Assembly: GCA_039822145.1 (NCBI GenBank)
Contig: JBCBMU010000001.1
Span: forward strand, 116,400 to 180,399
Source: Pseudomonadota bacterium
GTDB taxonomy: Bacteria; Pseudomonadota; Alphaproteobacteria; Caulobacterales; Hyphomonadaceae
Length of the DNA stretch: 64,000 nucleotides
Direction: 5' to 3'
Both the position numbers and the translations under genes were made by a program. The notes beneath the pieces are model-generated. The model made no database searches. It was not told where the DNA came from and saw nothing but the letters and a program-made list of their open reading frames with translations. This document shows positions 1 to 64,000 of the stretch, piece by piece. How positions within the stretch are numbered: the first letter of the stretch is position 1; every line of letters begins with the position of its first letter.

Positions 1-846
1 CGCTATGACGTATTTTTGGTCAGCACAGTCGCTGATCGTGAGAAAGCCGAGCTGATTGCGCGCCGGTTACGGGCGCTAAAGTTCAAAGTCCGGTTGGACA
101 AGAAACGCGAACATACAACGCCGACCCCACGCGATTACCGCGATGCCGACAATTCTCAATCGGTTCTGGTCCTATGGTCGAAGAGCGCCTGTGATACCAG
201 CAATAGCGATAGCGATTGGGTGCACGCCATTGCCCACCATGCGCGCTCCAAGCCCGGTGTGCTTTTGCAGTCCGGTCTCGATAAGACGGTTCCCGACGAA
301 CCGTTTAATGATGATAAGCGTTACGCCTTATCTGGCATGGGGCCGCGCAAACTGGTGGGCGGCTATTTTGAGCTTGTCGATGAGCTAGGGCGCCGCGATG
401 GTCGTAAAGACCTCCGGGCGTGGCTCGATCTAAAGCCGAGCGATAAAGATGGCAAAGCCGCATGGCTTGAGGCTCACCCGACGGATCCGCTGGCCGGCGT
501 GAAAAAGCCGGCGGCGACACAAGCTGCTCCAGCGGCGTCCGCCGCGGCGGAGAAAACGCCAATGCGAATTGGCGCGCCGCCGCTTAAGATCAATCCCCCG
601 GTTCCGCCTGAGCCGCAAGGGTTGGACATTGGACGGATCATGTTGGCGGCTGTTGGCCTCGTCATTCTGGCGATGCTGGTGATGAGTGCGAGCCTCCGAA
701 CCCAAGCCGGGTTGCCAGCGGCAGCGGGCGCCGGCGGTTTATTGCAAGACTGCCCGGCCGGCCAAATTCCTGATTATCTCTTAGACGATGCGTCGCGCGG
801 AACGTTGGAGCCTGGCCCGATCACCGACGATACGAGCGACGACTAG
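1..846 (+). CDS. TIR-like domain membrane protein, 5'-partial
   Basis: Frame is open from base 1 (RYDVFLVSTVADREKAELIARRL...VLVLWSKSA...SDWV), resembling bacterial TIR_2. Followed by an Ala/Pro linker and one hydrophobic helix (IMLAAVGLVILAMLVM). Confidence 0.6.
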   Translation, partial: RYDVFLVSTVADREKAELIARRLRALKFKVRLDKKREHTTPTPRDYRDADNSQSVLVLWSKSACDTSNSDSDWVHAIAHHARSKPGVLLQSGLDKTVPDEPFNDDKRYALSGMGPRKLVGGYFELVDELGRRDGRKDLRAWLDLKPSDKDGKAAWLEAHPTDPLAGVKKPAATQAAPAASAAAEKTPMRIGAPPLKINPPVPPEPQGLDIGRIMLAAVGLVILAMLVMSASLRTQAGLPAAAGAGGLLQDCPAGQIPDYLLDDASRGTLEPGPITDDTSDD

Positions 847-852
847 GCGCGG

Positions 853-1542
853 CTATTTTTGCTGTTTGGGGTCATGCTTTGGGGCAGGTGCGAGGCGCAT
901 AACTTCGGTTTGAAAGCGCTCATCATTCTGCTCCATCAGCATCGGAAGTGCTTTTGAACAGGCATTGATCAGGGCGTCGCGCCAAGCTTCATCGGCTTTT
1001 GAAAAATCGGCCAAGACATAAGGCATAACGCGCGACTTATCGCCGGGGTGACCGACGCCCATGCGCACGCGCCGAACGTCTGCGCCGACATGCGCAATCA
1101 TTGAACGAATGCCATTATTTCCGGAATGCCCACCGCCGCGCTTGACCCGCATACGGCCCGGCGCAAGGTCGATTTCATCGTGGAAAATCGTCACATCTTC
1201 GGCCGTGAGTTTGTAAAATTTGATCGCCGCTTGAGCGGCCCGCCCGGTTTCATTGTAATAGGTCTCAGGCTTCATCAGCAGGACTTTTTCACTGCCGATG
1301 TGGCCTTCGCAGACCTGACTTTGAAATTTCGCCCGCCATGGCCCAAAGCCGTGATCTGCGGCAATGGCATCTAAGACCATAAAACCGAAATTGTGCCGAT
1401 TGCGCTGGTATTTAGGGTCCGGATTACCTTGTCCTACCAGAATTTGCATGATCGGCTCCGCGGTCTCTATGGGCTCTGAATCAATAATGGCGGGACGGCC
1501 ACGAAGCCACCCCGCCATTTTGTTTAAGATCGATTTGATCAC
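853..1542 (-). CDS. pth: Peptidyl-tRNA hydrolase (alternative start ATG 1449)
   Basis: GNP..Y..NRHNFGF and HDEID motifs; sits directly after rplY. Confidence 0.95.
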   Translation of the reverse strand: MIKSILNKMAGWLRGRPAIIDSEPIETAEPIMQILVGQGNPDPKYQRNRHNFGFMVLDAIAADHGFGPWRAKFQSQVCEGHIGSEKVLLMKPETYYNETGRAAQAAIKFYKLTAEDVTIFHDEIDLAPGRMRVKRGGGHSGNNGIRSMIAHVGADVRRVRMGVGHPGDKSRVMPYVLADFSKADEAWRDALINACSKALPMLMEQNDERFQTEVMRLAPAPKHDPKQQK

Positions 1543-1544
1543 TC

Positions 1545-2195
1545 TTATTCTTCGTCGCCGCTCTGCTTGGTGGCTTCGACTTCGCCGGCCTCTGGAGCGC
1601 CTTCTTCTTCGGTCTCAGCGTCTGCAGCGATGCCGCGACCAACGATCGATGCGATGGTGAAGTCGCGATCTGTAATGGTTGGCTCGGCCCCTGCGGGTAG
1701 ATTGATGTTTGAGATTTTGACATTGTCGCCAATGTCGAGACCGGTCAGGTCTGCGTCCAGTGAATCTGGAATGCTGTCGGCGCGAACGTTGAGCTCTACC
1801 GCGAAGCGAACGACGTTCAACGCGCCGCCTTTCTTAAGACCAGGAGAGGCTTCCTCATTAAGGAAGTTCACAACCACTTCAACTGTGATGATCTGGTCGC
1901 GTTTGACGCGGAACAGATCGACGTGCTGTGGCTGGTCTGTGACCGGGTGCATTTGGATGGCTTGCGGGATCACCATCTGCTTTTGGCCATCATGAACCAG
2001 AGTTGCCGTTGAAGACAGGAATTGACCCGTATTGATCGCTTTGATCACTTCATTCTGCTTCAGGCTGATCGCCACCGGATCTTCGCCGCCGCCATAAAGA
2101 ACGCCTGGAACCATGCCCATACGACGCGCTTCACGAGAGCCGCCTTTTCCAGTGCGCTCACGCACGGTGACGTTAAATGTAATATCTGTAGACAT
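1545..2195 (-). CDS. rplY: 50S ribosomal protein L25 / Ctc
   Basis: GKGGSREARRMGMVPGVLYG, Q.HPV...HVDL, GLKKGG; long Ctc form with acidic tail. Confidence 0.96.
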   Translation of the reverse strand: MSTDITFNVTVRERTGKGGSREARRMGMVPGVLYGGGEDPVAISLKQNEVIKAINTGQFLSSTATLVHDGQKQMVIPQAIQMHPVTDQPQHVDLFRVKRDQIITVEVVVNFLNEEASPGLKKGGALNVVRFAVELNVRADSIPDSLDADLTGLDIGDNVKISNINLPAGAEPTITDRDFTIASIVGRGIAADAETEEEGAPEAGEVEATKQSGDEE

Positions 2196-2289
2196 ATTCT
2201 TTCCTTTCGCCCTGAAGTCCGCCCCGAACCCGGTCCGAGGTGACAGCCTGACAGGAACGGCCTATCGCCGCCCTTTCTTTAAGGCGCTG

Positions 2290-2318
2290 CCTATACGGGA
2301 AAGCCGTCGCAGCGGCAA
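2290..2318 (-). promoter_or_regulatory. Putative sigma70 promoter of rplY-pth
   Basis: Minus strand TTGCCG-N17-TATAGG, about 95 nt upstream of the ATG. Confidence 0.5.
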
Positions 2319-2337
2319 CACCTAAGTCACACGTAAC

Positions 2338-2391
2338 TTGACTCTTAGCGGTTTACAGGCGTAGTTTTACATCTGTAGCGCTACAAAGGCA
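2338..2391 (+). promoter_or_regulatory. Promoter with BlaI/MecI/CopY-type operators
   Basis: TTGACT (2338) and TAGTTT (2362). TACAggCGTA (2354-2363), perfect TACAtcTGTA (2368-2377) and a TACA half-site (2382) match TACA-N2-TGTA. Confidence 0.75.
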
Positions 2392-2396
2392 GGCTT

Positions 2397-2777
2397 ATGG
2401 CTAATCCAAACCCGTCAGAACTTGTGATCTTGAAATATCTCTGGGCCAGCGGCGCCCAAACCGCACGTCAATTGCACGAGGCGGTCGGGCCCTCCCAGGA
2501 TTGGCAATTGTCGACGACGCGAACCGTCCTCGGCCGGATGGAGGCCAAAGGCTGGGTCCAGCGCAATGGCAATGTCGACCCGGTGACGTTTGAACCCTTG
2601 CTCGACCGCGTGGAGACACTTGGCAGCTTGGTCCGCCATCTCGCTCGCAAAGTCTTGGACATGGATGGCCCCATTCCAGCCACCATGTTTGCCGAAAGCC
2701 CGCACCTGTCGGATGGCGAACTCGACGAGTTGGATGCGATTATTAACGCGGCCGAAGCGCGCGAAAAAAAGGAGTAG
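2397..2777 (+). CDS. BlaI/MecI/CopY family repressor
   Basis: SELVILKYLW...TTRTVLGRMEAKGWV winged helix; directly upstream of an M56 gene. Confidence 0.9.
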   Translation: MANPNPSELVILKYLWASGAQTARQLHEAVGPSQDWQLSTTRTVLGRMEAKGWVQRNGNVDPVTFEPLLDRVETLGSLVRHLARKVLDMDGPIPATMFAESPHLSDGELDELDAIINAAEAREKKE

Positions 2778-2780
2778 AGT

Positions 2781-4163
2781 ATGTCAGCCGTCTGGTTCAT
2801 CGGGTTTTCGCTGATTTGGACCGGGCTGTTAGCGGGGGGAGCTCAATTTCTGAGTCGTGAACCCGTTCCAGCTCGATTTGCGCACACAATCTGGCGTGGT
2901 GCAGCCTTCCTGGCATTTCTACCGTGGGTGATTGCCGGCATTTATGCTGTGCTGCCGACGACCCTGGCGACGCCGATTCCGGATATGCCGTATATTGGCG
3001 GGGCTGCCGAAGCGCTCTCGGCCTATGGCGCCGTGCCAACCGCCGCGGACGGGTCAGCGACACCGCTTGTCGGCCTCCTCTTATTCGCTGTGTTGATCGC
3101 AGGATGGGCGGCACGTTTGGGGTGCAATCTGCTGAGCCAAATTCGGTTGCAAGCGCTGAAGCGCCTAGCGACGCCAAATTCCGACGTCAGCGCCGATCGC
3201 TGGGCCAAAGCGCTTGGGCTCAGCCATGTCCCGCAGACCGCGAGCATCCCGCAAGGATCCCCCTTTCTAGCTGGCATGAGCCGACGCACGATTTATTTGC
3301 CGGAAGCGATTACCAATCAAACCGATGCGGACATCATTCTCGCGCATGAATGCACCCATATTGCGCGCGGTGACTTAGTGTCTCGTCCGTTCGAACGTTT
3401 GGTCGCGGATGTCTTCTGGTTTTCGCCCTTTGCGTGGATGATGCGACGCGAGCTCGATTATTGGCGCGAAGCGGCCACGGATGAGCAAACTGCAGCGCTA
3501 ACCGGTGACAATTTTGCGTACGCGCGAGCGCTCGCGAATACCGCGCGTGTGACCCGGCCGATGCCGCAGCAAGCGCTGCCCGTTGCGGCCTTTATTCTGC
3601 CACGGCATGAGACCCTTAAAAAACGGCTCACCCAGTTATTGCAGCGCGATGGGCGCAAGCCACGCCAAGGGATGGCAGTCATGGCTTTAGCGGCAGGCTT
3701 AGTCTTGGCGCCGCTGTCACTGGCGCAGGCGACGAGCGTCACGTCTGGCTCTATTTTCGTGCATCCGATTCTGACCACTGGCTCTAAGATTTCAGCCCCA
3801 TTCGGCGAAGTTTATTATGAGTGGGAAGACAAGAAAAAGTGGCATTATGGAGTCGATCTCGCAGCCAAATACGAAACCCCCATATACGCGCCCGCAAACG
3901 CCAAAGTGCTGTGGAAGGGCAAAAAAGACGATTATGGATATACCGTCGATATTGGCTTTGAAGATGGCCGCAAAATGCGCTTTGCATCCTTGCACAAAAT
4001 CCTGGTCGAGAAGGGGCAGAAGCTAAAAGCCGGCGACCTGATCGGAAAGGTTGGCAAATCTGCCCCCGGTTCGACTGGCCCTCACTTGCATCTGGAAGTC
4101 TATCAGGATGGTGAGCATGTCGATCCTGAGAACGTCAGAGGTTTGGTGCTGTATAAGTCTTAG
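2781..4163 (+). CDS. M56 (BlaR1-type) / M23 metallopeptidase fusion
   Basis: N-terminal TM helices, HECTHIARGD (HExxH..D), a further TM, then an M23 domain with HYGVD and HLH. Confidence 0.9.
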   Translation: MSAVWFIGFSLIWTGLLAGGAQFLSREPVPARFAHTIWRGAAFLAFLPWVIAGIYAVLPTTLATPIPDMPYIGGAAEALSAYGAVPTAADGSATPLVGLLLFAVLIAGWAARLGCNLLSQIRLQALKRLATPNSDVSADRWAKALGLSHVPQTASIPQGSPFLAGMSRRTIYLPEAITNQTDADIILAHECTHIARGDLVSRPFERLVADVFWFSPFAWMMRRELDYWREAATDEQTAALTGDNFAYARALANTARVTRPMPQQALPVAAFILPRHETLKKRLTQLLQRDGRKPRQGMAVMALAAGLVLAPLSLAQATSVTSGSIFVHPILTTGSKISAPFGEVYYEWEDKKKWHYGVDLAAKYETPIYAPANAKVLWKGKKDDYGYTVDIGFEDGRKMRFASLHKILVEKGQKLKAGDLIGKVGKSAPGSTGPHLHLEVYQDGEHVDPENVRGLVLYKS

Positions 4164-4244
4164 GTCAGGCCGGCGCCAAAGATCGGTTACCTAAGGGTTA
4201 AATTTCAAGTTTAACTTATTCTAATTTTGGTATGAGCGCCGCCT

Positions 4245-4796
4245 ATGCTTGTGTCTGCGCAAGCAGAGGAGGGTTCGGCTTTGCCCCGCATCGTATTGGT
4301 CTTACTATTTTCGTTAGCAGGCGTGCTTTTGTCTCCGTCCGGATCTGCCGAAGCCCCCCCGTCTTTTACCGACATTTCGTTTGAAGTGCCGGTGCTTGCA
4401 GAGGGCGTCCTCGTGGTCCCGTTCGGGCTCCGCGAAGATCCATTTACGAACCGGCCGTCTTGGCATGGCGGCATCGATATTAACGCCGCATGGGATGCGC
4501 CGATACGCGCACCGGCAACGGGCAAAGTGGTGCACGCAGGCCAAAAGTCAGGATATGGCCAAATGATTGACTTGAAAGTCTCGGACAATTGGGTGCTTCG
4601 CTTTGCCCATTTGAGTGCTCTGAGCGTTGAGCTTGGCGACGAAATCGCTGCGGGTGACGTGCTCGGACAAATTGGCAGCACCGGCCGCGCCACGGGGCCA
4701 CATCTCCATTTGGAAGCTTTGCACGGCGATAAGCAGTATGATCCGGTCTTGTTCACCGAATTAGAATTGTACGAGACCGAGTTGGCCCGGGATTAG
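4245..4796 (+). CDS. Secreted M23 family peptidase
   Basis: Hydrophobic N-terminus; HGGID, GYG and GPHLHLE motifs. Confidence 0.88.
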
Positions 4797-5725
4797 TCGA
4801 ACAGTTTCGAGACGCTCTCATTATTCGCAATTCGGCGAATGGCTTCACCGAGCAAAGGCGCGACAGAGAGAACACGTAGTTTTTTTGACTTCAGGTCGGC
4901 GTCATTGGGTTGAATCGTGTTGCAAATCACGAGTTCATCCATAACCGATTTCTCGATCCGCCCAACGGCATTATTCGAGAGCACGCCATGAGTAATGTAG
5001 GCGCTGACCGCGGTCGCGCCCTGCTCTTTCAGCGCCGCCGCGGCGTTACACAGGGTTCCACCCGAGTCGCAAATATCGTCGACCAGAATACATTTTCGGC
5101 CATCAACATCACCGATAATATTCATCACTTCGGACTTGCCCGCTTCGGGGCGTCGTTTGTCAACAATGGCAAGATCAGCGCCAATCCGCTTGGCAAAAGA
5201 CCGGGCGCGAACAACGCCGCCAACATCTGGCGAGACGACCATTAATTTGTCGTCGCCCATGCGGCGTTGAACGTCGTCGACCATGACCGGCAGAGCAATC
5301 ATATTGTCCGTCGGGATATCAAAAAAGCCTTGGATCTGGCCCGCGTGCAAATCCATCGTTAGGACGCGGTCGGTGCCGGCGGCGGTGATCAGATTGGCGA
5401 CCAGTTTGGCGGAGATCGGCGTACGACCATCGGTTTTGCGGTCCTGTCGGGCATAGCCAAAATAAGGAATGACCGCTGTGATCCGGGCCGCTGATGCGCG
5501 GCGCAGGGCATCGATACAGATCAGCAATTCCATCAAATTGTCATTCGCGGGGCGCGATGTGGACTGGATCACAAACACGTCTTCGCCGCGGACATTCTCG
5601 TTAATCCGGACAAAAATTTCATTGTCGGCAAAGTTTTGCACTTCGGCATCCGTGAGCGGACAGTCTAAGTGATCGGCAATCGCTTCGGATAGAGGTCGAT
5701 TTGCATTGCAAGAAATCAGTTTCAT
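4793..5725 (-). CDS. prs: Ribose-phosphate pyrophosphokinase
   Basis: [34 protein letters not shown]. Confidence 0.97.
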
Positions 5726-5840
5726 AGGTTCGCCGCCTTTGCCCATAGCACCTTGCTTGGGCTTAAAGACGATGGCGGCGTGAGTCGCAAGATGACTCTT
5801 CTGTGACGTCTGCTTTTTACCCTGGGTGTGACCCTAAATC

Positions 5841-6725
5841 TTATTTCGCAGCGCCCAAGACGCGGCCCGCGACCGCGTCGAGCTTGGCAAGGATCGCCGG
5901 ATCTCGCGCTTCGGGGGCGGTGATCAGAGCGTAATCCAAACAAGTCTCAATCGCTTGAGGCGACGCGGTGCGGGCGACCCCTTGAAGGGATATCGCCAAT
6001 TCCCTGATCGCGGATTTTGCCTTGGCGGTATTTGCGGCCATAATTTCGAGGACATTGGTAACTTCGACATGCGCTTCGCCGGTGCGCCAGCAATCATAAT
6101 CAGTGACCATTGCCAGTGTGGCATAAGGCAGCTCAGCCTCGCGGGCGAGCTTGGCCTCCGGCATGTTGGTCATGCCAATCACATCGCAGCCCCATTGGCG
6201 ATACAGATGACTTTCGGCGCGCGACGAGAATTGCGGACCTTCCATAGCGAGATAAGTCCCGCCGCGATGTACGGTTGCGCCCGCGGTCTCGGCGGCGTCG
6301 CCGGCAAGTCCAGAGAGCCGCGCGCAGACGGGATCAGCAACTGACACGTGCGCCACCATTCCGGGACCAAAAAACGTCTTCTCGCGGGCAAACGTACGAT
6401 CAATGAATTGATCGACCATGACAAACTCACCCGGCGCATATTGTTCTTGCAGAGACCCGGATGCGGAGATGGATAAGACATCGGTGCAGCCGAGGCGTTT
6501 AAGCGCATCAATATTGGCGCGGTACGGAACCGTCGTTGGGGTCAGGCGATGACCTTTGCCGTGGCGGGGGAGGAATACGAATTCGACCGTGCCGACATGG
6601 CCCTTGATGAGCGTATCTGATGGCGCCCCCCAAGGGGTTTCGACGCGGACCTCTTCGGCGCCTTCCAGTCCATCCATCTCATAAAGGCCAGATCCGCCGA
6701 TCACGCCGATAACCCATTTCGTCAT
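5841..6725 (-). CDS. mtnP: S-methyl-5'-thioadenosine phosphorylase
   Basis: IGGSG, RHGKGH, EGPQFSSRAES, GMTNMPEAKLAREA, TDYDCW. Confidence 0.94.
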   Translation of the reverse strand: MTKWVIGVIGGSGLYEMDGLEGAEEVRVETPWGAPSDTLIKGHVGTVEFVFLPRHGKGHRLTPTTVPYRANIDALKRLGCTDVLSISASGSLQEQYAPGEFVMVDQFIDRTFAREKTFFGPGMVAHVSVADPVCARLSGLAGDAAETAGATVHRGGTYLAMEGPQFSSRAESHLYRQWGCDVIGMTNMPEAKLAREAELPYATLAMVTDYDCWRTGEAHVEVTNVLEIMAANTAKAKSAIRELAISLQGVARTASPQAIETCLDYALITAPEARDPAILAKLDAVAGRVLGAAK

Positions 6726-6729
6726 GCTT

Positions 6730-6828
6730 TCACTGCTCCATGATCTCGATTGCTCGCTCTACGCCGTAGCGCACAATGCCATGAAATGCATAGGTGATCA
6801 GGGCGGTCAGCGCACCAAGGATCACCAT
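6730..6828 (-). CDS. Putative small membrane protein (32 aa, not in ORF track)
   Basis: Hand translation gives MVILGALTALITYAFHGIVRYGVERAIEIMEQ; coding-like codons; stop lies 4 nt before the mtnP ATG. Confidence 0.4.
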   Translation of the reverse strand: MVILGALTALITYAFHGIVRYGVERAIEIMEQ

Positions 6829-6968
6829 GATGTGAAGATCGGCTGTGCCGAAATTCTAGAATGTGATGCCTGACAGGCCAATTTGCATGCTTAGGAAGCT
6901 CACAGCCAAAGCTGCGCCGCACGCGGCACAAAGCGCGGCGGTTACGCAAGCTGTCGCGATGCTAGAAA

Positions 6969-6995
6969 CAAAAAGGGCCGGAATAATCCCGGCCC
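6969..6995 (-). terminator. Rho-independent terminator after petC
   Basis: GGGCCGG/CCGGCCC stem followed by a T-run on the minus strand. Confidence 0.75.
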
Positions 6996-7039
6996 CAATC
7001 GAAATATACGCAGTCCCCGTTGTCGAGGAAGACTTCATG

Positions 7040-7984
7040 TTAATGCTTCACATTGCGCCAAATACGCTTGTACGAGAACCAAAGCAGGATGGCCAAAAAG
7101 ACCAGATAGAGCAGTACAGGCAGCGCCAATGACTTACGCTGGCTTTGCTTTGGATCACCGGCCCAGTGTAGGAATTGAGCGACATCATAGGCCATTTGCG
7201 ACGTCGTCGCTTCTGTCCCGTCAATATATTCGACCCGGCCATCTGGCAGTTGTGGTGCCATGGCGAGGAAGCCGCCATACGGCGCGTGACGTGGGTCACC
7301 ATCCCATTGCGGGGTCGTGTCACCCGCAAAATAAGGATTGTAGTAAAGCCCCGTCGGCTGAACCAATGTGCCAACCGTGTCGCCGTCCTCGAACTCCATA
7401 TAGTTGATGTTGAGACCGTCTTCACCGGTTTTAGTTTTGATCTTTTCAGGCGCTTTGTAGCCTGACAGCAAAGAATAAACGTAAGAGGCGCCATCGCCTT
7501 CAGCGCCGTGGCCCCGGGCTTTGGTGATGACAGAAAGATCTGGTGGCATGGCGCCGCCATTGGCTGCCATAGCGGCTTGATCGTTTGGATAAGGCGACCG
7601 GAAAGTGTCAGCCGGAATCGCAGGTCGATAGACAGGGTCACCGGCATCATCCGGAACAGGGTCAAGAATTTCAACTTCGGCGGCGAGGGCTTTGACAAGC
7701 GGATTGTCATTCGCGTTCGGATAGGCGTCGTCATAGAACGGGCCGCCTGGTTCACCCAGATTGCGGTAAGATAAGAGCTTCATGCTGTGGCATGAGGCGC
7801 AAACCTCTTGATACACTTGGTACCCGCGTTGGACGCTTTCCTGGTCGACTTTGCCAGCCGGTACTTTCGTGAATGACCAGCCTTTTTCTGGGGCATGGGC
7901 GTGCTTAGCGCCGCCAGCCGCGCTGGCTGTGAGTCCTAAGGCAACTGCGCCAAGACCTACGAGGAGAGGACGGAAGAGTTTCAT
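7040..7984 (-). CDS. petC: Cytochrome c1
   Basis: Signal peptide MKLFRPLL..., CASCH, PPDLS, AMAP axial Met, C-terminal TM. Confidence 0.96.
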   Translation of the reverse strand: MKLFRPLLVGLGAVALGLTASAAGGAKHAHAPEKGWSFTKVPAGKVDQESVQRGYQVYQEVCASCHSMKLLSYRNLGEPGGPFYDDAYPNANDNPLVKALAAEVEILDPVPDDAGDPVYRPAIPADTFRSPYPNDQAAMAANGGAMPPDLSVITKARGHGAEGDGASYVYSLLSGYKAPEKIKTKTGEDGLNINYMEFEDGDTVGTLVQPTGLYYNPYFAGDTTPQWDGDPRHAPYGGFLAMAPQLPDGRVEYIDGTEATTSQMAYDVAQFLHWAGDPKQSQRKSLALPVLLYLVFLAILLWFSYKRIWRNVKH

Positions 7985-7997
7985 ATCCGTGATGTCC

Positions 7998-9446
7998 TTA
8001 TTCGGCTGGCGCCGCTGCCGGCGCGTCATGTCCAAGAATGGACTGATGGATAGAATCTGGCTCGCCTTTCGGGCGCTCTCTGAGGCCGAGAATAGGCAGG
8101 ATGAGCAAGAAGTAAGCGAAATAGTAAGCCGTCATGAGCTGCGACAGGTGCAGGAAGCGGAAGGCTGGCGGCGCTTGAACCGCCATAGATGCGGTGCCGC
8201 CGGCGGTGACTTGCTCGTTCCGGAACTGGGCCGCTGGAGCATAGTCTTCAAACGTCCGAGCGCCCTCGAGGCCAGCCGCATCGGTGTAATTCACGACCAG
8301 TTTCTCAGACCCCATTGTCATATAGGGCAGCGGATCATCTGGGTTCGACGCACCGCACCAGCTGAGCAGCAAGCAAGCGACCACAAAGCCGAAGAAGAAC
8401 TGTTTCGCTACGGGGCGATAACGCATGGACTTCACTTTTGAGGTGTCGAGCCATGGCAAAAGGAACAGCACCGCAATCGAGCCGAACATGAAGATCACGC
8501 CGAGCAATTTCGCATCGATCGGACCAAGGTTAAACGTAATCGCTCGCAGGATTGCGTAGAATGGCAACAGATACCATTCCGGCACAATGTGGGCCGGCGT
8601 GACCAGCGGGTTGGCTTCGATATAGTTGTCTGCGTGACCCAGAACGTTCGGTGCGTAGAAGACAAAAACAGCGAAGATGATCAGGAAGACGACAATCGCG
8701 AACCCGTCTTTCACTGTATAATATGGGTGGAATGGAACGGTGTCTTTCTCGACATCCTGAACTTCTTTCCCGGTCGGGTTGTTATTGCCGGGGACGTGCA
8801 AAGCCCAAATGTGCAGGATCACAACACCCGCAATCATGAAGGGCAGCAAATAGTGCAGCGAGAAGAAGCGTTGCAGCGTCTGATTGCCGACAGAAGGACC
8901 GCCCATCAGCCAGCTTTGAATGCCTTCACCGACCAGCGGGATGGCGCCGAACAGGTTGATGATCACATTGGCGCCGTGCAGAGACATTTGGCCCCATGGC
9001 AGCATATAGCCAAGGAAAGCCGTCGCCATCATCAGCAGAAAGATAATACAGCCGAGCAGCCACAGCACTTCGCGCGGGGCTTTGTAGGAGCCGTAATAAA
9101 GCCCGCGGAACATGTGGACATAGACGGCGAGGAAGAACATTGACGCGCCGACCATATGAATGTTGCGGATCAGCCAACCGAAGGGCACGTCGCGCATGAT
9201 CCGTTCAACTGACCCGAAGGCCTGATCGACGGTGGCGGTATAGTGCATGGCCAGAACCACACCGGTGATGATCTGGATCATCAAACAGATGGCGAGAATG
9301 CCGCCAAATGTGTACCAATAATTGAGGTTCTTAGGGGTTGGGAAATCGACAAAGCTGTCGTGCGCAAGGCGGATAATCGGCAAGCGATCATCAAGCCATT
9401 TTTCGATGCCAGTACCTGGCTTGTAGGTGGACTCGTGTCCGCTCAT
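7998..9446 (-). CDS. petB: Cytochrome b
   Basis: Heme His residues in [15 protein letters not shown] and [15 protein letters not shown]; PEWY. Confidence 0.97.
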
Positions 9447-9464
9447 CGGTCTCTTGTCCTTCCT

Positions 9465-10034
9465 TTAGAGTGAAATCTTGACCAGGGTGGGGGTGACCCA
9501 CTCATAGTCGGGTACGGGCAGGTTCGAAGGCGCTGGGCCTTTTCGAATACGGCCGGATGTGTCGTAGTGTGAGCCATGGCAAGGGCAGTACCAACCGCCA
9601 TAATCGCCAACGCTGCCTTGGGCTGGACCAACTGGCACACAGCCAAGATGGGTACAGGCGCCAGAGGTTACCAAGATGGCAGGATTATACGTCCCATCGG
9701 CCCGGGCCACGAGACGTTCTTCGTCGGTCTCTGGATCCGGCATCTTAGCCAGGTCTGTATTCACCGCCGCGGCGATCTCTTCCGGTGTCCGGTGGCGCAA
9801 AAAGAATGGCTTACCGCCAATCAGAACGCGAATCTCACCGCCGAGGGGGATTTTACCGGTATCAACTTCGAGGCTTGAAGCCGCTTTAGTGTCTCCAGCC
9901 GCGTTCATCTGATCGATGAAGGGATAGGCCACAAGACCTGCACCACCAACAGTCGCAGCGATCGCAGCGACGTGGACAAAATCCCGGCGCTCTTCGTCTA
10001 CATCCTCTGGGGCAATCGTGTTTGCGTCGCTCAC
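9465..10034 (-). CDS. petA: Rieske iron-sulfur subunit
   Basis: Tat-like RRDF, CTHLGC, CPCHGS. Confidence 0.97.
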   Translation of the reverse strand: MSDANTIAPEDVDEERRDFVHVAAIAATVGGAGLVAYPFIDQMNAAGDTKAASSLEVDTGKIPLGGEIRVLIGGKPFFLRHRTPEEIAAAVNTDLAKMPDPETDEERLVARADGTYNPAILVTSGACTHLGCVPVGPAQGSVGDYGGWYCPCHGSHYDTSGRIRKGPAPSNLPVPDYEWVTPTLVKISL

Positions 10035-10095
10035 GTTTCGTCTTCCTTCGGCATTTCTAATTGTTGCCTAATACACAGATTACAGAGAGACAGCA

Positions 10096-10114
10096 TTGCG
10101 GCGCAGCGCCGCAA
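10096..10114. promoter_or_regulatory. RegA/RegR-like inverted repeat between petA and hemF
   Basis: TTGCGGCG-CAG-CGCCGCAA contains GCGGC-N5-GCCGC. Confidence 0.45.
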
Positions 10115-10282
10115 GTCACCTCCCCATATCGGTGCTCGCCTAGCCTGCCTCGCGCTTGATTTCAAGACAAAGCAACCGCATCGCGTGCGACACAATTTCC
10201 ATCCCCTCTACGGACATTTACCGATAGGGCGTGTACAGGCTGCGAATTATCGGTTCGCCGACTCAAAGAGCAGGACGAAGAA

Positions 10283-11161
10283 ATGACGGATCTCGATACA
10301 AAAAAACGCCGTGCGTCGGAATGGTTTCAAACGCTGCAGGCTGATATTATCGCCCGGTTTGAAGCCTTAGAGGACGAAGCAGATCGACCGCTTTATAGCG
10401 GCGCACCGGGCCGTTTTGCGAAAACCGAATGGCGCCGCGGCGATGGTAGTGAAGACCTTGGCGGCGGCCATATGGCGATTATGCGCGGCAAATTCTTTGA
10501 GAAAGTCGGCGTCCATTATTCCGAAGTCTTTGGCACGTTCTCAGAAGCCTTTCAGGCGCAAATCCCCGGCGCCGACCAATCGGATGGTAAGTTTTGGGCA
10601 TCCGGCATTTCGCTGATCGCGCATTTACACAATCCTCGCGTCCCAGCCGTGCATATGAATACGCGCATGTTGGTCACCAGCGAGAGCTGGTTTGGCGGCG
10701 GCGGCGATTTAACTCCCTTGCTCGATTATCAACGTAACGCAGAATTTCCGGATACGGTCGACTTTCATGCCGCGATGAAAGCCGCCTGTGATCCGTTTGA
10801 CCGCGCTTATTATCCTGACTTCAAACAGCGCTGTGATGACTATTTCCATCTGGCCCACCGTGACGAACCCCGTGGCACAGGCGGTATTTTCTATGATCGC
10901 TTCAATTCGGGCGATTGGGAGAAGGATTTTGCGTTCACCCAGGAGGTCGGACGCCAATTCGCTGATATTTACCCGCAAATCGTCAGGCGCCGCATGAATG
11001 AAGGCTGGACCGAAGCTGAACGTGATGAGCAACTCATCCGCCGCGGGCGCTATGTTGAGTTTAACCTATTATACGATCGCGGAACAACATTTGGGCTCAA
11101 AACGGGGGGCAATGTTACCAGCATTCTGTCGTCCATGCCGCCCGTGGTAAAATGGCCGTAA
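10283..11161 (+). CDS. hemF: Oxygen-dependent coproporphyrinogen III oxidase
   Basis: [41 protein letters not shown]. Confidence 0.97.
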
Positions 11162-11203
11162 TCTGTAAGTGACGAAACAGCGCCGAGCTGTTACGCGTGA
11201 TTC

Positions 11204-11689
11204 ATGTCTGAACCCCGCTCCGCTACATTGATCATTTTCGTCATTGCCGTGGTGACGGCGGCGACAGCGGGGCTCGGCGCTGCCGTCTCTGGCGGCAGCG
11301 AAGATGTCTGGTACTTTGCACTCGAAAAGCCGGGACTGACGCCGCCGGACATCATTTTCGCGGTCGTTTGGCCGGTTCTCTTTGTGCTCATGGCGCTGGG
11401 CGCGGTTTTGGTGCGGATGACAGCCGGGAGTTTCGCGGCCTGTTCCGCCGCGCTTGGCCTTTATTTCACACAGCTGACCGCAAATTTGGCTTGGAGCTGG
11501 CTGTTTTTTGGCTTCCACCAAGTGTTGATCTCAATGATCACTTTGGCCAGCCTCTGGGTGCTTATAGCGGCGATGATTGGGGCATTCTGGCGCCATTCGC
11601 GGGCCGCCGCGATCTTACAAGTGCCCTACCTTTTATGGGTCAGCTTTGCTGGATATCTCAACGCTGCGATCCTCGCCATGAATGGATGA
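11204..11689 (+). CDS. tspO: TspO/MBR family protein
   Basis: WY..LEKPGLTPP, NLAWSWLFF, PYLLWVSFA. Confidence 0.92.
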   Translation: MSEPRSATLIIFVIAVVTAATAGLGAAVSGGSEDVWYFALEKPGLTPPDIIFAVVWPVLFVLMALGAVLVRMTAGSFAACSAALGLYFTQLTANLAWSWLFFGFHQVLISMITLASLWVLIAAMIGAFWRHSRAAAILQVPYLLWVSFAGYLNAAILAMNG

Positions 11690-11712
11690 TCTGGCCTGGG
11701 GCCATTACCGCA

Positions 11713-12906
11713 TTAGCTCTGATCGGCGGCCAATAATTTCAACAGCGCGTCGCGTTCCAAATAAAAATCACTCTCGACCCAGGCTTCAGCAACCCGGCTG
11801 AGCGCCTCTCCAATGGCTTTCCCAGAAAGACCAATGGCGAGCGCGTCATCGCCGCCAATCGGGAAATCAGGGCGGCGCCACGACCGAATCGCCGCTAGCA
11901 AGTCGCGTATATCTGACCCGGCCAGCAAAGCGCGATCGAGGACAGCTTGTTTGCCATGCCAATACAGCGTCGCGCGCAGCTCGCGGGCGCTCATGCCGAC
12001 GGGATTGGGCAAATTCTCCGCTGCCCACATGATCAGCCGCGCGGCTTCATCGTTCGACAGACGCAGCGCCGCTTGGGTGTGCTGAACCGCCATGGCTGAG
12101 CGCGGCAGCAGCGCCTCTAATCGCAGCATCGGATCCGGCTGTACGCCGGTCAATTGCTCTGTCAATTCGAGGTCGTGCAGGACGTCTAAGCCGCGATGTT
12201 CAGGCAGAATCTCATCCAAAACACCGCTCTCAGCCATGGCTTGCACGGCCACTCGCGGCATCGGCGCTGCGAGGAGTTTCTTGAGCTCTTTCCAAATCCG
12301 TTCACGGGCAATTTTTTGCAATCCGGATTTCTGCCGGGCGCAGGCTGCGAGGCCGTTTTCATCTATGCCGGCGCCGTACCAGGCATTGAACCGAAAAAAC
12401 CGAAGGATCCGAAGATAGTCCTCACGCAGTCGTGCGTCGGCCTCTCCGATGAAGATGACCCGTCCGGCGAGCGCGTCTTCATAGCCGCCGCCAATCGGGT
12501 CAAAAACCTCGCCATCGGGCGCCGCATAAAGCGCATTCATTCGGAAGTCGCGACGCTGTGCGTCTTCGGCCCAATCCTCGGTAAAGGCGACGACAGCGCG
12601 GCGGCCATCGGTTTCGACATCGCGGCGCAAGCTGGTAATCTCAAACGGTTCACCCGCCACGATCGCCGTCACCGTACCATGTTCAATGCCCGTCGGGATT
12701 GCCCGGATCTCATGCGCTTGCAGTGCTGCGAGCGTCTCTTCGGGGTGCAGCTGGGTCGCGATATCAATATCATCGACAGGCCGGCCCATCAGCGTATTTC
12801 GAACGCATCCGCCAACAAAACGCGCGCAGCCCTGACGCGCCGCCTCGAGCGCGGCGACGATTTTTCCGGTCGATGCCGCTTCAAGCCAATCAGCGCTCAG
12901 GTTCAT
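11713..12906 (-). CDS. cca: CCA tRNA nucleotidyltransferase
   Basis: FVGGCVRN, DIDIAT, RRDFRMNAL, EDYLRILRFFRF. Confidence 0.93.
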   Translation of the reverse strand: MNLSADWLEAASTGKIVAALEAARQGCARFVGGCVRNTLMGRPVDDIDIATQLHPEETLAALQAHEIRAIPTGIEHGTVTAIVAGEPFEITSLRRDVETDGRRAVVAFTEDWAEDAQRRDFRMNALYAAPDGEVFDPIGGGYEDALAGRVIFIGEADARLREDYLRILRFFRFNAWYGAGIDENGLAACARQKSGLQKIARERIWKELKKLLAAPMPRVAVQAMAESGVLDEILPEHRGLDVLHDLELTEQLTGVQPDPMLRLEALLPRSAMAVQHTQAALRLSNDEAARLIMWAAENLPNPVGMSARELRATLYWHGKQAVLDRALLAGSDIRDLLAAIRSWRRPDFPIGGDDALAIGLSGKAIGEALSRVAEAWVESDFYLERDALLKLLAADQS

Positions 12907-13297
12907 TGAGCGTTTCAGCCGTGTCTTCGTCTATCTCAATTGGCGTGCCGTCAAAGTTGGGGCGTTCGCCGACCCCTTCGGCCTGACCGCCAGGGTCATC
13001 GGTTAAGGGCAAGCCAATGCCGCCAAGGTCTTTCTCGCACGGATATCGCTCGCCTTTGACAACCACACCATCGACGATTTGTGCCGGGCGATAACAAAGC
13101 TCGCGCCCCCCCCGGTCGAGCAGGATTAAGACCAACCAAGATCCGATCGCCATGACTAAGCCAAGCCCAAACAAAACGCGGATGGGCCACGGTTTGCGGC
13201 CCTCTTGCTGAGCCTCAGTAATCGCCAGGCGATACACGCCAAACAAAATAAAAGGCAGTGTAAACAGAACCAGTTGAATGAAAATTCGTGGTGCCAC
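12890..13297 (-). CDS. Two-TM membrane protein (DUF6111-like)
   Basis: Two hydrophobic helices, then Y.PAQIVDG; usual position between Nudix and cca. Confidence 0.65.
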   Translation of the reverse strand: MAPRIFIQLVLFTLPFILFGVYRLAITEAQQEGRKPWPIRVLFGLGLVMAIGSWLVLILLDRGGRELCYRPAQIVDGVVVKGERYPCEKDLGGIGLPLTDDPGGQAEGVGERPNFDGTPIEIDEDTAETLNEPER

Positions 13298-13309
13298 GTG
13301 GGGCTCTCC

Positions 13310-13930
13310 TTAGGTCTCATATAGGTTGGCATATAGATCACGAATGATCCCGGCCGTCACACCCCAGATGCGAAAGCCCTGCCATGGCATTTCTATATAT
13401 TGTCGTTGTTGACCTTTCCAAACAGCTGTGCCGGTTTGGTGGTTGTCAGTATTGAATAAAAACGACAGCGGCGCTTCAAAAACTTCGGCCACCTCAGTCG
13501 GATCTGGGCGCGCTTCGAAATCGGCTGGGAGCACGCCGAGGACCGGGGTGATGCGAAACGCGGTCCCCGTCACATATGGCGCGGCGCGGGCGACTAGGTC
13601 TACCGAACTTGGGATGACGCCCACTTCTTCTTCGGCTTCTCTCAAGGCTGCAGCGACAGCATCTTTGTCGACTTGATCGATTTTCCCGCCTGGAAAGGCC
13701 ACTTGCCCTGGATGCGCCGCCATCGTGTCGGGACGCTGCGTCAGCAGAGCCGTCGGACCGTCTTTTCTTGGGATCACTGGAATCAGCACGGCGGCGGCCC
13801 GAATATTGGAGCGGCGATCCTCGTCAACAAAATCTAAGTCGCCGACTTCAGCCAAGCTCTGAGCGCCTTGAATGGGATCCAAGCGATCGCTCGCCCGCGC
13901 GAGAAAGTCATCTAAAGTTGTAAAACTCAT
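13310..13930 (-). CDS. CoA pyrophosphatase (Nudix)
   Basis: HPGQVAFPGG, AALREAEEEVG, WGVTAGI. Confidence 0.92.
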   Translation of the reverse strand: MSFTTLDDFLARASDRLDPIQGAQSLAEVGDLDFVDEDRRSNIRAAAVLIPVIPRKDGPTALLTQRPDTMAAHPGQVAFPGGKIDQVDKDAVAAALREAEEEVGVIPSSVDLVARAAPYVTGTAFRITPVLGVLPADFEARPDPTEVAEVFEAPLSFLFNTDNHQTGTAVWKGQQRQYIEMPWQGFRIWGVTAGIIRDLYANLYET

Positions 13931-14529
13931 CAGGCGGCCGGCCCCAATGCAAAGAATTCTTTTTGCGACCAGACACCAAGTTGTCCGGCGCAGCCTTCAT
14001 AGGCCTCGGCCATCCCGGCGAGTTCATAAAAGACGGGGCGCGTCAGTTTTGCCTCTAATTTGTCTCGCACCAGCACATATGGGCTCGGCTCCAGCGTTTC
14101 GGGATCGGTTTCAACTCGGATCGGTAAGTCCGCACCGGCGGTGACAATATCGCCGAGATTGGTCTTAAACACCAGAACTTGATCCATGCCGGGCGCGCCA
14201 ACGCGGTCAACTCGCACGGCCAGGAATGGCGCGTCTTCGACATGGACAATCACTTTCTCATACGGTGTGACCAAGTAAATTTGTCCGTCAGGGTCTTTCC
14301 GCAAAATCCGTGAAAACAGCTTGACCAAGCGCTCTCGCTTAATTTTTGAGCCCTCATGCCACCAAGAGCCATCAGCCCGAATTTCCATGTCGATGTCACC
14401 GCAAATTTGCGGATTCCACAAATGTACGGGCGGCAAGGGGCCGTCTAAGCCCTCTGGCGCAATCGCTTTGAGGACCTCTTCCAGGGAAATGACAGATTTT
14501 CCATCCGATTTCATGTGGTGCTCCGCCAT
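13930..14529 (-). CDS. DUF1285 family protein (ORF-track 5' extension is a shadow of moxR)
   Basis: PPVHLWNP..CGDIDMEIRADGSWWHEG, LVTPYEKV, VEDAPF. Confidence 0.85.
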   Translation of the reverse strand: MAEHHMKSDGKSVISLEEVLKAIAPEGLDGPLPPVHLWNPQICGDIDMEIRADGSWWHEGSKIKRERLVKLFSRILRKDPDGQIYLVTPYEKVIVHVEDAPFLAVRVDRVGAPGMDQVLVFKTNLGDIVTAGADLPIRVETDPETLEPSPYVLVRDKLEAKLTRPVFYELAGMAEAYEGCAGQLGVWSQKEFFALGPAA

Positions 14530-14581
14530 CTTCTCGCCTAGACCTAGTGCGACCAGTACGAATAGTGAAGATGGAGTGCTC

Positions 14582-15571
14582 ATGGCAGACGACAATTCAG
14601 CCATTGTTGCCGAAGCTGAAGCCGCCGGTGAAACCCTTGCAAAAGTCAAAGCCGAAATTGGCAAGGCGGTGTTCGGGCAAGAGCGTGTGATTGAATTGGC
14701 GCTCGCCGCTTTATTGGCGGGCGGGCATGCCTTGCTGATCGGCGCCCCCGGCCTGGCAAAAACCCGTTTGGTGGAAGCGATCGGCACCGCACTTGGGCTC
14801 AACAATGCCCGCATCCAATTCACGCCGGACTTGATGCCCGGCGATATTCTAGGATCGGAAGTCCTTGACGAAGGCGCCGATGGCAGCCGCGCGTTCCGAT
14901 TCATCAAAGGCCCGATTTTTACCTCGCTTCTGATGGCTGACGAAATCAACCGAGCCTCGCCGCGGACCCAGTCGGCGCTGCTGCAAGCGATGCAGGAAAA
15001 GCATGTTACCGTCGCCGGCGTCCGTTATGACTTGCCGGCGCCCTTTCATGTTCTGGCAACTCAAAACCCGATTGAGCAAGAAGGCACCTATCCTTTGCCA
15101 GAGGCACAGCTTGACCGGTTCTTGCTCAAAATCGATGTCACTTATCCCGACTTGGATACAGAACGGCAAATCTTGATCAAAACGACGGGCGGCGAAGAAG
15201 CCGCAGTTGAGCGTGCCCTGACCTCTGAAACTTTGCTCGGCCTACAAGCGCTGGTGCGCAAAATGCCGGTCGGCGAAAGCGTTCTCAATGCGATTTTGGC
15301 GCTGGTGCGCGATGCCCGCCCCGAGCAAAGCGAAGATGAGCGCGTGCGCCGCTTCGTTGACTGGGGCCCGAGCCCCCGCGCCGGCCAAGCTTTAATGCTG
15401 GCCTGCCGTGCCCGCGCCCTGTTGCGGGGCCGCCTAGCGCCAAGTCTAGAAGATGTCGAAGCGCTCGCCGAGCCTTGTCTCGCGCACCGGATGGGCATGC
15501 GCTATGACCCGACAGGCGAAGCGCCTGGACTTGACCGATTGATTGATGAGCTCGTGAGAAAGGCTGCTTAA
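14582..15571 (+). CDS. MoxR family AAA+ ATPase
   Basis: GAPGLAKT, QFTPDLMP, DEINRASPRTQSALL, ATQNPIEQEGTYPLPEAQLDRF. Confidence 0.96.
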   Translation: MADDNSAIVAEAEAAGETLAKVKAEIGKAVFGQERVIELALAALLAGGHALLIGAPGLAKTRLVEAIGTALGLNNARIQFTPDLMPGDILGSEVLDEGADGSRAFRFIKGPIFTSLLMADEINRASPRTQSALLQAMQEKHVTVAGVRYDLPAPFHVLATQNPIEQEGTYPLPEAQLDRFLLKIDVTYPDLDTERQILIKTTGGEEAAVERALTSETLLGLQALVRKMPVGESVLNAILALVRDARPEQSEDERVRRFVDWGPSPRAGQALMLACRARALLRGRLAPSLEDVEALAEPCLAHRMGMRYDPTGEAPGLDRLIDELVRKAA

Positions 15572-15574
15572 CCC

Positions 15575-15991
15575 ATGCGTATTCTGCTATTTGTTTCGAC
15601 TTTGGTACTTGCCGCAGCGTGTTCGCCGAGCGAGACGGAGGTTGCGCCGCCTATGGTTGATACGAAGATCGCCGCGGCGGACAAGACCGACATTGAATGT
15701 CTCTCGGCGAAAACGGTTACGAAAATCACTGAAACCATCCGTGACGGCGCCGCGGCCGGGGTTGATCCCACAGACTTGCAAGATGTCCCCGCAGTCGAAA
15801 CCGCAAATGCGATCGAGCAGCTTCAAACCAAATATATCGAAGACGCGCATGCAACCTTGCTTAAGTCTGACGTCAATTATCGGCTTGAGATGATCCAGGA
15901 TGCAATCAATAACCGAAATCCAGAATCCCAGGCGCAGCAAGTTATGAATGACACGTTTGAACGTGCGGCTGCGTGCACATTCGGGAGCTAA
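15575..15991 (+). CDS. Hypothetical lipoprotein
   Basis: Signal peptide with lipobox LAAAC; fills the moxR-DUF58 gap exactly. Confidence 0.75.
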   Translation: MRILLFVSTLVLAAACSPSETEVAPPMVDTKIAAADKTDIECLSAKTVTKITETIRDGAAAGVDPTDLQDVPAVETANAIEQLQTKYIEDAHATLLKSDVNYRLEMIQDAINNRNPESQAQQVMNDTFERAAACTFGS

Positions 15992-15998
15992 AGACCGC

Positions 15999-16862
15999 GT
16001 GATTTCCCTTTCTACGCTCCGCGCTGATGCCGAAGCTATTGCCAGGCAATTGCCAGGTTTGTCTTTGCAGGCGGCAGCGGCTGATGTGATTCATCCCGGC
16101 GCGGCGGGCCGCAAACGCGCTGGGTCTGGCGAGCAATTCTGGCAGTATCGCCGCTATACCCAAACCGATGCGGCGGACCGCATTGATTGGCGCCGCAGTG
16201 CGCGCGGGGATGAGTATTTTGTCCGCGAAACCGAGCTTGAGACCGCGCGTACAATATTGAGTTGGGTGGACCCGCATCCAGGTTTTGATTGGTCCAGTGA
16301 CCCTGGCCGCGAGACCAAAGCAGACCGCGCGCGCACGCTGACATTGGCGCTCGGCATTCTGCTCGCCAAACAAGGTGAGCGGATCGGATTGATCGCTGGC
16401 GCCCGGCCCGCGAGTTTAGGGCGGTCCGCCGCGGATCGCTTGGCCGAAGACTTGCTCGGCGCTGCTGCCACCGAGCTTGCGCCGCCAAAAGCGCAAGCAA
16501 TCGCGTTGATTGCGAGCGATTTTTACGAAGGCGTTGAGGCCTGGCGACACCGCCTAGCGCCTTTGGCGCAAACCTGTCACCAAGGCGTGCTCGTCTCCGT
16601 GACGGACCCGGTTGAGCACGCATTCCCATATTCCGGACGGACCAAATTTAATCGACCCGGCGGCGGTCTGGACCTTCTCTTTGGCCGCGCCGAGACGGTG
16701 CGCGACGCTTATCTTGAAAAGTTTGAGGCTCACAGAGCCGCGTTGGCAGCGCTGGCGGCGCAAATGGGCTGGGCGCTGGTTGAGCATCGCACAGATGATA
16801 CGGCCTTGCGCGGCGCTGCGGCGATGCAAGTTGCGCTTGAGCAATTTGGGAGCAAAGCGTGA
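15999..16862 (+). CDS. DUF58 family protein
   Basis: GEQFWQYRRY, IDWRRSAR, VRETE, ASDF. Confidence 0.9.
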   Translation: MISLSTLRADAEAIARQLPGLSLQAAAADVIHPGAAGRKRAGSGEQFWQYRRYTQTDAADRIDWRRSARGDEYFVRETELETARTILSWVDPHPGFDWSSDPGRETKADRARTLTLALGILLAKQGERIGLIAGARPASLGRSAADRLAEDLLGAAATELAPPKAQAIALIASDFYEGVEAWRHRLAPLAQTCHQGVLVSVTDPVEHAFPYSGRTKFNRPGGGLDLLFGRAETVRDAYLEKFEAHRAALAALAAQMGWALVEHRTDDTALRGAAAMQVALEQFGSKA

Positions 16863-19648
16863 CCCTGGGGCCCTTGCTATTCCTGGCGCCGCTAACGCTG
16901 ATCGCCTTGGCGGTGTTGCCGATCATTTGGTTCATTTTGCGCGCCACACCGCCAAGCCCTAAAAATGTTCAATTGCCCAGCCTCAGGCTATTAGAAGGCG
17001 TCGATGCGAACGAAGAGACCCCGGCGCGCACGCCATGGTGGATCTTATTGCTGCGGCTCGGCGCCGCGGCGTTGGCGATTATCGGCCTTGCGCAACCGCT
17101 TTATGCTCCCGATCAAGTGTCGACCGATTCAGATGCAGGCCCGGTTCTCGTAATCATGGATGATGGCTGGACGAGCGCGCCGCGTTGGGGTGAATTGCGG
17201 GCGGCGGCTGTGTCGGCCTTGAACGGCGACCCTCGAGATACCCCGGTTCATCTTTTGCTGACGGCGCCGCGGGCCTTGCCGGGGGAGCCCCAAGAGCGGC
17301 TTGATCGCCAAGCCTATGAGGCGCGCATTCGCTCCCTGCAACCGCAGCCATGGGCCGTTGATCGTGTCGACGCACTGGCCCGGCTGGAGGCCAGTCAGAT
17401 CCGACCTGGCCGAATCCTTTGGCTCAGCGATGGTTTGGATCCAGAGACTGCAGAGCCGTTTTCGCGAGCCTTGAGCGCCCTGGCGCCGCTTTCCGTCTAT
17501 GCTATCCCGCCGCGCGGGCCAATGGCGATGACGCGGTTACGGGCTGACGCCCAAGGGGTTGGATTGACCGCCGTCCGGGTCGATCGAAGCGACCCGGCAA
17601 CACATTATGTCTCTGCCTTGACCCTCGATGGCGCGGCCTTGGCGACCGCAGATTTGGAGTTCGCTGCTGGGGCCGCTTCGGCGACCGCGAATTTCTCGCT
17701 GCCGCCCGCGGCTTTGTCACGGATCTCCCGCTTTCAGCTCACAGGGTCAGCCGCAGCGGGCAGCGTTTGGCTTTGGGATAGCGCCGATCGCTCACGTCGT
17801 GTCGGTTTGGTCAGCGGCGACAGCACGGCTCAACCCTTGCTCTCTGACATCCATTATGTGCGCAAGGCTTTAGAACCGTTCGCAACCATCTCAGAAGGAG
17901 AGTTGGTTGATCTGATCGAAGAGAATCCTGATGCCATTATTCTCACTGATATCGGCCAAATCGATACCGAGGCGCGCACCGCCTTGACCCAATGGATCAA
18001 TGATGGCGGCGCGCTGATCCGGTTCGCGGGGCCGCGGCTGGCCGGTCCACAGGCTGGCGCGCGCAGTGATGATCTCGTGCCGGCTCCGCTGCGCCGATCA
18101 TCGCGGGCGATTGGTGGAACCTTGACCTGGGAAGAGCCGCAGCCGCTCGGGACATTCCCAGATACGTCCCCGTTCGCGGGTCTTTCGGCGCCAGAAGACA
18201 TTCGCGTGCGCCAGCAAGTGCTGGCCCGGCCTGGACCTGATCTTGCCCGCCGAACTTGGGCGCGGCTCGCCGATGGCAGCCCTTTGGTGACGGCGGACCG
18301 ACGCGGCGAAGGCATGCTGATCCTGTTCCATGTCACCGCCGGCCCAGATTGGTCTGACCTGCCTTATGCTGGGGTTTTTGTAGACATGTTGCGCCGGTCG
18401 ATCGCGGCCGGGCGCGGCGAGGCGGTGAGCGATGAAGACGGGCTGTATACGCCGGCGCTGACGCTCAATGGCAATGGGCGATTGACCCAACCAAGCGCTG
18501 GGGCGACCCCGCTTCGAGCCGCGGATTTTGGCGCCATATCCCCGTCTGAAACACATCCGCCAGGCTTGTATCAGGGGCCTGCCGGAACGCGCGCCCTGAA
18601 TGTTGCCAAAGAATACACGCCGATTGCCATGACGACTTGGCCCGCCGGGGCCACGCTGCTTGGGGACACCGAAGCACGGACGTTCCGGCTTGGCGGTGTG
18701 CTTCTGGCGCTGGCAATTTTGCTCTTATGTATCGACTTGATTGTCGCGCTCGCTTTGGCCGGGCGGTTGCCGCTTCTGCGCAAGGCAACTGGTGCGTTGC
18801 TGATCGGCCTTCTGGTTGGCACCGGCCTGAATCCTGAACCGGCAATGGCGCAAATTTCGTTTGGCGTGTCAGAACCTGAGTCTCTCGACAAAGAGACCGC
18901 CGCGGCGTTGAATATGCGTCTGGCCTATATTGAAACCGGAGATGAGCGGGTCGATCGCGCCACGCGATCTGGGCTCGAAGGACTATCACTGATCTTGTTC
19001 CGGCGCTCGAGTGTCGAGCCTGCTGCGCCGCACGCCGTGAATCCAGAGACAGACGCGCTTGATGTTTATCCAGCTTTATTCTTGGCCCTGCCAGATAGTC
19101 CGGAGCCTTTGAGCGAAACCGCCGTCGCGCGGATCAACGCTTATATGCGCAATGGCGGCTCGCTGTTTATCGACACCCGGCAGGGGGGAACGATTGGCGG
19201 CGGGAATAGCTTTGATGGGCTTGAGACCGTCCTCAGCGGGCTCGACACACCGCCCCTGGCGCCGGTGCCCGAAGATCATGTTTTGACCCGGTCTTACTAT
19301 TTGATCGACGATTTCCCAGGCCGCTATGAGAACCGGAATCTATGGATTGAAGCAACCGGCGCGGCTGACAAGAAAGATCGCCGCGGCGATGGCGTCAGCC
19401 GTCTCTTCGTCGGCGATGCGGACTATTTGGCCGCTTGGGCGGTGGATGAACGCGGCCGGCCGATTTACTCTGTCGATGGCGGCGATCTGCAACGTGAAAT
19501 GTCGATCCGGTTTGGGGTCAATCTGGTGATTTATATCCTCACCGGGAACTATAAAGAGGACCAGGTTCACATCCCGGCTTTGCTCGAGCGATTGGGCGAA
19601 GATGAAGGCGTCGGTGACTTTGAGCAAGATGCCGAGGACGCGCCATGA
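16859..19648 (+). CDS. BatA-like N-terminus / DUF4159 membrane protein
   Basis: N-terminal double TM with PPSP..V.LPSLRLL; C-terminal GLEGLS..L..RSSVEP and FGVNLVIYILTGNYK.DQVH. Confidence 0.85.
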   Translation: MTLGPLLFLAPLTLIALAVLPIIWFILRATPPSPKNVQLPSLRLLEGVDANEETPARTPWWILLLRLGAAALAIIGLAQPLYAPDQVSTDSDAGPVLVIMDDGWTSAPRWGELRAAAVSALNGDPRDTPVHLLLTAPRALPGEPQERLDRQAYEARIRSLQPQPWAVDRVDALARLEASQIRPGRILWLSDGLDPETAEPFSRALSALAPLSVYAIPPRGPMAMTRLRADAQGVGLTAVRVDRSDPATHYVSALTLDGAALATADLEFAAGAASATANFSLPPAALSRISRFQLTGSAAAGSVWLWDSADRSRRVGLVSGDSTAQPLLSDIHYVRKALEPFATISEGELVDLIEENPDAIILTDIGQIDTEARTALTQWINDGGALIRFAGPRLAGPQAGARSDDLVPAPLRRSSRAIGGTLTWEEPQPLGTFPDTSPFAGLSAPEDIRVRQQVLARPGPDLARRTWARLADGSPLVTADRRGEGMLILFHVTAGPDWSDLPYAGVFVDMLRRSIAAGRGEAVSDEDGLYTPALTLNGNGRLTQPSAGATPLRAADFGAISPSETHPPGLYQGPAGTRALNVAKEYTPIAMTTWPAGATLLGDTEARTFRLGGVLLALAILLLCIDLIVALALAGRLPLLRKATGALLIGLLVGTGLNPEPAMAQISFGVSEPESLDKETAAALNMRLAYIETGDERVDRATRSGLEGLSLILFRRSSVEPAAPHAVNPETDALDVYPALFLALPDSPEPLSETAVARINAYMRNGGSLFIDTRQGGTIGGGNSFDGLETVLSGLDTPPLAPVPEDHVLTRSYYLIDDFPGRYENRNLWIEATGAADKKDRRGDGVSRLFVGDADYLAAWAVDERGRPIYSVDGGDLQREMSIRFGVNLVIYILTGNYKEDQVHIPALLERLGEDEGVGDFEQDAEDAP

Positions 19649-21681
19649 CTGAAGTCTCCCGCTTGACCTTCGACCCTTGGATCAGCTGGCCTTATTTTTG
19701 GACGCTGGTCGGCATCACATTGGTTGCTTTGCTGTTTTATATTGCGGTCTTCCGCAAAGCTTGGCTGACCCGTTCTTTGGCCGGGGCGTTTGGGCTTTTG
19801 GCTCTCGCCAATCCTGCCATTGTGCAAGAAGAACGCGATCCCTTGCCGTCGGTTGCGGCGCTTGTCATCGACCGCTCGGACAGTATGCAATTTGGGGCGC
19901 GGGAGCAGATTACAAATGAGGTTTACACCGCGCTTCGCGACGAGCTGGAGGCCAATCCATCGATTGATTTGCGGGTCGTCGAAGCCGAAACGCAGGGTGA
20001 TGGTACGCGCATCATCAGTGCCCTAGAGGGGCTGATGGCAGATGTCCCACGCGATCGCATTGCCGGCGCGATCCTGGTCACAGATGGCCAAGTCCATGAT
20101 TTGCCGCGAAACCTGTCACGGATCACTGAGCTTGGCCCTGTCCATGCCCTGATCACCGGGGACCCAGACGCCAGCGATCGCCGCATCACGCTGGTGCAGG
20201 CCCCGAATTTCGACATTGTCGGTGACGAGGCCGAATTCATTATCCGGATTGACGACCCGAATGGCGGATCTGTGCCGCTAAGCTATGCGATGAATGGCGG
20301 ACGTAGCCAGGTTCAGACCATAGAGGCCGGGGAAGACACCAGTATTCTGGTCGAAGTCGAACGCCGCGGCGACAATATTGTCGTCTTTGAAACCCCGGCG
20401 GGCGAACAGGAATTGACGCTCGCAAACAATCGCACCGCAGCGACCATTTCAGGCGTTCGCGATGGCTTGCGGGTCTTATTGGTCACTGGTCGCCCGAATG
20501 CGTCGGGCCGGGTTTGGCGGGACCTGTTAAAATCTGATCCGTCGGTCGACCTGGTTCATTTCACCATTCTCAGGCCGCCTTATAAGCGAGATATGACACC
20601 GCTGGAGGAAATGGCCCTGATTGCCTTTCCGACCGAGGAATTGTTCGAAGAAAAACTCGACGGTTTTGATCTGATCATTTTCGATCAATATGAGCGCCGC
20701 GGCGTCATCACCATGGGATATCTTGCCGACGTAGCGCGCTATGTCGAAGAAGGCGGCGCTTTGCTGGTGATTGCGGGTGAAAGTTTCGCGGGGCCGGCGA
20801 GCCTGGCGCGGACGCCGCTGGCGGGCATTTTGCCGGCGCTGCCGACGGGCGAAGTGGTCTCCGAAGACGTCATGCCGACGCTTTCTGCTGAAGGGTTGCG
20901 GCACACGATTACCGAAGATTTTGAAGGTCTAAGCTGGGGCAAATGGCTGCGCTATATTCAAGCTCAAGCCGATACCGGCGATGTGCTGATGCGGACCGCG
21001 GAGGGGGCGCCGCTCTTTGCGGTCGACCGCGTCGGAGATGGCCGCGTCGCACAATTACTATCAGATCAAATTTGGCTATGGGCGCGCGGCTATGATGGCG
21101 GCGGGCCGTTTTCAGACCTTATTCGCCGTTCCGTCCATTGGCTGATGAAAGAACCGGAACTGGACGAACGTCAGCTGCAATTGATTGCCCAAGGTGACAT
21201 GGTGCGGGCCCGTCTACGCACGCTGGCGGACCGGGCTGCGCCGCTTATCATCGAAACCCCGGATGGCAGTTTCCTGGAGCCGGACTGGCAGAGTGATGGG
21301 CCTGGCAGTTACAGCGCCAATGTCCCGGTGGATCAGCTCGGCCTTTATCGGGCCCAGTCCGGGGGGCTTGAAGCGGTGGCTTTGAATGGCCCGGCCAATC
21401 CGCGCGAATTCGCAGCGCTGGAGACGACGGGCGAGGTCCTCCGACCGCTGACAGACGCCTCAGGCGGCGGCATTTATGCGCTGCAGCGCCCCGATCAACG
21501 GCCAAATACTCGCATGGTCGGACAACGGGCGGAGACCCGCGGCAATAATTGGCTCGGCTTGCGCGAACGCGGCGCGTATGCGGTCCGCAACTCGACCAGT
21601 TTACCACTATTGCCGGGGCTTTTGGCGATTGGTTTGATTTTACTCATGTTACTCTTCGCCTGGCGCCGCGAGGGGCGTTAG
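19645..21681 (+). CDS. Membrane protein with VWA-like and GATase-like domains, MoxR-associated
   Basis: DRSDSM, LVTDGQVHD, LKSDPSVDLVHFTILRPP, IWLWARG. Confidence 0.8.
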   Translation: MTEVSRLTFDPWISWPYFWTLVGITLVALLFYIAVFRKAWLTRSLAGAFGLLALANPAIVQEERDPLPSVAALVIDRSDSMQFGAREQITNEVYTALRDELEANPSIDLRVVEAETQGDGTRIISALEGLMADVPRDRIAGAILVTDGQVHDLPRNLSRITELGPVHALITGDPDASDRRITLVQAPNFDIVGDEAEFIIRIDDPNGGSVPLSYAMNGGRSQVQTIEAGEDTSILVEVERRGDNIVVFETPAGEQELTLANNRTAATISGVRDGLRVLLVTGRPNASGRVWRDLLKSDPSVDLVHFTILRPPYKRDMTPLEEMALIAFPTEELFEEKLDGFDLIIFDQYERRGVITMGYLADVARYVEEGGALLVIAGESFAGPASLARTPLAGILPALPTGEVVSEDVMPTLSAEGLRHTITEDFEGLSWGKWLRYIQAQADTGDVLMRTAEGAPLFAVDRVGDGRVAQLLSDQIWLWARGYDGGGPFSDLIRRSVHWLMKEPELDERQLQLIAQGDMVRARLRTLADRAAPLIIETPDGSFLEPDWQSDGPGSYSANVPVDQLGLYRAQSGGLEAVALNGPANPREFAALETTGEVLRPLTDASGGGIYALQRPDQRPNTRMVGQRAETRGNNWLGLRERGAYAVRNSTSLPLLPGLLAIGLILLMLLFAWRREGR

Positions 21682-21780
21682 GGAAGCATATGGGCAGATC
21701 CCGACCTTAAGGCGATTTCTCCGCGTCGAAATGGCGATTCGCTTCGTGGTTAGATCGGTTTTGGAGCGGTTGAGCGATCG

Positions 21781-22746
21781 CTAAATATCAAGCGCCGCGA
21801 CAACCATATAGGCGCCTTTTTTATGGGCCGCCCCCAAGAAATAGTGCGGCCCGAGCACAAAGCCCTGAGCTGCGGCGAAGGTCGACAAGACGGTGTCGGC
21901 GTCACCGGTAAAATCGAAGCCAAAGTCCATACTTTCGCCCGTCGCTTCTAGCGATTTTGCGACTGCGCCTTTGCGCGCCAGGTCCAGCATGCGGTGCGCG
22001 TAAAAATCGGCCAGGACCACACTGCCAGGTGCGGCGAGGGTCTTTATCGCGGTCATTGTCGCGCCGACATTCGCTTCACTCAGATAGAGCGTAACACCTT
22101 CCCAGAGGAAGACCGTCCTCTGAGCGGGGTCATAAGGCGACGCAGTCAAGGCATCGAGCCAAGTCGGATCAGCAAAATCGACTTCAACATAGTGGACGTG
22201 ATCATGCCGCAGCCCGGCGCGTTCGACGGCCCGCCTTTTGGCCTTTTGTGTCGTCGTTTTATCGAGCTCGAACATTGCCAAATCTGATTGTGCAAGCGGG
22301 CCATAGGCACGGGTATCGAGCCCGGCCCCGAGAATGACCAATTGTTCGGCGGTTTTGGCATAGTGCTCGATCAGGGCGTCAAACCGCCGCGAGCGGGAGA
22401 AGACCATATTGGCGAGGCCGCTGACGTCATCCTCTGGCAATTGTGGATACAGAATGGGCCGGCCGGCAATGCTTTTGGCGACCCATAATGGAAATAAAGT
22501 GATCCAGAGCCCGAGCACAGAATTGTTCGGCAAGGCGCCGGCCAATTTGTAAGACGCGGCATCTGCTCGCAATCCAAATACATGCCCGGTCCAGCGCCCG
22601 TTTACGATTTCGACGGCTGTTTGAGACAGTCCGAGCGCCTTGCTGCGGGCGAGCTGCTTATAGGCGACCCAGAGGGCGCCCAGGATCGACAATGGCAGCC
22701 AAACGACTTGGAGAGGAATGAATATAAGCCAAGCGATTAACGTCAT
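21781..22746 (-). CDS. Class I SAM-dependent methyltransferase (LCM-like)
   Basis: QLVILGAGLDTRAY, FELD, VFLWEGVTLYL. Confidence 0.88.
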   Translation of the reverse strand: MTLIAWLIFIPLQVVWLPLSILGALWVAYKQLARSKALGLSQTAVEIVNGRWTGHVFGLRADAASYKLAGALPNNSVLGLWITLFPLWVAKSIAGRPILYPQLPEDDVSGLANMVFSRSRRFDALIEHYAKTAEQLVILGAGLDTRAYGPLAQSDLAMFELDKTTTQKAKRRAVERAGLRHDHVHYVEVDFADPTWLDALTASPYDPAQRTVFLWEGVTLYLSEANVGATMTAIKTLAAPGSVVLADFYAHRMLDLARKGAVAKSLEATGESMDFGFDFTGDADTVLSTFAAAQGFVLGPHYFLGAAHKKGAYMVVAALDI

Positions 22747-22839
22747 GAGCACCAAGATACAAAGTGTTAGAGGTGCGTCCAGAGCGTGGGTCGGTCAATT
22801 GACCCAGCAAGGTGGGCGCAGCCGCGCGGATTAGGCTGC

Positions 22840-23331
22840 TTAACGCGCGCGCAGCACGCCCGACAAAGCCGAGGCGTCGCCAGCAAGACCCCGCACCATG
22901 ACCCGGCTCATATCTTGCGGCCCGGGGAAAATGAAACGGTCAGCCGCGACTGTTTGGAAGCCGAGCTCGCCGAAATATTTGGTTGAGCCAATAATAATCG
23001 CAGCGCCCCAGCCTGCTTTGGTTGCCGCCTCCAGCGCTTCACCCGTTATTGTTAGACCAAGGCGCTGACCTTGAAAATCTGGGGAGACCGCGACGGGGCC
23101 GATAAACAGCGCCTGAATGCGCGCCGCACCGACGAAAATCGGCCACACGCGGCAGACACCAATCACTTGCTCATTGGCGATTGCGACGCGAGTGATATCC
23201 GGCAGTGAGGCATTGCCCTCCCGCAAACGCTCGGCGGTTTTGGCAAAATGGCCAGGTCCAAATGTGCGATCATATAGCGCCTCAATGGCATCCGCATGTA
23301 GGGCAGGGGTTTCCGGCTGGATATCGATCAT
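22840..23331 (-). CDS. GNAT N-acetyltransferase
   Basis: FGPGHFAKTAERLRE, IGPVAVSPDFQGQRLG. Confidence 0.85.
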   Translation of the reverse strand: MIDIQPETPALHADAIEALYDRTFGPGHFAKTAERLREGNASLPDITRVAIANEQVIGVCRVWPIFVGAARIQALFIGPVAVSPDFQGQRLGLTITGEALEAATKAGWGAAIIIGSTKYFGELGFQTVAADRFIFPGPQDMSRVMVRGLAGDASALSGVLRAR

Positions 23332-23377
23332 GGCGCGCGGTGTTTACCTGTGCGGTCCTGAAACGCAATGGCTAAGT

Positions 23378-24328
23378 TCAATATTCCCAGCGATTGAGTT
23401 GGTCTTTGATGGCGTCAATGAAGGCCAGCGGTTGATCCAACATGACATGATGCTGTGCGTCTGGCACCGACACCATATCCATTCCCTCACGCAGCGAGCG
23501 CATATAGTCCCAGATCCGATCGGTCACCAAAACCGAGTCCTGACCGCGCATCATCGCCACCTCGCAAGTGATCTCAGACAGCATATTGGTCGACATTTTG
23601 CGGAACTCGAAATTTGAGAAGATTTCCGGATCGAATTTCCAGACCCAGCCGGTTTGGCCCGCTGCATTGGTTTTTTCTTTGAGACTGTGGCGCGCGATAT
23701 AGTCGGCAATATAATGGTTTTCGCAAGGTTGCGGCGGCGCCAAGCGGAAGCGCGCTAAGGCTGCCTGCAAGTTGGCATAAGCGCGACTGCCGCGGGCCTT
23801 TCGCGGCGGCCCGTCCAATTTATCCTCTGGCGGACGTAAGCCACTATCGACGATCACAACGCCTGCAAACCTGTCCGAGTGCTGTTGCGCCGTATGCAAG
23901 GTGATGAAGCCGCCAAATGAGTGGGCGACAATGACAGGCTTGCGGCCGTCTCGGAACAGGCCAGCGTGCTCGCACACCGCCATTTGCTCATCGGCGAAGC
24001 GTTCAAAACTGTAGCGCTGGCGCCAATCGCTATCCCCCATGCCGGAAAAGCTCATGGCAATGACGCGGTACTGATCGGCCAAAGCGGGCGCGATGAAATC
24101 ATACCAATGCGCGTGTGCGCCATTGCCATGCGAGAGTAACAAGCCGGGGCGCTCTGGAGCGCCCCAGGCTTGATAGCGGATTTTAACGCCGCCCACGTCG
24201 ACGAAATGCTCTTCATAGGGCGATGCCACGGCCTCATTGAACCACGCCGGTGCCTCCGGCTTCGCGCCGCGATAGCGTGCTAAGAGGTTTGCCTGTTCTG
24301 GGCTCATCTCGTGAATATCATCGGCCAT
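23378..24328 (-). CDS. Alpha/beta hydrolase
   Basis: HGNGAHAHW, AHSFGG, HHVMLDQP. Confidence 0.9.
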   Translation of the reverse strand: MADDIHEMSPEQANLLARYRGAKPEAPAWFNEAVASPYEEHFVDVGGVKIRYQAWGAPERPGLLLSHGNGAHAHWYDFIAPALADQYRVIAMSFSGMGDSDWRQRYSFERFADEQMAVCEHAGLFRDGRKPVIVAHSFGGFITLHTAQQHSDRFAGVVIVDSGLRPPEDKLDGPPRKARGSRAYANLQAALARFRLAPPQPCENHYIADYIARHSLKEKTNAAGQTGWVWKFDPEIFSNFEFRKMSTNMLSEITCEVAMMRGQDSVLVTDRIWDYMRSLREGMDMVSVPDAQHHVMLDQPLAFIDAIKDQLNRWEY

Positions 24329-24330
24329 GG

Positions 24331-24765
24331 TTAGGTCCGTCTCTCAATAATTTTGAAGATCCCGGTTCCGGTCATGAGCGTTTTCTCGCCGCTCCAGATC
24401 CGGCCTTCGACCGTATAGATATTATCGACCACGGAGAGGACGGTGCCGCGCCCTTCGATCCAGGATCCGTGCTTGGCGCCGGACAGGAAATCGCAAACCA
24501 GGCGAATGGTCACCCACCACGTATCTTCGTCTTTTTCGACAGCGCTGCCCCAGGCCATGTCGGCAAACGTCATCAACATGCCGCCATGGGCGTTCATCAT
24601 GCCATTGGTGTGATGCTCGCCCACCCGAAAGGCGCGGGTCAGGCCGTCGGCGTCGCGTTTCTCAAATAAGGGTCCGACTTGACGGCCGAATCCGCGATGC
24701 CACTGCAATTGCGTGAAACCGTTTGGAATGTGGTAAGTTTGTTCTTTGGTGAGATCGTCGCTCAT
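24331..24765 (-). CDS. PaaI family thioesterase
   Basis: [18 protein letters not shown] hot-dog motif. Confidence 0.88.
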
Positions 24766-24805
24766 GAGCGCTCACATGGCGGCTTTGCTCGGTGCGGGCA
24801 ACCCC

Positions 24806-25555
24806 TCACGTTGCGGGATTGGCAGCGGTCCAATTCAAGTAAAAGACGCACGTATTGGCCGCGATATGCGCGACAATTGGGACGGCGACAGTGCCACTGA
24901 CCAAGCGCAATACCGCGAACCCGACGCCCGCGAAGAAGACAATCACCATTGCCGGGATGGAATATTGTATGTGCATGAAGGCAAAGGCGGCACTGGTCAG
25001 CACAACGGCGCCAATTGGTGAGAGACCGCGGGCCAAAAGGGCGCCCATACCGACCCCGCGAAAGGCCACTTCTTCGACAATCGGCGCGATCAAGATAGGG
25101 GCGAAAAGATAGGCCAGGGTCCAATTTTGCGGGGCAAAAATCGCGGTGTTGATTTCCGTTCGATATTGCCATTGCTCTTCCGGCATCAAGCTGCCGATGA
25201 CGATGGCCGGGATAACGAAGACCAGTGGACCGAGAAACCCCGCGGCAATCAACCAAGAGGACGTGGTCCGCATTTCGCCGGCAAAGGGGCCAGCGCCAAT
25301 CCAATTTGACCAGAGGCTCATGACACCGAACCAGAGCGCAATCGCGATGCAATGAAAGCGCCACCAGAGGTGATAGGCGGCGATTTCGTCGTCAGTCCCC
25401 GGCGTGAATTCCGGGGTCACAGAGAGCGTCACCTCATAAGCCCCGTAAATGAACAGAACCGGGGCAAGAATGACCCAAAAAAACGCCATTAACGGATCGC
25501 GCCCTAAAGCGAGCGGCGTTTGATAAGGTCCGGTCATCACGGTTGATTGGTCCAC
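24806..25555 (-). CDS. CPBP (Abi) intramembrane glutamic endopeptidase
   Basis: APIVEEVAFRG, FAFMH, AHIAAN; multiple TM segments. Confidence 0.88.
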   Translation of the reverse strand: MDQSTVMTGPYQTPLALGRDPLMAFFWVILAPVLFIYGAYEVTLSVTPEFTPGTDDEIAAYHLWWRFHCIAIALWFGVMSLWSNWIGAGPFAGEMRTTSSWLIAAGFLGPLVFVIPAIVIGSLMPEEQWQYRTEINTAIFAPQNWTLAYLFAPILIAPIVEEVAFRGVGMGALLARGLSPIGAVVLTSAAFAFMHIQYSIPAMVIVFFAGVGFAVLRLVSGTVAVPIVAHIAANTCVFYLNWTAANPAT

Positions 25556-25609
25556 ACTTGCAACCGCGCCAGTATGGCCAGTTACACATGCGGGGCAAGA
25601 CGCAAAGGG

Positions 25610-26242
25610 TTAACTCTCGTCAGCTGGGCGCAGCGCGATCAATTCATCGGTCATGCTATCAATTTTAGCGACCAAAGCATCCACAGACCCTGAATTCTGA
25701 TCGAGGATCGACAAGAATTGGGCGCGCTGTTCAATCGCCAGCCAAATCACGTTGCCGCCATCTTCCAAAGCGACATCAACCACTTGGAACTTGCCGCCGC
25801 GGTTCAACACCCGCCATCTCACCTCAAGTTCGCGTCCATCCGAGCTCAGAATGTCCGTGTCGACAATAGAGTCGCGCGATGTGCGCTCGGTTGAGCCAGT
25901 GACTTCGACATCACGGCCGCGAAATTCGTTGAAGTAAAATTCGTAAACGGCAAGCGCATAGGCGCGGAAAGAGGTCAGATAGGTATCCATCTCTTCCGGC
26001 GTGAAGCGTTTTGAGTATTTGCCAATCACAAATTTCGCGACCGCGTCGAGATTGGTGAACTCATCCATATAGGTTTGGAAACGCTCCCGCCGTTCGTCTG
26101 GCGTCAGGTCGGGCGCGTTCAATGAGGCCAGCACGTCATTGGCGTTCTGGCGCACATATTCTTCTGAATCTGTGTCTGCAAAAGATGGCAAAGCGGCGGC
26201 GGCCAGCATTGCACAAGACAAAATCAATTTACGAGCGAACAT
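25610..26242 (-). CDS. mlaC: MlaC/Ttg2D phospholipid-binding protein
   Basis: Signal peptide; V.WRV...KFQVVDV; Q.RAQF; adjacent to mlaA. Confidence 0.82.
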   Translation of the reverse strand: MFARKLILSCAMLAAAALPSFADTDSEEYVRQNANDVLASLNAPDLTPDERRERFQTYMDEFTNLDAVAKFVIGKYSKRFTPEEMDTYLTSFRAYALAVYEFYFNEFRGRDVEVTGSTERTSRDSIVDTDILSSDGRELEVRWRVLNRGGKFQVVDVALEDGGNVIWLAIEQRAQFLSILDQNSGSVDALVAKIDSMTDELIALRPADES

Positions 26243-26247
26243 ATCGT

Positions 26248-27021
26248 TTATTCCTGTGACTCGAATTCTTCCTCATCCCCGAAATCATAATCATCGAAAT
26301 CGGGCAAATCTTCGAACGGGTCTTCTTGCTCACGGCCGTCACGAATTGCGGCCGCTCTTTGTTGTGTATAATTCCGTCGCAAGGCGACATAGGGTTCAGG
26401 TTGATCGCGGAGGATCTCAACAGCTTCGATCAAATTCTCACGTGCGGCGATCACACCAATTACCCCTGTCGAAATGCGAAATTCATCATCGCCTTCAAAT
26501 TGGGCGTAATTAAGGGGGTTAAACGCAACATCGACACCGCCGCCAGCCAGGTCACGCAAATTCGTCGAGCCGCGCAGCGGAAGCACTAGGTACGGTCCGT
26601 TTGGCACGCCCCAAACACCGAGTGTTTGGCCGAAATCCTCACGGTGTTTCGGCACATCAAACTCAGACGCAACATCAAACAAGCCGGCAATCCCGAAGGT
26701 CGAATTAACGGAGAATCGTGCGAATGTATCGATCGCGGCGCCCGGCTTGCCTTGTAGGACTGTGTTGGCGAACACGACCGGCTGGTTCAAATTCGATAAA
26801 AAATTGGAGACGCCTTGGCGAATGGGCTCATTGGTGACGGTGCGATAGCCCTTGGCCACCGGCTCAAGGACAACCCTGTCGACGCCATCATTGAAGGCAT
26901 AGACCCCGCGGTTCCAACCCTCTAAAGGATCGTACACGGTCGAGGGGTTAGACGCCTCTCCTGTGGATGCACATGCCGTCAACACAATTGCTGATCCTGC
27001 GATCAAACTTGGTAAGCGCAT
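26248..27021 (-). CDS. mlaA: VacJ/MlaA lipoprotein
   Basis: Lipobox LTAC; DPLEGWNR, NSTFGIAGLFD, EDFGQTLGVWG. Confidence 0.92.
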   Translation of the reverse strand: MRLPSLIAGSAIVLTACASTGEASNPSTVYDPLEGWNRGVYAFNDGVDRVVLEPVAKGYRTVTNEPIRQGVSNFLSNLNQPVVFANTVLQGKPGAAIDTFARFSVNSTFGIAGLFDVASEFDVPKHREDFGQTLGVWGVPNGPYLVLPLRGSTNLRDLAGGGVDVAFNPLNYAQFEGDDEFRISTGVIGVIAARENLIEAVEILRDQPEPYVALRRNYTQQRAAAIRDGREQEDPFEDLPDFDDYDFGDEEEFESQE

Positions 27022-27166
27022 AGATCCCATCCTTTCGCCTCGGCATGCGATATGAGGGTGTCTTTGCACGAAATCAAATAAACCTAATGTGAATATTCCG
27101 ACATCTTAATAGACTGTGGCGCTTCGAACACGGTTAACGGGCTCAAATTTGGCTTCAAATTAAGCC

Positions 27167-27196
27167 TTGCAATACATATAAATGATCGTTTATATG
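27167..27196 (+). promoter_or_regulatory. Promoter with palindromic operator (probable SahR site)
   Basis: TTGCAA (27167) with a -10 near 27190; perfect inverted repeat CATATAAA-tgatcg-TTTATATG (27175-27196). Confidence 0.65.
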
Positions 27197-27202
27197 ATTT
27201 CC

Positions 27203-28180
27203 ATGGCGCCGTCACTTGAAACGCTTGTAGATGCATTGAAAGCCGCTGGGGAACCGACCCGAGCGCGCATTTTGGCCTTGTTGCGGCGCGGAGATCTCGC
27301 GGTTGGTGAACTGGTTCAAATTCTTGACCAAAGCCAGCCGCGCCTATCGCACCATCTAAAGACCCTGACCAGCGCAGGCTTGGTTGAGCGCCTGCCAGAA
27401 GGCTCTTGGGTCTTCTATCGGGCACAAACCAAGGGCTGGGCCGGGCGGATCCTGCAAGCCCTGTTCGCAGAGCTAGATATGTCTAAAGCGCCTTTCATCG
27501 AGGACCGCGACGCTTTGGAGAAAGTCCGACAAACGCGCGCGATGTCAGCAGAAGCCTATTTCTCTGAAATCGCTGAAAATTGGGACCGGCTACGGGCGCT
27601 GCATTACCCTGAAACGGCGATTGAACAGGCGATCATATCCTTGGTCGAAACGCAGACATATGACCGCGTCATCGATCTCGGCACGGGGACAGGCCGTATG
27701 CTCGCCCTGCTCGCGCCTTTTGCGCGCGAAGCAGAGGGACTCGACTTGTCGCATCATATGTTGACGGTCGCCCGCGCCAATCTGAACCGCGCTGAGATTC
27801 GCAATGCAAGGGTGCGCCAAGGCGATGTCGCCGAAACGCCGTTCGAGGCCAATAGCGCCGACTTGGTCATGGTTCATCAAGTGTTACACTATCTCGAACG
27901 CCCAGAAGACGTGCTGCACGAGGCGGCGCGTATTTTGAAGCCGGGTGGGCGATTGGTGATTGTCGATTTTGCCCCCCACGATCTCGAATTTCTGCGCGAA
28001 GGCCAGGGGCACCGCCGGCTTGGCATTCGCCAGGACGATATCGCTGCTTGGGCCGTGGAGGCTGGCCTCGACTTGCAAGCGCCAACCCGATTTGATCCCC
28101 CCGCATCACTGGCTCAGGGCCTGAGCGTTCTGATTTGGACGGCGACGCGGCCGGCAAACCAACAGGAGGTCGCGGCATGA
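27203..28180 (+). CDS. sahR: ArsR-HTH plus SAM methyltransferase-fold regulator (SahR-like)
   Basis: SQPRLSHHLK HTH; DLGTGTG; heads the metF-metH operon. Confidence 0.8.
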   Translation: MAPSLETLVDALKAAGEPTRARILALLRRGDLAVGELVQILDQSQPRLSHHLKTLTSAGLVERLPEGSWVFYRAQTKGWAGRILQALFAELDMSKAPFIEDRDALEKVRQTRAMSAEAYFSEIAENWDRLRALHYPETAIEQAIISLVETQTYDRVIDLGTGTGRMLALLAPFAREAEGLDLSHHMLTVARANLNRAEIRNARVRQGDVAETPFEANSADLVMVHQVLHYLERPEDVLHEAARILKPGGRLVIVDFAPHDLEFLREGQGHRRLGIRQDDIAAWAVEAGLDLQAPTRFDPPASLAQGLSVLIWTATRPANQQEVAA

Positions 28181-29088
28181 ACACGCTCGCCGTTGCTGCT
28201 CAACAAGAGACACCCGCCCCCAATGTGTCTTTCGAATTCTTTCCGCCAAAGACGGATAAGATGGAAGCCAAATTATGGGAATCTGTGGCGCGCTTGTCGC
28301 CGATGGCGCCTAAATTTGTCTCGGTCACCTATGGCGCTGGCGGGTCGACGCGGGACCGGACGCAAAGGACCGTTGCGAAAATCGCTCAAGACACGCCGCT
28401 GGCGCCGGCCGCTCATTTGACCTGTGTTGGCGCAACCAAGGACGAAGTGCTTCATGTGGCAAAGGATTTCTGGGCTGCAGGCGTCCGTCATTTGGTCGCC
28501 CTTCGCGGCGATCCTCCGACGGGCATGGGCGAAAAATTCGAGCAACATCCCGGCGGATTTCGCGACAGTGTCGATTTGATTGCGGGCATTCGCGATTATG
28601 ACATCGCGCCCGGCGCGCGGTTTGAAATCAGCGTCTCTTGCTATCCGGAACAACACCCAGATAGCCTTGGCTGGGACCAAGACATCGCCTTCTTGAAAGC
28701 CAAACAAGATGCCGGCGCCGACCGCGCGATTACGCAGTTTTTCTTCGAGCCTGATGTTTATTTGTCATTCTTAGAGCGTGCCCGGGCTGGCGGTGTGACC
28801 ATGCCGATTGTCCCTGGGATCATGCTTCAGCCAAACTTTAACGGCTTGGCGCGGATGGCGAAAGTCGTCGAAGCCTCGGTTCCCGACTGGTTGCACAAGC
28901 TTTATGAGGGCACAGATGATGATCCCGAAACCCGGGAGCTGATCACCGCGAATGTTGCGGTTGAGCTCTGTCACAAACTTTCAGAACAGGGCGTGAATGA
29001 CTTTCACTTCTATACGCTCAATCGCGCCAGTTTGGCCTTGTCGACCTGCCGGATGCTCGGCCTGAAACCGAAGGCGGCGGTGGGATGA
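28177..29088 (+). CDS. metF: 5,10-methylenetetrahydrofolate reductase
   Basis: SFEFFPPKT, SVTYGAGG, AHLTCV, ALRGD, ITQFFF, HFYTLNR. Confidence 0.96.
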   Translation: MNTLAVAAQQETPAPNVSFEFFPPKTDKMEAKLWESVARLSPMAPKFVSVTYGAGGSTRDRTQRTVAKIAQDTPLAPAAHLTCVGATKDEVLHVAKDFWAAGVRHLVALRGDPPTGMGEKFEQHPGGFRDSVDLIAGIRDYDIAPGARFEISVSCYPEQHPDSLGWDQDIAFLKAKQDAGADRAITQFFFEPDVYLSFLERARAGGVTMPIVPGIMLQPNFNGLARMAKVVEASVPDWLHKLYEGTDDDPETRELITANVAVELCHKLSEQGVNDFHFYTLNRASLALSTCRMLGLKPKAAVG

Positions 29089-29510
29089 GGCGCATCTTGG
29101 ACGCTCGACCTCTGCTGCTTTTTACAACCGCGGCGTTGTCGCTCTCGGGAAGCGCTTGCTCGGCTGAGGAAACGGCAAATGCCGAATTGTTGACGTGTTT
29201 GTTGGAGCAAGTGGAGTTTCAATCTCCCGAAGGTGCCCAGCGCTTCATCGTTAATACAGATACGGATGGACCCTGCCGTAAAACAGCAGAGGCTTACAGG
29301 TATTACCAAATGTGTGAGGTCGCGATGACGATGCACGCATCCTCGAACTGTGCGAAGCTACATAACCCGGATGCAAACCGTATTCCCTCCACGCTCAGGG
29401 ATTCTGCCAGCTCGCGCGAAGCGCTTGAATACGCCTATCGTCGAGACTGCGGCGACGACCCAATTCCGACATCCACCCTTCTCGCCTATATAGAAAAGTG
29501 TTCACCATGA
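29085..29510 (+). CDS. Hypothetical Cys-rich secreted protein or lipoprotein
   Basis: Hydrophobic N-terminus ending SAC; ATGA overlaps at both ends. Confidence 0.6.
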   Translation: MRRILDARPLLLFTTAALSLSGSACSAEETANAELLTCLLEQVEFQSPEGAQRFIVNTDTDGPCRKTAEAYRYYQMCEVAMTMHASSNCAKLHNPDANRIPSTLRDSASSREALEYAYRRDCGDDPIPTSTLLAYIEKCSP

Positions 29511-30583
29511 CCGACAGAACTGAACGCATCGCCGCGCTCCACGCCGCCGCCAAAGAGCGCATTCTTCTGCTTGATGGCTCATGGGGCGTGATGTTCCAGC
29601 GCATGGGGCTGGACGAAGAGGATTATCGCGGCAGCCGCTTCACGTCAGAGGCTTATCCCGGGCAAATGAAAGGCAATAATGATATTCTTTGCCTGACCCT
29701 TCCGGAACGCGTGACCGAGCTGCACAATGCCTATTATGCCGCCGGCGCCGATATTTCAGAAACCAATACTTTCTCTGCGACAACCATCGCGCAAGATGAT
29801 TATGCGCTCGATGAGCAATCAGTGACCGATATCAATTTCGAGGGCGCCAAACTTGCCCGCGCCGCCGCCGATGCCTGGACCGAAAAAGAGCCGCACAAAC
29901 CCCGCTTCGCCGCGGGCTCGATCGGGCCGCTCAACAAAATGTTGTCGATGAGTTCGGATGTGAATGATCCAGGCGCCCGGGAAGTCAATTTCGACCAGGT
30001 CTACCAGGCCTATCGCCAGCAAATCAAAGCCCTGAACGAAGGCGGCGTCCATTTATACTTGATCGAAACGATCACTGACACGCTAAATTGTAAGGCGGCG
30101 ATCAAGGCGATTATGGATCTTGAGGCCGAGGGATTAGAGAAACTCCCGATTTGGATTTCGGGAACGATTACGGATCGCTCCGGGCGCACCCTGTCTGGGC
30201 AAACGGTTGAAGCGTTTTGGAATTCGGTGCGCCATGCCAAGCCGTTTGCGATTGGCTTTAATTGCGCCCTCGGGGCGGACCTGATGCGGCCGCACATCGC
30301 CGCTGTGTCACGTGTCGCCGACACGCTGGTCGCAGCGTATCCGAATGCTGGTCTGCCGAATGAAATGGGCCAGTATGATGAAGAACCGCACCAGACCGCG
30401 GGCGAGGTTGGCAATTGGGCCCAGGATGGCATTGTCAACATTCTCGGCGGCTGTTGCGGCACCACGCCTGAGCATATCAATGCAATCTATAAAGCCATCC
30501 AAGGCGTCACCCCGCGCGATCCCGTCGCGACGCAAGACACCATGCGCCTGGCGGGTCTCGAACCGTTTGAACTGGCCAATTAG
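29507..30583 (+). CDS. metH: Methionine synthase, homocysteine-binding half
   Basis: LLDGSWG, ETNTF, NCALG and GGCCG zinc ligands. Confidence 0.92.
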   Translation: MTDRTERIAALHAAAKERILLLDGSWGVMFQRMGLDEEDYRGSRFTSEAYPGQMKGNNDILCLTLPERVTELHNAYYAAGADISETNTFSATTIAQDDYALDEQSVTDINFEGAKLARAAADAWTEKEPHKPRFAAGSIGPLNKMLSMSSDVNDPGAREVNFDQVYQAYRQQIKALNEGGVHLYLIETITDTLNCKAAIKAIMDLEAEGLEKLPIWISGTITDRSGRTLSGQTVEAFWNSVRHAKPFAIGFNCALGADLMRPHIAAVSRVADTLVAAYPNAGLPNEMGQYDEEPHQTAGEVGNWAQDGIVNILGGCCGTTPEHINAIYKAIQGVTPRDPVATQDTMRLAGLEPFELAN

Positions 30584-30601
30584 GAGGGATCAATGTCGCG
30601 C

Positions 30602-31288
30602 TTAGCGAGCATGAAACCAGCCCGTGATGGAGAATCTGGGTTGTCCTGCGAAGGGCGTGACGAAGGTCACCGAGTGGATATGGCGAACGCTGAACAGAGA
30701 CAGCGCGTTAAACCCTGGGCTCCACGCCTCGCGCGGCGTGCCGTCTTGCTGGTAGAATTGCAGCAGGCCGCCCCAATCGGGATGCCAGTTTCGGCAAAAG
30801 CTGAAGACATAAGCGTAGAGCCGCTTTTCATCCGCTGGGTCATCCAAATGACGGGTCAAATAGTTTCCGCGGTCGTATCGGGTGGCTTGCGCATCTGCCC
30901 ACGCAATTCGATTGTCGCCGGTGAGCGTTCTGATTTGCGACAGAACTGGTTCGCTGTTGAGCATTGCGTTAAACTCGCTCAACACGGGATCCGCGGTCCC
31001 GCTCAGGCGGTGGCCGCGATAACAAAACCCGCGCCCCATTCGCGCATCGGCCCACAAACTGTCTTGCAGTTCTTTTCGGGCCTCTTCGCTCAATTGGCTC
31101 ATTTGTTGTTCGGACAGTTCCGCCGACTGACCCTCACGCGCCATCATCCAGTTATAGTCGCGCTGGGCTTCCAACGCGCTCGCGACGCGGTCCGCAGTGT
31201 CGGGATTGAGCGCGTTGATCAAGCGCGCACGGTCGTCGATCCTGAAGGCTGCAGCATTTTCTTGAGAGGCAAATCCAGGGGTCAGCAT
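30602..31288 (-). CDS. 2OG-Fe(II) oxygenase (prolyl-hydroxylase-like)
   Basis: YLTRHLD (HxD), WGGLLQF, HSV, RFSITGW. Confidence 0.88.
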   Translation of the reverse strand: MLTPGFASQENAAAFRIDDRARLINALNPDTADRVASALEAQRDYNWMMAREGQSAELSEQQMSQLSEEARKELQDSLWADARMGRGFCYRGHRLSGTADPVLSEFNAMLNSEPVLSQIRTLTGDNRIAWADAQATRYDRGNYLTRHLDDPADEKRLYAYVFSFCRNWHPDWGGLLQFYQQDGTPREAWSPGFNALSLFSVRHIHSVTFVTPFAGQPRFSITGWFHAR

Positions 31289-31381
31289 TTTTCAATCACC
31301 GTTTGTGAACACTCCTTCTCTCCTCTAAGATTAAGGTCGTTCTCGCAAGCCATTACATCAGGTCAGCCTTAGGAGGTCGGA

Positions 31382-31936
31382 ATGAAAGTCTATGACACAC
31401 TCGATGAGCGGATCATCAGTTTCATTGAGAAGCAGAAAATGTTTTTCGTCGCCTCGGCGCCGCTTTCGGCGGATGGCCATATCAATCTCAGCCCAAAAGG
31501 CTATGACGCGTTCAAAGTGATCGATGACACAACCGTGGCCTGGCTCGACCTAGGCGGCTCCGGCATCGAGACCCAAGCCCATGTTCAAGAGAATGGCCGG
31601 ATCACCATCATGTTCTGTGCCTTTGAAGGCCCGGCAAATATTTTGCGCCTGTTCGGCACCGGCGAAGTGATTAATCCGCATCATCCTGAATGGGACGAGA
31701 TGCTCGGTCTGTTTCCCGGCTTTGAGCGCGCCCGCGGCGTGTTCAAAGTCAAACTCAACCGCATCCAAGACAGTTGCGGTTGGGGTGTGCCATTCATGGA
31801 GTTCAAAGGCGAGCGCGATCAGCTGACCCGCTATGTCGATAATAAATCGCCCGAAGAATGGGTCGAAAGCCGCTACGCGAAAAATGCCGAGAGTATTGAT
31901 GGCCTGAAAGGCTTGGTCAGGGAGGAAGTATCATGA
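31382..31936 (+). CDS. Pyridoxamine 5'-phosphate oxidase-related FMN-binding protein
   Basis: FFVASAP...NLSPKG, GSGIETQAH, IMFCAFEG, DSCGWGVP. Confidence 0.88.
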   Translation: MKVYDTLDERIISFIEKQKMFFVASAPLSADGHINLSPKGYDAFKVIDDTTVAWLDLGGSGIETQAHVQENGRITIMFCAFEGPANILRLFGTGEVINPHHPEWDEMLGLFPGFERARGVFKVKLNRIQDSCGWGVPFMEFKGERDQLTRYVDNKSPEEWVESRYAKNAESIDGLKGLVREEVS

Positions 31937-32286
31937 CTTATATTGATGGATTTATCGCGGCTGTGCCGGTGGAGAATAAAGAGGCCTATCTTGAACATGC
32001 CCGCATCACCGGACCGGTGTTCAAGAAATACGGCGCCCTGCGGATCATGGACAATTGGGGCGACGAAGTGCCGGATGGCGAGACCACCTCCTTCCCGATG
32101 GCGGTGCAAGCCAAGCCCGGCGAAGTCATCGTCTTTTCCTGGATCGAATGGCCCTCCAAGGAGGCCCGCGAGAAAGGCATGGAAGCCTGCATGGCTGACC
32201 CGGTCTTTAACGATGAAGACATGCCGATGCCGTTTGACGGCAAGCGCATGCTGATTGGCAGCTTCGAGACGATTATGGAAGTTTGA
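31933..32286 (+). CDS. DUF1428 (YbaA-like) protein
   Basis: YIDGFIAAVP, WGDEVPDG..TSF..AV, MPFDGKRM. Confidence 0.9.
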   Translation: MTYIDGFIAAVPVENKEAYLEHARITGPVFKKYGALRIMDNWGDEVPDGETTSFPMAVQAKPGEVIVFSWIEWPSKEAREKGMEACMADPVFNDEDMPMPFDGKRMLIGSFETIMEV

Positions 32287-32825
32287 TGTGCGGCATCGAT
32301 CCCGAGTGGGACAATCACTTTTTAGATTTTGGCTATAGTGGTTCGATTAAGAAAGAAGCCATCATCAACTGTTTGGCCGAAATTTACAGAGTGAGCGTCG
32401 AGAATACATTCGATTCGGTACTCGTCGAAGAGCGAGAAATCTCTATTCCTGACCCTGAACCATTGCCGAATTTGATATTTGGTTTCGCTGAGAATCCTTG
32501 TTATTGGATTGGTTTAGATAACTGGGTACATGGGATTTGTCGAAACAATTTTGAGGTCGCTGACCTCGAAATCGCTGTTCGAGTGTGGTTGCGATTTGGA
32601 TGCAGTGTTTCAATCCCGACATTTGAATACGTTGACCTCGACAGCACATGTGACGATAGGCTGATAAGACTTGAAATCACTAATGAGGGACGAGTCTTTG
32701 AAAAAGTAGGCGGCACATCAAATTTTTCCGGTGAAATGAAGAATGCGGGCGCAATTGTTCGCGAGATAAAACCACACGAAAAAGTCTTTCGAGAATTCCA
32801 ACAATTAAAGCACCAATATAGATGA
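32286..32825 (+). CDS. Orphan acidic hypothetical protein, AT-rich
   Basis: Open frame with TGATG and ATGA overlaps; visibly lower GC than its flanks. Confidence 0.6.
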
Positions 32826-35452
32826 CCACAGCCTCCCAGAATTTCGTCAATATTGGCGAACGCACCAATGTCACCGGCTCGGCGCGGTTTCGCAAACTGA
32901 TCGTCAATGGCGATTATGCGACCGCCGTTGAAGTCGCGCGCCAGCAAGTTGAGAACGGCGCCCAGATCATTGATGTGAACATGGATGAGGGCATGCTGGA
33001 CGGCGCTGAGGCGATGACCACATTCCTCAACCTGATCGCTGCTGAACCGGATATTGCCCGCGTCCCGGTGATGATTGATAGCTCCAAATGGGAGGTCATC
33101 GAGGCCGGTCTGAAATGCGTGCAGGGCAAGGCCGTGGTCAACTCGATCTCGATGAAAGAGGGCGAGGATCAATTCCGCGAACAGGCGCGCAAATGCTTGT
33201 CTTATGGCGCTGCTGTTGTGGTCATGGCGTTTGACGAGGTCGGCCAAGCCGACACCGCGTCGCGCAAGATTGAGATCTGCCAACGCGCCTTTAAAATCCT
33301 TACCGAAGAGGTCGGTTTCCCGGCCGAGGACATCATCTTCGATCCAAATATATTCGCCGTCGCAACGGGGATTGAAGAGCACAATAATTACGCCGTCGAT
33401 TTCATCGAAGCGACCAAAATCATTCGCGCGACTTGCCCCGGCTGTCACATCTCGGGCGGGCTCTCAAATGTCAGCTTCTCGTTTCGCGGCAATGAGCCGG
33501 TGCGCCGGGCCATGCACTCTGTGTTTCTTTACCACGCGATCCCAGCCGGCATGGATATGGGCATCGTTAATGCCGGCCAGCTGGACATCTATGACGAGAT
33601 TGAACCCAAGCTGCGCGACTTGGTCGAAGATGTCATCCTCAATCGCAATGATGAGGGCACTGAAGCGCTGGTCGATTATGCCGAACAGTTCCGCGGCCAA
33701 AAAGGCAAAAGCGCTGAGAAGGATATGTCCTGGCGCGAAGCTGGGGTGAATAAACGTCTCGAACATGCCCTGGTCAATGGCATCACCGAGTTCATTGAAG
33801 AAGACACTGAAGAGGCGCGCGCCGCCGCCGCGCGTCCGCTGCACGTGATCGAAGGCCCATTGATGGACGGCATGAACGTCGTCGGCGACTTGTTCGGCTC
33901 TGGTAAGATGTTCTTGCCCCAGGTTGTGAAATCGGCCCGCGTCATGAAAGCGGCTGTGGCCTATCTTGACCCCTATATGGAAGCCGAGAAAGTCGAGCTC
34001 GGCACGGTCGATGCCTCAAATGGCAAAGTCCTGATGGCAACGGTCAAAGGCGACGTGCACGATATCGGCAAGAATATTGTCGGCGTCGTGCTTGCCTGTA
34101 ATGGTTATGAGATTGTCGATATGGGCGTCATGGTCCCGTGCGAAGAGATCCTCGCCAAGGCGGTAGAAGAGAATGTCGATATTATCGGCCTCTCCGGTCT
34201 GATCACGCCAAGCTTGGATGAAATGGTCTATGTCGCGCGCGAGATGCAGCGCACCGGCATGAAACAACCGTTGCTGATCGGCGGCGCCACGACCTCGCCG
34301 GCGCATACAGCCGTCAAGATTGATCCAGCCCGCGACAATGGCCCAACCATTCACGTCACCGATGCGAGCCGCGCCGTGGGCGTCGTCTCGGCCCTGCTCT
34401 CAGATGAAGACCGCCCGCTCTTTGTCGAGACGGCGCAGGCCAAATATCAACGCATGCGCGACAGCCGCGCGGGCGGACCGCCAAAGCCGCGTCACCCGAT
34501 CAATGTTGCCCGCTCGCATGCCCACAAGCTTGAAACCCCGGCCCCACAGGCGCCGAGCTTTACCGGCACGCAAGTGTTCGAGGATTTCGATCTCTCAGAG
34601 CTTGCCCGCTACATTGATTGGACGCCGTACTTTTCGAGCTGGAACCTGGCCGGGCGCTACCCGCAAATCTTAGATGATGAGATTGTCGGCGAAGCGGCCC
34701 GCGATCTGTGGCGCGACACGGAAAACATGATGCAGCAAATCCTCGGTCAGGATTGGTTCAAACCGAAAGCCGTGATTGGCTTTTGGCCCGCACAGCGCGA
34801 CGGCGACGATATCAAGCTCGCGACCGGCGATACGTTCCATACGCTGCGCCAGCAAATGGTCAAAGACAATAGCCGCGCCAATTTCGCGCTGTCTGATTTT
34901 GTCGCTGAGACAGACGATCATATTGGCGGCTTTGCGGTCACCTCAGGTCCAGAAGCTGACCAAATCGCGAAAAAGTTCGAAGCCGAAGGCGATGATTATT
35001 CCGCCATCATGGTCAAAGCGCTCGCCGATCGGTTCGCTGAAGCGATGGCTGAATACATGCACGAACGCGTCCGCAGAGAGCTGTGGGGCTATGCCAGCGA
35101 CGAGGCGCTCTCCGCCGCGGAGCTGATCAAAGAGAGCTATGACGGCATCCGTCCGGCGCCGGGCTATCCGTGCCAGCCCGACCATACTGAAAAAGACACC
35201 CTGTTCCGGCTCTTAGAAGCCGACCGCATCGGCATGGAACTGACGTCAAGTTTCGCCATGACCCCGGCGGCTTCGGTCTCTGGCCTCTATATTGGGCATC
35301 CCGAAAGCGTCTATTTCGCGGTTGGCCGGATCGAGCGCGATCAGGTCGAGGATTATGCCCGCCGCAAAGGCATGGAGCTGCGCGCCGCGGAGCGTTGGCT
35401 CGGGCCGATCTTGAATTATGATCCTGGCGAGGTGGCTGAGGTCGCGGCGTGA
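32822..35452 (+). CDS. metH: Methionine synthase, pterin/cobalamin/reactivation half
   Basis: [26 protein letters not shown]. Confidence 0.96.
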
Positions 35453-35838
35453 GCCAGACCATCGCCAATGTGACGCTCGTCGTCCCGGATTATGACGCTG
35501 CCATCGCTTTCTATGTCGACCAGCTCGGCTTTTCCCTGCTCGAGGATACAACGCTCACCGAAACAAAACGTTGGGTCCGTGTGGCGCCGCGCGGCGCCGA
35601 GACCGCGCTGTTGCTGGCACAGGCGGATGGCGCAGCGCAAGAGGCCGCTATCGGTCATCAAACCGGTGGCCGTGTCGGGTTCTTTCTGCACACGGATGAT
35701 TTCGCCCGCGACTATGCTGCGATGAAAAACAACGGCGTGACCTTCCGCGAAGACCCAAGGCATGAAGCCTATGGCAGCGTTGCGGTGTTCGAAGACCCGT
35801 TCGGAAATCTATGGGATTTAATTGAGCCGGCGACCTAA
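35449..35838 (+). CDS. VOC/glyoxalase family protein
   Basis: [30 protein letters not shown]. Confidence 0.9.
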
Positions 35839-36041
35839 TCTGCGCTCGGCCCGCCGGGTTGAGATGTTTGCGGACGAACAGCGTTCAAAGTGTCGATCAG
35901 AAACTCGCCCGTTTTCTCTTCGTGAAAATCGTCGCGGCGATTGAACCATACGCAATACGCACGATCGGCTTTGACCGCCGCGACGGTCATATTTGGACCG
36001 CCAGATTTAAGTTTGACGACGTCTCCGATTGCAAGACTCAT
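35835..36041 (-). CDS. YodC/DUF2158 family small protein
   Basis: IGDVVKLKSGGPNMTV...CVWF. Confidence 0.85.
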   Translation of the reverse strand: MSLAIGDVVKLKSGGPNMTVAAVKADRAYCVWFNRRDDFHEEKTGEFLIDTLNAVRPQTSQPGGPSAD

Positions 36042-36294
36042 AAGAACTCCGATCTCTTGGAACACGGCCTTCGATAAGCGCCAGTCGATTAAGAGATCTC
36101 TAGTCCCGCCGAAAAGGAAGAGCCCGTTGAGAAAATAGGGACGCTGAGACAATGATGCCGCCGGATCCCGCTTGAATATTTGGATCCCCGCCAGGGCCGA
36201 GCTGCTGCGATCACGGACAGTCCAAACACCGCGAAGTGCAGCGAAATACAGATTGTTTCATGCCCCATTAAGCGGCGCGGGGCGATGATAAGGC

Positions 36295-37677
36295 ATGCGT
36301 TTAAGGATTTGCATTCCACTGGCCACAGGCATGATCGGCGCGCTTGCAGCAATGCCAGCCACCGGACAGGCTTTGTCGCTCGACTTGGAGGCGGTTAAAA
36401 TCGACTCTGTCGGCGCGGCGTTTCAAACGGTTCCGCTGGTCAACACATATGCCAATGCGGTGGTTGTTTGCACGTATAATTTAACCTCGAATGCCAATAA
36501 TGACGCCACGGTCCGGGTCAGCAATATTCAATCCGACAGCTTTGATGTCCGCGTCCAGCGGTTCGAGAACTCATCCGCTTTCACACCGTCTGACGTCCAT
36601 TGTCTGGTCGCTGATGAAGGCGTTCACACCCTGAGCGATGGGCGCGTGATCGAGGCCCGCACCGTGCTTTCCACGGTGACAGCTGGCAATGCCGCGGGCT
36701 GGGGCGCGGCGAACTATACCAATGTCACAGGTCTGGTCACGGGCGGGCATTCTGCGCTGGTAATTTTGGGCCAGGTGATGAGCTTCAATGACAGCCAAGC
36801 CAGCGTATTCACGTCTAATAATTGCAGCAATCGCGGCGCCCCAGCGACGCTGACCAATATCTGTGTGACCAAACATATCGGCATGATCAATGATACTAGG
36901 CTGTCAGAGACGCTGGGTTTTATCATCACCGAACCCGGCACGGGCACTGTGAACCAAGTCGATTATGCTTTTGCCCGCGGCGGCAATTCCGTCGCCGGCA
37001 CCGGCAATACGCCGCCTTATACCTATTCTGTCAGCGGCGATTTTGAGATCGGCGTGGCGACCATGGCAGCGGAGAATGGCGGTAATGGCGGTTGGGCGGT
37101 GCTGTATGGCAATGATCCCTTGCCCAGCAATACGATCAATTTGGCGGTTGAAGAAGAAACCGTCGCCGGCGATACGACCCGTCGCCACATCAATGAAGAG
37201 CTTTATTACGGCGTCTTTCGAAACAATCAGACGGCCATTTTAGATGTGACTAAATCGACCTCGGTTTCACCGCTATCGCCATCTCCCTTCGCCATCCCAG
37301 GCAGCGACATTCTATACACGCTGACCATTGAAAGCACTGGCACGGCGCCGGTTGATGAAGATACGCTCTTCCTGGTCGATACCCTTCCTACTGAAGTGTC
37401 TTTCTATAATGGCGATATTGACGGTGCCGGTCCGGTCGCCGGCAGAGTGCAGTTTGACCCGCTCTCCTCTGGGGTGAGCTTTTCCGAGGCGACGGATTTG
37501 CGCTTCTCAGATGCCGCTATCAAGCCAGCAAACTTATCCGAATGCAGCTATACGCCGTCAAGCGGTTATGACCCAAGCGTCCGGCATGTCTGCTTCGCGC
37601 CAAAAGGCCAATTATTGGGCGGCGCGATCCAACCAAATGCCGAGTTTAGCCTGACCTTCAGGGCACGGATTGATTAA
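36295..37677 (+). CDS. Secreted beta-rich protein with C-terminal DUF11-like domain
   Basis: Signal peptide; Thr/Asn/Gly-rich; VTKS...PGSDILYTLTI.STG...DTLP. Confidence 0.7.
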   Translation: MRLRICIPLATGMIGALAAMPATGQALSLDLEAVKIDSVGAAFQTVPLVNTYANAVVVCTYNLTSNANNDATVRVSNIQSDSFDVRVQRFENSSAFTPSDVHCLVADEGVHTLSDGRVIEARTVLSTVTAGNAAGWGAANYTNVTGLVTGGHSALVILGQVMSFNDSQASVFTSNNCSNRGAPATLTNICVTKHIGMINDTRLSETLGFIITEPGTGTVNQVDYAFARGGNSVAGTGNTPPYTYSVSGDFEIGVATMAAENGGNGGWAVLYGNDPLPSNTINLAVEEETVAGDTTRRHINEELYYGVFRNNQTAILDVTKSTSVSPLSPSPFAIPGSDILYTLTIESTGTAPVDEDTLFLVDTLPTEVSFYNGDIDGAGPVAGRVQFDPLSSGVSFSEATDLRFSDAAIKPANLSECSYTPSSGYDPSVRHVCFAPKGQLLGGAIQPNAEFSLTFRARID

Positions 37678-37679
37678 AA

Positions 37680-37705
37680 AAGGCGGCCTCCAAGGAGACC
37701 GCCTT
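37680..37705. terminator. Hairpin between convergent genes
   Basis: AAGGCGG-c-CTCC/GGAG-a-CCGCCTT with an adjacent A-run. Confidence 0.7.
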
Positions 37706-37728
37706 CTCAATATTGTATCGCTTAGACT

Positions 37729-39924
37729 TTAGAAGCGATCCAAGTTCATCACTTTATCCCAAGCTTTGATGAAGTCCCGTGTGAAGCGCTCTTTCGAGTC
37801 GCTCTGGGCGTAGATTTCAGCAATGCTGCGGAGGATAGAGTTGGATCCAAAGACCAAGTCTGCGCGGGTGCCGGTAAAGGCGACAGCGCCGGTTGCGCGG
37901 TCTTTGCCATGGAAGGTTTCTTCCATTGGGTCGGCTGCGGTCCACTCATATTTCATGTCGAGCAGATTGACGAAATAGTCATTCGTCAGGGTGCCGACTT
38001 TATCGGTGAAGACACCGTCAGACGAGTCATTGGCATTCGCGCCGAGGACGCGCAGACCGCCGACAAGAACCGTCATTTCTGGTGCTGACAGAGACAGCAA
38101 AGCTGCTTTGTCGACCAGGAGCGTTTCGGTCGAGCGTGGGTCGAGCGTGTCTTTATAGTTGCGGAAGCCGTCAACTTTCGGCTCGAGCACGGCGTAAGAC
38201 TCGACATCCGTAAGCTCTTGCGTCGTGTCGACACGACCCGGGGTGAACGGCACGGTGGCGCCGGACGCTTTCTCAATCGCGGCGCATCCGCCGAGAACGA
38301 TCAGGTCGGCGACAGAGACTTGTGTGCCGCTGGCATTAAACTCGGCCTGGATGGCTTCGAGTTTGGCAATCACATCAGCAACGCCAGAGGCTTTGTTAAT
38401 GTCCCAGTCTTTGGCCGGCGCCAGACGGATGCGAGCGCCATTGGCGCCGCCGCGCTTGTCCGAGTCGCGGAAGGTTGAGGCAGATGCCCACGCGGTGCTG
38501 ACGAGCTGTGACACTGTCAGGCCAGATCCGAGAATTTTCGCTTTCAGATCAGCAATTTCGGCATCATTGATCACCGGACCAGTATGGGCTGGGATTGGAT
38601 CCTGCCAAAGCAGCTCTTCTTGTGGCACTTCTGGGCCGACATAACGGGTTTTTGGACCCATATCGCGGTGGGTGAGCTTGAACCATGCACGGGCATAAGC
38701 GTCTGCGAACTCATCCGGATTGTCGAGGAAGTGCTGAGAGATTTTGCCGTAAGCTGGGTCCAATTTCATGGCCATATCGGCAGTGGTCATCATCAGCGGC
38801 TGGGTCTTAGAAGCGTCATGCGCCATTGGCGCTTCCGGCGCGCCTTGGCCAGCGACGGGCGCCCATTGAACGTGACCCGCTGGGCTGGTAACTTTTTCCC
38901 ACTCATATTTGAGCAGGTTTTCAAAATAAGTCATGTCCCAAGTGTCTGGGGTTGGCGTCCAAGCCCCTTCGAAACCAGCCGTCGTGGTATCGTCGCCTTT
39001 GCCTGAGGCATAGCTGTTCATCCAGCCAAAGCCCATGTTTTCCATCGGTGCGCCTTCTGGCTCAACTCCGACTTCGCTTTCTGGTCCGGCGCCGTGGCCT
39101 TTGCCGAATGTATGGCCACCGGCGACGAGCGCGACCGTTTCATAATCATTCATCGCCATACGGGCGAACGTGACGCGAATATCGTGGCCGGCTGCAAGCG
39201 GATCTGGAACCGCGTCTGGGCCTTCTGGATTAACGTAGATCAAGCCCATCATCACGGCGCCCAGAGGCGTCTCGAGCTTATTCGCGTCGGCGTCGGCTGC
39301 TTGATAGTCGCGCTGACCGGCATAACGGCTATGCTCATTGCCAGAGGCGGCGAGCCACTCTGCTTCAGGACCCCAATAAATGTCTTCTTCTGGTTCAAAC
39401 CAATCGGCACGGCCGCCAGAGAAGCCAAACGTTTTCAGACCGCAGGTCTCCATGCCAACATTCGCGGCGAGGATCATCAGGTCGGCCCAAGAGATTTTGT
39501 TGCCGTATTTTTGCTTGATCGGCCAAAGCAGACGACGGGCTTTGTCGAGATTGCCATTGTCCGGCCAGCTGTTCAGCGGCGCAAAACGCTGCGACCCAGA
39601 ATTGGCGCCGCCGCGGCCATCATAGGTGCGATAGGTGCCGGCGCTGTGCCAGGCCATGCGGACGAAGAAGCCAGTATAGTTGCCATAATCAGCCGGCCAC
39701 CAGTCTTGGCTATCGGTTACGAGCGCGGCCAGGTCTTTTTTCAGGGCGTCATAGTCCAGCGACTCAAACGCTTCGACATAATCGAACTCATCTTCCAGAG
39801 GGCTAACTTGCGGCGCATTCTGGTTGAGGATTTTGACGTTCAGCTGCTCGGGCCACCAGCTTTTATTGGCAATATCGCCGGTTTTAAAGCCTTGCCGCAT
39901 CGGGCATTTCATATCGTCAGCCAT
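37729..39924 (-). CDS. katG: Catalase-peroxidase
   Basis: [31 protein letters not shown]. Confidence 0.97.
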
Positions 39925-40127
39925 GGGATCTCCTGTCATGTAAGTTATTTGAGTTGGGTCTGGTTACGCAACTATGCCGATCGTCTACCGCGCCTAGCGC
40001 TATCCATCCAATTAATAATAGCGCTACCATCCAAAGGTTTTGACTATATCATACATCTTGTCAGGCGAATCGAGTTCGCCTCAGAGGTTAAGCCAATTGC
40101 ATAAAATTGTGACAGCTCGTTTACTGA

Positions 40128-40144
40128 TTGGCCTGCGGCTTGCG
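40128..40144 (+). promoter_or_regulatory. Putative sigma54 -24/-12 promoter
   Basis: TTGGCCTGCGGCTTGCG: GG-N10-GC with TGGC and TTGC intact. Confidence 0.6.
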
Positions 40145-40190
40145 ACACCTCGGTCATAGGTCTGCAAAACTCGCTCGGGAGGCGAATTCT

Positions 40191-40808
40191 ATGTCGTTTT
40201 ATTACAAACTTGCCCTTGGCATTGTGGCAGCTTTGACGCTCAGCGCTCCAAGTTTTGCGGACGGCATTCCTGGCCAACGGGTCAATCGCGGCCCTGCACC
40301 GGTTCAAGCGCATGCGCCAACGCCGCCTGAACCTGGCTGCGTTCTGATCGAAGGCGGCAAAGCCTGGTCTTGCCCGGCGCGCCCGCGCACCCATCAAGTC
40401 CGCGCTGTCACAACGCACGCGCCGGCAAGCGAGCCATGTGCGATCAATCCGCACAATGGCAAGCCTTGCGGTGAGGTCACCCGCCGGGTTGTGAAGTCGC
40501 ATCCGCCGGTGGTCACAAAACGCTCTGTCACTCACCGTACGGCGCACCCGCAGCGGACGGTGACGCATCGCTCAACCGTGCACCGGACAGCGGCGCCTCA
40601 AAGCTCCGACTTCACTTTGGATATGGCGAGCTTCTCCGGCGGCGTCGGTGCGGGTGTTGATGGCGGTTTCTATGGCGGCGGTGGCGCGGTTCTGATCAGT
40701 AGCGGTCGCAGCTATTCAGGCGTTCTGTCGCATTCGGCGTCGAGCTTTACCTTCCGCTCTGGTCATCGCGGCGGAAAAAAACGGGGCGGCGGCGGTTGCG
40801 GCTGTTAG
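40191..40808 (+). CDS. Secreted His/Thr/Pro-rich then Gly-rich hypothetical protein
   Basis: GGAGG RBS; signal peptide ending SFA; low complexity; ends GGGGCGC. Confidence 0.75.
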   Translation: MSFYYKLALGIVAALTLSAPSFADGIPGQRVNRGPAPVQAHAPTPPEPGCVLIEGGKAWSCPARPRTHQVRAVTTHAPASEPCAINPHNGKPCGEVTRRVVKSHPPVVTKRSVTHRTAHPQRTVTHRSTVHRTAAPQSSDFTLDMASFSGGVGAGVDGGFYGGGGAVLISSGRSYSGVLSHSASSFTFRSGHRGGKKRGGGGCGC

Positions 40809-40854
40809 ATTCGGCTGGAACAACCGGCCTAATCACCCCTGGACCCACGAAACT

Positions 40855-41778
40855 TTAGCGCAATTGGCCGCAGCGCTGTTCGTACATCTCGATAGCGCTT
40901 GGCATCCATTGCTCAAAATTGCTCGCCCGGGTTTCTGACGCCGGGTGCGTGCTCATCCATTCCGGCGGACGTTGCCCGCCGCCAATTTCGCCCATCCGGC
41001 GCCACAGCTCCGGCGCTTCGCGCGGGTCATAACAGGCGCGCACCAGCAATTCTAAGCCAATCTTGTCAGCTTCGGTTTCATGGTCGCGAGAGAACGACAT
41101 CAGCCCGCCTTGCGCCGCCATGCCCATGGCTTGTTGGACCATGCGAGCTTGGCCGGGATCCATATCGCCGAGACCGAGGCCAACGGCCATCGTGCCGAAT
41201 TGCGCCAGCCGGCTATTGCTCATCCGCTTGGCGCCGTGATGCGCCAGGGCATGGCCGATCTCGTGGCCCATGACCACGGCGAGCTTGTCGACATCGGCAA
41301 TATCTTCGAGCGTCACGCGCTGATCGTAATTGCCGGTAATATCGAGAATGCCGGTATAGACCGCAACATAGCCGCCTGGCAGGCAAAACGCATTTGGCTG
41401 TTCGGATTGGATGACATTGAAGGTCCAATCAAATTCCCGCGCCACGGGTTGGAACGTATATCCGGCTTCGAGATAGTCCTGTTCCATTTCGATCGCCGCG
41501 ACGCGCAAACGTTCACCAATCTCATTGACGGTCTCATAGACTTGCCGGCCGGCGATGTCGCAACTTGAATTGCGGCCGCCGCAAAGCACGTTCGACCCTT
41601 CTTTTTGCAGCATCTGGACATAGGATTGAGCGCCCAACTCCGTCGCTTGTTCGATCGAAATCGTGTTGAATTCGCTCTTGCCGGAATATGGGTTCACTTC
41701 CTGATTGGAGATGTAATAGACGCCCAGCATGAGCAGACCGATAATGATAATCCCGAAACGTCCACCTGGCAGTTGCAT
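40855..41778 (-). CDS. M48 family metallopeptidase
   Basis: NAFCLPGG, GHEIGH, SRDHETEAD, STHP. Confidence 0.92.
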   Translation of the reverse strand: MQLPGGRFGIIIIGLLMLGVYYISNQEVNPYSGKSEFNTISIEQATELGAQSYVQMLQKEGSNVLCGGRNSSCDIAGRQVYETVNEIGERLRVAAIEMEQDYLEAGYTFQPVAREFDWTFNVIQSEQPNAFCLPGGYVAVYTGILDITGNYDQRVTLEDIADVDKLAVVMGHEIGHALAHHGAKRMSNSRLAQFGTMAVGLGLGDMDPGQARMVQQAMGMAAQGGLMSFSRDHETEADKIGLELLVRACYDPREAPELWRRMGEIGGGQRPPEWMSTHPASETRASNFEQWMPSAIEMYEQRCGQLR

Positions 41779-41874
41779 TGTCCCGCTCCCAATCTCTTCT
41801 CGACACGCATACCGCACCGACCGGGCGCAGGAAAGGCGTTGACCCCAGCAACGCGGCTCGGCATCACTAATGCC

Positions 41875-42393
41875 ATGACCGATGCGCCATCCCCTGCGAC
41901 CAAACCGATCTCAATCTGGGACGTGCTGAGCGAGATGGCGCTCTATGCCTCAACCGCGCTGATCATTACTGGCTTGATCCTGCCATCCATTTGGAAGCCG
42001 AACAATTTCGTCTTTGGCGGGCAGGACTATAATCTCTACGGCATTGTCCAGACGCTGTTTGAAAGCGGCTTACCCTTTTTAGGCCTTGTCGTTGTGTTCT
42101 TTTCCGGCATTTTTCCGCTCGCGAAAACGCTGACGGCGGCGATCATATTTCGCCAAGGCGCACGGCCGAGCCCAAAGCTCGCCAGCTTGCTCAATATCCT
42201 CGGCAAATGGTCGATGCTGGACGTCTTTCTCGCAGCGCTCCTGATTGGGATTAGCCAGATCAGCATTTATATCGGGTTTGAGACCCGGGCGGGCCTGTAC
42301 TATTTTGCCGCTGGCGTGCTCTTAAACAATGCCGCAACCATGCGCCTCACTTTTACGCGCTTAAAACCACCCTATTTGACCGAACATGACTGA
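41875..42393 (+). CDS. PqiA-domain membrane protein
   Basis: FSGIFPLAK, GKWSMLDVF. Confidence 0.8.
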   Translation: MTDAPSPATKPISIWDVLSEMALYASTALIITGLILPSIWKPNNFVFGGQDYNLYGIVQTLFESGLPFLGLVVVFFSGIFPLAKTLTAAIIFRQGARPSPKLASLLNILGKWSMLDVFLAALLIGISQISIYIGFETRAGLYYFAAGVLLNNAATMRLTFTRLKPPYLTEHD

Positions 42394-43063
42394 TCCAAAC
42401 GCCCCCCGCGAGCCAAAGCTCGACATTCGCATCATCCCCGTCACGCCGCTGCAGCAGAACACGTCGCTGATCTGGCACCGTGAAACCAAGGAAGGCGTAT
42501 TTGTCGATCCGGGCGGTGAGATTGATCGGCTAATGGATGCGGCCGAGCAGTTTGGTGTGAACATTGTCGCGGTATGGCTAACCCATGGCCACCTCGACCA
42601 TGCAGGGGCGGCCACAGCCGTCAAAGAGCGCACGGGGTGCCCGATCATTGGCCCGCATAAGGATGACCAATGGCTGCTCGATGATATCGAAGCGCAAGGC
42701 GCCAAATATGGCATTGCCGACGGCAAGAATGTGCTGCCGGATCGCTATCTCGATGAAGGCGACACATTGACCCTCAGCGGTGAAAGCTTTGGGGTGACCC
42801 ATTGTCCTGGGCATACGCCGGGGCATGTCGTGATTTACCATCAAGAGGGTCAGCTCGCCTTTGTCGGCGACGTGTTGTTCAGGGGCTCAATTGGGCGCAC
42901 TGATTTTCCGAAAGGCAATCACCAGCAGCTGATTGATAGTATCGTGCAGAATCTCTGGCCGCTCGGCGATGGCATGCGTTTTGTGCCCGGACACGGCCCG
43001 ATGAGCACATTTGGTCAAGAGCGGAAGGACAATCCGTTCGTTGCAGATACTGTGCTCGGCTAA
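42386..43063 (+). CDS. MBL-fold hydrolase (YcbL/GloC-like)
   Basis: THGHLDH, PGHTPGH, GDVLFRGSIGRTD, PGHG. Confidence 0.92.
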   Translation: MTDPNAPREPKLDIRIIPVTPLQQNTSLIWHRETKEGVFVDPGGEIDRLMDAAEQFGVNIVAVWLTHGHLDHAGAATAVKERTGCPIIGPHKDDQWLLDDIEAQGAKYGIADGKNVLPDRYLDEGDTLTLSGESFGVTHCPGHTPGHVVIYHQEGQLAFVGDVLFRGSIGRTDFPKGNHQQLIDSIVQNLWPLGDGMRFVPGHGPMSTFGQERKDNPFVADTVLG

Positions 43064-43112
43064 GCTGAGCTAAGGCGCGCTCTCCAAGCTTTCAGATCCT
43101 GAAAACCAGATA

Positions 43113-43155
43113 AAGAAAAAGCCGCTGCGCCCCCAAATGCAGGGACTGCAGCGGC
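43113..43155 (-). terminator. Terminator after the porin gene
   Basis: GCCGCTGC/GCAGCGGC stem with a minus-strand T-run. Confidence 0.7.
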
Positions 43156-43212
43156 CAGTTAAACCCCGCCCTGACAGGAGGGCAAAAGGCGGGGCTTACT
43201 AAACTTGGTGTC

Positions 43213-43866
43213 TTAAAGCGCGCGGCTTACAGACAGAACGACGCGCTCTTCAGCGAGGTCGTCACCATCAACATCGGTGCCCCAGAAGCGGAGATCGAAG
43301 TCGACAAACTCAGTCGCGAGAGTCGCGCCGAGAGAGTAGTTTGTGTACTCGTCAAAGCCGTCCAAATAGGTACCAGCTGTGACATCAAATCCGAGTGTGT
43401 CTGTAGCTGAGAAGCCAGCAGAGGCATCGAAGTAGACGGTTTCATTGTCGGGATCGACATATAGGTAACCGCCAAGGTCAATTGCGTCGATTGAGAAGCC
43501 GAGGCCACCATAGACTTCGACAAAGTCGAGATCGTCTGCATCAGGATAGACATATCCGATGACGCCAACATCCCATGCGAGACCGCCTTCGGTTTCGCCG
43601 GCAAAACCACCATAAAGGTCGAGTTCCATATTGGCGCCGCCAAAGTCGACGATCGCTGCCCAAGTTCCGGCATAAAACGCACCATTGGCGTAATCAAAGC
43701 CGCCCTGAATGGAAGGGTTTTCGCTGTTCTGCGAGAATCCGCGCCAGACATAATCTGTGGTCAGGGCAACATTACCCGAGAATTCCCCTTCAGCGATTGC
43801 TGCAGGTGCTGTGAATGCGCCCGCGACCATGGCGAGGGCTAGACCGCGTGAAATCATTTTTCCCAT
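43213..43866 (-). CDS. TorF-type putative porin
   Basis: AAGGAG RBS; signal peptide; SGNVALTTDYVWRG.SQ, IQGGFDY, ELDLYGG. Confidence 0.85.
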   Translation of the reverse strand: MGKMISRGLALAMVAGAFTAPAAIAEGEFSGNVALTTDYVWRGFSQNSENPSIQGGFDYANGAFYAGTWAAIVDFGGANMELDLYGGFAGETEGGLAWDVGVIGYVYPDADDLDFVEVYGGLGFSIDAIDLGGYLYVDPDNETVYFDASAGFSATDTLGFDVTAGTYLDGFDEYTNYSLGATLATEFVDFDLRFWGTDVDGDDLAEERVVLSVSRAL

Positions 43867-44077
43867 CAATCCGCTCCTTTTAGATATTGCGATTGGTGGC
43901 GCCAAATGACCCAAGTGCACATGATTTAGCCACTTAACACATGCGAATTTGCTGCATTTTGTCCTTGTGCGCACAAAAATAGAGCAGAGTGCTTCGAACG
44001 CGCTCATATTGGCGTCTTGGGGGAGTTATGGCTGTAATTGCTGCACGTTGGTGCAGGACCGTCACTTATTTGCAACC

Positions 44078-45043
44078 CTAAGCAGAAGTAGCGTGAAGCA
44101 AAACAACCGCGAAATAATCCTGCTCATCGCGCCATTCTGTTTCCAGACGCCAACCCGTTTGTTGAAACAGCGGCAGAAGGGCTTCGAGCGCGAATTTTCT
44201 CGAATTCTCTGTATGGATTGTTTCTCCAGCCGCGAACTCAATATCCTCATGTCCGATCCGCACGGATTGATCGATCAGGCTTTCGAGATGCATTTCGATC
44301 CGCGAAGCTTGATCGTTCCAAAATGCGCGGTGGGCAAATTCGTCGACATCGAATGTCGCGTCGAGGTCGCGATTGATCCGTTTTAAGAGATTGAGATTAA
44401 ACGCAGCCGTGACGCCGGCAGCATCATCGTAAGCCGGGACCAGGATCTCTTCTGACTTGCGTAAGTCGACGCCGATTAGAAATTTGCCTGTGTCGCCGAG
44501 CAAGGCGCGCGCGGCGTGCATGAAGGCGGTGATGTCCGCATCGCTGAGATTGCCAATCGTCGAGCCTGGGAAGAATCCAGCCGGCGCGCCGATAATATTG
44601 GCGGGGAGGCCGAACCGGACCATGAAGTCCCCGACGATCGGGTGAACCCGCAAGGCTGGATAGTCTTGGCGCAATTGCTCTGCGGTCTGCAGCAAAAACG
44701 CCTCTGAGACATCAATCGGAACATATCCGGCCATATCGTCTAGCGCGTCCAAGAGAATGCGCGTCTTTGTCGAAGCGCCGGCGCCATATTCGACCAGCAG
44801 CGTATTCGGACCGAGCGCCGCTGCGATCTGATCGACATTGTTGGTCAGGATCCCGCGTTCTGTGCGCGTCGGGTAATATTCCGGCAGCTCGGTAATTTGT
44901 TCAAACAGATTGGAGCCCGCCTCATCATAAAAATAGCGGCATGGCAGAGTCTTTTGCGGCTGCGCGAGCCCTTCGAGGACGTCTTTGAGAAACACCGCAT
45001 TGGCATCTTCCGGCGCCGTTTCGAACACATCATCCATGATCAA
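44078..45043 (-). CDS. egtD: L-histidine N-alpha-methyltransferase
   Basis: [47 protein letters not shown]. Confidence 0.95.
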
Positions 45044-46299
45044 GCATCCCGGGCCAGGCGCAGCCCGGAGAATTGCCAGCGTTTGTCTGGCGCGAAAAAG
45101 TTGCGATAGGTCGGGCGTATATGATTATCGGGTGTGGCGCAGGATCCGCCGCGAAGCACCATCTGTCCGCTCATAAACTTGCCATTATACTCGCCGACAG
45201 CGCCGCCTGCGGTTTTGAAGCCGGGATATGGACGGAAGGCGCTTGCGGTCCATTCCCAGACATCGCCGTAAAAGTGAGGCTTTGAGGCGTCAGCTTGCAC
45301 TTGCGGCTGGAAATAGCCGCTACCGGCAAAGGTGCCGCTAGTGTCAGTCGTGCGGGCCGCCACTTCCCATTCTTGTTCAGTTGGCAAGCGCGCCCCCGCC
45401 CAGGTCGCATAGGCGTCGGCCTCATAGAAACTCACATGTGTGACCGGAGCTTCGAGATTGACCCTCTGGCGGCCGGAAAGGGTCATCGTATACCAGACGC
45501 CGTCGCCTTTCTGCCAATAAAGCGGGGCACGCCACGCCTCGGCTTGCGCGCAGGCAAAGCCATCCGACAGCCAATATGACGGCGTTGTGTAGCCGCCATC
45601 TTCAATGAAGGCGATCCATTCGCGATTGGTGACGGCGCGGCTGGCAATTTCAAATGCCGGCACAATCACCTCGTGCCGCGGGGTTTCGCAATCGAAGGCA
45701 AACCCGTCGCCCGCATGTCCAATTTCGGTCCGTCCGCCATCATAAGGGTGCCAGGTCAAAGGCGCGGCTTCGAGATTTGCGGTTTGCAGGTTCACATCCG
45801 GCTTCAAGGCCGGCGCGAGTGGATTCTGCGCGAACAGGTGCAGGATATCGGTCAGCAGCAATTCTTGATGCTGTTGTTCATGCGCGAGCCCGAGCTTGAG
45901 CAAAGCCTCATCGGCGCCGTCACTGGAGAGCAAAGTCTGCATCTGGGCGTCAACATGACGGCGATAGCGCAAAACATCATCTAAGGGCGGACGGGTCAGC
46001 AAGCCGCGTCTCGGGCGATCATGGCGGGCGCCGACAGTGTCATAATAGGAGTTGAACAGAAAGCTGTAAGACGGGTGGAAGCGCACGTCTTCGCCGAAGG
46101 CCGGCACCAGCATAAATTCTTCGAAAAACCAGCTTGTATGCGCCAAATGCCATTTCGCCGGGCTGGCATCTGGCATCGATTGGGCGGTGGCGTCGGCATC
46201 GCTCAGATGCGCGGCCAAATGCTCGGACTGCGCGCGGACATTGCGGTAGCGCTCATTCAGGGGGGCGGCGGAAACACGGGTTTCTTTAGGTTGTATCAT
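45040..46299 (-). CDS. egtB: Ergothioneine sulfoxide synthase
   Basis: [35 protein letters not shown]; FGE-type C-terminus. Confidence 0.95.
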
Positions 46300-46355
46300 G
46301 CCTGCTTGTTTCGCCTTTTCCGAGTATCGTCAACGGGGCCTGTTGCCAGATTTGG

Positions 46356-46904
46356 TCAGTAGCCTGGTGCGCGAAGATCAAAGTCTGCTTGCGCGACATA
46401 CTGGCTCTGACGGCCATGTCCCGTGAAGCTTTCATAAAGATGGAATTGATCGACCAGGACTGGTTCACTTTTCAAGACTTGGAAGTCTTCGCTCCAGGCC
46501 CGCACCGCGTCGAGCGGCGATTGATTGCAATAGGCCAGCGTAATGTGCGGTTTGAACGGGTCCTGTCCGAGCTTCAGCCCGAATCTACGAGCGAGCTTCC
46601 GGCAATCTGCCGCCAGCGCCGTCAGCGCATCACTGTCCTTGACGCGCGCATAAAGCGCCCGTGGCTCGCGGCGGCCGAACCAGCCCACACCTGACACTTC
46701 CAGCTCAATTGGCGGCGCGGTGATGTCAGCCAGTTCGTCGGCCAACTCATGCGCGACTTCGCCATCGACGCTGCCATAGAAGCACAGCGTCACGTGATAA
46801 TGCTCGCGCCGGCGCCACTTGGCCCCGTGCAAGTCGACCGAGAGCGGCAAGAGCCGTTCGGCAAGTGTATCTGGAACCGGCAAGGCGGCGAATAATCGAT
46901 GCAT
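46356..46904 (-). CDS. thpR: RNA 2',3'-cyclic phosphodiesterase
   Basis: Two HxT motifs (HVTL, PHITL). Confidence 0.9.
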   Translation of the reverse strand: MHRLFAALPVPDTLAERLLPLSVDLHGAKWRRREHYHVTLCFYGSVDGEVAHELADELADITAPPIELEVSGVGWFGRREPRALYARVKDSDALTALAADCRKLARRFGLKLGQDPFKPHITLAYCNQSPLDAVRAWSEDFQVLKSEPVLVDQFHLYESFTGHGRQSQYVAQADFDLRAPGY

Positions 46905-46940
46905 AATCTTCTCAGAGCGCGGCGCGCTCGGGCGTAAATG

Positions 46941-46969
46941 AAAGAAGCCCGGCGGTTCGGCCGGGCTTC
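46941..46969 (-). terminator. Hairpin after the DUF2853 gene
   Basis: GAAGCCCGGC/GCCGGGCTTC 10-bp stem. Confidence 0.7.
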
Positions 46970-46991
46970 AACAATTTATAATGACGTCAGA

Positions 46992-47324
46992 CTAGCCCGC
47001 AAGCGCGTCGAGTTTGCCGAAATGCTCGGCCAGCAAATAGTAGAATGTCACGCGTGACTTGTTGCCGCCTTCAGGCTTCAGCGTCTCACAAACTGTGCCA
47101 ATCGCGGCGTCGAGCTCGTCATTCGATTGCGCCAAAGCCAGCTTGCCGCGGCACCATTTTTCGCGCACGCGCTGAAGCTCAGTATCGTCTGAGCATGAGA
47201 CCAGCGAGCTGTCGCGATTGCGCAGCGCGATGCCGAGATGTCCGACAATTTTTTCAGCCGCGGCTTGGTTATAGCCGCTTGCATATTTTTTGATGTTGTC
47301 TTCGTATTTTGAGGCGTCAGCCAT
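46992..47324 (-). CDS. DUF2853 family protein
   Basis: DSSLVSCSD..EL.RVRE, KSRVTFYYLLA. Confidence 0.8.
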   Translation of the reverse strand: MADASKYEDNIKKYASGYNQAAAEKIVGHLGIALRNRDSSLVSCSDDTELQRVREKWCRGKLALAQSNDELDAAIGTVCETLKPEGGNKSRVTFYYLLAEHFGKLDALAG

Positions 47325-47427
47325 GAAAGTTCCCCTTTATTGGGCCGCAATCTGTTGTTTCAAATGCAGCTCGCCCAAATTTGCCCGGTCGTTCTGTTAA
47401 AGTCAAACCTGACAATGCAGAGCATGG

Positions 47428-48483
47428 TTAAGGGCAAGGTGAGGGTTGGGCCGCATGTAAGGCGTTCACAGCCTGCTCGATTTCGTCTGTCCAATTGAGG
47501 TCAAACGCATCGATACAGACTTTCAGCTGATCCATGCTGGTGGCGCCGATAATCGTAGAGCCCATGAAGGCGCGCGTGTCGCAGAACTTGATCGCCAGCT
47601 GCGAAGGATCGACGCCTAAATCGTCGGCCAGGAGCAAATAAGATTCAATGGCACTTAAGGCTTGTGGGCTCTCATAGCGTTGCAGGCGTTCAAATAGCTG
47701 CTTACGAGACCCCGCGGGCAATGCGCCATTGCGATATTTGCCGGTCAAATAGCCTTGTCCGAGCGGCGAGTAGGCAAGCAAGCTCACTTGTTCACGCACG
47801 CAGACTTCTTCCAAGCCGCCATCTTCGAAGGTCCGGTTGACCAGGTTATAAGCGTTCTGGATCGAGGCCATGCGCGGCAGACCGCGCGCTTCACTTTCGG
47901 CGAGAAAGCGCATCACCCCATAAGGCGTTTCGTTCGAAACCCCGATATGCCGGATCCTGCCGGCTTTCACATGCGTCTCCAAATGCGCTAAGATGTCCTC
48001 AAATGGCTCATACGGATGGCCATAGGCTTTGGGATCCATTTTTGAGCCAAACATTGATACGGCGCGGTCAGGCCAATGCAGTTGGTAGAGATCGATATAA
48101 TCGGTTTGAAGCCGTTTCAGACTTTTTGTGACCGCTTCATCCACTTGGACTTTGGTGTGCCGGGTCCAACTGACATCGGCGTCGCGGGTCCACAACATTT
48201 TCGACAGGCCGACAATTTTAGAGGCGAGGATGACCTCTTGGCGACGTCCCGTTTTTTGAAACCATGTGCCAATAATCCGCTCGGTTGAGCCTTGAGTCTC
48301 GGCGGTTGGCGGGATCGAATACATTTCTGCGGTATCCCAGAAGTCGATTCCACGCTCGAGCGCATAGTCCATTTGCGCATGACCTTCGGCTTCTGTGTTC
48401 TGCTGGCCCCAAGTCATTGTGCCTAGGCAGCAGGCGCTGACTGTCAGGTCAGTTCGTCCCAAACGTCGCCGCTCAATTGTCAT
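47428..48483 (-). CDS. Aldo/keto reductase (Tas-like)
   Basis: LGTMTWG, DTAEMY, DLYQLHWP, GVSNET, IQNAYNL, YSPLG. Confidence 0.93.
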   Translation of the reverse strand: MTIERRRLGRTDLTVSACCLGTMTWGQQNTEAEGHAQMDYALERGIDFWDTAEMYSIPPTAETQGSTERIIGTWFQKTGRRQEVILASKIVGLSKMLWTRDADVSWTRHTKVQVDEAVTKSLKRLQTDYIDLYQLHWPDRAVSMFGSKMDPKAYGHPYEPFEDILAHLETHVKAGRIRHIGVSNETPYGVMRFLAESEARGLPRMASIQNAYNLVNRTFEDGGLEEVCVREQVSLLAYSPLGQGYLTGKYRNGALPAGSRKQLFERLQRYESPQALSAIESYLLLADDLGVDPSQLAIKFCDTRAFMGSTIIGATSMDQLKVCIDAFDLNWTDEIEQAVNALHAAQPSPCP

Positions 48484-48553
48484 AGATGTTTCCTCATTCC
48501 TTGATCGGCGAAAACGATAAGTGGCGAATCTTGCCCTGACCAGCCCAGTTCTT

Positions 48554-48582
48554 CTTGAAAAGCGATAAAAAAACCCTCATAC
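48554..48582 (+). promoter_or_regulatory. Possible RpoH-type promoter of the BI-1/YccA gene
   Basis: CTTGAAA...CCCTCATAC. Confidence 0.4.
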
Positions 48583-48630
48583 TATAGGCAATCCGCGCGC
48601 TCGTGCGCGGGCCTTTGAAAAGAGGATCAA

Positions 48631-49395
48631 ATGAACAACTTCAACTCATCCATGGCGCAAGGCCGGACGATGGATATGAGCGTGAATGTGGGCCTACGCT
48701 CTTTCATGCTCGGTGTGTATAACAAGCTCGCGCTTGGTATCGCGGTTTCAGGCATCATTGCTTACATTGCAGGGTCTGTCGCGCCTGTTAGCGCCGCGAT
48801 TTATTCGGCGCCGATGATGTACATTGTGATGTTCGCGCCTGTCGCTCTGATTCTGGGCTCGATGTTCATGATGCGCAATCCAAGCCCAGCGGGCAGCGCC
48901 TTTCTATATTGGGCGATTGTTGTCGCCTTAGGTCTCTCCATGGGCGTCTACTTCCTCATGGCCAATCTCGGCGTGGGCGGGATGACGCATTTCGTCATCA
49001 CCAAAGCCTTCTTGGCAACATCTGCGACTTTCGCTGGCCTGTCGCTGTTCGGCTATACGACCAAGCGCGACCTCGGTCCGATTGGGACGTTTGCGATTAT
49101 GGGCCTTTGGGGCGCTTTCATTATCGGCATGCTGTTCGCAGTTCTGCCAATGATCTTCCCGAGCGTGCCATTCTTTGAAGTCGGCAGCCCAATGCAGCTG
49201 ATCATTTCAGGCGCTTTTGCTCTATTTTCTGCGATCCTGATCGCTTGGAACACACAGTCTTTGAAAGAAACCTATTTTGCGCTTGGCGGTGACCAGCGCG
49301 GAATGGCGGTTGCAACCAATATGGGTGCGCTGAACTTCTTCATCTATTTTGTGAACATCTTCCAATTCTTCTTGTCGATGATGTCGAGCGACTAA
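48631..49395 (+). CDS. Bax inhibitor-1/YccA family protein
   Basis: GLRSFMLGVYN, YGYTTKRDL-like motif, about 7 TM segments. Confidence 0.92.
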   Translation: MNNFNSSMAQGRTMDMSVNVGLRSFMLGVYNKLALGIAVSGIIAYIAGSVAPVSAAIYSAPMMYIVMFAPVALILGSMFMMRNPSPAGSAFLYWAIVVALGLSMGVYFLMANLGVGGMTHFVITKAFLATSATFAGLSLFGYTTKRDLGPIGTFAIMGLWGAFIIGMLFAVLPMIFPSVPFFEVGSPMQLIISGAFALFSAILIAWNTQSLKETYFALGGDQRGMAVATNMGALNFFIYFVNIFQFFLSMMSSD

Positions 49396-49414
49396 GGTCG
49401 ACTCCAACTCAATC

Positions 49415-49445
49415 AAAAACCCCGGCCAAGTGCCGGGGTTTTTTT
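49415..49445 (+). terminator. Rho-independent terminator
   Basis: AAAAACCCCGGC-caagt-GCCGGGGTTTTTTT. Confidence 0.85.
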
Positions 49446-49476
49446 GTTTGACCTTGCGGTGAAGTTTCGTATCCTG

Positions 49477-49491
49477 GAACAAGACAGGAAC
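49477..49491 (+). promoter_or_regulatory. Alphaproteobacterial LexA (SOS) box
   Basis: GAAC-aagacag-GAAC, downstream of TTGACC (49448). Confidence 0.85.
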
Positions 49492-49508
49492 ACGGGAGGG
49501 CCGCGCAC

Positions 49509-49952
49509 ATGCAGAAGACCGGTGCTGAAACACCGAATGATCCGCGGGCTGCGCAGATTGCGCGCGGAGTTTTGCGGCTCCTTCACGATCACGGTTATGC
49601 TGGGGTCACTGAAATGACGCTGGCCAATGGTCGCCGCGCCGATGTCGCCGCGATCGGGCCAGGCGGCGAGATTACGATTGTTGAGATTAAATCCTCCATT
49701 GCCGATTTTCGCAGCGATCAGAAATGGCCAGACTATCGGCCTTTTTGTGACCGCTTCTATTTTGCTGTCGGCGAAGACTTTCCGCAGGATCTTATTCCCG
49801 AAGAGACCGGTCTGATCATTGCCGATGCCTATGGCGGCGCGATTGTCCGCGAGCCGGCCTGTGAGAAATTGGTGGCGGCCCGGCGCAAAGCTGTCACGCT
49901 TCGATTTGCGCGCCTTGCAGCGGCGCGCTTATGCCAGCCGGTGATTGCGTGA
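49509..49952 (+). CDS. mmcB: MmcB family DNA repair protein
   Basis: LANGRRADV, IVEIKSS..DF..D.KW.DY..FCDRFYFAV; SOS box upstream. Confidence 0.9.
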   Translation: MQKTGAETPNDPRAAQIARGVLRLLHDHGYAGVTEMTLANGRRADVAAIGPGGEITIVEIKSSIADFRSDQKWPDYRPFCDRFYFAVGEDFPQDLIPEETGLIIADAYGGAIVREPACEKLVAARRKAVTLRFARLAAARLCQPVIA

Positions 49953-49997
49953 CAAAGCCTATGGACTCTTTGATCAGGCAAACCTAGCTGCACACGC

Positions 49998-50435
49998 ATG
50001 AGCCATGTTTATCCTCTCGGCAAAACCGCCAAAGACGCGCTGCAAAATGCGCCAGCGGCAGCGCGTACCCGCTATGAAGCTGAAGCGCTGGCCGACGGCG
50101 TCGCGATTGCAGCGCTGGAGACCGAATGGCTGACGCCAGCGGCGCAAGATTTGGAAACGATCTTAGCGCAAGCCGAAGACAATCCAGGGCACGGATTTGT
50201 CCAGCATTATGAAGACGCGGCGGGCAACACAGTGCTGGCGGTGACCTATTGGAAGCTCGCGAAGGCGCCGAAGAAAGCCAAGCCGAAATCGCCTGCTAAG
50301 CCTGACGCCAAATCTGAGGCGCAAGACCATACGGATGATTTATATTTTAAATCAGGCCGCACCAAAAAGAGCCGGCGAAAGGCTTTCCTCGATCCAAATC
50401 AGATGGACTTGTTTGGCGCGGCGAAGGAAGACTAA
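49998..50435 (+). CDS. Hypothetical protein with C-terminal QMDLF motif
   Basis: Coding-like ORF; Lys/Pro/Ala-rich segment; DPNQMDLF near the C-terminus. Confidence 0.75.
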   Translation: MSHVYPLGKTAKDALQNAPAAARTRYEAEALADGVAIAALETEWLTPAAQDLETILAQAEDNPGHGFVQHYEDAAGNTVLAVTYWKLAKAPKKAKPKSPAKPDAKSEAQDHTDDLYFKSGRTKKSRRKAFLDPNQMDLFGAAKED

Positions 50436-50953
50436 GCTGGCTTAAAGGTCAGCGCGACACCATTATTGCAATAGCGCAGACCCGTTGGCGCCGGGCCGTC
50501 TTTGAACACATGGCCATGGTGTCCGCCGCAGCGCGCGCAGTGATATTCAGTGCGCGTCATCCACAGCTTATTGTCTTCCTTAAAGCCGAGCGTGCCGGGA
50601 ATATAATCATAGAAACTCGGCCAACCGGTGCCGCTATCATATTTGGTTTGGCTCTCGAAAATGGCCAAATCGCAGCCAGCGCAATGAAACACACCGTCGC
50701 GTTTTTCCTCATTCAAAGACGACGTGAAGGCGCGTTCTGTCGCTTCTTCGCGGAGCACACGATAGGCCAAAGGGGAGAGGCGCGCTTTCCACTCTTCGGG
50801 GGTCAGCTTGCGCCATTCACTGTCGGCAAACTCACCGGCAATGGCCTCTGCATAAGCACGATTATTTTGTCCGGCGCCGGAACAAGCGGCGATTAGGCCA
50901 AGCGGGGCGGCGAGCAAAAAGCTGCGGCGTGGGAGATCAATCTTATCAGTCAT
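50432..50953 (-). CDS. msrB: Methionine-R-sulfoxide reductase with Tat-like signal
   Basis: RRSFLL N-terminus; TERAF, KYDSGTGWPSF, GHHGHVF.DGP.PTGLRYC.N. Confidence 0.93.
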   Translation of the reverse strand: MTDKIDLPRRSFLLAAPLGLIAACSGAGQNNRAYAEAIAGEFADSEWRKLTPEEWKARLSPLAYRVLREEATERAFTSSLNEEKRDGVFHCAGCDLAIFESQTKYDSGTGWPSFYDYIPGTLGFKEDNKLWMTRTEYHCARCGGHHGHVFKDGPAPTGLRYCNNGVALTFKPA

Positions 50954-50977
50954 ATCTTGTCCTAAATAGGTTGTCCG

Positions 50978-51028
50978 CTGTCAGCGTCCAGTCACATCCC
51001 AGTCACGTCCCTGTCACCTTTGTGTCAG
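50978..51028. repeat. Five GTCA units at exact 11-bp spacing
   Basis: GTCA at 50980, 50991, 51002, 51013 and 51024. Confidence 0.8.
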
Positions 51029-51119
51029 CTGCAAGTGACCAGAATTGTCTCTCGCTTTGATACCGATTTGCGATTAGGGAGCGGAAACCTGATTGCGAAG
51101 CCTGTTAAGAGATTTGTCG

Positions 51120-51380
51120 ATGACCGAACCTATGAACGATACGCTAACTGAAACTGCCCGCGATAAATTGCGCCTCACAGTTGAGCGGATAGAGCGCTTA
51201 GAAGAAGAAAAAAAAGAGATCGCCGAGCAAATCAAAGAAGTTTACGGCGAAGCGAAAGCGCTCGGATATGACACAAAAGCGCTGCGCTCTGTGGTCCGCT
51301 TGCGCAAGCAAGACCGCCAAGAGCGCGAAGAGCAGGAAGCGATTTTAGAAGTGTATCTTGACGCACTTGGCGAGATCTAA
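51120..51380 (+). CDS. gapR: GapR / DUF2312 nucleoid-associated protein
   Basis: [39 protein letters not shown]...Y...LGEI. Confidence 0.88.
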
Positions 51381-51424
51381 GCTCTATTCTTGCCTGCACA
51401 GGGCGGATGGCATTATGGAAGGCC

Positions 51425-51898
51425 ATGCCCCGCGACGTTGATGACCGCAAAAAACGCAAAGCTCTGCGGAAAATTCGCAAAGCCGCGATGCTTGCCGAGC
51501 AAGGTTTAGGGCCGCCTTTATCGGACTGGGAAAAGCAATTCCTAGAAGAAGTTGAACAGCGGATTGAGACTTATGGCTCAGCCTTTCATGACCTCGAAAA
51601 AGGCGGCGCCGACGAAGCCTTATCGTCTCTTCAATTTGTGAAACTCCGTGAGATTGACAAAAAAGCCCGCGGGAAGGGCAAGTCTGGGTTTCGAAAATCG
51701 AATGGTTTCAAGCGCAAAACACCGCCGCGCGCGCGCCAGATTGATGAAGACATAGACGATGCGCCGCCGCCTGAGAAAACCGGGCCGCAATTGGTTCGGG
51801 CCCGTGATTTGGCGCCATCCCGCGATGCAGCGCCGCCGCCCAGGGCTATATCCCGTCCCGCACTGCGCGTGATCCAGGGCGGCGCCGAGAAGGACTAA
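51425..51898 (+). CDS. Basic hypothetical protein
   Basis: Coding-like ORF, Lys/Arg-rich, ends LRVIQGG; start uncertain (51407 or 51425). Confidence 0.7.
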   Translation: MPRDVDDRKKRKALRKIRKAAMLAEQGLGPPLSDWEKQFLEEVEQRIETYGSAFHDLEKGGADEALSSLQFVKLREIDKKARGKGKSGFRKSNGFKRKTPPRARQIDEDIDDAPPPEKTGPQLVRARDLAPSRDAAPPPRAISRPALRVIQGGAEKD

Positions 51899-51952
51899 TC
51901 CATATTATATTGCACTACGTATATAAAATAAACACGCTGGGAATCTTGCTTT

Positions 51953-52804
51953 ATGAAAACCGTTCTTATCACTGGCGCGTCCACCGGAATCGGACGCAGC
52001 GCAGCCGAACACCTCGCCCAACAGGGGTGGCAAGTTTTTGCCGGTGTGCGCAAACTGAAAGATGGCGAGCCGCTGGTCGCCGCGCATGAAAATATCAAAC
52101 CGATCCTGCTTGATGTAACCCAGCCTGAGCAAGTTGATGCGGCGGTTGAGACCGTGCGCGCAGCGCTTGGCGGGCAGAAACTGGCGGGACTGGTGAACAA
52201 TGCGGGCATTGCCAATATGGGCCCGCTGGCGGTGCAGCCGCTGGATCAGTTTAAAGCCCATTTTGACGTCAACGTGTTTGGCTTGCTGCGGGCCAGCCAG
52301 GCCTTCGCGCCGCTCTTAGGGATGGATGAAAGCCTACAAGGCCCGCCCGGCCGGATCATCAATATTACCAGTGTTGGCGGCAAACTCGCCTCGCCTTTCC
52401 TCGGCGCCTATACCGCCACCAAACATGCGGTTGAGAGCATGACGGACAGTCTGCGCCGGGAATTGGTCATATTCGGCATCGACGCCATCGCAGTGGGTCC
52501 CGGGGCGGTGAAAACGCCGATTTGGGATAAGGCTGAGAAAGACAATAGCAGCAACCCGTATTCCAACTCGCCTTGGGCAAAACCAATTGAAAAATTCAGC
52601 GAAACCATGCTCGAAGGCGGCCGGACGGGCCTGGCGCCAGAGCTGATTGCACAGACCATCGAAACCGCGCTCACGGCGCGCAAGCCGAAAGCGCGTTATG
52701 CCCCGGTGCCGAACAAATTGACCAATTTCACGCTGCCTATGCTGCTGCCAAAGCGGACAGTGGATGGCTTCTTCTGGAAACGGTTCGGCCTCAAGCAAAG
52801 CTAG
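51953..52804 (+). CDS. SDR family oxidoreductase
   Basis: TGASTGIG, NNAG, YTATK. Confidence 0.93.
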   Translation: MKTVLITGASTGIGRSAAEHLAQQGWQVFAGVRKLKDGEPLVAAHENIKPILLDVTQPEQVDAAVETVRAALGGQKLAGLVNNAGIANMGPLAVQPLDQFKAHFDVNVFGLLRASQAFAPLLGMDESLQGPPGRIINITSVGGKLASPFLGAYTATKHAVESMTDSLRRELVIFGIDAIAVGPGAVKTPIWDKAEKDNSSNPYSNSPWAKPIEKFSETMLEGGRTGLAPELIAQTIETALTARKPKARYAPVPNKLTNFTLPMLLPKRTVDGFFWKRFGLKQS

Positions 52805-53265
52805 GCTTTGTGATAAGGCAGCCCGGCTTGCAGGCTGACCGCCCGGTATAATTGCTCGGCCAACATGACTTTGACCAATCTGTGCGGCCAAGTCTGGGGC
52901 CCGAAGGCGAGGGTTTGCGGGAACGCTGCCCGAACTTCGTCGCTATAGCCCTCCGCGCCGCCGATTAAAAAGCACAGCGTATCGGTTCCGGCATCACGTA
53001 ATTTGGCCAGGCGGTCGGAAAAAGCGACCGAGCTTAGTTGCGGGCCATGTTCGTCAAGGCGCATCACCGATGCACCTTTCGGCACGGCGCCAAGCAATCT
53101 TGTCCCCTCAGTGATAAGGCCGCCGCCGCTGGCCAAATCGTGCAGCTTCAGGGAGCGAAAGCCAATATTCGGACCGGCTTTTGCAAACCGCGCAGCATAG
53201 TCACCTGCGAGATCCTTTTCCGGGCCCGACTTTGGTTTGCCGATGCTGATAATTTGAATGTGCAT
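52801..53265 (-). CDS. rlmH: 23S rRNA pseudouridine-1915 methyltransferase
   Basis: LDEHG, FLIGGAEG, TWPHRLV..ML.EQLYRA...PYHK. Confidence 0.94.
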   Translation of the reverse strand: MHIQIISIGKPKSGPEKDLAGDYAARFAKAGPNIGFRSLKLHDLASGGGLITEGTRLLGAVPKGASVMRLDEHGPQLSSVAFSDRLAKLRDAGTDTLCFLIGGAEGYSDEVRAAFPQTLAFGPQTWPHRLVKVMLAEQLYRAVSLQAGLPYHKA

Positions 53266-53282
53266 ACGTCGCCGCTGACGGC

Positions 53283-53690
53283 TTAGACGTCAGACGGGCG
53301 GTGGCCGCTCTCACCGGCCCAAATCTTTTCGAGATTGTAGAAGCTGCGCACTTCGGGGCGGAACAAATGCACGATGACATCACCGAGATCGATCAGAACC
53401 CAGTCCGCATTTGGCAGGCCTTCAAGCTTCGGAGCCTGCCCCGTCTTGTCTTTCACCTTCTGCGCCAAATGTGTCGCAATCGCGCTGACGTGGCGCGCAG
53501 AGCGTCCCGAGGCGATGATCATAATGTCTGCGAGGGATGATTTTTCGGTCAGATCGATGACCGTGAGGTCTTCGGCTTTGTCATCCTCTAAAGAGGCAAT
53601 GATCGTTTCTGAGAACGCGCGGATATCTTCCAGAGTCGCGGCGCGGGCCGAATTCGTCTCAGTTTTGACTGCGGGCAGGGTGAGCTCCAT
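53283..53690 (-). CDS. rsfS: Ribosome silencing factor
   Basis: LEDDKAED, IASGRSARHV, WVLIDLGDVIVHLF, FYNLEKIW. Confidence 0.95.
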   Translation of the reverse strand: MELTLPAVKTETNSARAATLEDIRAFSETIIASLEDDKAEDLTVIDLTEKSSLADIMIIASGRSARHVSAIATHLAQKVKDKTGQAPKLEGLPNADWVLIDLGDVIVHLFRPEVRSFYNLEKIWAGESGHRPSDV

Positions 53691-53780
53691 AGAGTTGTTA
53701 TGGTTCCCATAATAGCATGCGTTGCGAGCATGGCCTAGGGTGAATTGGCAACACTTGCGCAGTGTTTACGGCGATCTGCG

Positions 53781-54269
53781 CTAATCGTTTAGAACAAACC
53801 GACCGGCAGCGCGATCCTTCTTCACCTCACCCGCCGCAAACACTTGTCCATTCATTGCAATATAGACGCCCGGTGCTTGTTGCAGCGCGGTCGCAATCGC
53901 GAACCCGACATTAAAAATAGCGTCCGTGGAGCGCAGGCGCGCGGGCTGCATAGACCCTGTTAAAACGATGGTTTTTCCAGACACAGAGCGCAAACGCTCC
54001 GCTGTCAGCGCCATTGTATCTGTCCCATGCGTGATCAAAATATGTTGCGATGGGCTTTCCGACACGGCCGTCAAAATCGTATCGCGGTCCTCGTCTGTGA
54101 GCTCGAGACTGTCTTTTTTCATCAAAGAGGTCAGCGCATATTCGATCCCGACATTGGCCTCACGTAAAATGGCATCAAGCGGGGATTCGCCGACTTGGAA
54201 CTCTGACAGGGCATCGAAATAGACTTTGTCAATTGTCCCGCCAGTGGTGAAGATTTGTACGTCGGTCAT
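53781..54269 (-). CDS. Short asparaginase-domain protein
   Basis: TTGGTI, ITHGTDTM, LTGSMQP; 162 aa. Confidence 0.85.
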   Translation of the reverse strand: MTDVQIFTTGGTIDKVYFDALSEFQVGESPLDAILREANVGIEYALTSLMKKDSLELTDEDRDTILTAVSESPSQHILITHGTDTMALTAERLRSVSGKTIVLTGSMQPARLRSTDAIFNVGFAIATALQQAPGVYIAMNGQVFAAGEVKKDRAAGRFVLND

Positions 54270-54874
54270 GCGCGGCGGCTCCGCAATAGAGTCGAGGACA
54301 TCGGGTCCAGTGGGGCTGTCAGATAGGTCCAGGCGGGCGCATTTTGCGCGGCTAAGAGGCGCGCCCCTTGGCTCGTAATGCGATGCCGGCTGAGCCGTTT
54401 CGCGAACGGGCTGCCCCGCGCTGCGAGCTCAAATCCCGGCCGCGCGATCACGGCAATCGGGATGGTCGCCGCGAGCTTTCGCCAATCTTTCCAATAGTGA
54501 AACGTCATCAGGCTGTCAGCGCCCATGATCCAGACCAATTGTGCCTGCGGGCAATAATGCCGCATCAGGCGCACCAAATCATAAGTGTAGCGCAAATTCA
54601 GCTGCTGTTCGACATCGCTGACTTTGAAATGGCGATGCCTCTGGGTCAGCTCCTCCACGGCTTGGAACCGGGCCTGATAGTCGCTCGGCGCTTCTTTGAG
54701 CGGATTGCCCGGCGTCGGGAACCACCAGACTTGGTCCAGGCCGAGCCGCTTATGGGCCGTCGAAGCGACGTGCAAATGCCCGCTATGCGGGGGATCAAAG
54801 CTGCCGCCGAACAATCCGATCCGCGCACGCGTGCGGCTCGGCGGCAGAAAAGCTGCGGGTCTAATGAAAGTCAT
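54266..54874 (-). CDS. nadD: Nicotinate-nucleotide adenylyltransferase
   Basis: GGSFDPPHSGH, IMGADSL, SST.LR. Confidence 0.92.
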   Translation of the reverse strand: MTFIRPAAFLPPSRTRARIGLFGGSFDPPHSGHLHVASTAHKRLGLDQVWWFPTPGNPLKEAPSDYQARFQAVEELTQRHRHFKVSDVEQQLNLRYTYDLVRLMRHYCPQAQLVWIMGADSLMTFHYWKDWRKLAATIPIAVIARPGFELAARGSPFAKRLSRHRITSQGARLLAAQNAPAWTYLTAPLDPMSSTLLRSRRA

Positions 54875-54897
54875 AGCGGTGATTAGCGCGCTCGCAG

Positions 54898-56184
54898 TTA
54901 AGGGCGGGTTTGTCCGGTCCCGCGCACGAGATATTTGAAAATGGTCAATTGCTCAGCCCCAACCGGTCCCCGGGCGTGAATGCGGCCTGTCGCGATGCCA
55001 ATCTCCGCGCCCATGCCGAATTGACCCCCATCCGCAAATTGCGTCGAGGCGTTATGCATAACAATGCCGGAATCCACTTCGGCTAGGAAACGTTCCGCCA
55101 CAGCGGTGTCCTCGGTGACAATAGATTCGGTATGGCTGGTGCCGTAAGTCTCGATATGAGCCATGGCGCCGTCGACGCCGTCAACCACGCGAACAGACAG
55201 GATGGGGGCGAGATATTCGGTGCGCCAATCCTCTTCAGTCGCAGGTTCAATCGCTGGCACGAGGCTCTGCGCGGCGTCGTCGCCTTTCAGCGCGCAGCCG
55301 GCATCGATCAGAGCGGCGGCCATGGCCGGCAATAAATCACTGGCAATCGCTTGATCGATCAACAACGTTTCGGCTGATCCGCAAATCCCGGTTCGGCGCA
55401 TCTTGGCATTGACGATAATATCAATCGCTTTTTGCGGATCGGCCGCGGCGTCGACATAAATGTGGCAAAGCCCTTCCAAATGGCCAATCACTGGCACGCG
55501 GGCTTCGTCTTGAACGCGCGCCACCAGGCTTTTACCGCCGCGGGGCACGATCACGTCAATCGCGCCCTCAAGCCCGGTCAGCATATGACCGACGGCGGCG
55601 CGGTCTTTCGTTTGCACCAATTGCACGGCGTCTTCCGGCAGCTGCGCCGCGGCCAATCCAGCGCGCAACGCAGTTGCGATGGCAATGGCGGAGTGCAGGC
55701 TCTCGCTGCCGGCGCGCAAGATCGCGGCATTGCCGGATCTGACACAAAGCGCGGCAGCGTCGGCGGTCACATTGGGCCGCGCTTCGTAAATGATCCCAAT
55801 CACGCCCAGGGGTGTGCGGACGCGCGCAATGTCGAGGCCAGATGGTACGGTCCAGCGGGCAATTTCGCTGCCCACGGGGTCCGGTAGCGCAGCCACATCG
55901 CGCAACGCGCTGGCAATGTCTGCTATCCGCTCGGGAGTCAGAGCGAGCCGGTCCAGCATCGCCGTGCTGAGCCCTTTGGCTTTGCCGGCGGCGAGGTCGT
56001 CCGCATTGGCGTTTAGGATCTCGGCTTCGGCCGCGCTTAAGGCGTCGGCCATGGCCAGGATCGCTTGCGTCCGTCCGTCGACACCGGATTTCGCCAGTTC
56101 AGCCGACGCTCGCCGCGCCCGCTGGCCCATTTCGAGCAATGTCGCGTGCAAGTCGTCCGTCGGAGTGTGTAATGTATCGGCCAT
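54898..56184 (-). CDS. proA: Gamma-glutamyl phosphate reductase
   Basis: [37 protein letters not shown]. Confidence 0.96.
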
Positions 56185-56233
56185 AGCGCGCTCATGCCGG
56201 ATTTATCGCCGCGGAGCAATGAGGGAAACTAAA

Positions 56234-57688
56234 CTATCCGCGCCAAAACTGGCGGGTCATTAACACGAACACCGCGGTAAATTCGAGTCGGCCCAGCAAC
56301 ATCGCGATCGCGCAAATCCACTTGCCGCGATCGGTTAGGCCGGAAAATGTTCCAGCTGGGCCAATCTCTGGCCCGAGGCCAGGACCGACATTTGAGACAC
56401 TGGTAGCAGCGCCCGAAATCGCCGTCAGCGGCTCTTCGCCGGTCAGACTGAGAAGGATCGCGGCGACGACAAAGGTCGCCATATAGAGAAACACAAACAC
56501 CATGACTGATTGCAATGTGTCATTGTCGATGACTTTGCCGCCATAACGGATGCGTACCACGCGGTTCGGGCTGACCATTTGTTGCGCATGCGCGAGTACA
56601 GCGCGGAAACTGATTTCGAGCCGGAACATTTTGATCCCGCAAGCAGCCGATCCGGCGCACCCGCCCAGGAAAATCGTGATCAAGAAAATCATCACCACCG
56701 GCTCGCCCCAACTGTCATAGGGCACAGTCGCATAGCCGGTGCCGGTCATCACTGAGACGACGTTAAACAGCGTTTCGATATAGCCATTGAGCGGGCTGAT
56801 TATCACATAATCCTGGTCTGCAATCACGCGCAGCAAAAACACCAAGGACGTGATCCCGACAATCAGGCCCATGAATAGGCGCGGCTGTGGGTCTGTATAA
56901 AGCGGCTTCACCCGGCCATGGATCAAAGCGAGGGCCAAGAGGCTGAACGGCAAGCCGGCAATGATCATAAACACAATTGCGGCGGGCACGGCGGGGGTTT
57001 CGTAAAACGCACCGAAGGACGCATTATAAGTCGAATAGCCGCCCGCCGACACGGTCGTCATGGCATGCGCAATCCCTTCAAACGCGGTCATCCCGCAGGC
57101 CATATAGGTCGCGGCGCAGGCGATAGAAATGGCCAGATATATCATCCCGATTTGCGCCGTCACCTCACCAATGCGCGGTACGAATTTACCAGACACATCA
57201 GAGCTCTCGAGCTGGAACAATTGCATGCCTCCGACGCGCAACATAGGTAGAATTGCAATCGCGGTGACAATGATCCCGATGCCGCCAAACCATTGCAGAA
57301 TGGCCCGCCATAGAAGCAGGCCCCGGGGTTTGTCGTCGAGCTCAGCAATCACGGTTGAGCCCGTCGTCGTGAGGCCTGAAATGCTTTCAAACATGGCGTC
57401 TGTGACGCTCATCCCGATGCCCATGAACGGGATCGCTGCCATGCCTGGCAAGACGACCCAAACCAGAACCGTCAACAAAAAGGCCTCGCGCGCGCCCGTC
57501 CGCCCTGATGGCTTGCCCGAAAGGACAATGAGACCGCCGCCAAAGAGCAGCAGCATGGTCGCGCTGGCGGCGAAGACCGGCCACTCAGCGCGATTGTCGG
57601 CAACGTCAAGCAGCCAGCATGGGATCATCGCGGCGCCAAGCAGCGCGGTCATGATACCAAGAGCGAGGATGACAACTCGTAATTGCAT
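56234..57688 (-). CDS. trkH: TrkH/TrkG potassium uptake permease
   Basis: FESISGLTTTG, TTVSAGG, TGTGY, SNVGPGLG, LGRLE. Confidence 0.94.
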   Translation of the reverse strand: MQLRVVILALGIMTALLGAAMIPCWLLDVADNRAEWPVFAASATMLLLFGGGLIVLSGKPSGRTGAREAFLLTVLVWVVLPGMAAIPFMGIGMSVTDAMFESISGLTTTGSTVIAELDDKPRGLLLWRAILQWFGGIGIIVTAIAILPMLRVGGMQLFQLESSDVSGKFVPRIGEVTAQIGMIYLAISIACAATYMACGMTAFEGIAHAMTTVSAGGYSTYNASFGAFYETPAVPAAIVFMIIAGLPFSLLALALIHGRVKPLYTDPQPRLFMGLIVGITSLVFLLRVIADQDYVIISPLNGYIETLFNVVSVMTGTGYATVPYDSWGEPVVMIFLITIFLGGCAGSAACGIKMFRLEISFRAVLAHAQQMVSPNRVVRIRYGGKVIDNDTLQSVMVFVFLYMATFVVAAILLSLTGEEPLTAISGAATSVSNVGPGLGPEIGPAGTFSGLTDRGKWICAIAMLLGRLEFTAVFVLMTRQFWRG

Positions 57689-57950
57689 GTCAGAGGGGAC
57701 TAAGTCGAAAAAGCTGAAGAGGCGTGTATTTTTGAACACGCTGAGACGACTAAAGCATACAAAAATGCGGCCAGTGTGGATTAAATTCAGTGAAACAGTG
57801 AAATTTTTTACCGGATGGCAATCTTGGTTAACCAATTGTAAAAAAAGAGATTTGTATAGTCGCCGGGACACTAGGTAAACTGTGTTCCGAAAAATTGTCG
57901 GTTTGTTCTTGATTAGTTTCGTCAATGCGACCTTGTGGACATCAAAGAAT

Positions 57951-58050
57951 CCCCATCGCTCCCATTTGAATCCAGTTCATCCCATGTTATCCCATATGTG
58001 AGCAAGCTAAGCCCATTTAGGTTTGGCTGGGGTGAATGATGGGAGTTTCG
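57951..58050. promoter_or_regulatory. MraZ-box-like repeats upstream of mraZ
   Basis: (T)CCCA/TCCAG at about 10-bp period (57951, 57960, 57971, 57980, 57990, 58011), then TGGGG/TGGGA in the opposite orientation. Confidence 0.65.
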
Positions 58051-58051
58051 G

Positions 58052-58543
58052 GTGTTTGTCTCCACATTTGAGACATCGCTAGACAGCAAGGGTCGGGTCT
58101 CTGTGCCTGCGCCCTTTCGGCATGCGCTCGAAGGCGGTGCCCGAATTTTCTTGTACCCAGCGCTTGATGGCTCGCCCTGTTTGGAAGGCGGCGGCGACGC
58201 TTTGATGCGCCAAAATCAAGCGACTCTGTCGCGCATGAGCCCAAACTCAACGGCGCGCCGGGTATTTTTGAACCGCACTGTGTCAAAAGCCATTGAGTTG
58301 AAATTGGACGATACCGGGCGGATTAAAATCCCCGAAAAGCATTTGCAGATGGCCGGGGTCGGCAAGGATCTCGTATTTGTCGGCGCCATGGATCGTTTCT
58401 ATATCTGGGAACCGGCGCGCTATGCCGCCTATGACGCAGAGATGGAATCCCAGCTCGCTGACGTCCAGACTGATTTTGAAGGCTCGTTCAATGCCGGCCT
58501 GGCCTCTGGTGGTATTCGCGGCATCGTCGGGGAGAGCGATTAA
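58052..58543 (+). CDS. mraZ: MraZ transcriptional regulator
   Basis: LDSKGRVSVP and LDDTGRIKIP repeats. Confidence 0.94.
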   Translation: MFVSTFETSLDSKGRVSVPAPFRHALEGGARIFLYPALDGSPCLEGGGDALMRQNQATLSRMSPNSTARRVFLNRTVSKAIELKLDDTGRIKIPEKHLQMAGVGKDLVFVGAMDRFYIWEPARYAAYDAEMESQLADVQTDFEGSFNAGLASGGIRGIVGESD

Positions 58544-59535
58544 TGGCGCATATCCCGGTTATGCTTCCTGAAGTCATCCACGCCTTACAACCAACAGATG
58601 GTGAAACCTATGTCGACGGCACCTTTGGTGGGGGCGGCTATGCCTTACGCGTTTTAGGCGCGGCAGAGTGCGCCCTTTACGGCATTGATCGCGACTTCGA
58701 TGCCATTTCACGCGCGGAAGCGCTGAGCGAAAAACACCCCGGTCTAACCCCATTGCTTGGACGGTTCGGGGATATGGATGCCCTGATGATCAATGCGGGC
58801 GTCGACTTGGTCGATGGCGTCATGCTCGACATTGGCGTGTCTTCGTTTCAGATCGACCAAAGTGGCCGCGGGTTTTCTTTCATGCGCGACGGGCCGCTTG
58901 ATATGCGGATGGGACAAACGGGGCCGAGTGCGCAGGATGTCGTCAATCAAATGACGGCAAGCGATCTCACCTCGATCATTCGCCAGCTTGGAGAAGAGCG
59001 GCAGGCCAAACGGATCGCAAATACAATTGTCGCGCATCGCAAAGAGTCGCCGTTCGAGTCGACGCTGCAACTTGCAAATTGCGTTGAAGACGCCGTCGGC
59101 GGTCGCCGCGGTAAGAAAACGCATCCTGCGACTCTGACGTTTCAGGCCATCCGCATGTTCGTAAATGATGAGCTCGGCGAGCTGGCGCGGGGCTTAGCCG
59201 CGGCGGAGCGAATTTTGCGCGCCGGAGGCCGGCTTGTGGTGGTGACTTTCCATTCGCTCGAAGACCGCCTGGTCAAACAATTCATGCGCGCGCGCGCAGG
59301 TTTTACGGCGGGCGCATCGCGCTATATGCCAGAGGCTGCAAAGGGGCCTGATCCAAGCTTTGAACTGCGCCAGCGCAAAGCTTTAGAGCCGGGCGAAGCG
59401 GAGACATCGACAAATCCGCGGGCCCGCTCGGCGCGCCTGCGTGTTGCGGTCCGCACCTCCGCGCAGGCTTGGACGGACCCAGTAGAAACTGGGTTTCGTT
59501 TGCCCTCGCTTGATCTTGTGGAGGCCGCGTCATGA
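58543..59535 (+). CDS. rsmH: 16S rRNA C1402 methyltransferase
   Basis: HIPVML, DGTFGGGGY, DIGVSSFQID, FHSLEDR, NPRARSARLR. Confidence 0.97.
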   Translation: MAHIPVMLPEVIHALQPTDGETYVDGTFGGGGYALRVLGAAECALYGIDRDFDAISRAEALSEKHPGLTPLLGRFGDMDALMINAGVDLVDGVMLDIGVSSFQIDQSGRGFSFMRDGPLDMRMGQTGPSAQDVVNQMTASDLTSIIRQLGEERQAKRIANTIVAHRKESPFESTLQLANCVEDAVGGRRGKKTHPATLTFQAIRMFVNDELGELARGLAAAERILRAGGRLVVVTFHSLEDRLVKQFMRARAGFTAGASRYMPEAAKGPDPSFELRQRKALEPGEAETSTNPRARSARLRVAVRTSAQAWTDPVETGFRLPSLDLVEAAS

Positions 59536-59873
59536 GCAAACGGGCTTTCTTGTTCGGCATTGCCGTCGTCGCCTTGCTTATCTTTAGCCTTTACCGGGCC
59601 AAATATGGGGCGCGCGAAACCGTCGCCGAGATTGCTGAAATTGAGCAGCAAATCGCCCAAGCCGAAGCAGCACAGGCCGATTTGCAAGCCGAGTTTGCGC
59701 ACCGGTCGCGGCAAGAATGGATTGAAGAATTTGCCCGTCGGGAACTCGGTATGGTGCCCGCCCGGGCTGAGCAATTTGTCCGCACCGTCGATCTTGATGG
59801 CCGGATCGGGCCGCCGATTGAGCTGCCGGACACGGATACGCCTGTCGACCGGGGAGGCGCCAATGGCGAGTGA
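59532..59873 (+). CDS. ftsL: Cell division protein FtsL-like
   Basis: TM plus coiled coil; position between rsmH and ftsI. Confidence 0.8.
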   Translation: MSKRAFLFGIAVVALLIFSLYRAKYGARETVAEIAEIEQQIAQAEAAQADLQAEFAHRSRQEWIEEFARRELGMVPARAEQFVRTVDLDGRIGPPIELPDTDTPVDRGGANGE

Positions 59874-61521
59874 CCGGAACGCAGAAATCAATCTCGGCGG
59901 TAGCGGCATGCGCACCCGGATCGTGTCCATGGGCTTGCTGCTCGTTTTTGGCGTGATCGCGGCCAAGGGCTTAAGTGTGGCAACCAGCGGGTCTGAGGAT
60001 TCAGCTTTACGTCTGGCCAGTTTCGAGGCGCCAGAGCGCCGCGCCGATATTGTCGACCGCAATGGCGATCTGCTGGCCACTTCAGTAACTGCATATTCGG
60101 TCTTTGCTGATCCGCGCGCCATCGGTGATCCCCGCCTCATCGCTGAGGCGCTGGCGACGGCGCTGCCCGATCTAAATATTGAGACGATTACGACGCGTCT
60201 GTCGAACAATGAGCGCGCCTTTGCCTGGATCGAGCGCGGAATCACGCCGCGCCAACGCCAAGCCGTGTTTGACTTGGGCTTAGAGGGTATCGGCTTTCGT
60301 GAGGAGTCGCGCCGGGCCTATCCGCGCAGGACATTGGCCGGCCATTTGCTCGGCTTTGCGGGCGCTGATGGGCAAGGCCTGGGCGGCATAGAATTCGCCA
60401 TGGATGATCGGCTCACCGGCGACGAAAGCCCGCTTTATCTAACCATTGATGCGAATGTGCAGTTCAGCCTTGAGGCCGAATTGGCCGCTGCGGTCGGCGC
60501 CTATGAAGCCGATGCCGGCGCCGGCGTCATTATGGCGGCGCAAACCGGTGAAGTGCTCGGCATGGCGAGTTGGCCGCCGCTTGATCCGCACCGCGCGACG
60601 GAGCTCGCCCAAGACGATCCAGCCCGTCTCGATCGCGCCAGCGGCGCCGTCTATGAGCTTGGATCCGTGTTTAAGCCGCTGACCGTCGCCGGAGCGCTCG
60701 ACGCCGGCGCTATTCGCATGAATGACCGGTTCGATGTTCGCGAGCCGCTACAGATTCGCGGCCGTAAGATTGAAGATGATCATCCAATCGATGGGCGGCC
60801 TACGCCGACCGAAATCATTGCTGACAGCTCAAATATCGGGACGGTCAAAATTGCTTGGCAAATGGGCTCTCGGCGCCAGCAAGAATTCTTGGCCTCTCTT
60901 GGCCTTTTCTCGCGCTCGCCAGTTGAGCTGGCCGGCAGCGCTCGCCCGATTCTGCCTGAACAGTTCGATGAATTGCACAGCGCCACGGCGAGTTATGGGC
61001 ATGGCATAGCGGTTTCGCCGATTGCCTTTGCCGGCGCTTTTGCATCGCTTGCCAATGCTGGTGAAACAGTGGCCCCGACATTGCTCATGGCGCCAGAGCG
61101 CAAACGTCATCCGAAGCGGGTGATGGCGGCGCCAACCGCGAGTCTTGTCGTCAGGATGCTGCGCGAAGCGGTCGACAATGGCACCGGCACGCGGGCGGCC
61201 GTTGGCGGGTACCGTGTGGCCGGGAAGACCGGAACCGCCGAAAAACCTATTCCCGGCGGCTATTCTGCAACCGAGAACATTTGCAGCTTTGCCGCGATAT
61301 TCCCCGCTGACAGCCCTGAATATGTCGTATTGATCGTGCTGGATTCTCCTAAGGCCGGAGAGGCCCGCGGTCGAACCGCAGCGTGGAATGCTGCGCCCAC
61401 GGCTGGACGTGTGATTGAACGGATTGCCCCGATCCTTGGGGTCGAGCCGAGATTTGATGAGCCCGTCCCGTCATCGCCGCGTGTCCGCTCCGTCGCAGAC
61501 AGGAGAGGCACAACGCTATGA
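59863..61521 (+). CDS. ftsI: Penicillin-binding protein 3
   Basis: RADIVDRNG, ELGSVFK (SxxK), SSN, GKTGT. Confidence 0.95.
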   Translation: MASDRNAEINLGGSGMRTRIVSMGLLLVFGVIAAKGLSVATSGSEDSALRLASFEAPERRADIVDRNGDLLATSVTAYSVFADPRAIGDPRLIAEALATALPDLNIETITTRLSNNERAFAWIERGITPRQRQAVFDLGLEGIGFREESRRAYPRRTLAGHLLGFAGADGQGLGGIEFAMDDRLTGDESPLYLTIDANVQFSLEAELAAAVGAYEADAGAGVIMAAQTGEVLGMASWPPLDPHRATELAQDDPARLDRASGAVYELGSVFKPLTVAGALDAGAIRMNDRFDVREPLQIRGRKIEDDHPIDGRPTPTEIIADSSNIGTVKIAWQMGSRRQQEFLASLGLFSRSPVELAGSARPILPEQFDELHSATASYGHGIAVSPIAFAGAFASLANAGETVAPTLLMAPERKRHPKRVMAAPTASLVVRMLREAVDNGTGTRAAVGGYRVAGKTGTAEKPIPGGYSATENICSFAAIFPADSPEYVVLIVLDSPKAGEARGRTAAWNAAPTAGRVIERIAPILGVEPRFDEPVPSSPRVRSVADRRGTTL

Positions 61522-62963
61522 TATTAAGAGAGCTATTTCCCGACTATCAGGGACCTGGTGCAGATCTAGAGGTGACCGGGATGACCGCCGATAGCCGGCG
61601 CGTGCAGCCTGGTTATGTCTTTGCCGCGCTGCAGGGTGTCGCCGCTGACGGCCGGGCCTTCATTCCCGGGGCTTTAGAGGCCGGCGCGATTGCCGTGCTT
61701 GGCGAGAATTTGCCGGATATAGACGGCGGCGCAATGCTCGAAGTGGACAATGCGCGGCTCGCATTGGCGCAAGCAGCTGCGCGTTTTTATCCGCAGCAGC
61801 CGGAGACCTTCGTCGCGATTACCGGCACCAATGGCAAAAGCTCTACTGTCGATTTTTTGCGTCAAATCTGGGACAGCGCAGCGATCCCGGCGGCGAGCCT
61901 GGGAACGCTCGGCGCGATTGGTCCGAGCGGCAGCATAGATTTAGGGCATACAACGCCGGATCCGGTGGCGATCCATGCCACGCTGCAGCAGCTGGCGCGT
62001 GAAGGCGTCACCCACGCCGCGATGGAAGCCTCTTCGCATGGCCTGGCGCAATATCGCCTGGACGGGGTAACCCTGTCAGCGGTGGCGTTCACCAATCTGA
62101 CCCAAGATCACCTCGACTATCACAATACGATGGATGAGTATCGCCAGGCCAAGTTGCGCCTGTTCAGCGAGCTCGCGCCGGCGGGCTGTCCGGCCGTGGT
62201 CAATGCCGATAGTGACCAACGCTTATTCTTTGAGACCGCCGCGCAAGAGGCAGGTCTGTCGCTGATCTCGGTTGGCTGGCGCGGCGCTGATTTGAAAATT
62301 GAAGAGCTGATGCCGAAAGCCACGGGGCAGCGCTTATTTCTCGACTGGCGCGGCGAGAAAGCGGCGATTGATTTGCCGCTGATTGGTGAGTTTCAAGCCT
62401 TGAATGCGCTGACAGCGGCGGGCTTGGCGCTGGCAACGGGGCTCGAATTGCAGGCGGTTGCGACCGGAATGTCGAAATTGCGGCCGGTCAAAGGCCGGCT
62501 TGAATATGTCGGTGAAACCGCAGATGGCGCGGGTGTTTTTGTTGATTATGCCCATACACCGGCGGGCCTGGATGTGTTGATCCGGGCGGCGCGGCCTCAT
62601 ACGGCAGGGGAGCTCGTTATCGTCTTTGGGTGCGGTGGTGATCGTGATCGCGGCAAGCGTCCGCAAATGGGCGAAATCGCCGCGAAACATGCCGACCGCG
62701 TGATTGTCACTGATGACAATCCGCGCAGCGAAGACCCCGCCGCCATCCGCCAAGATGTCCTCGCTGGCGCGCCGGGCGCGGTGGAAATTGGCGACCGCGG
62801 AACCGCGATTTCAGAAGCCATTAAAAGCCTTAAAAAGGGCGACACATTGCTGATTGCGGGCAAGGGTCATGAAACCGGGCAAATTATCGGTGACCGAATT
62901 CTTCCGTTCTCGGATCAAGACGCGGCCCTTGCCGCCCTGAAAGCGGAGGCGGAAATTGCATAG
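61518..62963 (+). CDS. murE: UDP-MurNAc-tripeptide synthetase (meso-DAP type)
   Basis: GTNGKSS, MEASSHG, DYAHTP, FGCGGDRD, DNPR. Confidence 0.97.
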   Translation: MILRELFPDYQGPGADLEVTGMTADSRRVQPGYVFAALQGVAADGRAFIPGALEAGAIAVLGENLPDIDGGAMLEVDNARLALAQAAARFYPQQPETFVAITGTNGKSSTVDFLRQIWDSAAIPAASLGTLGAIGPSGSIDLGHTTPDPVAIHATLQQLAREGVTHAAMEASSHGLAQYRLDGVTLSAVAFTNLTQDHLDYHNTMDEYRQAKLRLFSELAPAGCPAVVNADSDQRLFFETAAQEAGLSLISVGWRGADLKIEELMPKATGQRLFLDWRGEKAAIDLPLIGEFQALNALTAAGLALATGLELQAVATGMSKLRPVKGRLEYVGETADGAGVFVDYAHTPAGLDVLIRAARPHTAGELVIVFGCGGDRDRGKRPQMGEIAAKHADRVIVTDDNPRSEDPAAIRQDVLAGAPGAVEIGDRGTAISEAIKSLKKGDTLLIAGKGHETGQIIGDRILPFSDQDAALAALKAEAEIA

Positions 62964-63382
62964 TCTCCCTGTCTCAAAATTGCCTCTTATTTGGGCCCAA
63001 GCTAAAAAAAGAATTTCTTCCACAGAAAACTCTAGGTTGAATCGCGAAGTGTGGGGTCGACGCCCTGTGCCGGCACGCATCAGCGTCGTGGATTCAGTGG
63101 AAAATTGTTTATCGCCAGAGTCTTGCTGTGATCCGCTTGCGGATGAATTGGATCTCGCCTCGGCCACCGCGAAAGCGGAACGAATAGAGTCCGTTCTGAA
63201 GGTCAATCCCCTGGCTCAGAATTCTTACCAAAATGAAAAGCGAATTGGCGCTTTCGCAGGCTTGTTAAAAGGCGCGAATACCTCCGAAATACACGTATTC
63301 ACTGATCGACAGCACTCAAAGATCGCTGCGGCAGGGAATGTGGTGATGGATCGCGGCGCAGAATGTGCTGCAGGGGGTTGTG

Positions 63383-64000
63383 ATGCTGTTTGAGCTTCTG
63401 GCGAACAATGAAGGGCCTTTGCGCCTTTTCAACTATCTAACATTCCGGACCGGCTTGGCGCTGGTCACGTCCTTCCTGGTGACCGTGATTCTGGGCGGTT
63501 GGATGATTGACATGTTGCGGGCGAGACAAGGCAAAGGTCAGCCCATTCGCGACCTTTCTCTCGAAGCGCAAATGGCCAAGCAAGGCACGCCAACAATGGG
63601 CGGCTTCCTGATTTGGATGGGCTTGCTGCTCGGTACGATCCTTTTCGCTGATTTGCGCAATCCGTACATTTGGGTCGTGCTCGCCGTCTCGCTGTCTTAC
63701 GCCTTTCTCGGCTTTTTGGATGATTATGCAAAAGTCACCAAGCAAAGCACGGACGGGGTTTCGGCGCGCCTGCGGCTCGGCACGGAATTTCTGGTCGCTG
63801 CCGCTGCTGGTGCCTTCATTATGGGCCTGCACGGGGCGCATACGCCGCTTGGACATGCCGACTGGGGCGTCCTTAACCCGTTGGCAGAGTGGATTGCCGC
63901 TCTCGCGCCAGAAACCTCAGTTGAGCGCAATGAGGCGTCTTTCTCTGGCGGCGTCGCCATCCCGTTTGTGAATGATTATTTTCTGCCGCTCGGCGGGTTC
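63383..64000 (+). CDS. mraY: Phospho-MurNAc-pentapeptide transferase, 3'-partial (absent from ORF track because it runs off the edge)
   Basis: Hand translation [24 protein letters not shown]...KQGTPTMGG...GFLDDYAK; AGGGGG RBS. Confidence 0.93.

Follow-up and report, generated by a model that had tools for sequence, protein, structure and literature searches.

A BlaI/BlaR1-type gene pair of Hyphomonadaceae with an M23 peptidase fold in place of the penicillin-binding sensor: a candidate cell wall receptor

The locus described here is best explained, with a probability of roughly one in two for the explanation as a whole, as a BlaI/BlaR1-family pair that signals by proteolysis and regulates itself, in which the M23 domain fused to the membrane protease would, as judged from sequence, be a receptor that binds a peptidoglycan peptide or an autolysin. 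Repressor/membrane-protease pairs of the BlaI/BlaR type govern penicillin resistance in Staphylococcus. The first-pass annotation of the window (the whole 64-kb stretch of DNA that was analysed) had recognized a BlaI-like repressor and, after it, a BlaR1-like M56 protease with an extracytoplasmic M23 domain instead of a penicillin-binding domain, and Pfam assignments and motifs bear this out. Its term "one-component system," on the other hand, is wrong, because sensing and proteolysis reside in one protein and DNA binding in another, the pair being a two-protein proteolytic relay. An open reading frame check of the window confirmed all three plus-strand genes at the coordinates first assigned to them, and the features that carry the argument are the following.

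2338-2343, plus strand: -35-like hexamer TTGACT of the blaI-like operon; TTGAC is conserved in relatives
2354-2363, no strand assigned: putative operator box 1, TACAGGCGTA; one mismatch to TACAnnTGTA, PWM score 14.9 bits
2368-2377, no strand assigned: putative operator box 2, TACATCTGTA; perfect BlaI/MecI/CopY-type TACAnnTGTA, PWM score 18.7 bits
2397-2777, plus strand: BlaI/MecI-family winged-helix repressor; 126 aa, no cysteines (Pfam Penicillinase_R)
2781-4163, plus strand: BlaR1-like M56 metalloprotease fused to a periplasmic M23 domain; 460 aa (Pfam M56 and M23)
3345-3359, plus strand: M56 zinc motif H189-E-C-T-H193, opposite BlaR1 H201EYAH205; in 118/118 relatives
3468-3482, plus strand: gluzincin motif E230-x-x-x-D234, opposite BlaR1 E242xxxD246; in 118/118 relatives
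3666-3740, plus strand: predicted fourth transmembrane helix, residues 296-320 (hydropathy and charge counts; AF2 helix 296-320)
3723-3731, plus strand: signal-peptidase-like AxA site at the end of helix 4 (sequence pattern)
3786-4127, plus strand: predicted periplasmic M23/LytM domain, residues 336-449 (Pfam, alignments to solved structures and Foldseek)
4187-4215, plus strand: promoter-like element TTACCT-17 nt-TTTAAC (alignment of five loci)
4246-4265, plus strand: small hairpin TGCTTG/CAAGCA (five-locus alignment), just 5' of the Shine-Dalgarno sequence GGAGGG
4281-4796, plus strand: predicted secreted standalone M23 endopeptidase; 171 aa from TTG 4281 (Pfam M23)

The gene pair is chromosomal and vertically inherited in Hyphomonadaceae, and the locus is flanked by rplY-pth on one side and prs on the other; a mobile-element origin was considered and rejected, since composition is uniform and the synteny with rplY-pth and prs is kept in relatives. 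The host is a marine relative of the stalked bacteria. The sequencing runs that match the locus sequence are exclusively DNA metagenomes (marine, seagrass, macroalgal and plastisphere), none of the RNA runs searched gave a match, and no Rfam family reached threshold anywhere in the 64-kb window.

The repressor has the layout expected of its family, with an N-terminal winged-helix DNA-binding domain and a C-terminal helical dimerisation domain in a protein of about 120 to 130 aa; PF03965 covers residues 7 to 117 (E = 1.3e-17, 64.6 bits against a cutoff of 22.6), and the protein can be aligned end to end with MecI and S. aureus BlaI. In this alignment, M97-F98 falls in register with the scissile pair N101-F102 of MecI/BlaI. 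Phenylalanine is near-invariant at P1' of the BlaI/MecI scissile site, and the Phe of the predicted position recurs in the distant homologues inspected; M97-F98 is a candidate MecI-like scissile position. Metal sensing of the CopY type was also considered and rejected, as the repressor contains no cysteine and hence no CxCxxxxCxC motif; it scores 45 bits with TIGR02698 against a cutoff of 122.

Upstream of the repressor gene, the right half of box 1 overlaps a -10-like TAGTTT (2362-2367), and 20 nt separate box 2 from the blaI-like ATG. Box 2 is the only exact TACAnnTGTA in the window (1 observed versus 0.06 expected), and a PWM scan of the same 64 kb returned nothing but boxes 1 and 2 above 11 bits. 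An equivalent of box 2 lies upstream of blaI in loci L001, L004 and L081-L085, a box at the position of box 1 is also kept in relatives, distant fusions have GCGACAnnTGTCGC in place of the box 2 sequence, and BlaI-type boxes precede blaI in every related locus compared. The TTGAC element stands 10 to 14 nt 5' of the first box in 9/9 Hyphomonadaceae upstream regions. Because a generic consensus scan gave no full sigma-70 match, both promoter proposals (that of the repressor and that of the standalone M23 gene) rest on cross-species conservation. A TACAnnTGTA-type palindrome at the repressor's own promoter is characteristic of the family, and the coverage of the -10 and start region by the tandem boxes supports the prediction that the repressor regulates its own synthesis.

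The fusion gene starts 3 nt past the blaI stop codon. Its product is matched by Peptidase_M56 (PF05569) over residues 28 to 284 (E = 1.6e-16) and by the NCBIfam model blaR1_generic over residues 101 to 321 (E = 1e-9), and a 98% identical protein carries the PGAP name "M23/M56 family metallopeptidase." The M56 HExxH..D signature had been called intact, correctly so: HECTH (189-193) and E230xxxD234 are found in all 118 relatives, the ExxxD motif supplying the third zinc ligand and a salt-bridge Asp (gluzincin motif as defined in PMC9834060). An hhalign comparison with S. aureus BlaR1 (from plasmid pN315) places H189/E190/H193, D198, E230/D234, Y247 and R282 opposite H201/E202/H205, D210, E242/D246, Y261 and R294, residues whose functional roles in BlaR1 have been described (PMC9834060), and near-invariant F271 within one residue of BlaR1 F284, a bulky, hydrophobic residue at P1' of the autocleavage loop (S283-F284); this match is weak (E = 0.034, probability 1.5%), and these equivalences therefore rest mainly on motif spacing. 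No BlaR1 entry was retrieved in PDB sequence searches with the whole fusion, a 14-sequence profile or the M56 part alone, and the 50 Foldseek matches listed for the full-length model comprise 49 M23/LytM structures and no BlaR1. Hydropathy reveals four hydrophobic segments with which the helices of the AF2 model agree (pLDDT 81, pTM 0.61), and the stretches predicted to be cytoplasmic have 2, 3 and 4 Lys/Arg residues, versus 0 on the periplasmic loop. The fusion is accordingly predicted to be a four-pass, Nout-Cout protein, its protease facing the cytoplasm and its M23 domain in the periplasm, and the earlier placement of that domain outside the cytoplasm agrees with this prediction from hydropathy and charge bias. 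Helix 4 is preceded by RDGRKPRQ and ends in P311-LSL-A315-Q-A317, where P311 is invariant in relatives and A315 is found in 112/118; in BlaR1, the sensor is released at the corresponding junction by the signal peptidase SpsB (PMC9834060), and the AxA site may, by analogy, allow shedding of the M23 domain for turnover.

PF00905 gives no match in the fusion, whose C-terminal domain is an M23 peptidase fold (PF01551; Peptidase_M23 at residues 355-449, E = 2.1e-25) and not an SxxK penicillin-binding sensor; for all its likeness to BlaR1, the protein is thus no receptor for beta-lactams. The M23 domain had been described as intact, which is true of H355xxxD359 and H435-L-H437, both present, and not of the position equivalent to LytM His260, a residue whose role is discussed in PMC9662197, where codon 3987-3989 encodes Ser403 and where His is missing across the family (Q 70, S 40 and H 1, n = 118; Gln or Ser in 110/118). 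The zinc ligands H355, D359 and H437 are invariant in relatives and H435, the first His of the HxH motif and the equivalent of His291, is retained, so that one of the two water-activating histidines (LytM His260 and His291) is lacking; the sequence reads FASL, versus YAHL in active enzymes, about 30 residues before HxH. Gln or Ser at this position is not by itself proof of lost activity. Among M56-M23 fusions elsewhere, about 55% are of the His type, with the full catalytic set, and the domain class overall may therefore be an active enzyme; about 45% are of the Gln/Asn/Ser type, and the Gln variant occurs in about a third of all M56-M23 fusions. Foldseek matches of the fused domain include ShyA, LytM, DipM, EnvC and Csd1-Csd2 dimers. 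The linker ahead of the domain is about 15 residues long and may be too short for it to reach the sacculus.

The third gene encodes a complete M23 protein. Its longest open reading frame spans 4245-4796 (183 aa), and the true start is probably TTG 4281, because GGAGGG (4268-4273) precedes this codon and the resulting 171 aa fit the 169 to 174 aa of the orthologues. The protein (Peptidase_M23, E = 2.5e-27) has a signal-peptide-like N-terminal segment, and its zinc ligands H62, D66 and H143 and water-activating histidines H110 and H141 are invariant in 35/35 orthologues, giving a full catalytic set. Origin by recent duplication was rejected, as the two M23 domains are only about 35 to 37% identical. 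The 117-nt spacer ahead of the gene holds the promoter-like element (family consensus T(A/G)AACA-17-TTTAA[C/T/A]) and the hairpin, which shows partly compensatory changes across five loci, and contains no BlaI box in the PWM scan and no terminator in the consensus scan, whose only terminator-like site was intragenic. A CtrA box in the spacer was considered and rejected, the TTAA repeats being 9 nt apart and not 7.

A scan of the genome collection returned mostly plain M23 genes and six loci with fusions. Linkage in relatives held for the repressor and the fusion, which are neighbours in 10/10 Hyphomonadaceae fusion loci and in the 5/5 distant fusions examined; it did not hold for the standalone M23 gene, which always lies downstream of a fusion gene but is confined to the closest clade and absent where the fusion protein is 61% identical or less. 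The first-pass annotation was likewise right that such a gene follows the fusion, but its role as regulated output in the place of a beta-lactamase is weakened by the same restricted distribution, the missing operator and the gene's own promoter-like element. Control by BlaI is for these last two reasons a candidate only and, since the gene is also absent from most relatives, no BlaI-box-bearing target beyond the operon itself was identified in the window. The standalone M23 is nonetheless a likely candidate for the output of the switch.

Peptidoglycan sensing by the fused M23 domain, as initially suggested, is plausible, and the following sequence of events can be envisaged. The domain would act, we infer, as a receptor rather than an efficient hydrolase, a role that would parallel the sensor of BlaR1, a penicillin-binding domain trapped by acylation. 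The M23 groove would be filled by a peptide of peptidoglycan, either a cross-link or a fragment of a stem peptide, the occupied domain would change its position with respect to helix 3 and the conserved periplasmic loop (residues 58-95), and this shift would activate the M56 site, upon which the repressor would be cut near M97-F98 and the operon derepressed; in the closest clade, read-through, possible because no terminator intervenes, could also raise expression of the standalone M23. One specific form of this model is possible, and we offer it tentatively: the domain may be an enzyme turned receptor, in which zinc is kept for recognition, the His-to-Gln/Ser exchange slows or abolishes hydrolysis, and bound cross-links or stem peptides switch on M56. 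If true, this would be the first BlaR-type receptor to read cell wall structure directly, a homeostatic loop would be closed on endopeptidase expression, and the recurrent Gln variant would mark a dedicated sensor subclass.

Other functions of the M23 domain have to be weighed against these. It is unlikely, though conceivable, that the domain is the effector, helix 4 being an internal cleavable signal peptide from which a soluble periplasmic M23 is freed, while M56 and BlaI couple its production to some other, possibly intramembrane or cytoplasmic, cue. The end of helix 4 is indeed laid out like a Sec signal peptide: basic RKPRQ comes before a core of some 13 hydrophobic residues, Pro at -6 is invariant, AxA occupies -3/-1, and SpsB cuts BlaR1 at that junction; but A, G, V, S, T and I all occur at -1, where Val and Ile are poor for signal peptidase I, and shedding of BlaR1 is a turnover step and not an output. 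The 55% of fusions elsewhere that have all catalytic residues and the existence of BlaR homologues without a sensor (in M. tuberculosis, PvmS and CenR) would fit an effector, whereas in this clade the fused domain lacks one catalytic histidine and a complete M23 is encoded next door. That same arrangement, an impaired and a complete M23 side by side, as with Csd2 and Csd1, speaks for a module of the LytM-factor type that binds an autolysin (the neighbouring M23, an amidase or a lytic transglycosylase) and gauges free hydrolase or activates it, like EnvC, NlpD, DipM and Csd2-Csd1. Catalytically impaired M23 domains typically work via protein contacts (PMC9662197), and the structural matches include DipM, EnvC and Csd1-Csd2 dimers. 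We nevertheless consider this reading improbable, as the zinc ligands, and with them the metal site, are gone from classical LytM factors, whereas all three are invariant in the fusion, and as most family members have no neighbouring M23, which rules it out as a ligand for the family at large. Least credible, and very unlikely, is an indirect sensor of beta-lactam or cell wall antibiotic stress, in which the M23 domain detects turnover products and the real regulon (e.g., a beta-lactamase or a PBP) lies elsewhere in the genome, of which the operator scan covered 64 kb; such a role would follow the precedent of the family, and peptidoglycan fragments have been implicated in the inactivation of B. 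licheniformis BlaI (PMC3305447). The fusion, however, has no penicillin-binding domain, the window holds no beta-lactamase and no further operator, and CenIR, PvmSR and PetRP leave beta-lactam resistance unaffected.

How bacteria sense the state of their peptidoglycan and adjust hydrolases to it is poorly understood beyond a few two-component and ECF-sigma pathways. BlaI/BlaR-type pairs form a large, mostly uncharacterised signalling family, in which a beta-lactam sensor is found in only about 6% of pairs (PMC13492132), and a member with an M23 sensor offers a concrete case for what one class of non-beta-lactam sensor might detect. The system is also tractable, with a clear operator, a conserved chromosomal position, an adjacent endopeptidase, predicted to be active, in one clade, and cultured relatives (Hyphomonas sp. 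Mor2, Henriciella litoralis, H. aquimarina and Hyphomonas johnsonii).

Compared with BlaI/BlaR1 and MecI/MecR1 of S. aureus, the pair shares several features: (i) adjacent, translationally coupled genes for a repressor and an M56 protease; (ii) HExxH and ExxxD, plus accessory residues (Asp, Tyr and Arg) that correspond in the alignment; (iii) a predicted Nout-Cout four-helix topology with an extracytoplasmic C-terminal domain; (iv) Phe at the aligned P1' position and a TACAnnTGTA operator with autoregulation, here read from sequence; and (v) as in BlaR1, a site of the signal-peptidase type where helix 4 gives way to the sensor. It differs in that the sensor is an M23/LytM zinc-peptidase fold and not a penicillin-binding (SxxK) domain, that the repressor gene comes first, with no divergent beta-lactamase or PBP2a gene, and that the sensor is periplasmic, because the host is Gram-negative. 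The M56-M23 architecture itself is already catalogued in InterPro/PGAP, in the survey of Kurtz et al. (J Bacteriol 2026, PMC13492132) as one of nine M56 architectures with at least 100 entries, and in a review of M23 (PMC9662197). The present fusion has the domain order of that class and its BlaI-like neighbour, a gene of this kind adjoining about 96% of the M56 proteins surveyed (PMC13492132). These two papers give counts, however, without analysis of operators, residues, neighbourhoods or function, and the split into His-type and Gln/Asn/Ser-type fusions is new relative to both.

With respect to M23 proteins, EnvC, NlpD, DipM, Csd2 and LECT2 have, like the fused domain, an M23 fold whose catalytic set is incomplete, and they use it to bind rather than to hydrolyse; LECT2, too, is without a catalytic His (PMC9662197). 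EnvC, NlpD and DipM differ in having no coupling to a cytoplasmic protease or repressor and in the loss of their zinc ligands, only the His260 equivalent being replaced in the fusion. The active DD-endopeptidases MepM, ShyA and Neisseria Mpg/NMB0315 are the best sequence and structure matches of both M23 domains; the fused domain is one catalytic His short of them, and the standalone protein has their full HxxxD...H...HxH set in a minimal 171 aa, without LysM or regulatory domains. Finally, the atypical BlaIR systems (C. difficile CenIR, Synechocystis PetRP, M. tuberculosis/M. abscessus BlaIR and P. aeruginosa PvmSR) likewise place BlaI/CopY-family repressors under M56 proteases and respond to cues other than beta-lactams, copper in the case of PetRP. 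Their extracytoplasmic parts are short, unstructured or absent, and none carries an M23 domain; PetRP and CenIR follow the same proteolytic logic, and the CenIR regulon includes a peptidoglycan hydrolase, Cwp6.

The regulatory chassis of this locus very probably consists, as judged from its sequence and from comparison with relatives, of a repressor, its operator and an M56 protease that faces the cytoplasm and bears a C-terminal domain outside it. Three same-strand ORFs lie at the positions given by the first-pass annotation, and their Pfam matches confirm the three genes; since the repressor and the M56 protease are separate proteins, the label of a one-component system had to be dropped.

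Features of the locus
2354-2363: operator box 1, TACAGGCGTA, one mismatch to TACAnnTGTA
2368-2377: operator box 2, TACATCTGTA, exact TACAnnTGTA, 20 nt upstream of the repressor ATG
2397-2777, plus strand: repressor, 126 aa, Penicillinase_R (PF03965), E 1.3e-17
2781-4163, plus strand: M56-M23 fusion, 460 aa, Peptidase_M56 at residues 28-284 (E 1.6e-16) and Peptidase_M23 at residues 355-449 (E 2.1e-25)
4187-4215: conserved promoter-like element, T(A/G)AACA-17-TTTAA[C/T/A], in the spacer before the third gene
4245-4796, plus strand: third ORF in its longest form, Pfam Peptidase_M23, E 2.5e-27
4246-4265: small hairpin TGCTTG/CAAGCA immediately 5' of the third gene's Shine-Dalgarno sequence, conserved in four related loci

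The region has a uniform base composition and is flanked by minus-strand housekeeping genes, with rplY (L25) and pth upstream and prs downstream. The nearest database proteins, named 'M23/M56 family metallopeptidase', come from Hyphomonadaceae genomes (Henriciella, Hyphomonas) and marine metagenome-assembled genomes, and near-identical DNA was confined to metagenomes of marine, seagrass, macroalgal and plastisphere origin. One M56-M23 protein of 69% identity carries the label of a eukaryotic gene model (eukprot g2800.t1), most likely because bacterial sequence had contaminated the eukaryote data set. No Rfam family reached its gathering score anywhere in the 64-kb window. At 16-846 (plus strand), a 276-aa ORF combines a weak TIR_2 match (PF13676, E 1.9e-4, under the gathering score) with a C-terminal hydrophobic segment, and a similar-sized unannotated ORF adjoins pth at the same position in four related loci (L081, L085, L087 and L089).

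The repressor aligns over its full length to MecI (PDB 1sd6/1okr) and S. aureus BlaI, with M97-F98 opposite their N101-F102 scissile pair, of which the P1' Phe is almost invariant among BlaI proteins (PMC9834060); a CopY-type metal sensor was ruled out, as the protein contains no cysteines. Box 2 is the sole exact TACAnnTGTA in the 64-kb window (chance expectation, 0.06), and a PWM derived from 15 boxes of related loci exceeded 11 bits in the whole window only at the two boxes. Nine Hyphomonadaceae loci share the same layout upstream of blaI, namely, TTGAC, 10 to 14 nt and one or two boxes, and the variant GCGACAnnTGTCGC occupies the equivalent position in distant M56-M23 loci. Between them, the boxes overlap a -10-like hexamer and the probable start site of transcription, which makes autoregulation through these predicted boxes the straightforward reading.

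The fusion's HExxH (residues 189 to 193) and ExxxD (E230, D234) do not vary among 118 relatives sharing 40% identity or more, and the generic BlaR1 model of NCBIfam covers fusion residues 101 to 321 (E 1e-9). The family profile matched S. aureus BlaR1 (pN315) weakly in hhalign (E 0.034), so that the following equivalences rest mainly on motif spacing.

Residue equivalences, fusion to BlaR1 (weak hhalign match; functional roles of the BlaR1 residues are from PMC9834060)
H189/E190/H193 to H201/E202/H205
D198 to D210
E230/D234 to E242/D246
Y247 to Y261
R282 to R294

In the same weak match, the near-invariant F271 falls within one residue of F284, the P1' position of BlaR1 autocleavage. Hydropathy indicated four transmembrane segments (1-24, 36-64, 87-119 and 296-320), with 2, 3 and 4 Lys/Arg on the predicted cytoplasmic stretches and none in loop 58-95, which carries three acidic residues. 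The AF2 model (pLDDT 81, pTM 0.61) placed the helices likewise, with a low-confidence loop at 61-93 and, at 336-447, a distinct domain rich in beta structure. The predicted topology is that of BlaR1 (N terminus out, protease in, C-terminal domain out) and would place the M23 domain in the periplasm.

The fused M23 domain had been described as intact. Its HxxxD and HxH are indeed present, and the 118 relatives show little or no variation at the zinc ligands (H355, D359, H437) or at H435, the first His of HxH, but the His about 30 residues before HxH, equivalent to LytM His260, which sits beside the catalytic water (PMC9662197), is replaced by Ser403 (F-A-S-L, versus Y-A-H-L in solved active enzymes). 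Of the 118 relatives, 70 carry Gln, 40 Ser and 1 His at this position. A 50%-identity representative library gave 1,487 proteins at E ≤ 1e-30; among the best 150 of these, in which residues were read, 110 were M56-M23 fusions (within P0176-P0320), all of which keep H..D and HxH, with His in 61, Gln in 39, Asn in 4 and Ser in 2. By sequence, then, the class comprises one type with the full set of catalytic residues and another, recurrent one with Gln or Ser instead, to which our fusion belongs; neither the M23 review (PMC9662197) nor the survey of Kurtz et al. (PMC13492132) describes this substitution. Other relatives vary in architecture: some, of about 620 aa, have a TonB_C domain after M23 (L083 5001-6866 of Hyphomonas johnsonii, L001 and P0099-P0120), and the 723-aa Hyphococcus fusion (L003 4959-7130) bears a long, charged, coiled-coil-like tail. 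The fusion gene is followed by a TonB-dependent receptor gene in Duganella (L009) and by an AcrB-type pump in Hyphococcus.

In-frame stops in relatives within the 5' part of the longest ORF, together with a conserved GGAGGG Shine-Dalgarno sequence, make TTG 4281 the probable start of the third gene, giving 171 aa with a signal-peptide-like N-terminal segment. Its catalytic residues H62, D66, H110, H141 and H143 are all invariant in 35 orthologues, and an active secreted endopeptidase is thus predicted. Orthologues sharing 49% identity or more are a small set confined to one clade (the next matches fall to 42%) and directly follow the fusion gene, before prs, in every locus examined (L081, L085, L087-L090). 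The gene is not a conserved partner, being absent where the fusion protein is at most 61% identical (L086, L084, L082, L083 and L001). It is no more than a candidate for the BlaI-controlled output that had been suggested: scans of the 117-nt spacer found no BlaI box and no terminator, and the spacer holds its own promoter-like element, though read-through upon operon derepression may raise expression. The hairpin shows partly compensatory changes across four related loci and, having no U-tract, is not an intrinsic terminator. At only about 35 to 37% identity, the standalone enzyme is not a recent copy of the fused domain.

We favor the fused M23 domain as a receptor, with a probability of about one-half, the chassis included. 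Several lines of reasoning point to this role: (i) the domain sits where BlaR1 carries its sensor; (ii) the metal site for substrate recognition is kept, while one catalytic His is missing in this clade; (iii) a separate gene encodes an M23 enzyme with the full catalytic set; and (iv) the periplasmic loop, which in BlaR1 plugs the sensor, has a conserved core, PIPDLPY. Its ligand would most likely be a peptidoglycan peptide, since the nearest enzymes are DD-endopeptidases; both M23 domains match such models (e.g., MepM, ShyA), with scores far under the NCBIfam equivalog cutoffs. The original idea of cell wall sensing is reasonable, with several specifics corrected.

It is unlikely that the M23 domain is instead an exported effector freed by signal peptidase. 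RDGRKPRQ precedes helix 4, whose end, PLSLAQA|TS (P311 invariant, A315 in 112 of the 118 relatives), resembles a signal-peptidase site, and in S. aureus BlaR1 SpsB cleaves at the equivalent junction and the sensor is shed, which has been read as receptor turnover (PMC9834060); shedding is thus a realistic possibility here, set against the lost catalytic His and the separate enzyme. We hold it equally doubtful that the domain is a protein-binding module akin to LytM factors, as the classical degenerate examples EnvC, NlpD and DipM have lost the metal ligands that the fused domain keeps. An indirect sensor of antibiotic stress with a distant regulon is improbable.

M23/M56 fusions do form an existing annotation class, as the PGAP-type name and the listing of Kurtz et al. 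(J Bacteriol 2026) attest: among about 15,000 M56 proteins, M56 plus M23 is one of nine architectures that count 100 entries or more, a penicillin-binding sensor occurs in only about 6%, about 96% have a BlaI homologue no more than five genes away, and M56 ligands are concluded to be not yet predictable (PMC13492132). According to the M23 review, M56 is one of the additional catalytic domains seen rarely in M23 proteins, with no demonstrated role in peptidoglycan cleavage (PMC9662197), and our literature search found no paper testing an M56-M23 protein. The locus is a further case of this known, functionally unexplored kind, to which we add a conserved operator, the His versus Gln/Ser split of the sensor domain, a signal-peptidase-like junction and a clade-specific linked endopeptidase with predicted activity. 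It differs from the characterised non-beta-lactam systems, namely, CenIR, with the peptidoglycan hydrolase Cwp6 in its regulon; copper-responsive PetRP; PvmSR; and the mycobacterial BlaIR, all of which lack an M23 domain.

Follow-up and report, generated by a model that had tools for sequence, protein, structure and literature searches.

A conserved open reading frame antisense to an inverted oxygenase gene may relay translation across an interrupted met operon

In the met operon of a marine Henriciella-like bacterium (57% G+C genome), a 2OG-Fe(II) oxygenase gene lies inverted between the genes for MetH-N and a PNPOx-like flavoprotein. On the operon strand, a 259-codon ORF, here called the bridge ORF, runs antisense through the entire oxygenase gene and abuts an operon gene at each end. 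Its openness, start and stop are conserved in three diverged lineages, and its predicted peptide appears free to vary. We propose that it is a product-less relay ORF that would keep the operon mRNA translated across the inserted gene, an explanation to which we give about an even chance.

Organization of the met operon

The window, that is, the whole 64-kb stretch of DNA analysed, carries the met operon at 27182-35838 as a chain of ten plus-strand ORFs, the bridge ORF included (Table 1). The seven junctions that do not involve the bridge ORF are all ATGA, GTGA or TGATG overlaps (7/7). With the bridge ORF the longest untranslated gap in the operon is 9 nt, versus 798 nt without it. The 180-aa ORF upstream of MetH-C was absent from strain L096 and from all 80 relatives, and had no family match in Pfam or NCBIfam.

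Table 1. Features of the interrupted met operon (window coordinates).
Feature	Position	Strand	Details
ArsR-type HTH + SAM-dependent methyltransferase fusion, operon gene 1	27182..28180	+	Pfam HTH_5, Methyltransf_11; TGA stop and next ATG overlap as ATGA
metF, methylenetetrahydrofolate reductase	28177..29088	+	PF02219, E 8.5e-90; likely true start ATG 28177 within ATGA overlap
141-aa ORF	29085..29510	+	No family match; ATGA overlap with both neighbours; also called in strain L096
MetH-N, homocysteine S-methyltransferase domain of split B12-dependent methionine synthase	29507..30583	+	PF02574, E 1.6e-89; TAG stop 30581-30583
Left junction, TAGGAGG-N5-ATG	30581..30595	+	MetH-N stop, GGAGG Shine-Dalgarno and bridge start
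Bridge ORF, 259 codons	30593..31372	+	ATG start; in-register antisense to oxygenase 30602-31288
2OG-Fe(II) oxygenase, prolyl-hydroxylase-like (Tpa1/OGFOD1/PPHD) type, 228 aa	30602..31288	-	PF13661/PF13640, E 5e-23
Spacer, 93 nt, oxygenase start to PNPOx-like start	31289..31381	.	In bridge frame up to 31372; length equal in three lineages
Candidate sigma-70-like promoter, TTGTGA-N17-TAAGAT	31303..31331	+	Read by eye; hexamers conserved, first part of spacer variable
Right junction, TAGGAGG-N5-ATG	31370..31384	+	Bridge TAG stop, Shine-Dalgarno and PNPOx-like start
PNPOx-like flavoprotein gene	31382..31936	+	PF01243; TIGR04025 match weak; ATGA overlap with next gene
DUF1428 gene	31933..32286	+	PF07237, E 7e-42
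Low-G+C ORF, 180 aa	32283..32825	+	GC3 0.425, GC 0.43; overlaps at both junctions; strain-specific insertion
MetH-C, pterin-binding, B12-binding and reactivation domains of split methionine synthase	32822..35452	+	PF00809, PF02607, PF02310, PF02965
VOC/glyoxalase-like ORF, 129 aa, last coupled	35449..35838	+	Start overlaps MetH-C stop as GTGA

An Rfam scan of 26000-36500 found nothing. At the convergent MetH-N/oxygenase junction (30540-30660), no terminator-like structure or hairpin was detected (z = -1.0). On the plus strand, GC skew changes sign across the oxygenase (+0.10 to -0.16) and so gives no clear rut-like C-rich signature.

Anatomy of the bridge ORF

The ORFs, their strands and both TAGGAGG-N5-ATG motifs of the preliminary description were all present at the coordinates given there. 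This motif occurs in two copies only on both strands of the 64 kb, where 0.03 are expected, and two or more copies were seen in 0 of 100 shuffles. The bridge ATG follows the MetH-N stop by 9 nt, and the end of the bridge ORF precedes the PNPOx-like ATG by 9 nt. Both ends therefore have the form expected for translational coupling, TAG-N9-ATG with GGAGG, except that the left Shine-Dalgarno sequence is absent from L086. The MetH-N stop, the bridge ATG, the bridge TAG and the PNPOx ATG share one frame, and the two motifs are spaced by 789 = 3x263 nt. Because 31286-30593 = 693 = 3x231, the plus and minus codons occupy identical triplets. Past the oxygenase start the frame continues without a stop for 27 codons (81 nt), rather than the 28 or so first described.

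In the assembly of strain L096, the bridge frame was taken as a gene (P0121) and the real oxygenase was missed, which is a warning for annotators.

Conservation in related lineages

The same layout (MetH-N on the plus strand, oxygenase on the minus strand, PNPOx on the plus strand) was found in L085, L086-L091, L096 and L026. The bridge frame is open in the window, L096, L085/X17 and L086-L091. The X17 contig spans the whole region, but it was dismissed as a new lineage because it is 98% identical to L085. It is strandless, its depth is flat like that of DNA, and its library type was guessed.

Conservation was quantified over three related lineages, namely the window, L085 and L086. The fraction of differing 4-fold sites is 0.39 between the window and L085 and 0.60 between the window and L086, and dS is 0.70 and about 2.2, respectively. 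At this near-saturating divergence, the ATG is found 9 nt past the MetH-N TAG in 3/3 lineages, despite differing flanking bases in L086. The terminal TAG is likewise found in 3/3 lineages, 81 nt beyond the oxygenase start and 9 nt before the PNPOx ATG. The alignment of the three lineages shows no indels in either non-coding flank. Within the 21 nt of the left junction, 2 positions differ between the window and L085, against a neutral expectation of about 37%.

The preliminary description had suggested that ribosomes are relayed through the inverted gene. By comparison of relatives, this idea gains from two further lineages in which the frame, the ATG and the TAG are conserved and stops are avoided, despite half to complete turnover at synonymous sites, as well as from the freedom of the peptide to vary and the coupling of the other operon junctions. 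L085 keeps both the frame and the Shine-Dalgarno sequence, and its left junction, like that of the X17 contig, reads TAGGAGGGATCTATG. In L086 the left junction is TAGGTCGCGGCGATG, with the Shine-Dalgarno sequence lost and the ATG kept, and the right junction is TAGGAGA/G-N5-ATG. The relay fails to extend to L026, whose oxygenase is 59% identical: here the frame is broken by two in-frame stops (7132 and 7786 of L026), and neither ATG nor Shine-Dalgarno sequence follows the MetH-N stop. Frame-breaking stops in orthologues were among the findings that the preliminary description counted against its idea, and this one locus shows them. The bridge is thus not indispensable.

Antisense stop codons in the oxygenase gene

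The main alternative to the relay, which we consider possible but doubtful, is that the bridge ORF is a by-product. The plus ORF would then be an untranslated or irrelevantly translated shadow, and the repeated motif would be left from insertion or excision at a compact stop/Shine-Dalgarno junction. The genes from PNPOx to MetH-C would be expressed from a promoter in the spacer, brought in by the cassette. The L026 frame and the lost L086 Shine-Dalgarno sequence both speak for such a by-product, whereas the ATG and terminal TAG, conserved over the distances given above, speak against it.

The frame relation itself also favours a by-product, since in this register antisense stops require the rarer codons TTA, CTA and TCA in the oxygenase. 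The same relation is seen in ordinary shadow ORFs, and in the window 63437-63856 (-), at first a candidate for a stop-free minus gene, proved to shadow mraY. Some larger genes of the window also harbour open runs in this register, of 311, 239 and 233 codons, so the length of the bridge alone is not beyond chance. The preliminary description had cautioned that this frame often yields shadow ORFs, which holds in general but does not fit this 57% G+C genome.

However, the oxygenase contains no TTA, CTA or TCA codon in the window, L085 or L086, where genome usage predicts 4.7, 5.1 and 4.8. Codons ending in A are otherwise used at 1.34, 1.26 and 1.11 times expectation, respectively, so that the absence occurs despite normal or high A-ending usage. 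For the window oxygenase alone, 0 antisense stops against 4.7 expected corresponds to a P of 0.007-0.015. We compared it with genes having at least 3.5 expected antisense stops, with window genes taken from our own gene caller. In the window, the oxygenase was the only one of 40 such genes with 0 or 1 antisense stops. None of the 140 comparable genes in 27 related loci was stop-free, and pooling these with the window gave 0/179. A whole gene of this size without an antisense stop is exceptional. Beyond the three lineages, five homologues of the oxygenase carry 1-3 antisense stops each.

We also modelled the probability that L085 and L086 are open, given that the window is open. It is 0.0005-0.004 when codon usage is that of the genome and 0.004-0.02 when usage is scaled to the operon. 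With codons used as in outgroup homologues, the most lenient null, it rises to 0.03-0.08, which leaves room for a by-product. Shadow ORFs follow codon usage and are not kept across synonymous turnover. The bridge frame, in contrast, has 0 stops where 4-5 are expected in each of three lineages, and its start and stop are conserved. By these measures it differs from an ordinary shadow ORF.

Insertion of the oxygenase gene

MetH-N has 80 orthologous loci. In about 26 Henriciella-like relatives the PNPOx gene directly follows MetH-N and the oxygenase is missing, and in Brevundimonas MetH-C directly follows MetH-N. This comparison indicates that the oxygenase is an inverted insertion between MetH-N and the PNPOx-like gene, found in a minority of Henriciella-like lineages. 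Where relatives have gained other genes between the metH halves, these are all co-oriented, and inserts of roughly 430 nt and longer (GGACT, RlaP, methyltransferase, DUF4259 and CMD) are all on the same strand. No second independent inverted insertion in the operon was found among the 80 loci. A scan of metagenome contigs with the oxygenase as query gave matches only at about 31% identity.

The preliminary description had offered an insertion scar as an alternative origin of the duplicated motif, and part of this holds, as expected for a by-product. The oxygenase was inserted, and L011 as well as contigs of runs X9 and X11 carry compact empty sites, TAGGAG-N6-ATG. In the window, two copies of TTAGGAGG plus AATG lie 789 nt from each other, and the L086 repeats share only TAGG...ATG. 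Before PNPOx, most oxygenase-less relatives carry AAGGAG and lack the TAG. Those of lowest synonymous divergence have a non-compact junction, consisting of the stop, about 20 nt and AAGGAG, so simple duplication does not follow from them. The 789-nt segment has no mobility genes or terminal inverted repeats and holds just the oxygenase and its 81-nt upstream region.

A scar alone fails to explain why a perfect Shine-Dalgarno sequence and ATG were kept since before the split of the window and L086 (dS about 2). The insertion predates that split, yet the left Shine-Dalgarno sequence is still perfect in both the window and L085.

Spacer and candidate promoter

A separate promoter before 31382 would argue against the relay, as the preliminary description recognized, and for a by-product. 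We observed TTGTGA-N17-TAAGAT in the spacer, conserved in three lineages while the adjoining spacer sequence varies. This candidate promoter could drive the downstream genes independently. However, it agrees with the consensus at just 8 of 12 positions, lies below the threshold of the promoter scan and was not listed by it. In the alignment with L026 it is not recognizable.

The spacer differs between the window and L085 at 7 of 93 nt, against 39% of 4-fold sites. Such strong conservation would also be expected of a divergent regulatory region.

Proposed function of the bridge ORF

The openness of the frame in three diverged lineages suggests that ribosomes are carried across the interruption. 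In the relay that we propose, ribosomes ending MetH-N at the TAG at 30581 would restart at the ATG at 30593, with GGAGG 5 nt upstream. They would then translate the 259-codon frame antisense through the oxygenase gene and terminate at the TAG at 31370, within the PNPOx-like Shine-Dalgarno sequence and 9 nt before the PNPOx-like ATG. The peptide would be functionless, and the selected trait would be the unbroken translation of the operon mRNA. This translation would cover about 800 nt of antisense RNA that would otherwise be naked, guarding it against Rho-dependent termination and/or decay, and would keep the genes from PNPOx to MetH-C coupled to MetH-N. We infer the read-through transcription, the translation of the bridge and the polarity rationale from the arrangement and its conservation. 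A part for Rho presumes that the factor is present and acts in this organism as would be expected of Caulobacterales.

The bridge may instead be translated and kept open for another purpose, such as duplex unwinding that tunes the oxygenase (excludon-like mutual regulation) or protection of the mRNA from RNase III/E. The conservation evidence for the relay applies equally here, and noncontiguous operons have been described as devices of mutual antisense regulation. Nothing in the sequence separates such a purpose from anti-polarity. We judge it improbable.

The bridge peptide and the oxygenase

We judge it very improbable that the plus ORF is a true antisense overlapping gene with a functional 259-aa product. 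The ORF is long, has a strong Shine-Dalgarno sequence and an ATG, and carries a gene call in one public assembly. Pseudomonas and E. coli offer documented precedents for antisense overlapping genes that are translated (PMC8850804, PMC9927249). Against this, dN/dS of the bridge frame is 1.14, 1.24 and 1.4, and identity of the peptide falls to 64% and 46%, while that of the oxygenase is 79% and 75%. The synonymous divergence of the oxygenase is at the level of its neighbours, with no excess synonymous constraint, so that purifying selection on the bridge product was not detected by either measure.

The peptide is rich in R/A/V/S/L/G, which is typical of an antisense frame. As had been said at the outset, it resembles no family: it has no match in Pfam or NCBIfam, and a search of 5.8 billion proteins with the peptide and a three-lineage profile found only a strain variant of 97% identity. 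These comparisons indicate that the bridge peptide is without selective constraint and free to vary.

The oxygenase has 548 homologues and a dN/dS of 0.07-0.17, and among solved structures 4iw3 and 4nhx come closest to it (E about 1e-5). Judged by this record, the oxygenase is the member of the overlapping pair under protein-level selection. The reverse assignment, a real plus-strand gene with the oxygenase as its shadow, is ruled out by the homologues, the dN/dS and the PF13661 match (5e-23).

Relation to known systems

The backwards insertion of the oxygenase between MetH-N and PNPOx gives the locus the layout of a noncontiguous operon, of the type of menE-menC-MW1733-ytkD-MW1731 in Staphylococcus aureus (atlas in PMC11034616). 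As in those operons, co-directional, linked genes are split by one opposite-strand gene; here the flanking genes include the functionally related MetH halves and were ancestrally contiguous. The arrangement probably arose, as there, when a gene was inserted into an operon that already existed, and the mRNA, if read through, carries the antisense of the inverted gene. In that literature untranslated antisense stretches are a puzzle for coupled transcription-translation. The described noncontiguous operons are in Firmicutes, where the antisense stretch is taken as untranslated and tolerated through uncoupled, 'runaway' transcription (PMC11034616). Unlike theirs, the antisense stretch of the met operon is a start-to-stop ORF that abuts its neighbours and is open in three lineages; co-transcription here is putative.

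The junctions resemble those of translational coupling and of protection from Rho polarity, as at ATGA junctions or with regulatory uORFs such as toiL (PMC12121999), in that a stop and a start lie within 9 nt and the Shine-Dalgarno sequence overlaps the stop. As with toiL-type uORFs (PMC12121999), the act of translation rather than its product is what we propose to matter. However, known product-less translated ORFs are short 5' leaders, whereas the bridge runs for 259 codons inside the operon, antisense within a functional gene. In that last respect it is like olg1/olg2 of Pseudomonas aeruginosa (PMC8850804) and the genes of E. coli O157:H7 (PMC9927249), which are also long ORFs antisense within annotated genes. 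Those genes are reported to be translated, with products under purifying selection. The bridge product instead looks neutral (dN/dS >1), and only openness and boundaries are conserved.

We therefore put forward, slightly more tentatively than its role in this operon, a relay ORF as a kind of element: long, with a useless product, embedded antisense in a gene, and held stop-free by selection with its ends abutting the neighbours. If the bridge is translated, selection would act on the openness of a frame rather than on its product, and the synonymous codon choice of the oxygenase (no TTA, CTA or TCA) would be dictated by the opposite strand. The uncoupling found in Firmicutes is not obviously available to Proteobacteria. 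Translation of the bridge would be a different solution to the puzzle of noncontiguous operons, one that would let a proteobacterium with coupled transcription-translation tolerate such an operon.

Organization of the met operon

The source of the window is a Henriciella-like member of the Hyphomonadaceae (G+C 56.9%). In its met operon an inverted 2OG-Fe(II) oxygenase gene lies between the two halves of a split B12-dependent methionine synthase, MetH-N and MetH-C. The operon junctions are ATGA, GTGA or TGATG overlaps, save the two flanking the bridge ORF, a plus-strand frame antisense to the oxygenase; both of these are TAG-N9-ATG with GGAGG.

Features of the met operon
Feature	Coordinates	Strand	Family match
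ArsR-methyltransferase	27182-28180	+	
MTHFR	28177-29088	+	
141-aa ORF	29085-29510	+	
MetH-N, homocysteine S-methyltransferase	29507-30583	+	PF02574, E 1.6e-89
Bridge ORF, 259 codons	30593-31372	+	
Inverted oxygenase, 228 aa	30602-31288	-	PF13661, E 5e-23
PNPOx-like	31382-31936	+	
DUF1428	31933-32286	+	
Low-G+C 180-aa ORF	32283-32825	+	
MetH-C	32822-35452	+	
VOC-like ORF	35449-35838	+	

The MetH-N stop TAG (30581-30583) forms the first bases of TAGGAGGGATCAATG, whose ATG opens the bridge ORF. The ORF ends on the TAG of TAGGAGGTCGGAATG (31370-31384), whose ATG starts the PNPOx-like gene. The stop of MetH-N, both ends of the bridge ORF and the start of PNPOx lie in a single frame, and the two 15-nt repeats are spaced by 789 nt (3x263). 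This 15-nt pattern occurred at only two sites in 64 kb (0.03 expected; two sites in 0/100 shuffles). The bridge ORF and the oxygenase share identical triplets, so the frames are in register. Direct reading of the sequence confirmed the anatomy given in the preliminary description, with TAG, Shine-Dalgarno (SD) and ATG at both ends; the frame is also open beyond the oxygenase start, for 27 codons rather than about 28. The longest untranslated gap over 8.6 kb is 9 nt counting the bridge ORF and 798 nt without it. No terminator-like structure was found at the convergent MetH-N/oxygenase junction, and an Rfam search of the operon region gave no match.

The low-G+C ORF before MetH-C (G+C 0.43, GC3 0.425) has no family match. 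It is missing from all 80 relatives and from the 96%-identical strain L096, which has ~130 nt in its place, and is therefore a very recent insertion; nonetheless, it has start/stop overlaps at both junctions. Across 27182-31936, the window and the related locus L085 differ at 0.57-0.59 of 4-fold sites in ArsR-methyltransferase and MTHFR versus 0.35-0.41 in MetH-N, oxygenase and PNPOx, a contrast that may point to a recombination breakpoint within the operon. Thirteen loci labelled Rhodothermales/Bacteroidota (L035, L038, L048, L051, L052, L054, L056, L058, L060, L062, L064, L068 and L073), including complete chromosomes, have the ArsR-methyltransferase, MTHFR, MetH-N, MetH-C arrangement. The MetH-N of these genomes shares 75-83% identity with the window's alphaproteobacterial protein, which suggests transfer of the operon between phyla.

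The oxygenase is a patchily distributed insertion

Among 80 loci retrieved with MetH-N, ~26 Henriciella-like genomes have MetH-N, ~30 nt and the PNPOx gene without the oxygenase, and L026 alone carries it, in the same place and orientation. Protein search and contig look-ups added L085 (79% aa identity to the window's oxygenase), six contigs from several samples, L086-L091 (75%), and L096. The window differs from oxygenase-less species at 0.40-0.48 of 4-fold sites versus 0.41 for L085, and is thus no nearer to L085 than to them at synonymous sites. The nearest relative of L086, L010, lacks the oxygenase. The oxygenase is therefore an insertion of patchy distribution.

Compact empty sites (TAGGAG-N6-ATG), where MetH-N stop and PNPOx SD overlap, were found in L011 and in contigs from sequencing runs X9 and X11, which jump from 30586 to 31382. 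They could be ancestral targets, or excision between the repeats could have produced them. The earlier idea of an insertion scar gains from the insertion itself and from these sites, but the oxygenase-less relatives of lowest synonymous divergence have a non-compact junction (stop, ~20 nt, AAGGAG).

Relatives have gained further genes between the metH halves (GGACT, RlaP, methyltransferase, DUF4259, CMD), all co-oriented. In the L001-L080 loci this gap forms a hot spot in Hyphomonadaceae where small unrelated genes collect, PNPOx-like and DUF1428 (two copies of the latter in L002, L020 and L042) among them; all of these are co-oriented and often linked by 4-nt overlaps. In Brevundimonas, MetH-N and MetH-C abut. 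The solved structures nearest to the oxygenase (E ~1e-5, C-terminal fold only) are 4iw3, the EF-Tu-modifying prolyl hydroxylase of Pseudomonas putida, and 4nhx, human OGFOD1, a hydroxylase of ribosomal protein S23. Homologues of the oxygenase elsewhere have unrelated neighbours (SspB, YggT, aldo-keto reductase), which offer no clue to its link with methionine synthesis.

The bridge frame is probably open beyond chance

Opposite the oxygenase, the bridge frame can be stopped only by a TTA, CTA or TCA codon of that gene. Of 19,604 window codons, 1.88% belong to this set. Given its 20 Leu and 17 Ser, the oxygenase should contain 4.7 of them and contains none (P(0) 0.007, or 0.015 with AGY serines left out). 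It is the only gene with 0 or 1 antisense stops among 40 window genes expecting at least 3.5, and 0/140 such genes in 27 related loci are stop-free. L085 and L086 also have none (5.1 and 4.8 expected), and five homologues outside the three lineages have 1-3 each. General avoidance of A-ending codons is not the cause: these stand at 1.34x, 1.26x and 1.11x expectation in the window, L085 and L086.

Because the window was chosen for being open, conservation is the fair test. A column-wise model on the three-taxon tree gave the probability that L085 and L086 are open, given that the window is. With genome usage as the codon null it was 0.0005-0.004, with operon-scaled usage 0.004-0.02, and with outgroup homologues, of which several come from genomes of much higher GC3, 0.03-0.08. 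An ordinary shadow ORF is thus disfavoured.

Elsewhere in the window, a stop-free minus-strand ORF (63437-63856) merely shadows mraY, a plus-strand gene that continues past the window end. The distance from mraY to the single Mur ligase gene (61518-62963) is only ~420 nt, and this interval holds a 145-aa ORF (GC3 0.46) with no Pfam match. The dcw clusters usually have a second ligase (murF) at this position.

Frame and boundaries are conserved in three lineages, the peptide is not

Neither L085 nor L086 has an in-frame stop in the bridge frame. In both, the ATG lies 12 nt after the MetH-N TAG, the terminal TAG lies 81 nt past the oxygenase start and overlaps the PNPOx SD, and neither flank has indels. 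Differing 4-fold sites in the oxygenase amount to 0.39 (window-L085; dS 0.70) and 0.60 (window-L086; dS ~2.2), the latter in line with the L086 MetH-N flank (0.58). At the left junction, L085 differs from the window at 2/21 positions. In L086 most bases around the conserved ATG have changed and the left SD is lost: TAGGTCGCGGCGATG. The X17 contig, from an L085-type strain, carries no strand information.

dN/dS was 0.17 and 0.07 in the oxygenase frame and 1.14-1.4 in the bridge frame. Bridge peptide identity is 64% (window-L085) and 46% (window-L086) versus 79% and 75% for the oxygenase. Between the window and L096, 7/11 substitutions hit a third codon position of the oxygenase, equivalent to a first position of the bridge frame. 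Synonymous divergence of the oxygenase (window-L085, 0.39) is the same as that of its neighbours (MetH-N 0.41, PNPOx 0.35). As described earlier, the peptide belongs to no recognised family: Pfam and NCBIfam gave no match, and a search of 5.8 billion proteins recovered only the L096 variant. The codon comparisons show that the peptide evolves neutrally. Since it is unconserved, plus-strand selection, if any, acts on openness and on start and stop positions, not on a protein. In L096 (3001-3780), automatic annotation of the public assembly called the bridge ORF (as P0121) and missed the real oxygenase opposite; the locus is an annotation trap.

A proposed ribosome relay, or a by-product of insertion

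The single explanation that fits best is a relay ORF under selection, and on these sequence comparisons we give it roughly an even chance. Ribosomes ending MetH-N at TAG 30581 would reinitiate at ATG 30593, translate the stretch antisense to the oxygenase and stop within the PNPOx SD. The operon mRNA would stay ribosome-covered, and the MetH-C half would be coupled to the MetH-N half. This presumes read-through transcription across the oxygenase and translation of the bridge frame, both of which are inferred. The putative rationale, protection from Rho and decay, draws on established knowledge of polarity in Proteobacteria.

The relay reading of the preliminary description is favoured by the openness and boundaries conserved in L085 and L086, but not by L026. 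With the same layout, L026 has an in-frame TGA (7132) and TAG (7786), with ~217 open codons between them, and neither ATG nor SD after the MetH-N stop. Its oxygenase (7105-7791; 4-fold 0.71, 59% aa identity to the window) is more diverged than its MetH-N and PNPOx flanks (0.48-0.52, 84-85%), so its history may differ; it could be an old allele or have been acquired separately at this site, or its flanks could have recombined.

L026, and L086 without its left SD, fit a somewhat less probable alternative, in which the frame is a by-product of insertion and PNPOx...MetH-C has an internal promoter. The 93-nt spacer holds TTGTGA-N17-TAAGAT (31303-31331), with both hexamers conserved and the early spacer variable in the three lineages. 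This element could be the separate promoter before 31382 that would count against a relay; however, it matches only 8/12 consensus positions, was not reported by the promoter scan and is unrecognisable in L026.

The locus has the layout of a noncontiguous operon. In the literature on such operons the antisense stretch is untranslated, and its tolerance is explained by transcription being uncoupled in Gram-positives (PMC11034616). Antisense overlapping genes that are translated have been described, with purifying selection reported on their products (PMC8850804, PMC9927249); the bridge ORF shows no such selection. Where translation of a product-less ORF prevents Rho termination, the known cases are short leaders (PMC12121999). 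A long relay ORF, internal to an operon and antisense to a gene, did not appear in the literature searched. If the relay ORF is real, the locus would be a variant of the noncontiguous operon plus translational coupling.

Follow-up and report, generated by a model that had tools for sequence, protein, structure and literature searches.

An orphan protein with a candidate β-clamp-binding tail encoded behind mmcB and a LexA box in Hyphomonadaceae

The window analysed here, a 64,000-nucleotide stretch of DNA from a Pseudomonadota bacterium, carries an open reading frame (ORF) for a conserved 145-aa protein at 49998-50435 on the + strand, with an ATG start at 49998 and the stop codon included. The gene in front of it on the same strand is mmcB (49509-49952), which encodes a PD-(D/E)XK-type, MmcB-like nuclease of 147 aa: the match to PF06319 (E 1.8e-56) scores 190.4 bits against a cut-off of 22 bits and spans profile positions 11-143 of 148. 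The mmcB frame closes with a TGA that ends at 49952, and the 45-nt spacer that follows (49953-49997, + strand) is in frame with both genes and holds a second TGA at 49971. The upstream neighbour of mmcB is a Bax1-I/YccA-type gene (48631-49395; PF01027, E 5e-35). On the far side, a convergent msrB (SelR) gene on the - strand (50432-50953; PF01641, E 7e-45) reaches 4 nt into the ORF at its stop and so sets the 3' boundary of the mmcB-ORF unit, an arrangement that is retained in most Henriciella-like loci.

On its 5' side the mmcB transcription unit is bounded by the intrinsic terminator of the Bax1-I/YccA-type gene (49415-49443, + strand), which has a 12-bp stem with seven GC pairs and a T-run. 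Just 3' of this terminator lies a sigma-70-type promoter-like site, TTGACC-16-TATCCT (49448-49475, + strand). Consensus scanning across 49300-50600 finds this single promoter-like site and, on the + strand, the one terminator-like site at 49415-49443; neither a terminator-like nor a promoter-like site was found by the scan in the 45-nt gap between mmcB and the ORF. A LexA (SOS) box, GAACAAGACAGGAAC (49477-49491), abuts the -10 element, spans the expected transcription start and lies 18 nt 5' of the mmcB ATG. Its form, GAAC-N7-GAAC, is the reverse complement of GTTC-N7-GTTC, and the LexA operator consensus of Caulobacter is GTTCN7GTTC (PMC9578287). A first-pass annotation of this DNA had described the ORF as lying 45 nt behind an SOS-boxed mmcB on the same strand, with no obvious terminator between the two; the coordinates and the scan agree with this layout, and GAACAAGACAGGAAC is the box in question.

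Exact GAAC-N7-GAAC or GTTC-N7-GTTC sites occur 84 times in the whole source genome (3.86 Mb), 22 of them in intergenic positions near a gene start. Two boxes lie between the SSB gene and a divergent 988-aa gene (UvrA by eye-reading), and other genes downstream of intergenic boxes encode a RecN-like SMC_N protein, RmuC and a ComM-type Mg-chelatase-like protein. Further boxed genes encode a radical-SAM protein and a DprA-like protein, and another box stands ∼0.4 kb in front of the presumed imuB, a 547-aa ORF that precedes a second DnaE-type polymerase gene. The motif GAAC-N7-GAAC can be regarded as meaningful in the source genome because the boxed genes, to judge from their identities, are a typical alphaproteobacterial SOS set. 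A literature search for the SOS regulon of Hyphomonadaceae found no paper.

The existence of the ORF as a gene is established by its relatives. A word-indexed search returns 357 homologues from Henriciella, Hyphomonas and other Hyphomonadaceae, all of them unnamed or labelled 'hypothetical protein', and an exhaustive HMMER search gives 78 cluster representatives at 50% identity. The family profile, built from an alignment of 54 representatives (A1; ≤50% identity), has one match per genome in all 61 sampled Hyphomonadaceae, the source genome included; in one of these genomes (G454) the ORF is split and the match comes in two neighbouring parts. Among 400 sampled genomes of the class, only one other genome matched, and there by chance, to an FtsK linker. 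Weaker matches that cover the N-terminal domain only occur within the order, in a Terricaulis-like family, in Phenylobacterium and in a third family (E 1e-4 to 1e-8 per genome; 1e-13 to 1e-19 against extracted ORFs), and in these homologues the domain is either single or tandemly duplicated. A spurious ORF is ruled out by the hundreds of homologues under amino-acid-level selection.

Searches of Pfam, NCBIfam and PHROGs give no family above threshold for the protein. The sole Pfam match, DUF7302, reaches 15.1 bits (E 0.031), below its gathering threshold of 24.9 bits, and was rejected; it covers residues 73-109 only, with the low-complexity linker included. A profile search of the PDB finds nothing significant, and its top match, the PCNA-bound tail peptide of Srs2 (3v62; E 0.56), is a curiosity only. 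An SOS division inhibitor of the SidA/DidA type is ruled out, as the protein has no membrane segment. No paper on the protein was found in the literature. Sequence comparison thus shows a real, conserved gene that lies outside every Pfam and NCBIfam family.

Conservation of synteny, which the first-pass annotation had named as a check on its proposal, holds across the family: in 58 of the 61 Hyphomonadaceae genomes mmcB is immediately followed by the homologue in the same orientation, as read from the loci or, for eleven genomes, from match coordinates. The linked members come from at least six genera and include some that are only 40-47% identical to the query. The distance from mmcB to the ORF is mostly between -4 nt, an ATGA overlap, and ∼63 nt, with larger gaps of 88-513 nt in four loci. 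In nearly all loci from Hyphomonadaceae a box, exact or with one mismatch, stands at this same point upstream of mmcB, and the promoter, TTGAC..TAT(T/C)CT, is likewise kept at the equivalent place in related loci. Comparison thereby shows the operon structure and its operator to be conserved, with one promoter and an overlapping LexA box that would serve both mmcB and the ORF and no signal between them. On this comparative evidence, co-regulation of the ORF with mmcB in the SOS response is a well-supported prediction.

The exceptions are two Ponticaulis genomes, in which the gene lies behind purA, and Hyphomonas sp. FCG-A18, in which a 369-aa unknown gene precedes it. In these three genomes mmcB is located elsewhere and the ORF protein retains both the clamp-like motif and the DHTDDLYF motif described below; its function is therefore not strictly dependent on co-expression with MmcB. 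Homologues outside Hyphomonadaceae are not near mmcB and have no SOS box upstream, in the Terricaulis-like and Phenylobacterium loci none within ∼3 kb; their neighbours are often a class-A PBP gene or else histidine-kinase genes. No exact box was found upstream of the unlinked homologues in the Ponticaulis, Hyphomonas sp. FCG-A18, Terricaulis-like and Phenylobacterium loci, and the two exact boxes present in unlinked loci sit elsewhere, ∼1 kb upstream in one (L087) and at a neighbouring mmcB ∼2.3 kb away in the other (L100). MmcB itself is present in 274 of the 301 genomes of the order, and a phyletic profile against MmcB therefore says nothing. In Caulobacter-like genomes a convergent RecQ-like gene follows mmcB and there is no such ORF; MmcB works there without a neighbour of this kind, a point against the explanation favoured below.

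The protein consists of a folded N-terminal domain and a long tail. The domain (residues 1-90; 49998-50267, + strand) has a predicted beta-alpha-alpha-beta-alpha-beta-beta arrangement, and AlphaFold2 with alignment A1 gives a mean pLDDT of 85 for the whole protein, with block means of 84-97 over residues 1-90. Five residues of the domain, P6, A14, A28, W44 and W85, are invariant among the 54 representatives. Foldseek searches with the domain model find no fold match in the PDB (best E 0.5) or in BFVD (best E 0.1), and no catalytic or nucleotide-binding domain was recognised in the protein by Pfam, NCBIfam or Foldseek. Beyond residue 88 no secondary structure is predicted: the pLDDT block means fall from 95 (residues 81-90) through 84 (91-100) to 73 (101-110), and values of 56-74 are found over residues 111-145.

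The tail has four parts. It opens with a variable Lys/Pro/Ala-rich basic linker (residues 88-109; 50259-50324, + strand) that includes AKAPKKAKPKSPAKP (residues 88-102; 50259-50303) and that differs in length between members and cannot be aligned. The linker is followed by a DHTDDLYF motif (residues 110-117; 50325-50348, + strand), which is specific to Hyphomonadaceae and is encoded by varying synonymous codons; its DDLYF core is present in 162 of 184 members and absent in the Terricaulis-like and Phenylobacterium homologues. Next comes a basic stretch, KSGRTKKSRRK (residues 118-128; 50349-50381, + strand), conserved in the alignment as [RK]xGRTK..RRR, and then DPNQMDLF (residues 132-139; 50391-50414, + strand), a form of the family's DPNQ[M/L]DLF, which contains the candidate beta-clamp-binding motif QMDLF (50400-50414). 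The distance from DDLYF to the clamp motif is 19-30 residues, with a median of 22. Many members, long forms from the same genus among them, carry an extra PDxxGYE..NPxxVLxDEEGDGTxFG segment that the source protein does not have. The basic segment and the QMDLF near the C-terminus to which the first-pass annotation had drawn attention are thus residues 88-102 and 135-139.

QMDLF ends six residues from the C-terminus, and the family median is likewise six residues after the motif. The 54 representatives show no substitution of Q135 or F139, and conservation of D137 and L138 is 90% or more; the pattern Q-x-x-[LMFI]-F occurs in the tail of 180 of 184 full-size members, so that the check on motif conservation proposed with the original suggestion is passed; the four members that lack the motif have frameshift-like C-termini. 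The commonest form is QMDLF (108), followed by QLDLF (43), QLDMF (13) and QLELF (4), with rare variants such as QIDLF, QLDFF, QLGLF and QLVLF found once or twice each. The first position is always Gln and the fifth always Phe; the second is Leu, Met or Ile, the third mostly Asp but also Glu, Val or Gly, and the fourth Leu, Met or Phe. Over 59 distinct loci, two to seven codons are used per motif position (for example, four for Pro and six for the fourth-position Leu, which is replaced by Met in two loci). Synonymous codons vary at every position of the motif, which places the selection on the peptide rather than the DNA.

These preferences match those of peptides that dock on the bacterial sliding clamp, DnaN. 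According to a review of clamp-binding motifs, such motifs follow the pentapeptide rule Q-L/M-[S/D]-L/M-F or the hexapeptide rule QLxLxL, QLDLF is the strongest-binding consensus peptide, and LF can stand in for a terminal LGL with no loss (PMC11139829). The substitutions seen in the family agree with the published position-by-position tolerances (PMC11139829), and the Hyphomonadaceae motif fits the optimal clamp-binding consensus at five of five positions. The tail also displays the features by which proteins with clamp motifs are recognised: the pentapeptide itself, a terminal location predicted to be disordered, and conservation amid drifting flanks.

The pentapeptide alone is weak, non-diagnostic evidence. 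Of 3668 crude ORFs in the source genome, 5 contain Q[LM][SD][LM]F, with 2.7 expected, and relaxed patterns match many folded enzymes of the proteome. The other four ORFs with the pentapeptide encode a threonyl-tRNA synthetase, a CorC-type transporter, a periplasmic protease and a sulfotransferase-like protein, all with the motif within folded regions. The first-pass annotation had itself cautioned that unrelated small proteins can carry such motifs. The evidence for a clamp motif is instead its conservation within a tail that is predicted to be disordered, and this conservation, as judged from the family alignment, is not chance.

The canonical motif was not found in the distant homologues. 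The Terricaulis-like and Phenylobacterium proteins carry PQxxLD[IVF]GLFE, in which the Gln is shifted from the canonical first position to a place three residues ahead of the Leu and there is an additional Gly, a hexapeptide-like but non-canonical arrangement. In the tails of the outside-family proteins it is followed by PENPxxVLxxEEGDG or PPEAPHIxMPDE, and DDLYF is absent. On this distribution the ORF family existed before it became linked to mmcB. The ancestral Caulobacterales protein would have combined the N-terminal domain with a hydrophobic LD(xG)LF peptide preceded by Gln, and in Hyphomonadaceae three changes coincide: the gene's move to a place behind an apparently LexA-controlled mmcB, a peptide in the canonical and optimal clamp-binding form, and a new segment of DHTDDLYF plus basic residues.

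Work in Caulobacter provides the context for a possible function. MmcB is proposed there to work alongside translesion synthesis, unhooking mitomycin C crosslinks and so providing a substrate for ImuC, and its enzymatic activity is not yet demonstrated (PMC13705206). MmcB ends just after its core domain, and none of 20 mmcB genes from four families encodes a Q..LF tail. The best explanation for the ORF, to be held tentatively at somewhat less than an even chance, is that it encodes a clamp-docking protein that has no catalytic role, is under LexA control and serves as a partner in the MmcB pathway. DNA damage would remove LexA from the shared box, and both proteins would be made together. The product comprises the orphan 90-residue alpha/beta domain and a basic tail, predicted to be disordered, with DHTDDLYF and DPNQ[M/L]DLF; by the known rules for clamp motifs, Q-[L/M]-D-L-F is expected to insert in the hydrophobic cleft of DnaN, and the neighbouring basic stretch could touch DNA held within the ring. 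The N-terminal domain, DHTDDLYF or both might hold a second partner; the obvious if speculative candidate is MmcB, which itself lacks a clamp motif. One can imagine a non-catalytic adaptor in the manner of ImuB that brings a repair activity to clamps at stalled forks or crosslinks, or keeps it there, and that perhaps modulates the hand-over to the presumed ImuB-DnaE2 pair encoded in the source genome.

The most specific form of this explanation goes considerably further and is improbable as a whole. In it the protein is a dedicated adaptor, with QMDLF binding DnaN and the N-terminal domain or DHTDDLYF binding MmcB, so that the nuclease is tethered to the clamp; crosslinks would then be unhooked at stalled replisomes in an SOS-inducible, NER-independent manner and the gap passed to ImuB-DnaE2. 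The original suggestion was the more general one of an SOS-coregulated clamp partner in damage tolerance. It is partly supported: co-regulation is a well-supported prediction, given the conserved box and the synteny in 58 of 61 genomes, and the clamp-partner role is plausible from the conserved motif. Against it, the homologues outside the family are unlinked, box-less and non-canonical in their tails, and a role in damage tolerance or mutagenesis would be purely conjectural.

Those outside-family homologues are one ground for a different and rather unlikely reading, namely that the tail peptide binds a partner other than DnaN, that the protein is a Caulobacterales housekeeping factor and that its adjacency to mmcB is a lineage-specific accident of gene order, functionally uncoupled from DNA repair. 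Tails with PQxxLDxGLFE and NPxxVLxxEEGDG, encoded beside class-A PBP or histidine-kinase genes with no SOS box, would suit such a factor, as would the three Hyphomonadaceae genomes that have an unlinked gene yet kept the motifs. The pentapeptide does arise by chance in unrelated enzymes, and MmcB is so nearly universal in the order that there is no co-occurrence signal to set against an accident. Against a partner other than DnaN stands the peptide itself, which fits the clamp consensus at all five positions, lies in a C-terminal tail predicted to be disordered and shows no variation beyond what clamp motifs tolerate. Neutral gene order, moreover, is not usually kept as tightly as this adjacency, which includes 4-nt overlaps and holds in 58 of 61 genomes from six or more genera.

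If the peptide does bind DnaN, the protein might still have no physical link to MmcB and act as an SOS-induced competitor, slowing or pausing replication or displacing Pol III or other clients from the clamp, so that repair gains time. The family consensus, QLDLF, is the strongest-binding peptide, the protein carries QMDLF, the commonest variant in the family, and overexpression of a QLDLF peptide is inhibitory in E. coli (PMC11139829). The lack of any detected catalytic domain would suit a competitor, and there is no sign of a contact with MmcB in the one model that bears on it: the in-frame mmcB-ORF read-through, folded with 19 relatives read through in like manner, gives a model with a mean pLDDT of 48, and ∼30 in the tail, too poor to carry weight. 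A plain competitor would, however, have no need of a strictly conserved 90-residue domain or of DHTDDLYF, and the Ponticaulis gene lies behind purA without an SOS box, where constitutive expression would be odd for a brake on replication; this role has a low probability. Least probable of all is a dedicated regulator of MmcB, whether an inhibitor or chaperone or an activator, that acts through the N-terminal domain or DHTDDLYF and uses QMDLF for the same contact. Tight operon linkage with overlaps would be expected of it, and DHTDDLYF is confined to Hyphomonadaceae, where the gene and mmcB are linked, but most of the order has MmcB and no ORF protein, as does Caulobacter, whose MmcB is functional, and unlinked copies of the ORF retain all motifs. 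The read-through model is unsupportive as well, though of low quality.

A clamp-docking partner of the MmcB pathway would matter in several ways. Even for Caulobacter there are only hypotheses on the way in which MmcB locates and handles mitomycin C crosslinks and on its connection with translesion synthesis (PMC13705206), and a co-expressed protein with the optimal clamp peptide would offer a concrete physical link between the stalled replisome and MmcB that is easy to test. The protein would be a new, non-catalytic client on the short list of SOS-induced clamp partners. As a dedicated adaptor, it would provide a bacterial counterpart of clamp-coupled crosslink repair that stems from a previously undescribed domain. 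Under any of the explanations, the structure of the 90-residue N-terminal domain and its ligand would be new information. The mmcB-linked form is limited to one marine alphaproteobacterial family.

Among known systems, MmcB (PF06319), encoded by the upstream gene, would share a transcription unit and a LexA box with the ORF but has no sequence similarity to it; their ranges also differ, MmcB being found in 274 of 301 genomes of the order and the linked ORF in one family. SocB, a toxin of Caulobacter, is a small Caulobacterales protein that inhibits replication by binding DnaN, and it pairs with the ClpXP adaptor SocA in a toxin-antitoxin-like manner. In contrast, the ORF is unpaired and unrelated in sequence, and it belongs to the universal core genes of Hyphomonadaceae, with a single copy per genome. 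In eukaryotes, the PIP-box proteins p15PAF and p21 have a disordered basic segment beside a clamp-docking peptide, an arrangement that lets them touch the ring and DNA at once. Their likeness to the ORF protein is one of analogy only, as the clamp is PCNA, the motif is another one and there is no homology.

The canonical clients of DnaN carry C-terminal motifs: Pol II has QLGLF, Pol IV QLVLGL, UmuC QLNLF, Hda QLSLPL and Pol III alpha QADMF. The exposed, terminal Q-L/M-x-L/M-F is shared with the ORF family, whose forms QLDLF, QMDLF, QLDMF, QLGLF and QLVLF overlap with this set, whereas the clients are enzymes or AAA+ regulators of known activity and the ORF protein has no recognisable catalytic or nucleotide-binding domain. 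A non-catalytic client does have a precedent in ImuB, the catalytically dead Y-family hub of the ImuA-ImuB-DnaE2 mutasome, in which the clamp motif is essential for mutasome function (PMC10421592). In mycobacteria this motif is QLPLWG and tethers the partner enzyme to DnaN (PMC10421592). The ORF protein has no kinship with ImuB in sequence or fold, being a protein of 145 residues with an orphan alpha/beta domain and not a Y-family fold; the likeness lies in their design, which in both cases would be that of a damage-inducible (for the ORF, predicted), non-catalytic protein with a short clamp motif, encoded in an operon with its presumed partner enzyme.

In the window, mmcB and the ORF that follows it (145 aa, ending at 50435) share one reading frame (49509-50435). 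Sixteen codons separate the two, and the only stops among these are two TGA codons (49950 and 49971). The two genes are also in frame in 20 of the 33 related loci that carry both, against about 11 expected, a comparison to be read with the genomes being related and not independent.

The ORF runs into msrB (50432-50953, minus strand), which is convergent with it; the overlap at the ORF's stop codon is 4 nt long, and no terminator separates the two genes. At its N-terminus the msrB product reads MTDKIDLPRRSFLLAAPLGLIAAC. This resembles a twin-arginine signal with a lipobox after it and suggests that the MsrB of the window is a periplasmic lipoprotein. Further on, immediately past gapR (51093-51380), lies an ORF of 163 aa (51407-51898, plus strand), which has no Pfam match and whose C-terminal end is basic and rich in proline and alanine.

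Within the GTDB genus of the window (loci L038-L047 versus L050-L066), the ORF protein occurs in two forms: a long form of ∼172-179 aa, with an additional C-terminal segment, PDxxGYE..NPxxVLxDEEGDGTxFG, and a short form, to which the window's protein belongs and which stops a few residues past QMDLF. Among the distant homologues (L087-L106), which match residues 1-90 only, this N-domain is duplicated in tandem in the Terricaulis-like proteins and single, with a long insert, in those of Phenylobacterium; their tail reads PQxxLDxGLFE, then ends in EEGDG or MPDE. Their frequent neighbour is a class-A penicillin-binding protein gene, not mmcB. A basic stretch with a consensus clamp-type peptide, KKQKDKNQLDLFG, also occurs in an FtsK of another alphaproteobacterial genome (L037, G002:C153, ORF 13-2292, minus strand), within the linker preceding the motor domain; no motif of this kind is present in FtsK from the window's own genome.

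Exact GAAC-N7-GAAC boxes in that genome (G000; contig:position C12:105713-105824, C13:68229, C1:115115, C1:282460, C10:131956, C12:33903 and C10:16990) delineate a candidate SOS regulon. Its putative members are the divergent ssb/uvrA pair, with two boxes, a recN-like gene, rmuC immediately upstream of the window, comM, a radical-SAM gene and a dprA-like gene. Another such box stands ∼0.4 kb 5' of a presumed imuB-dnaE2 pair.

In Caulobacter-like genomes, the clamp-motif ORF is absent behind mmcB. There, as in L122 of genome G605 (914-1300, minus strand), the gene that comes after mmcB is convergent with it, and on visual inspection its C-terminal residues look like a RecQ-type HRDC domain. Judged by this gene order, then, the mmcB-ORF linkage of the window is specific to Hyphomonadaceae.
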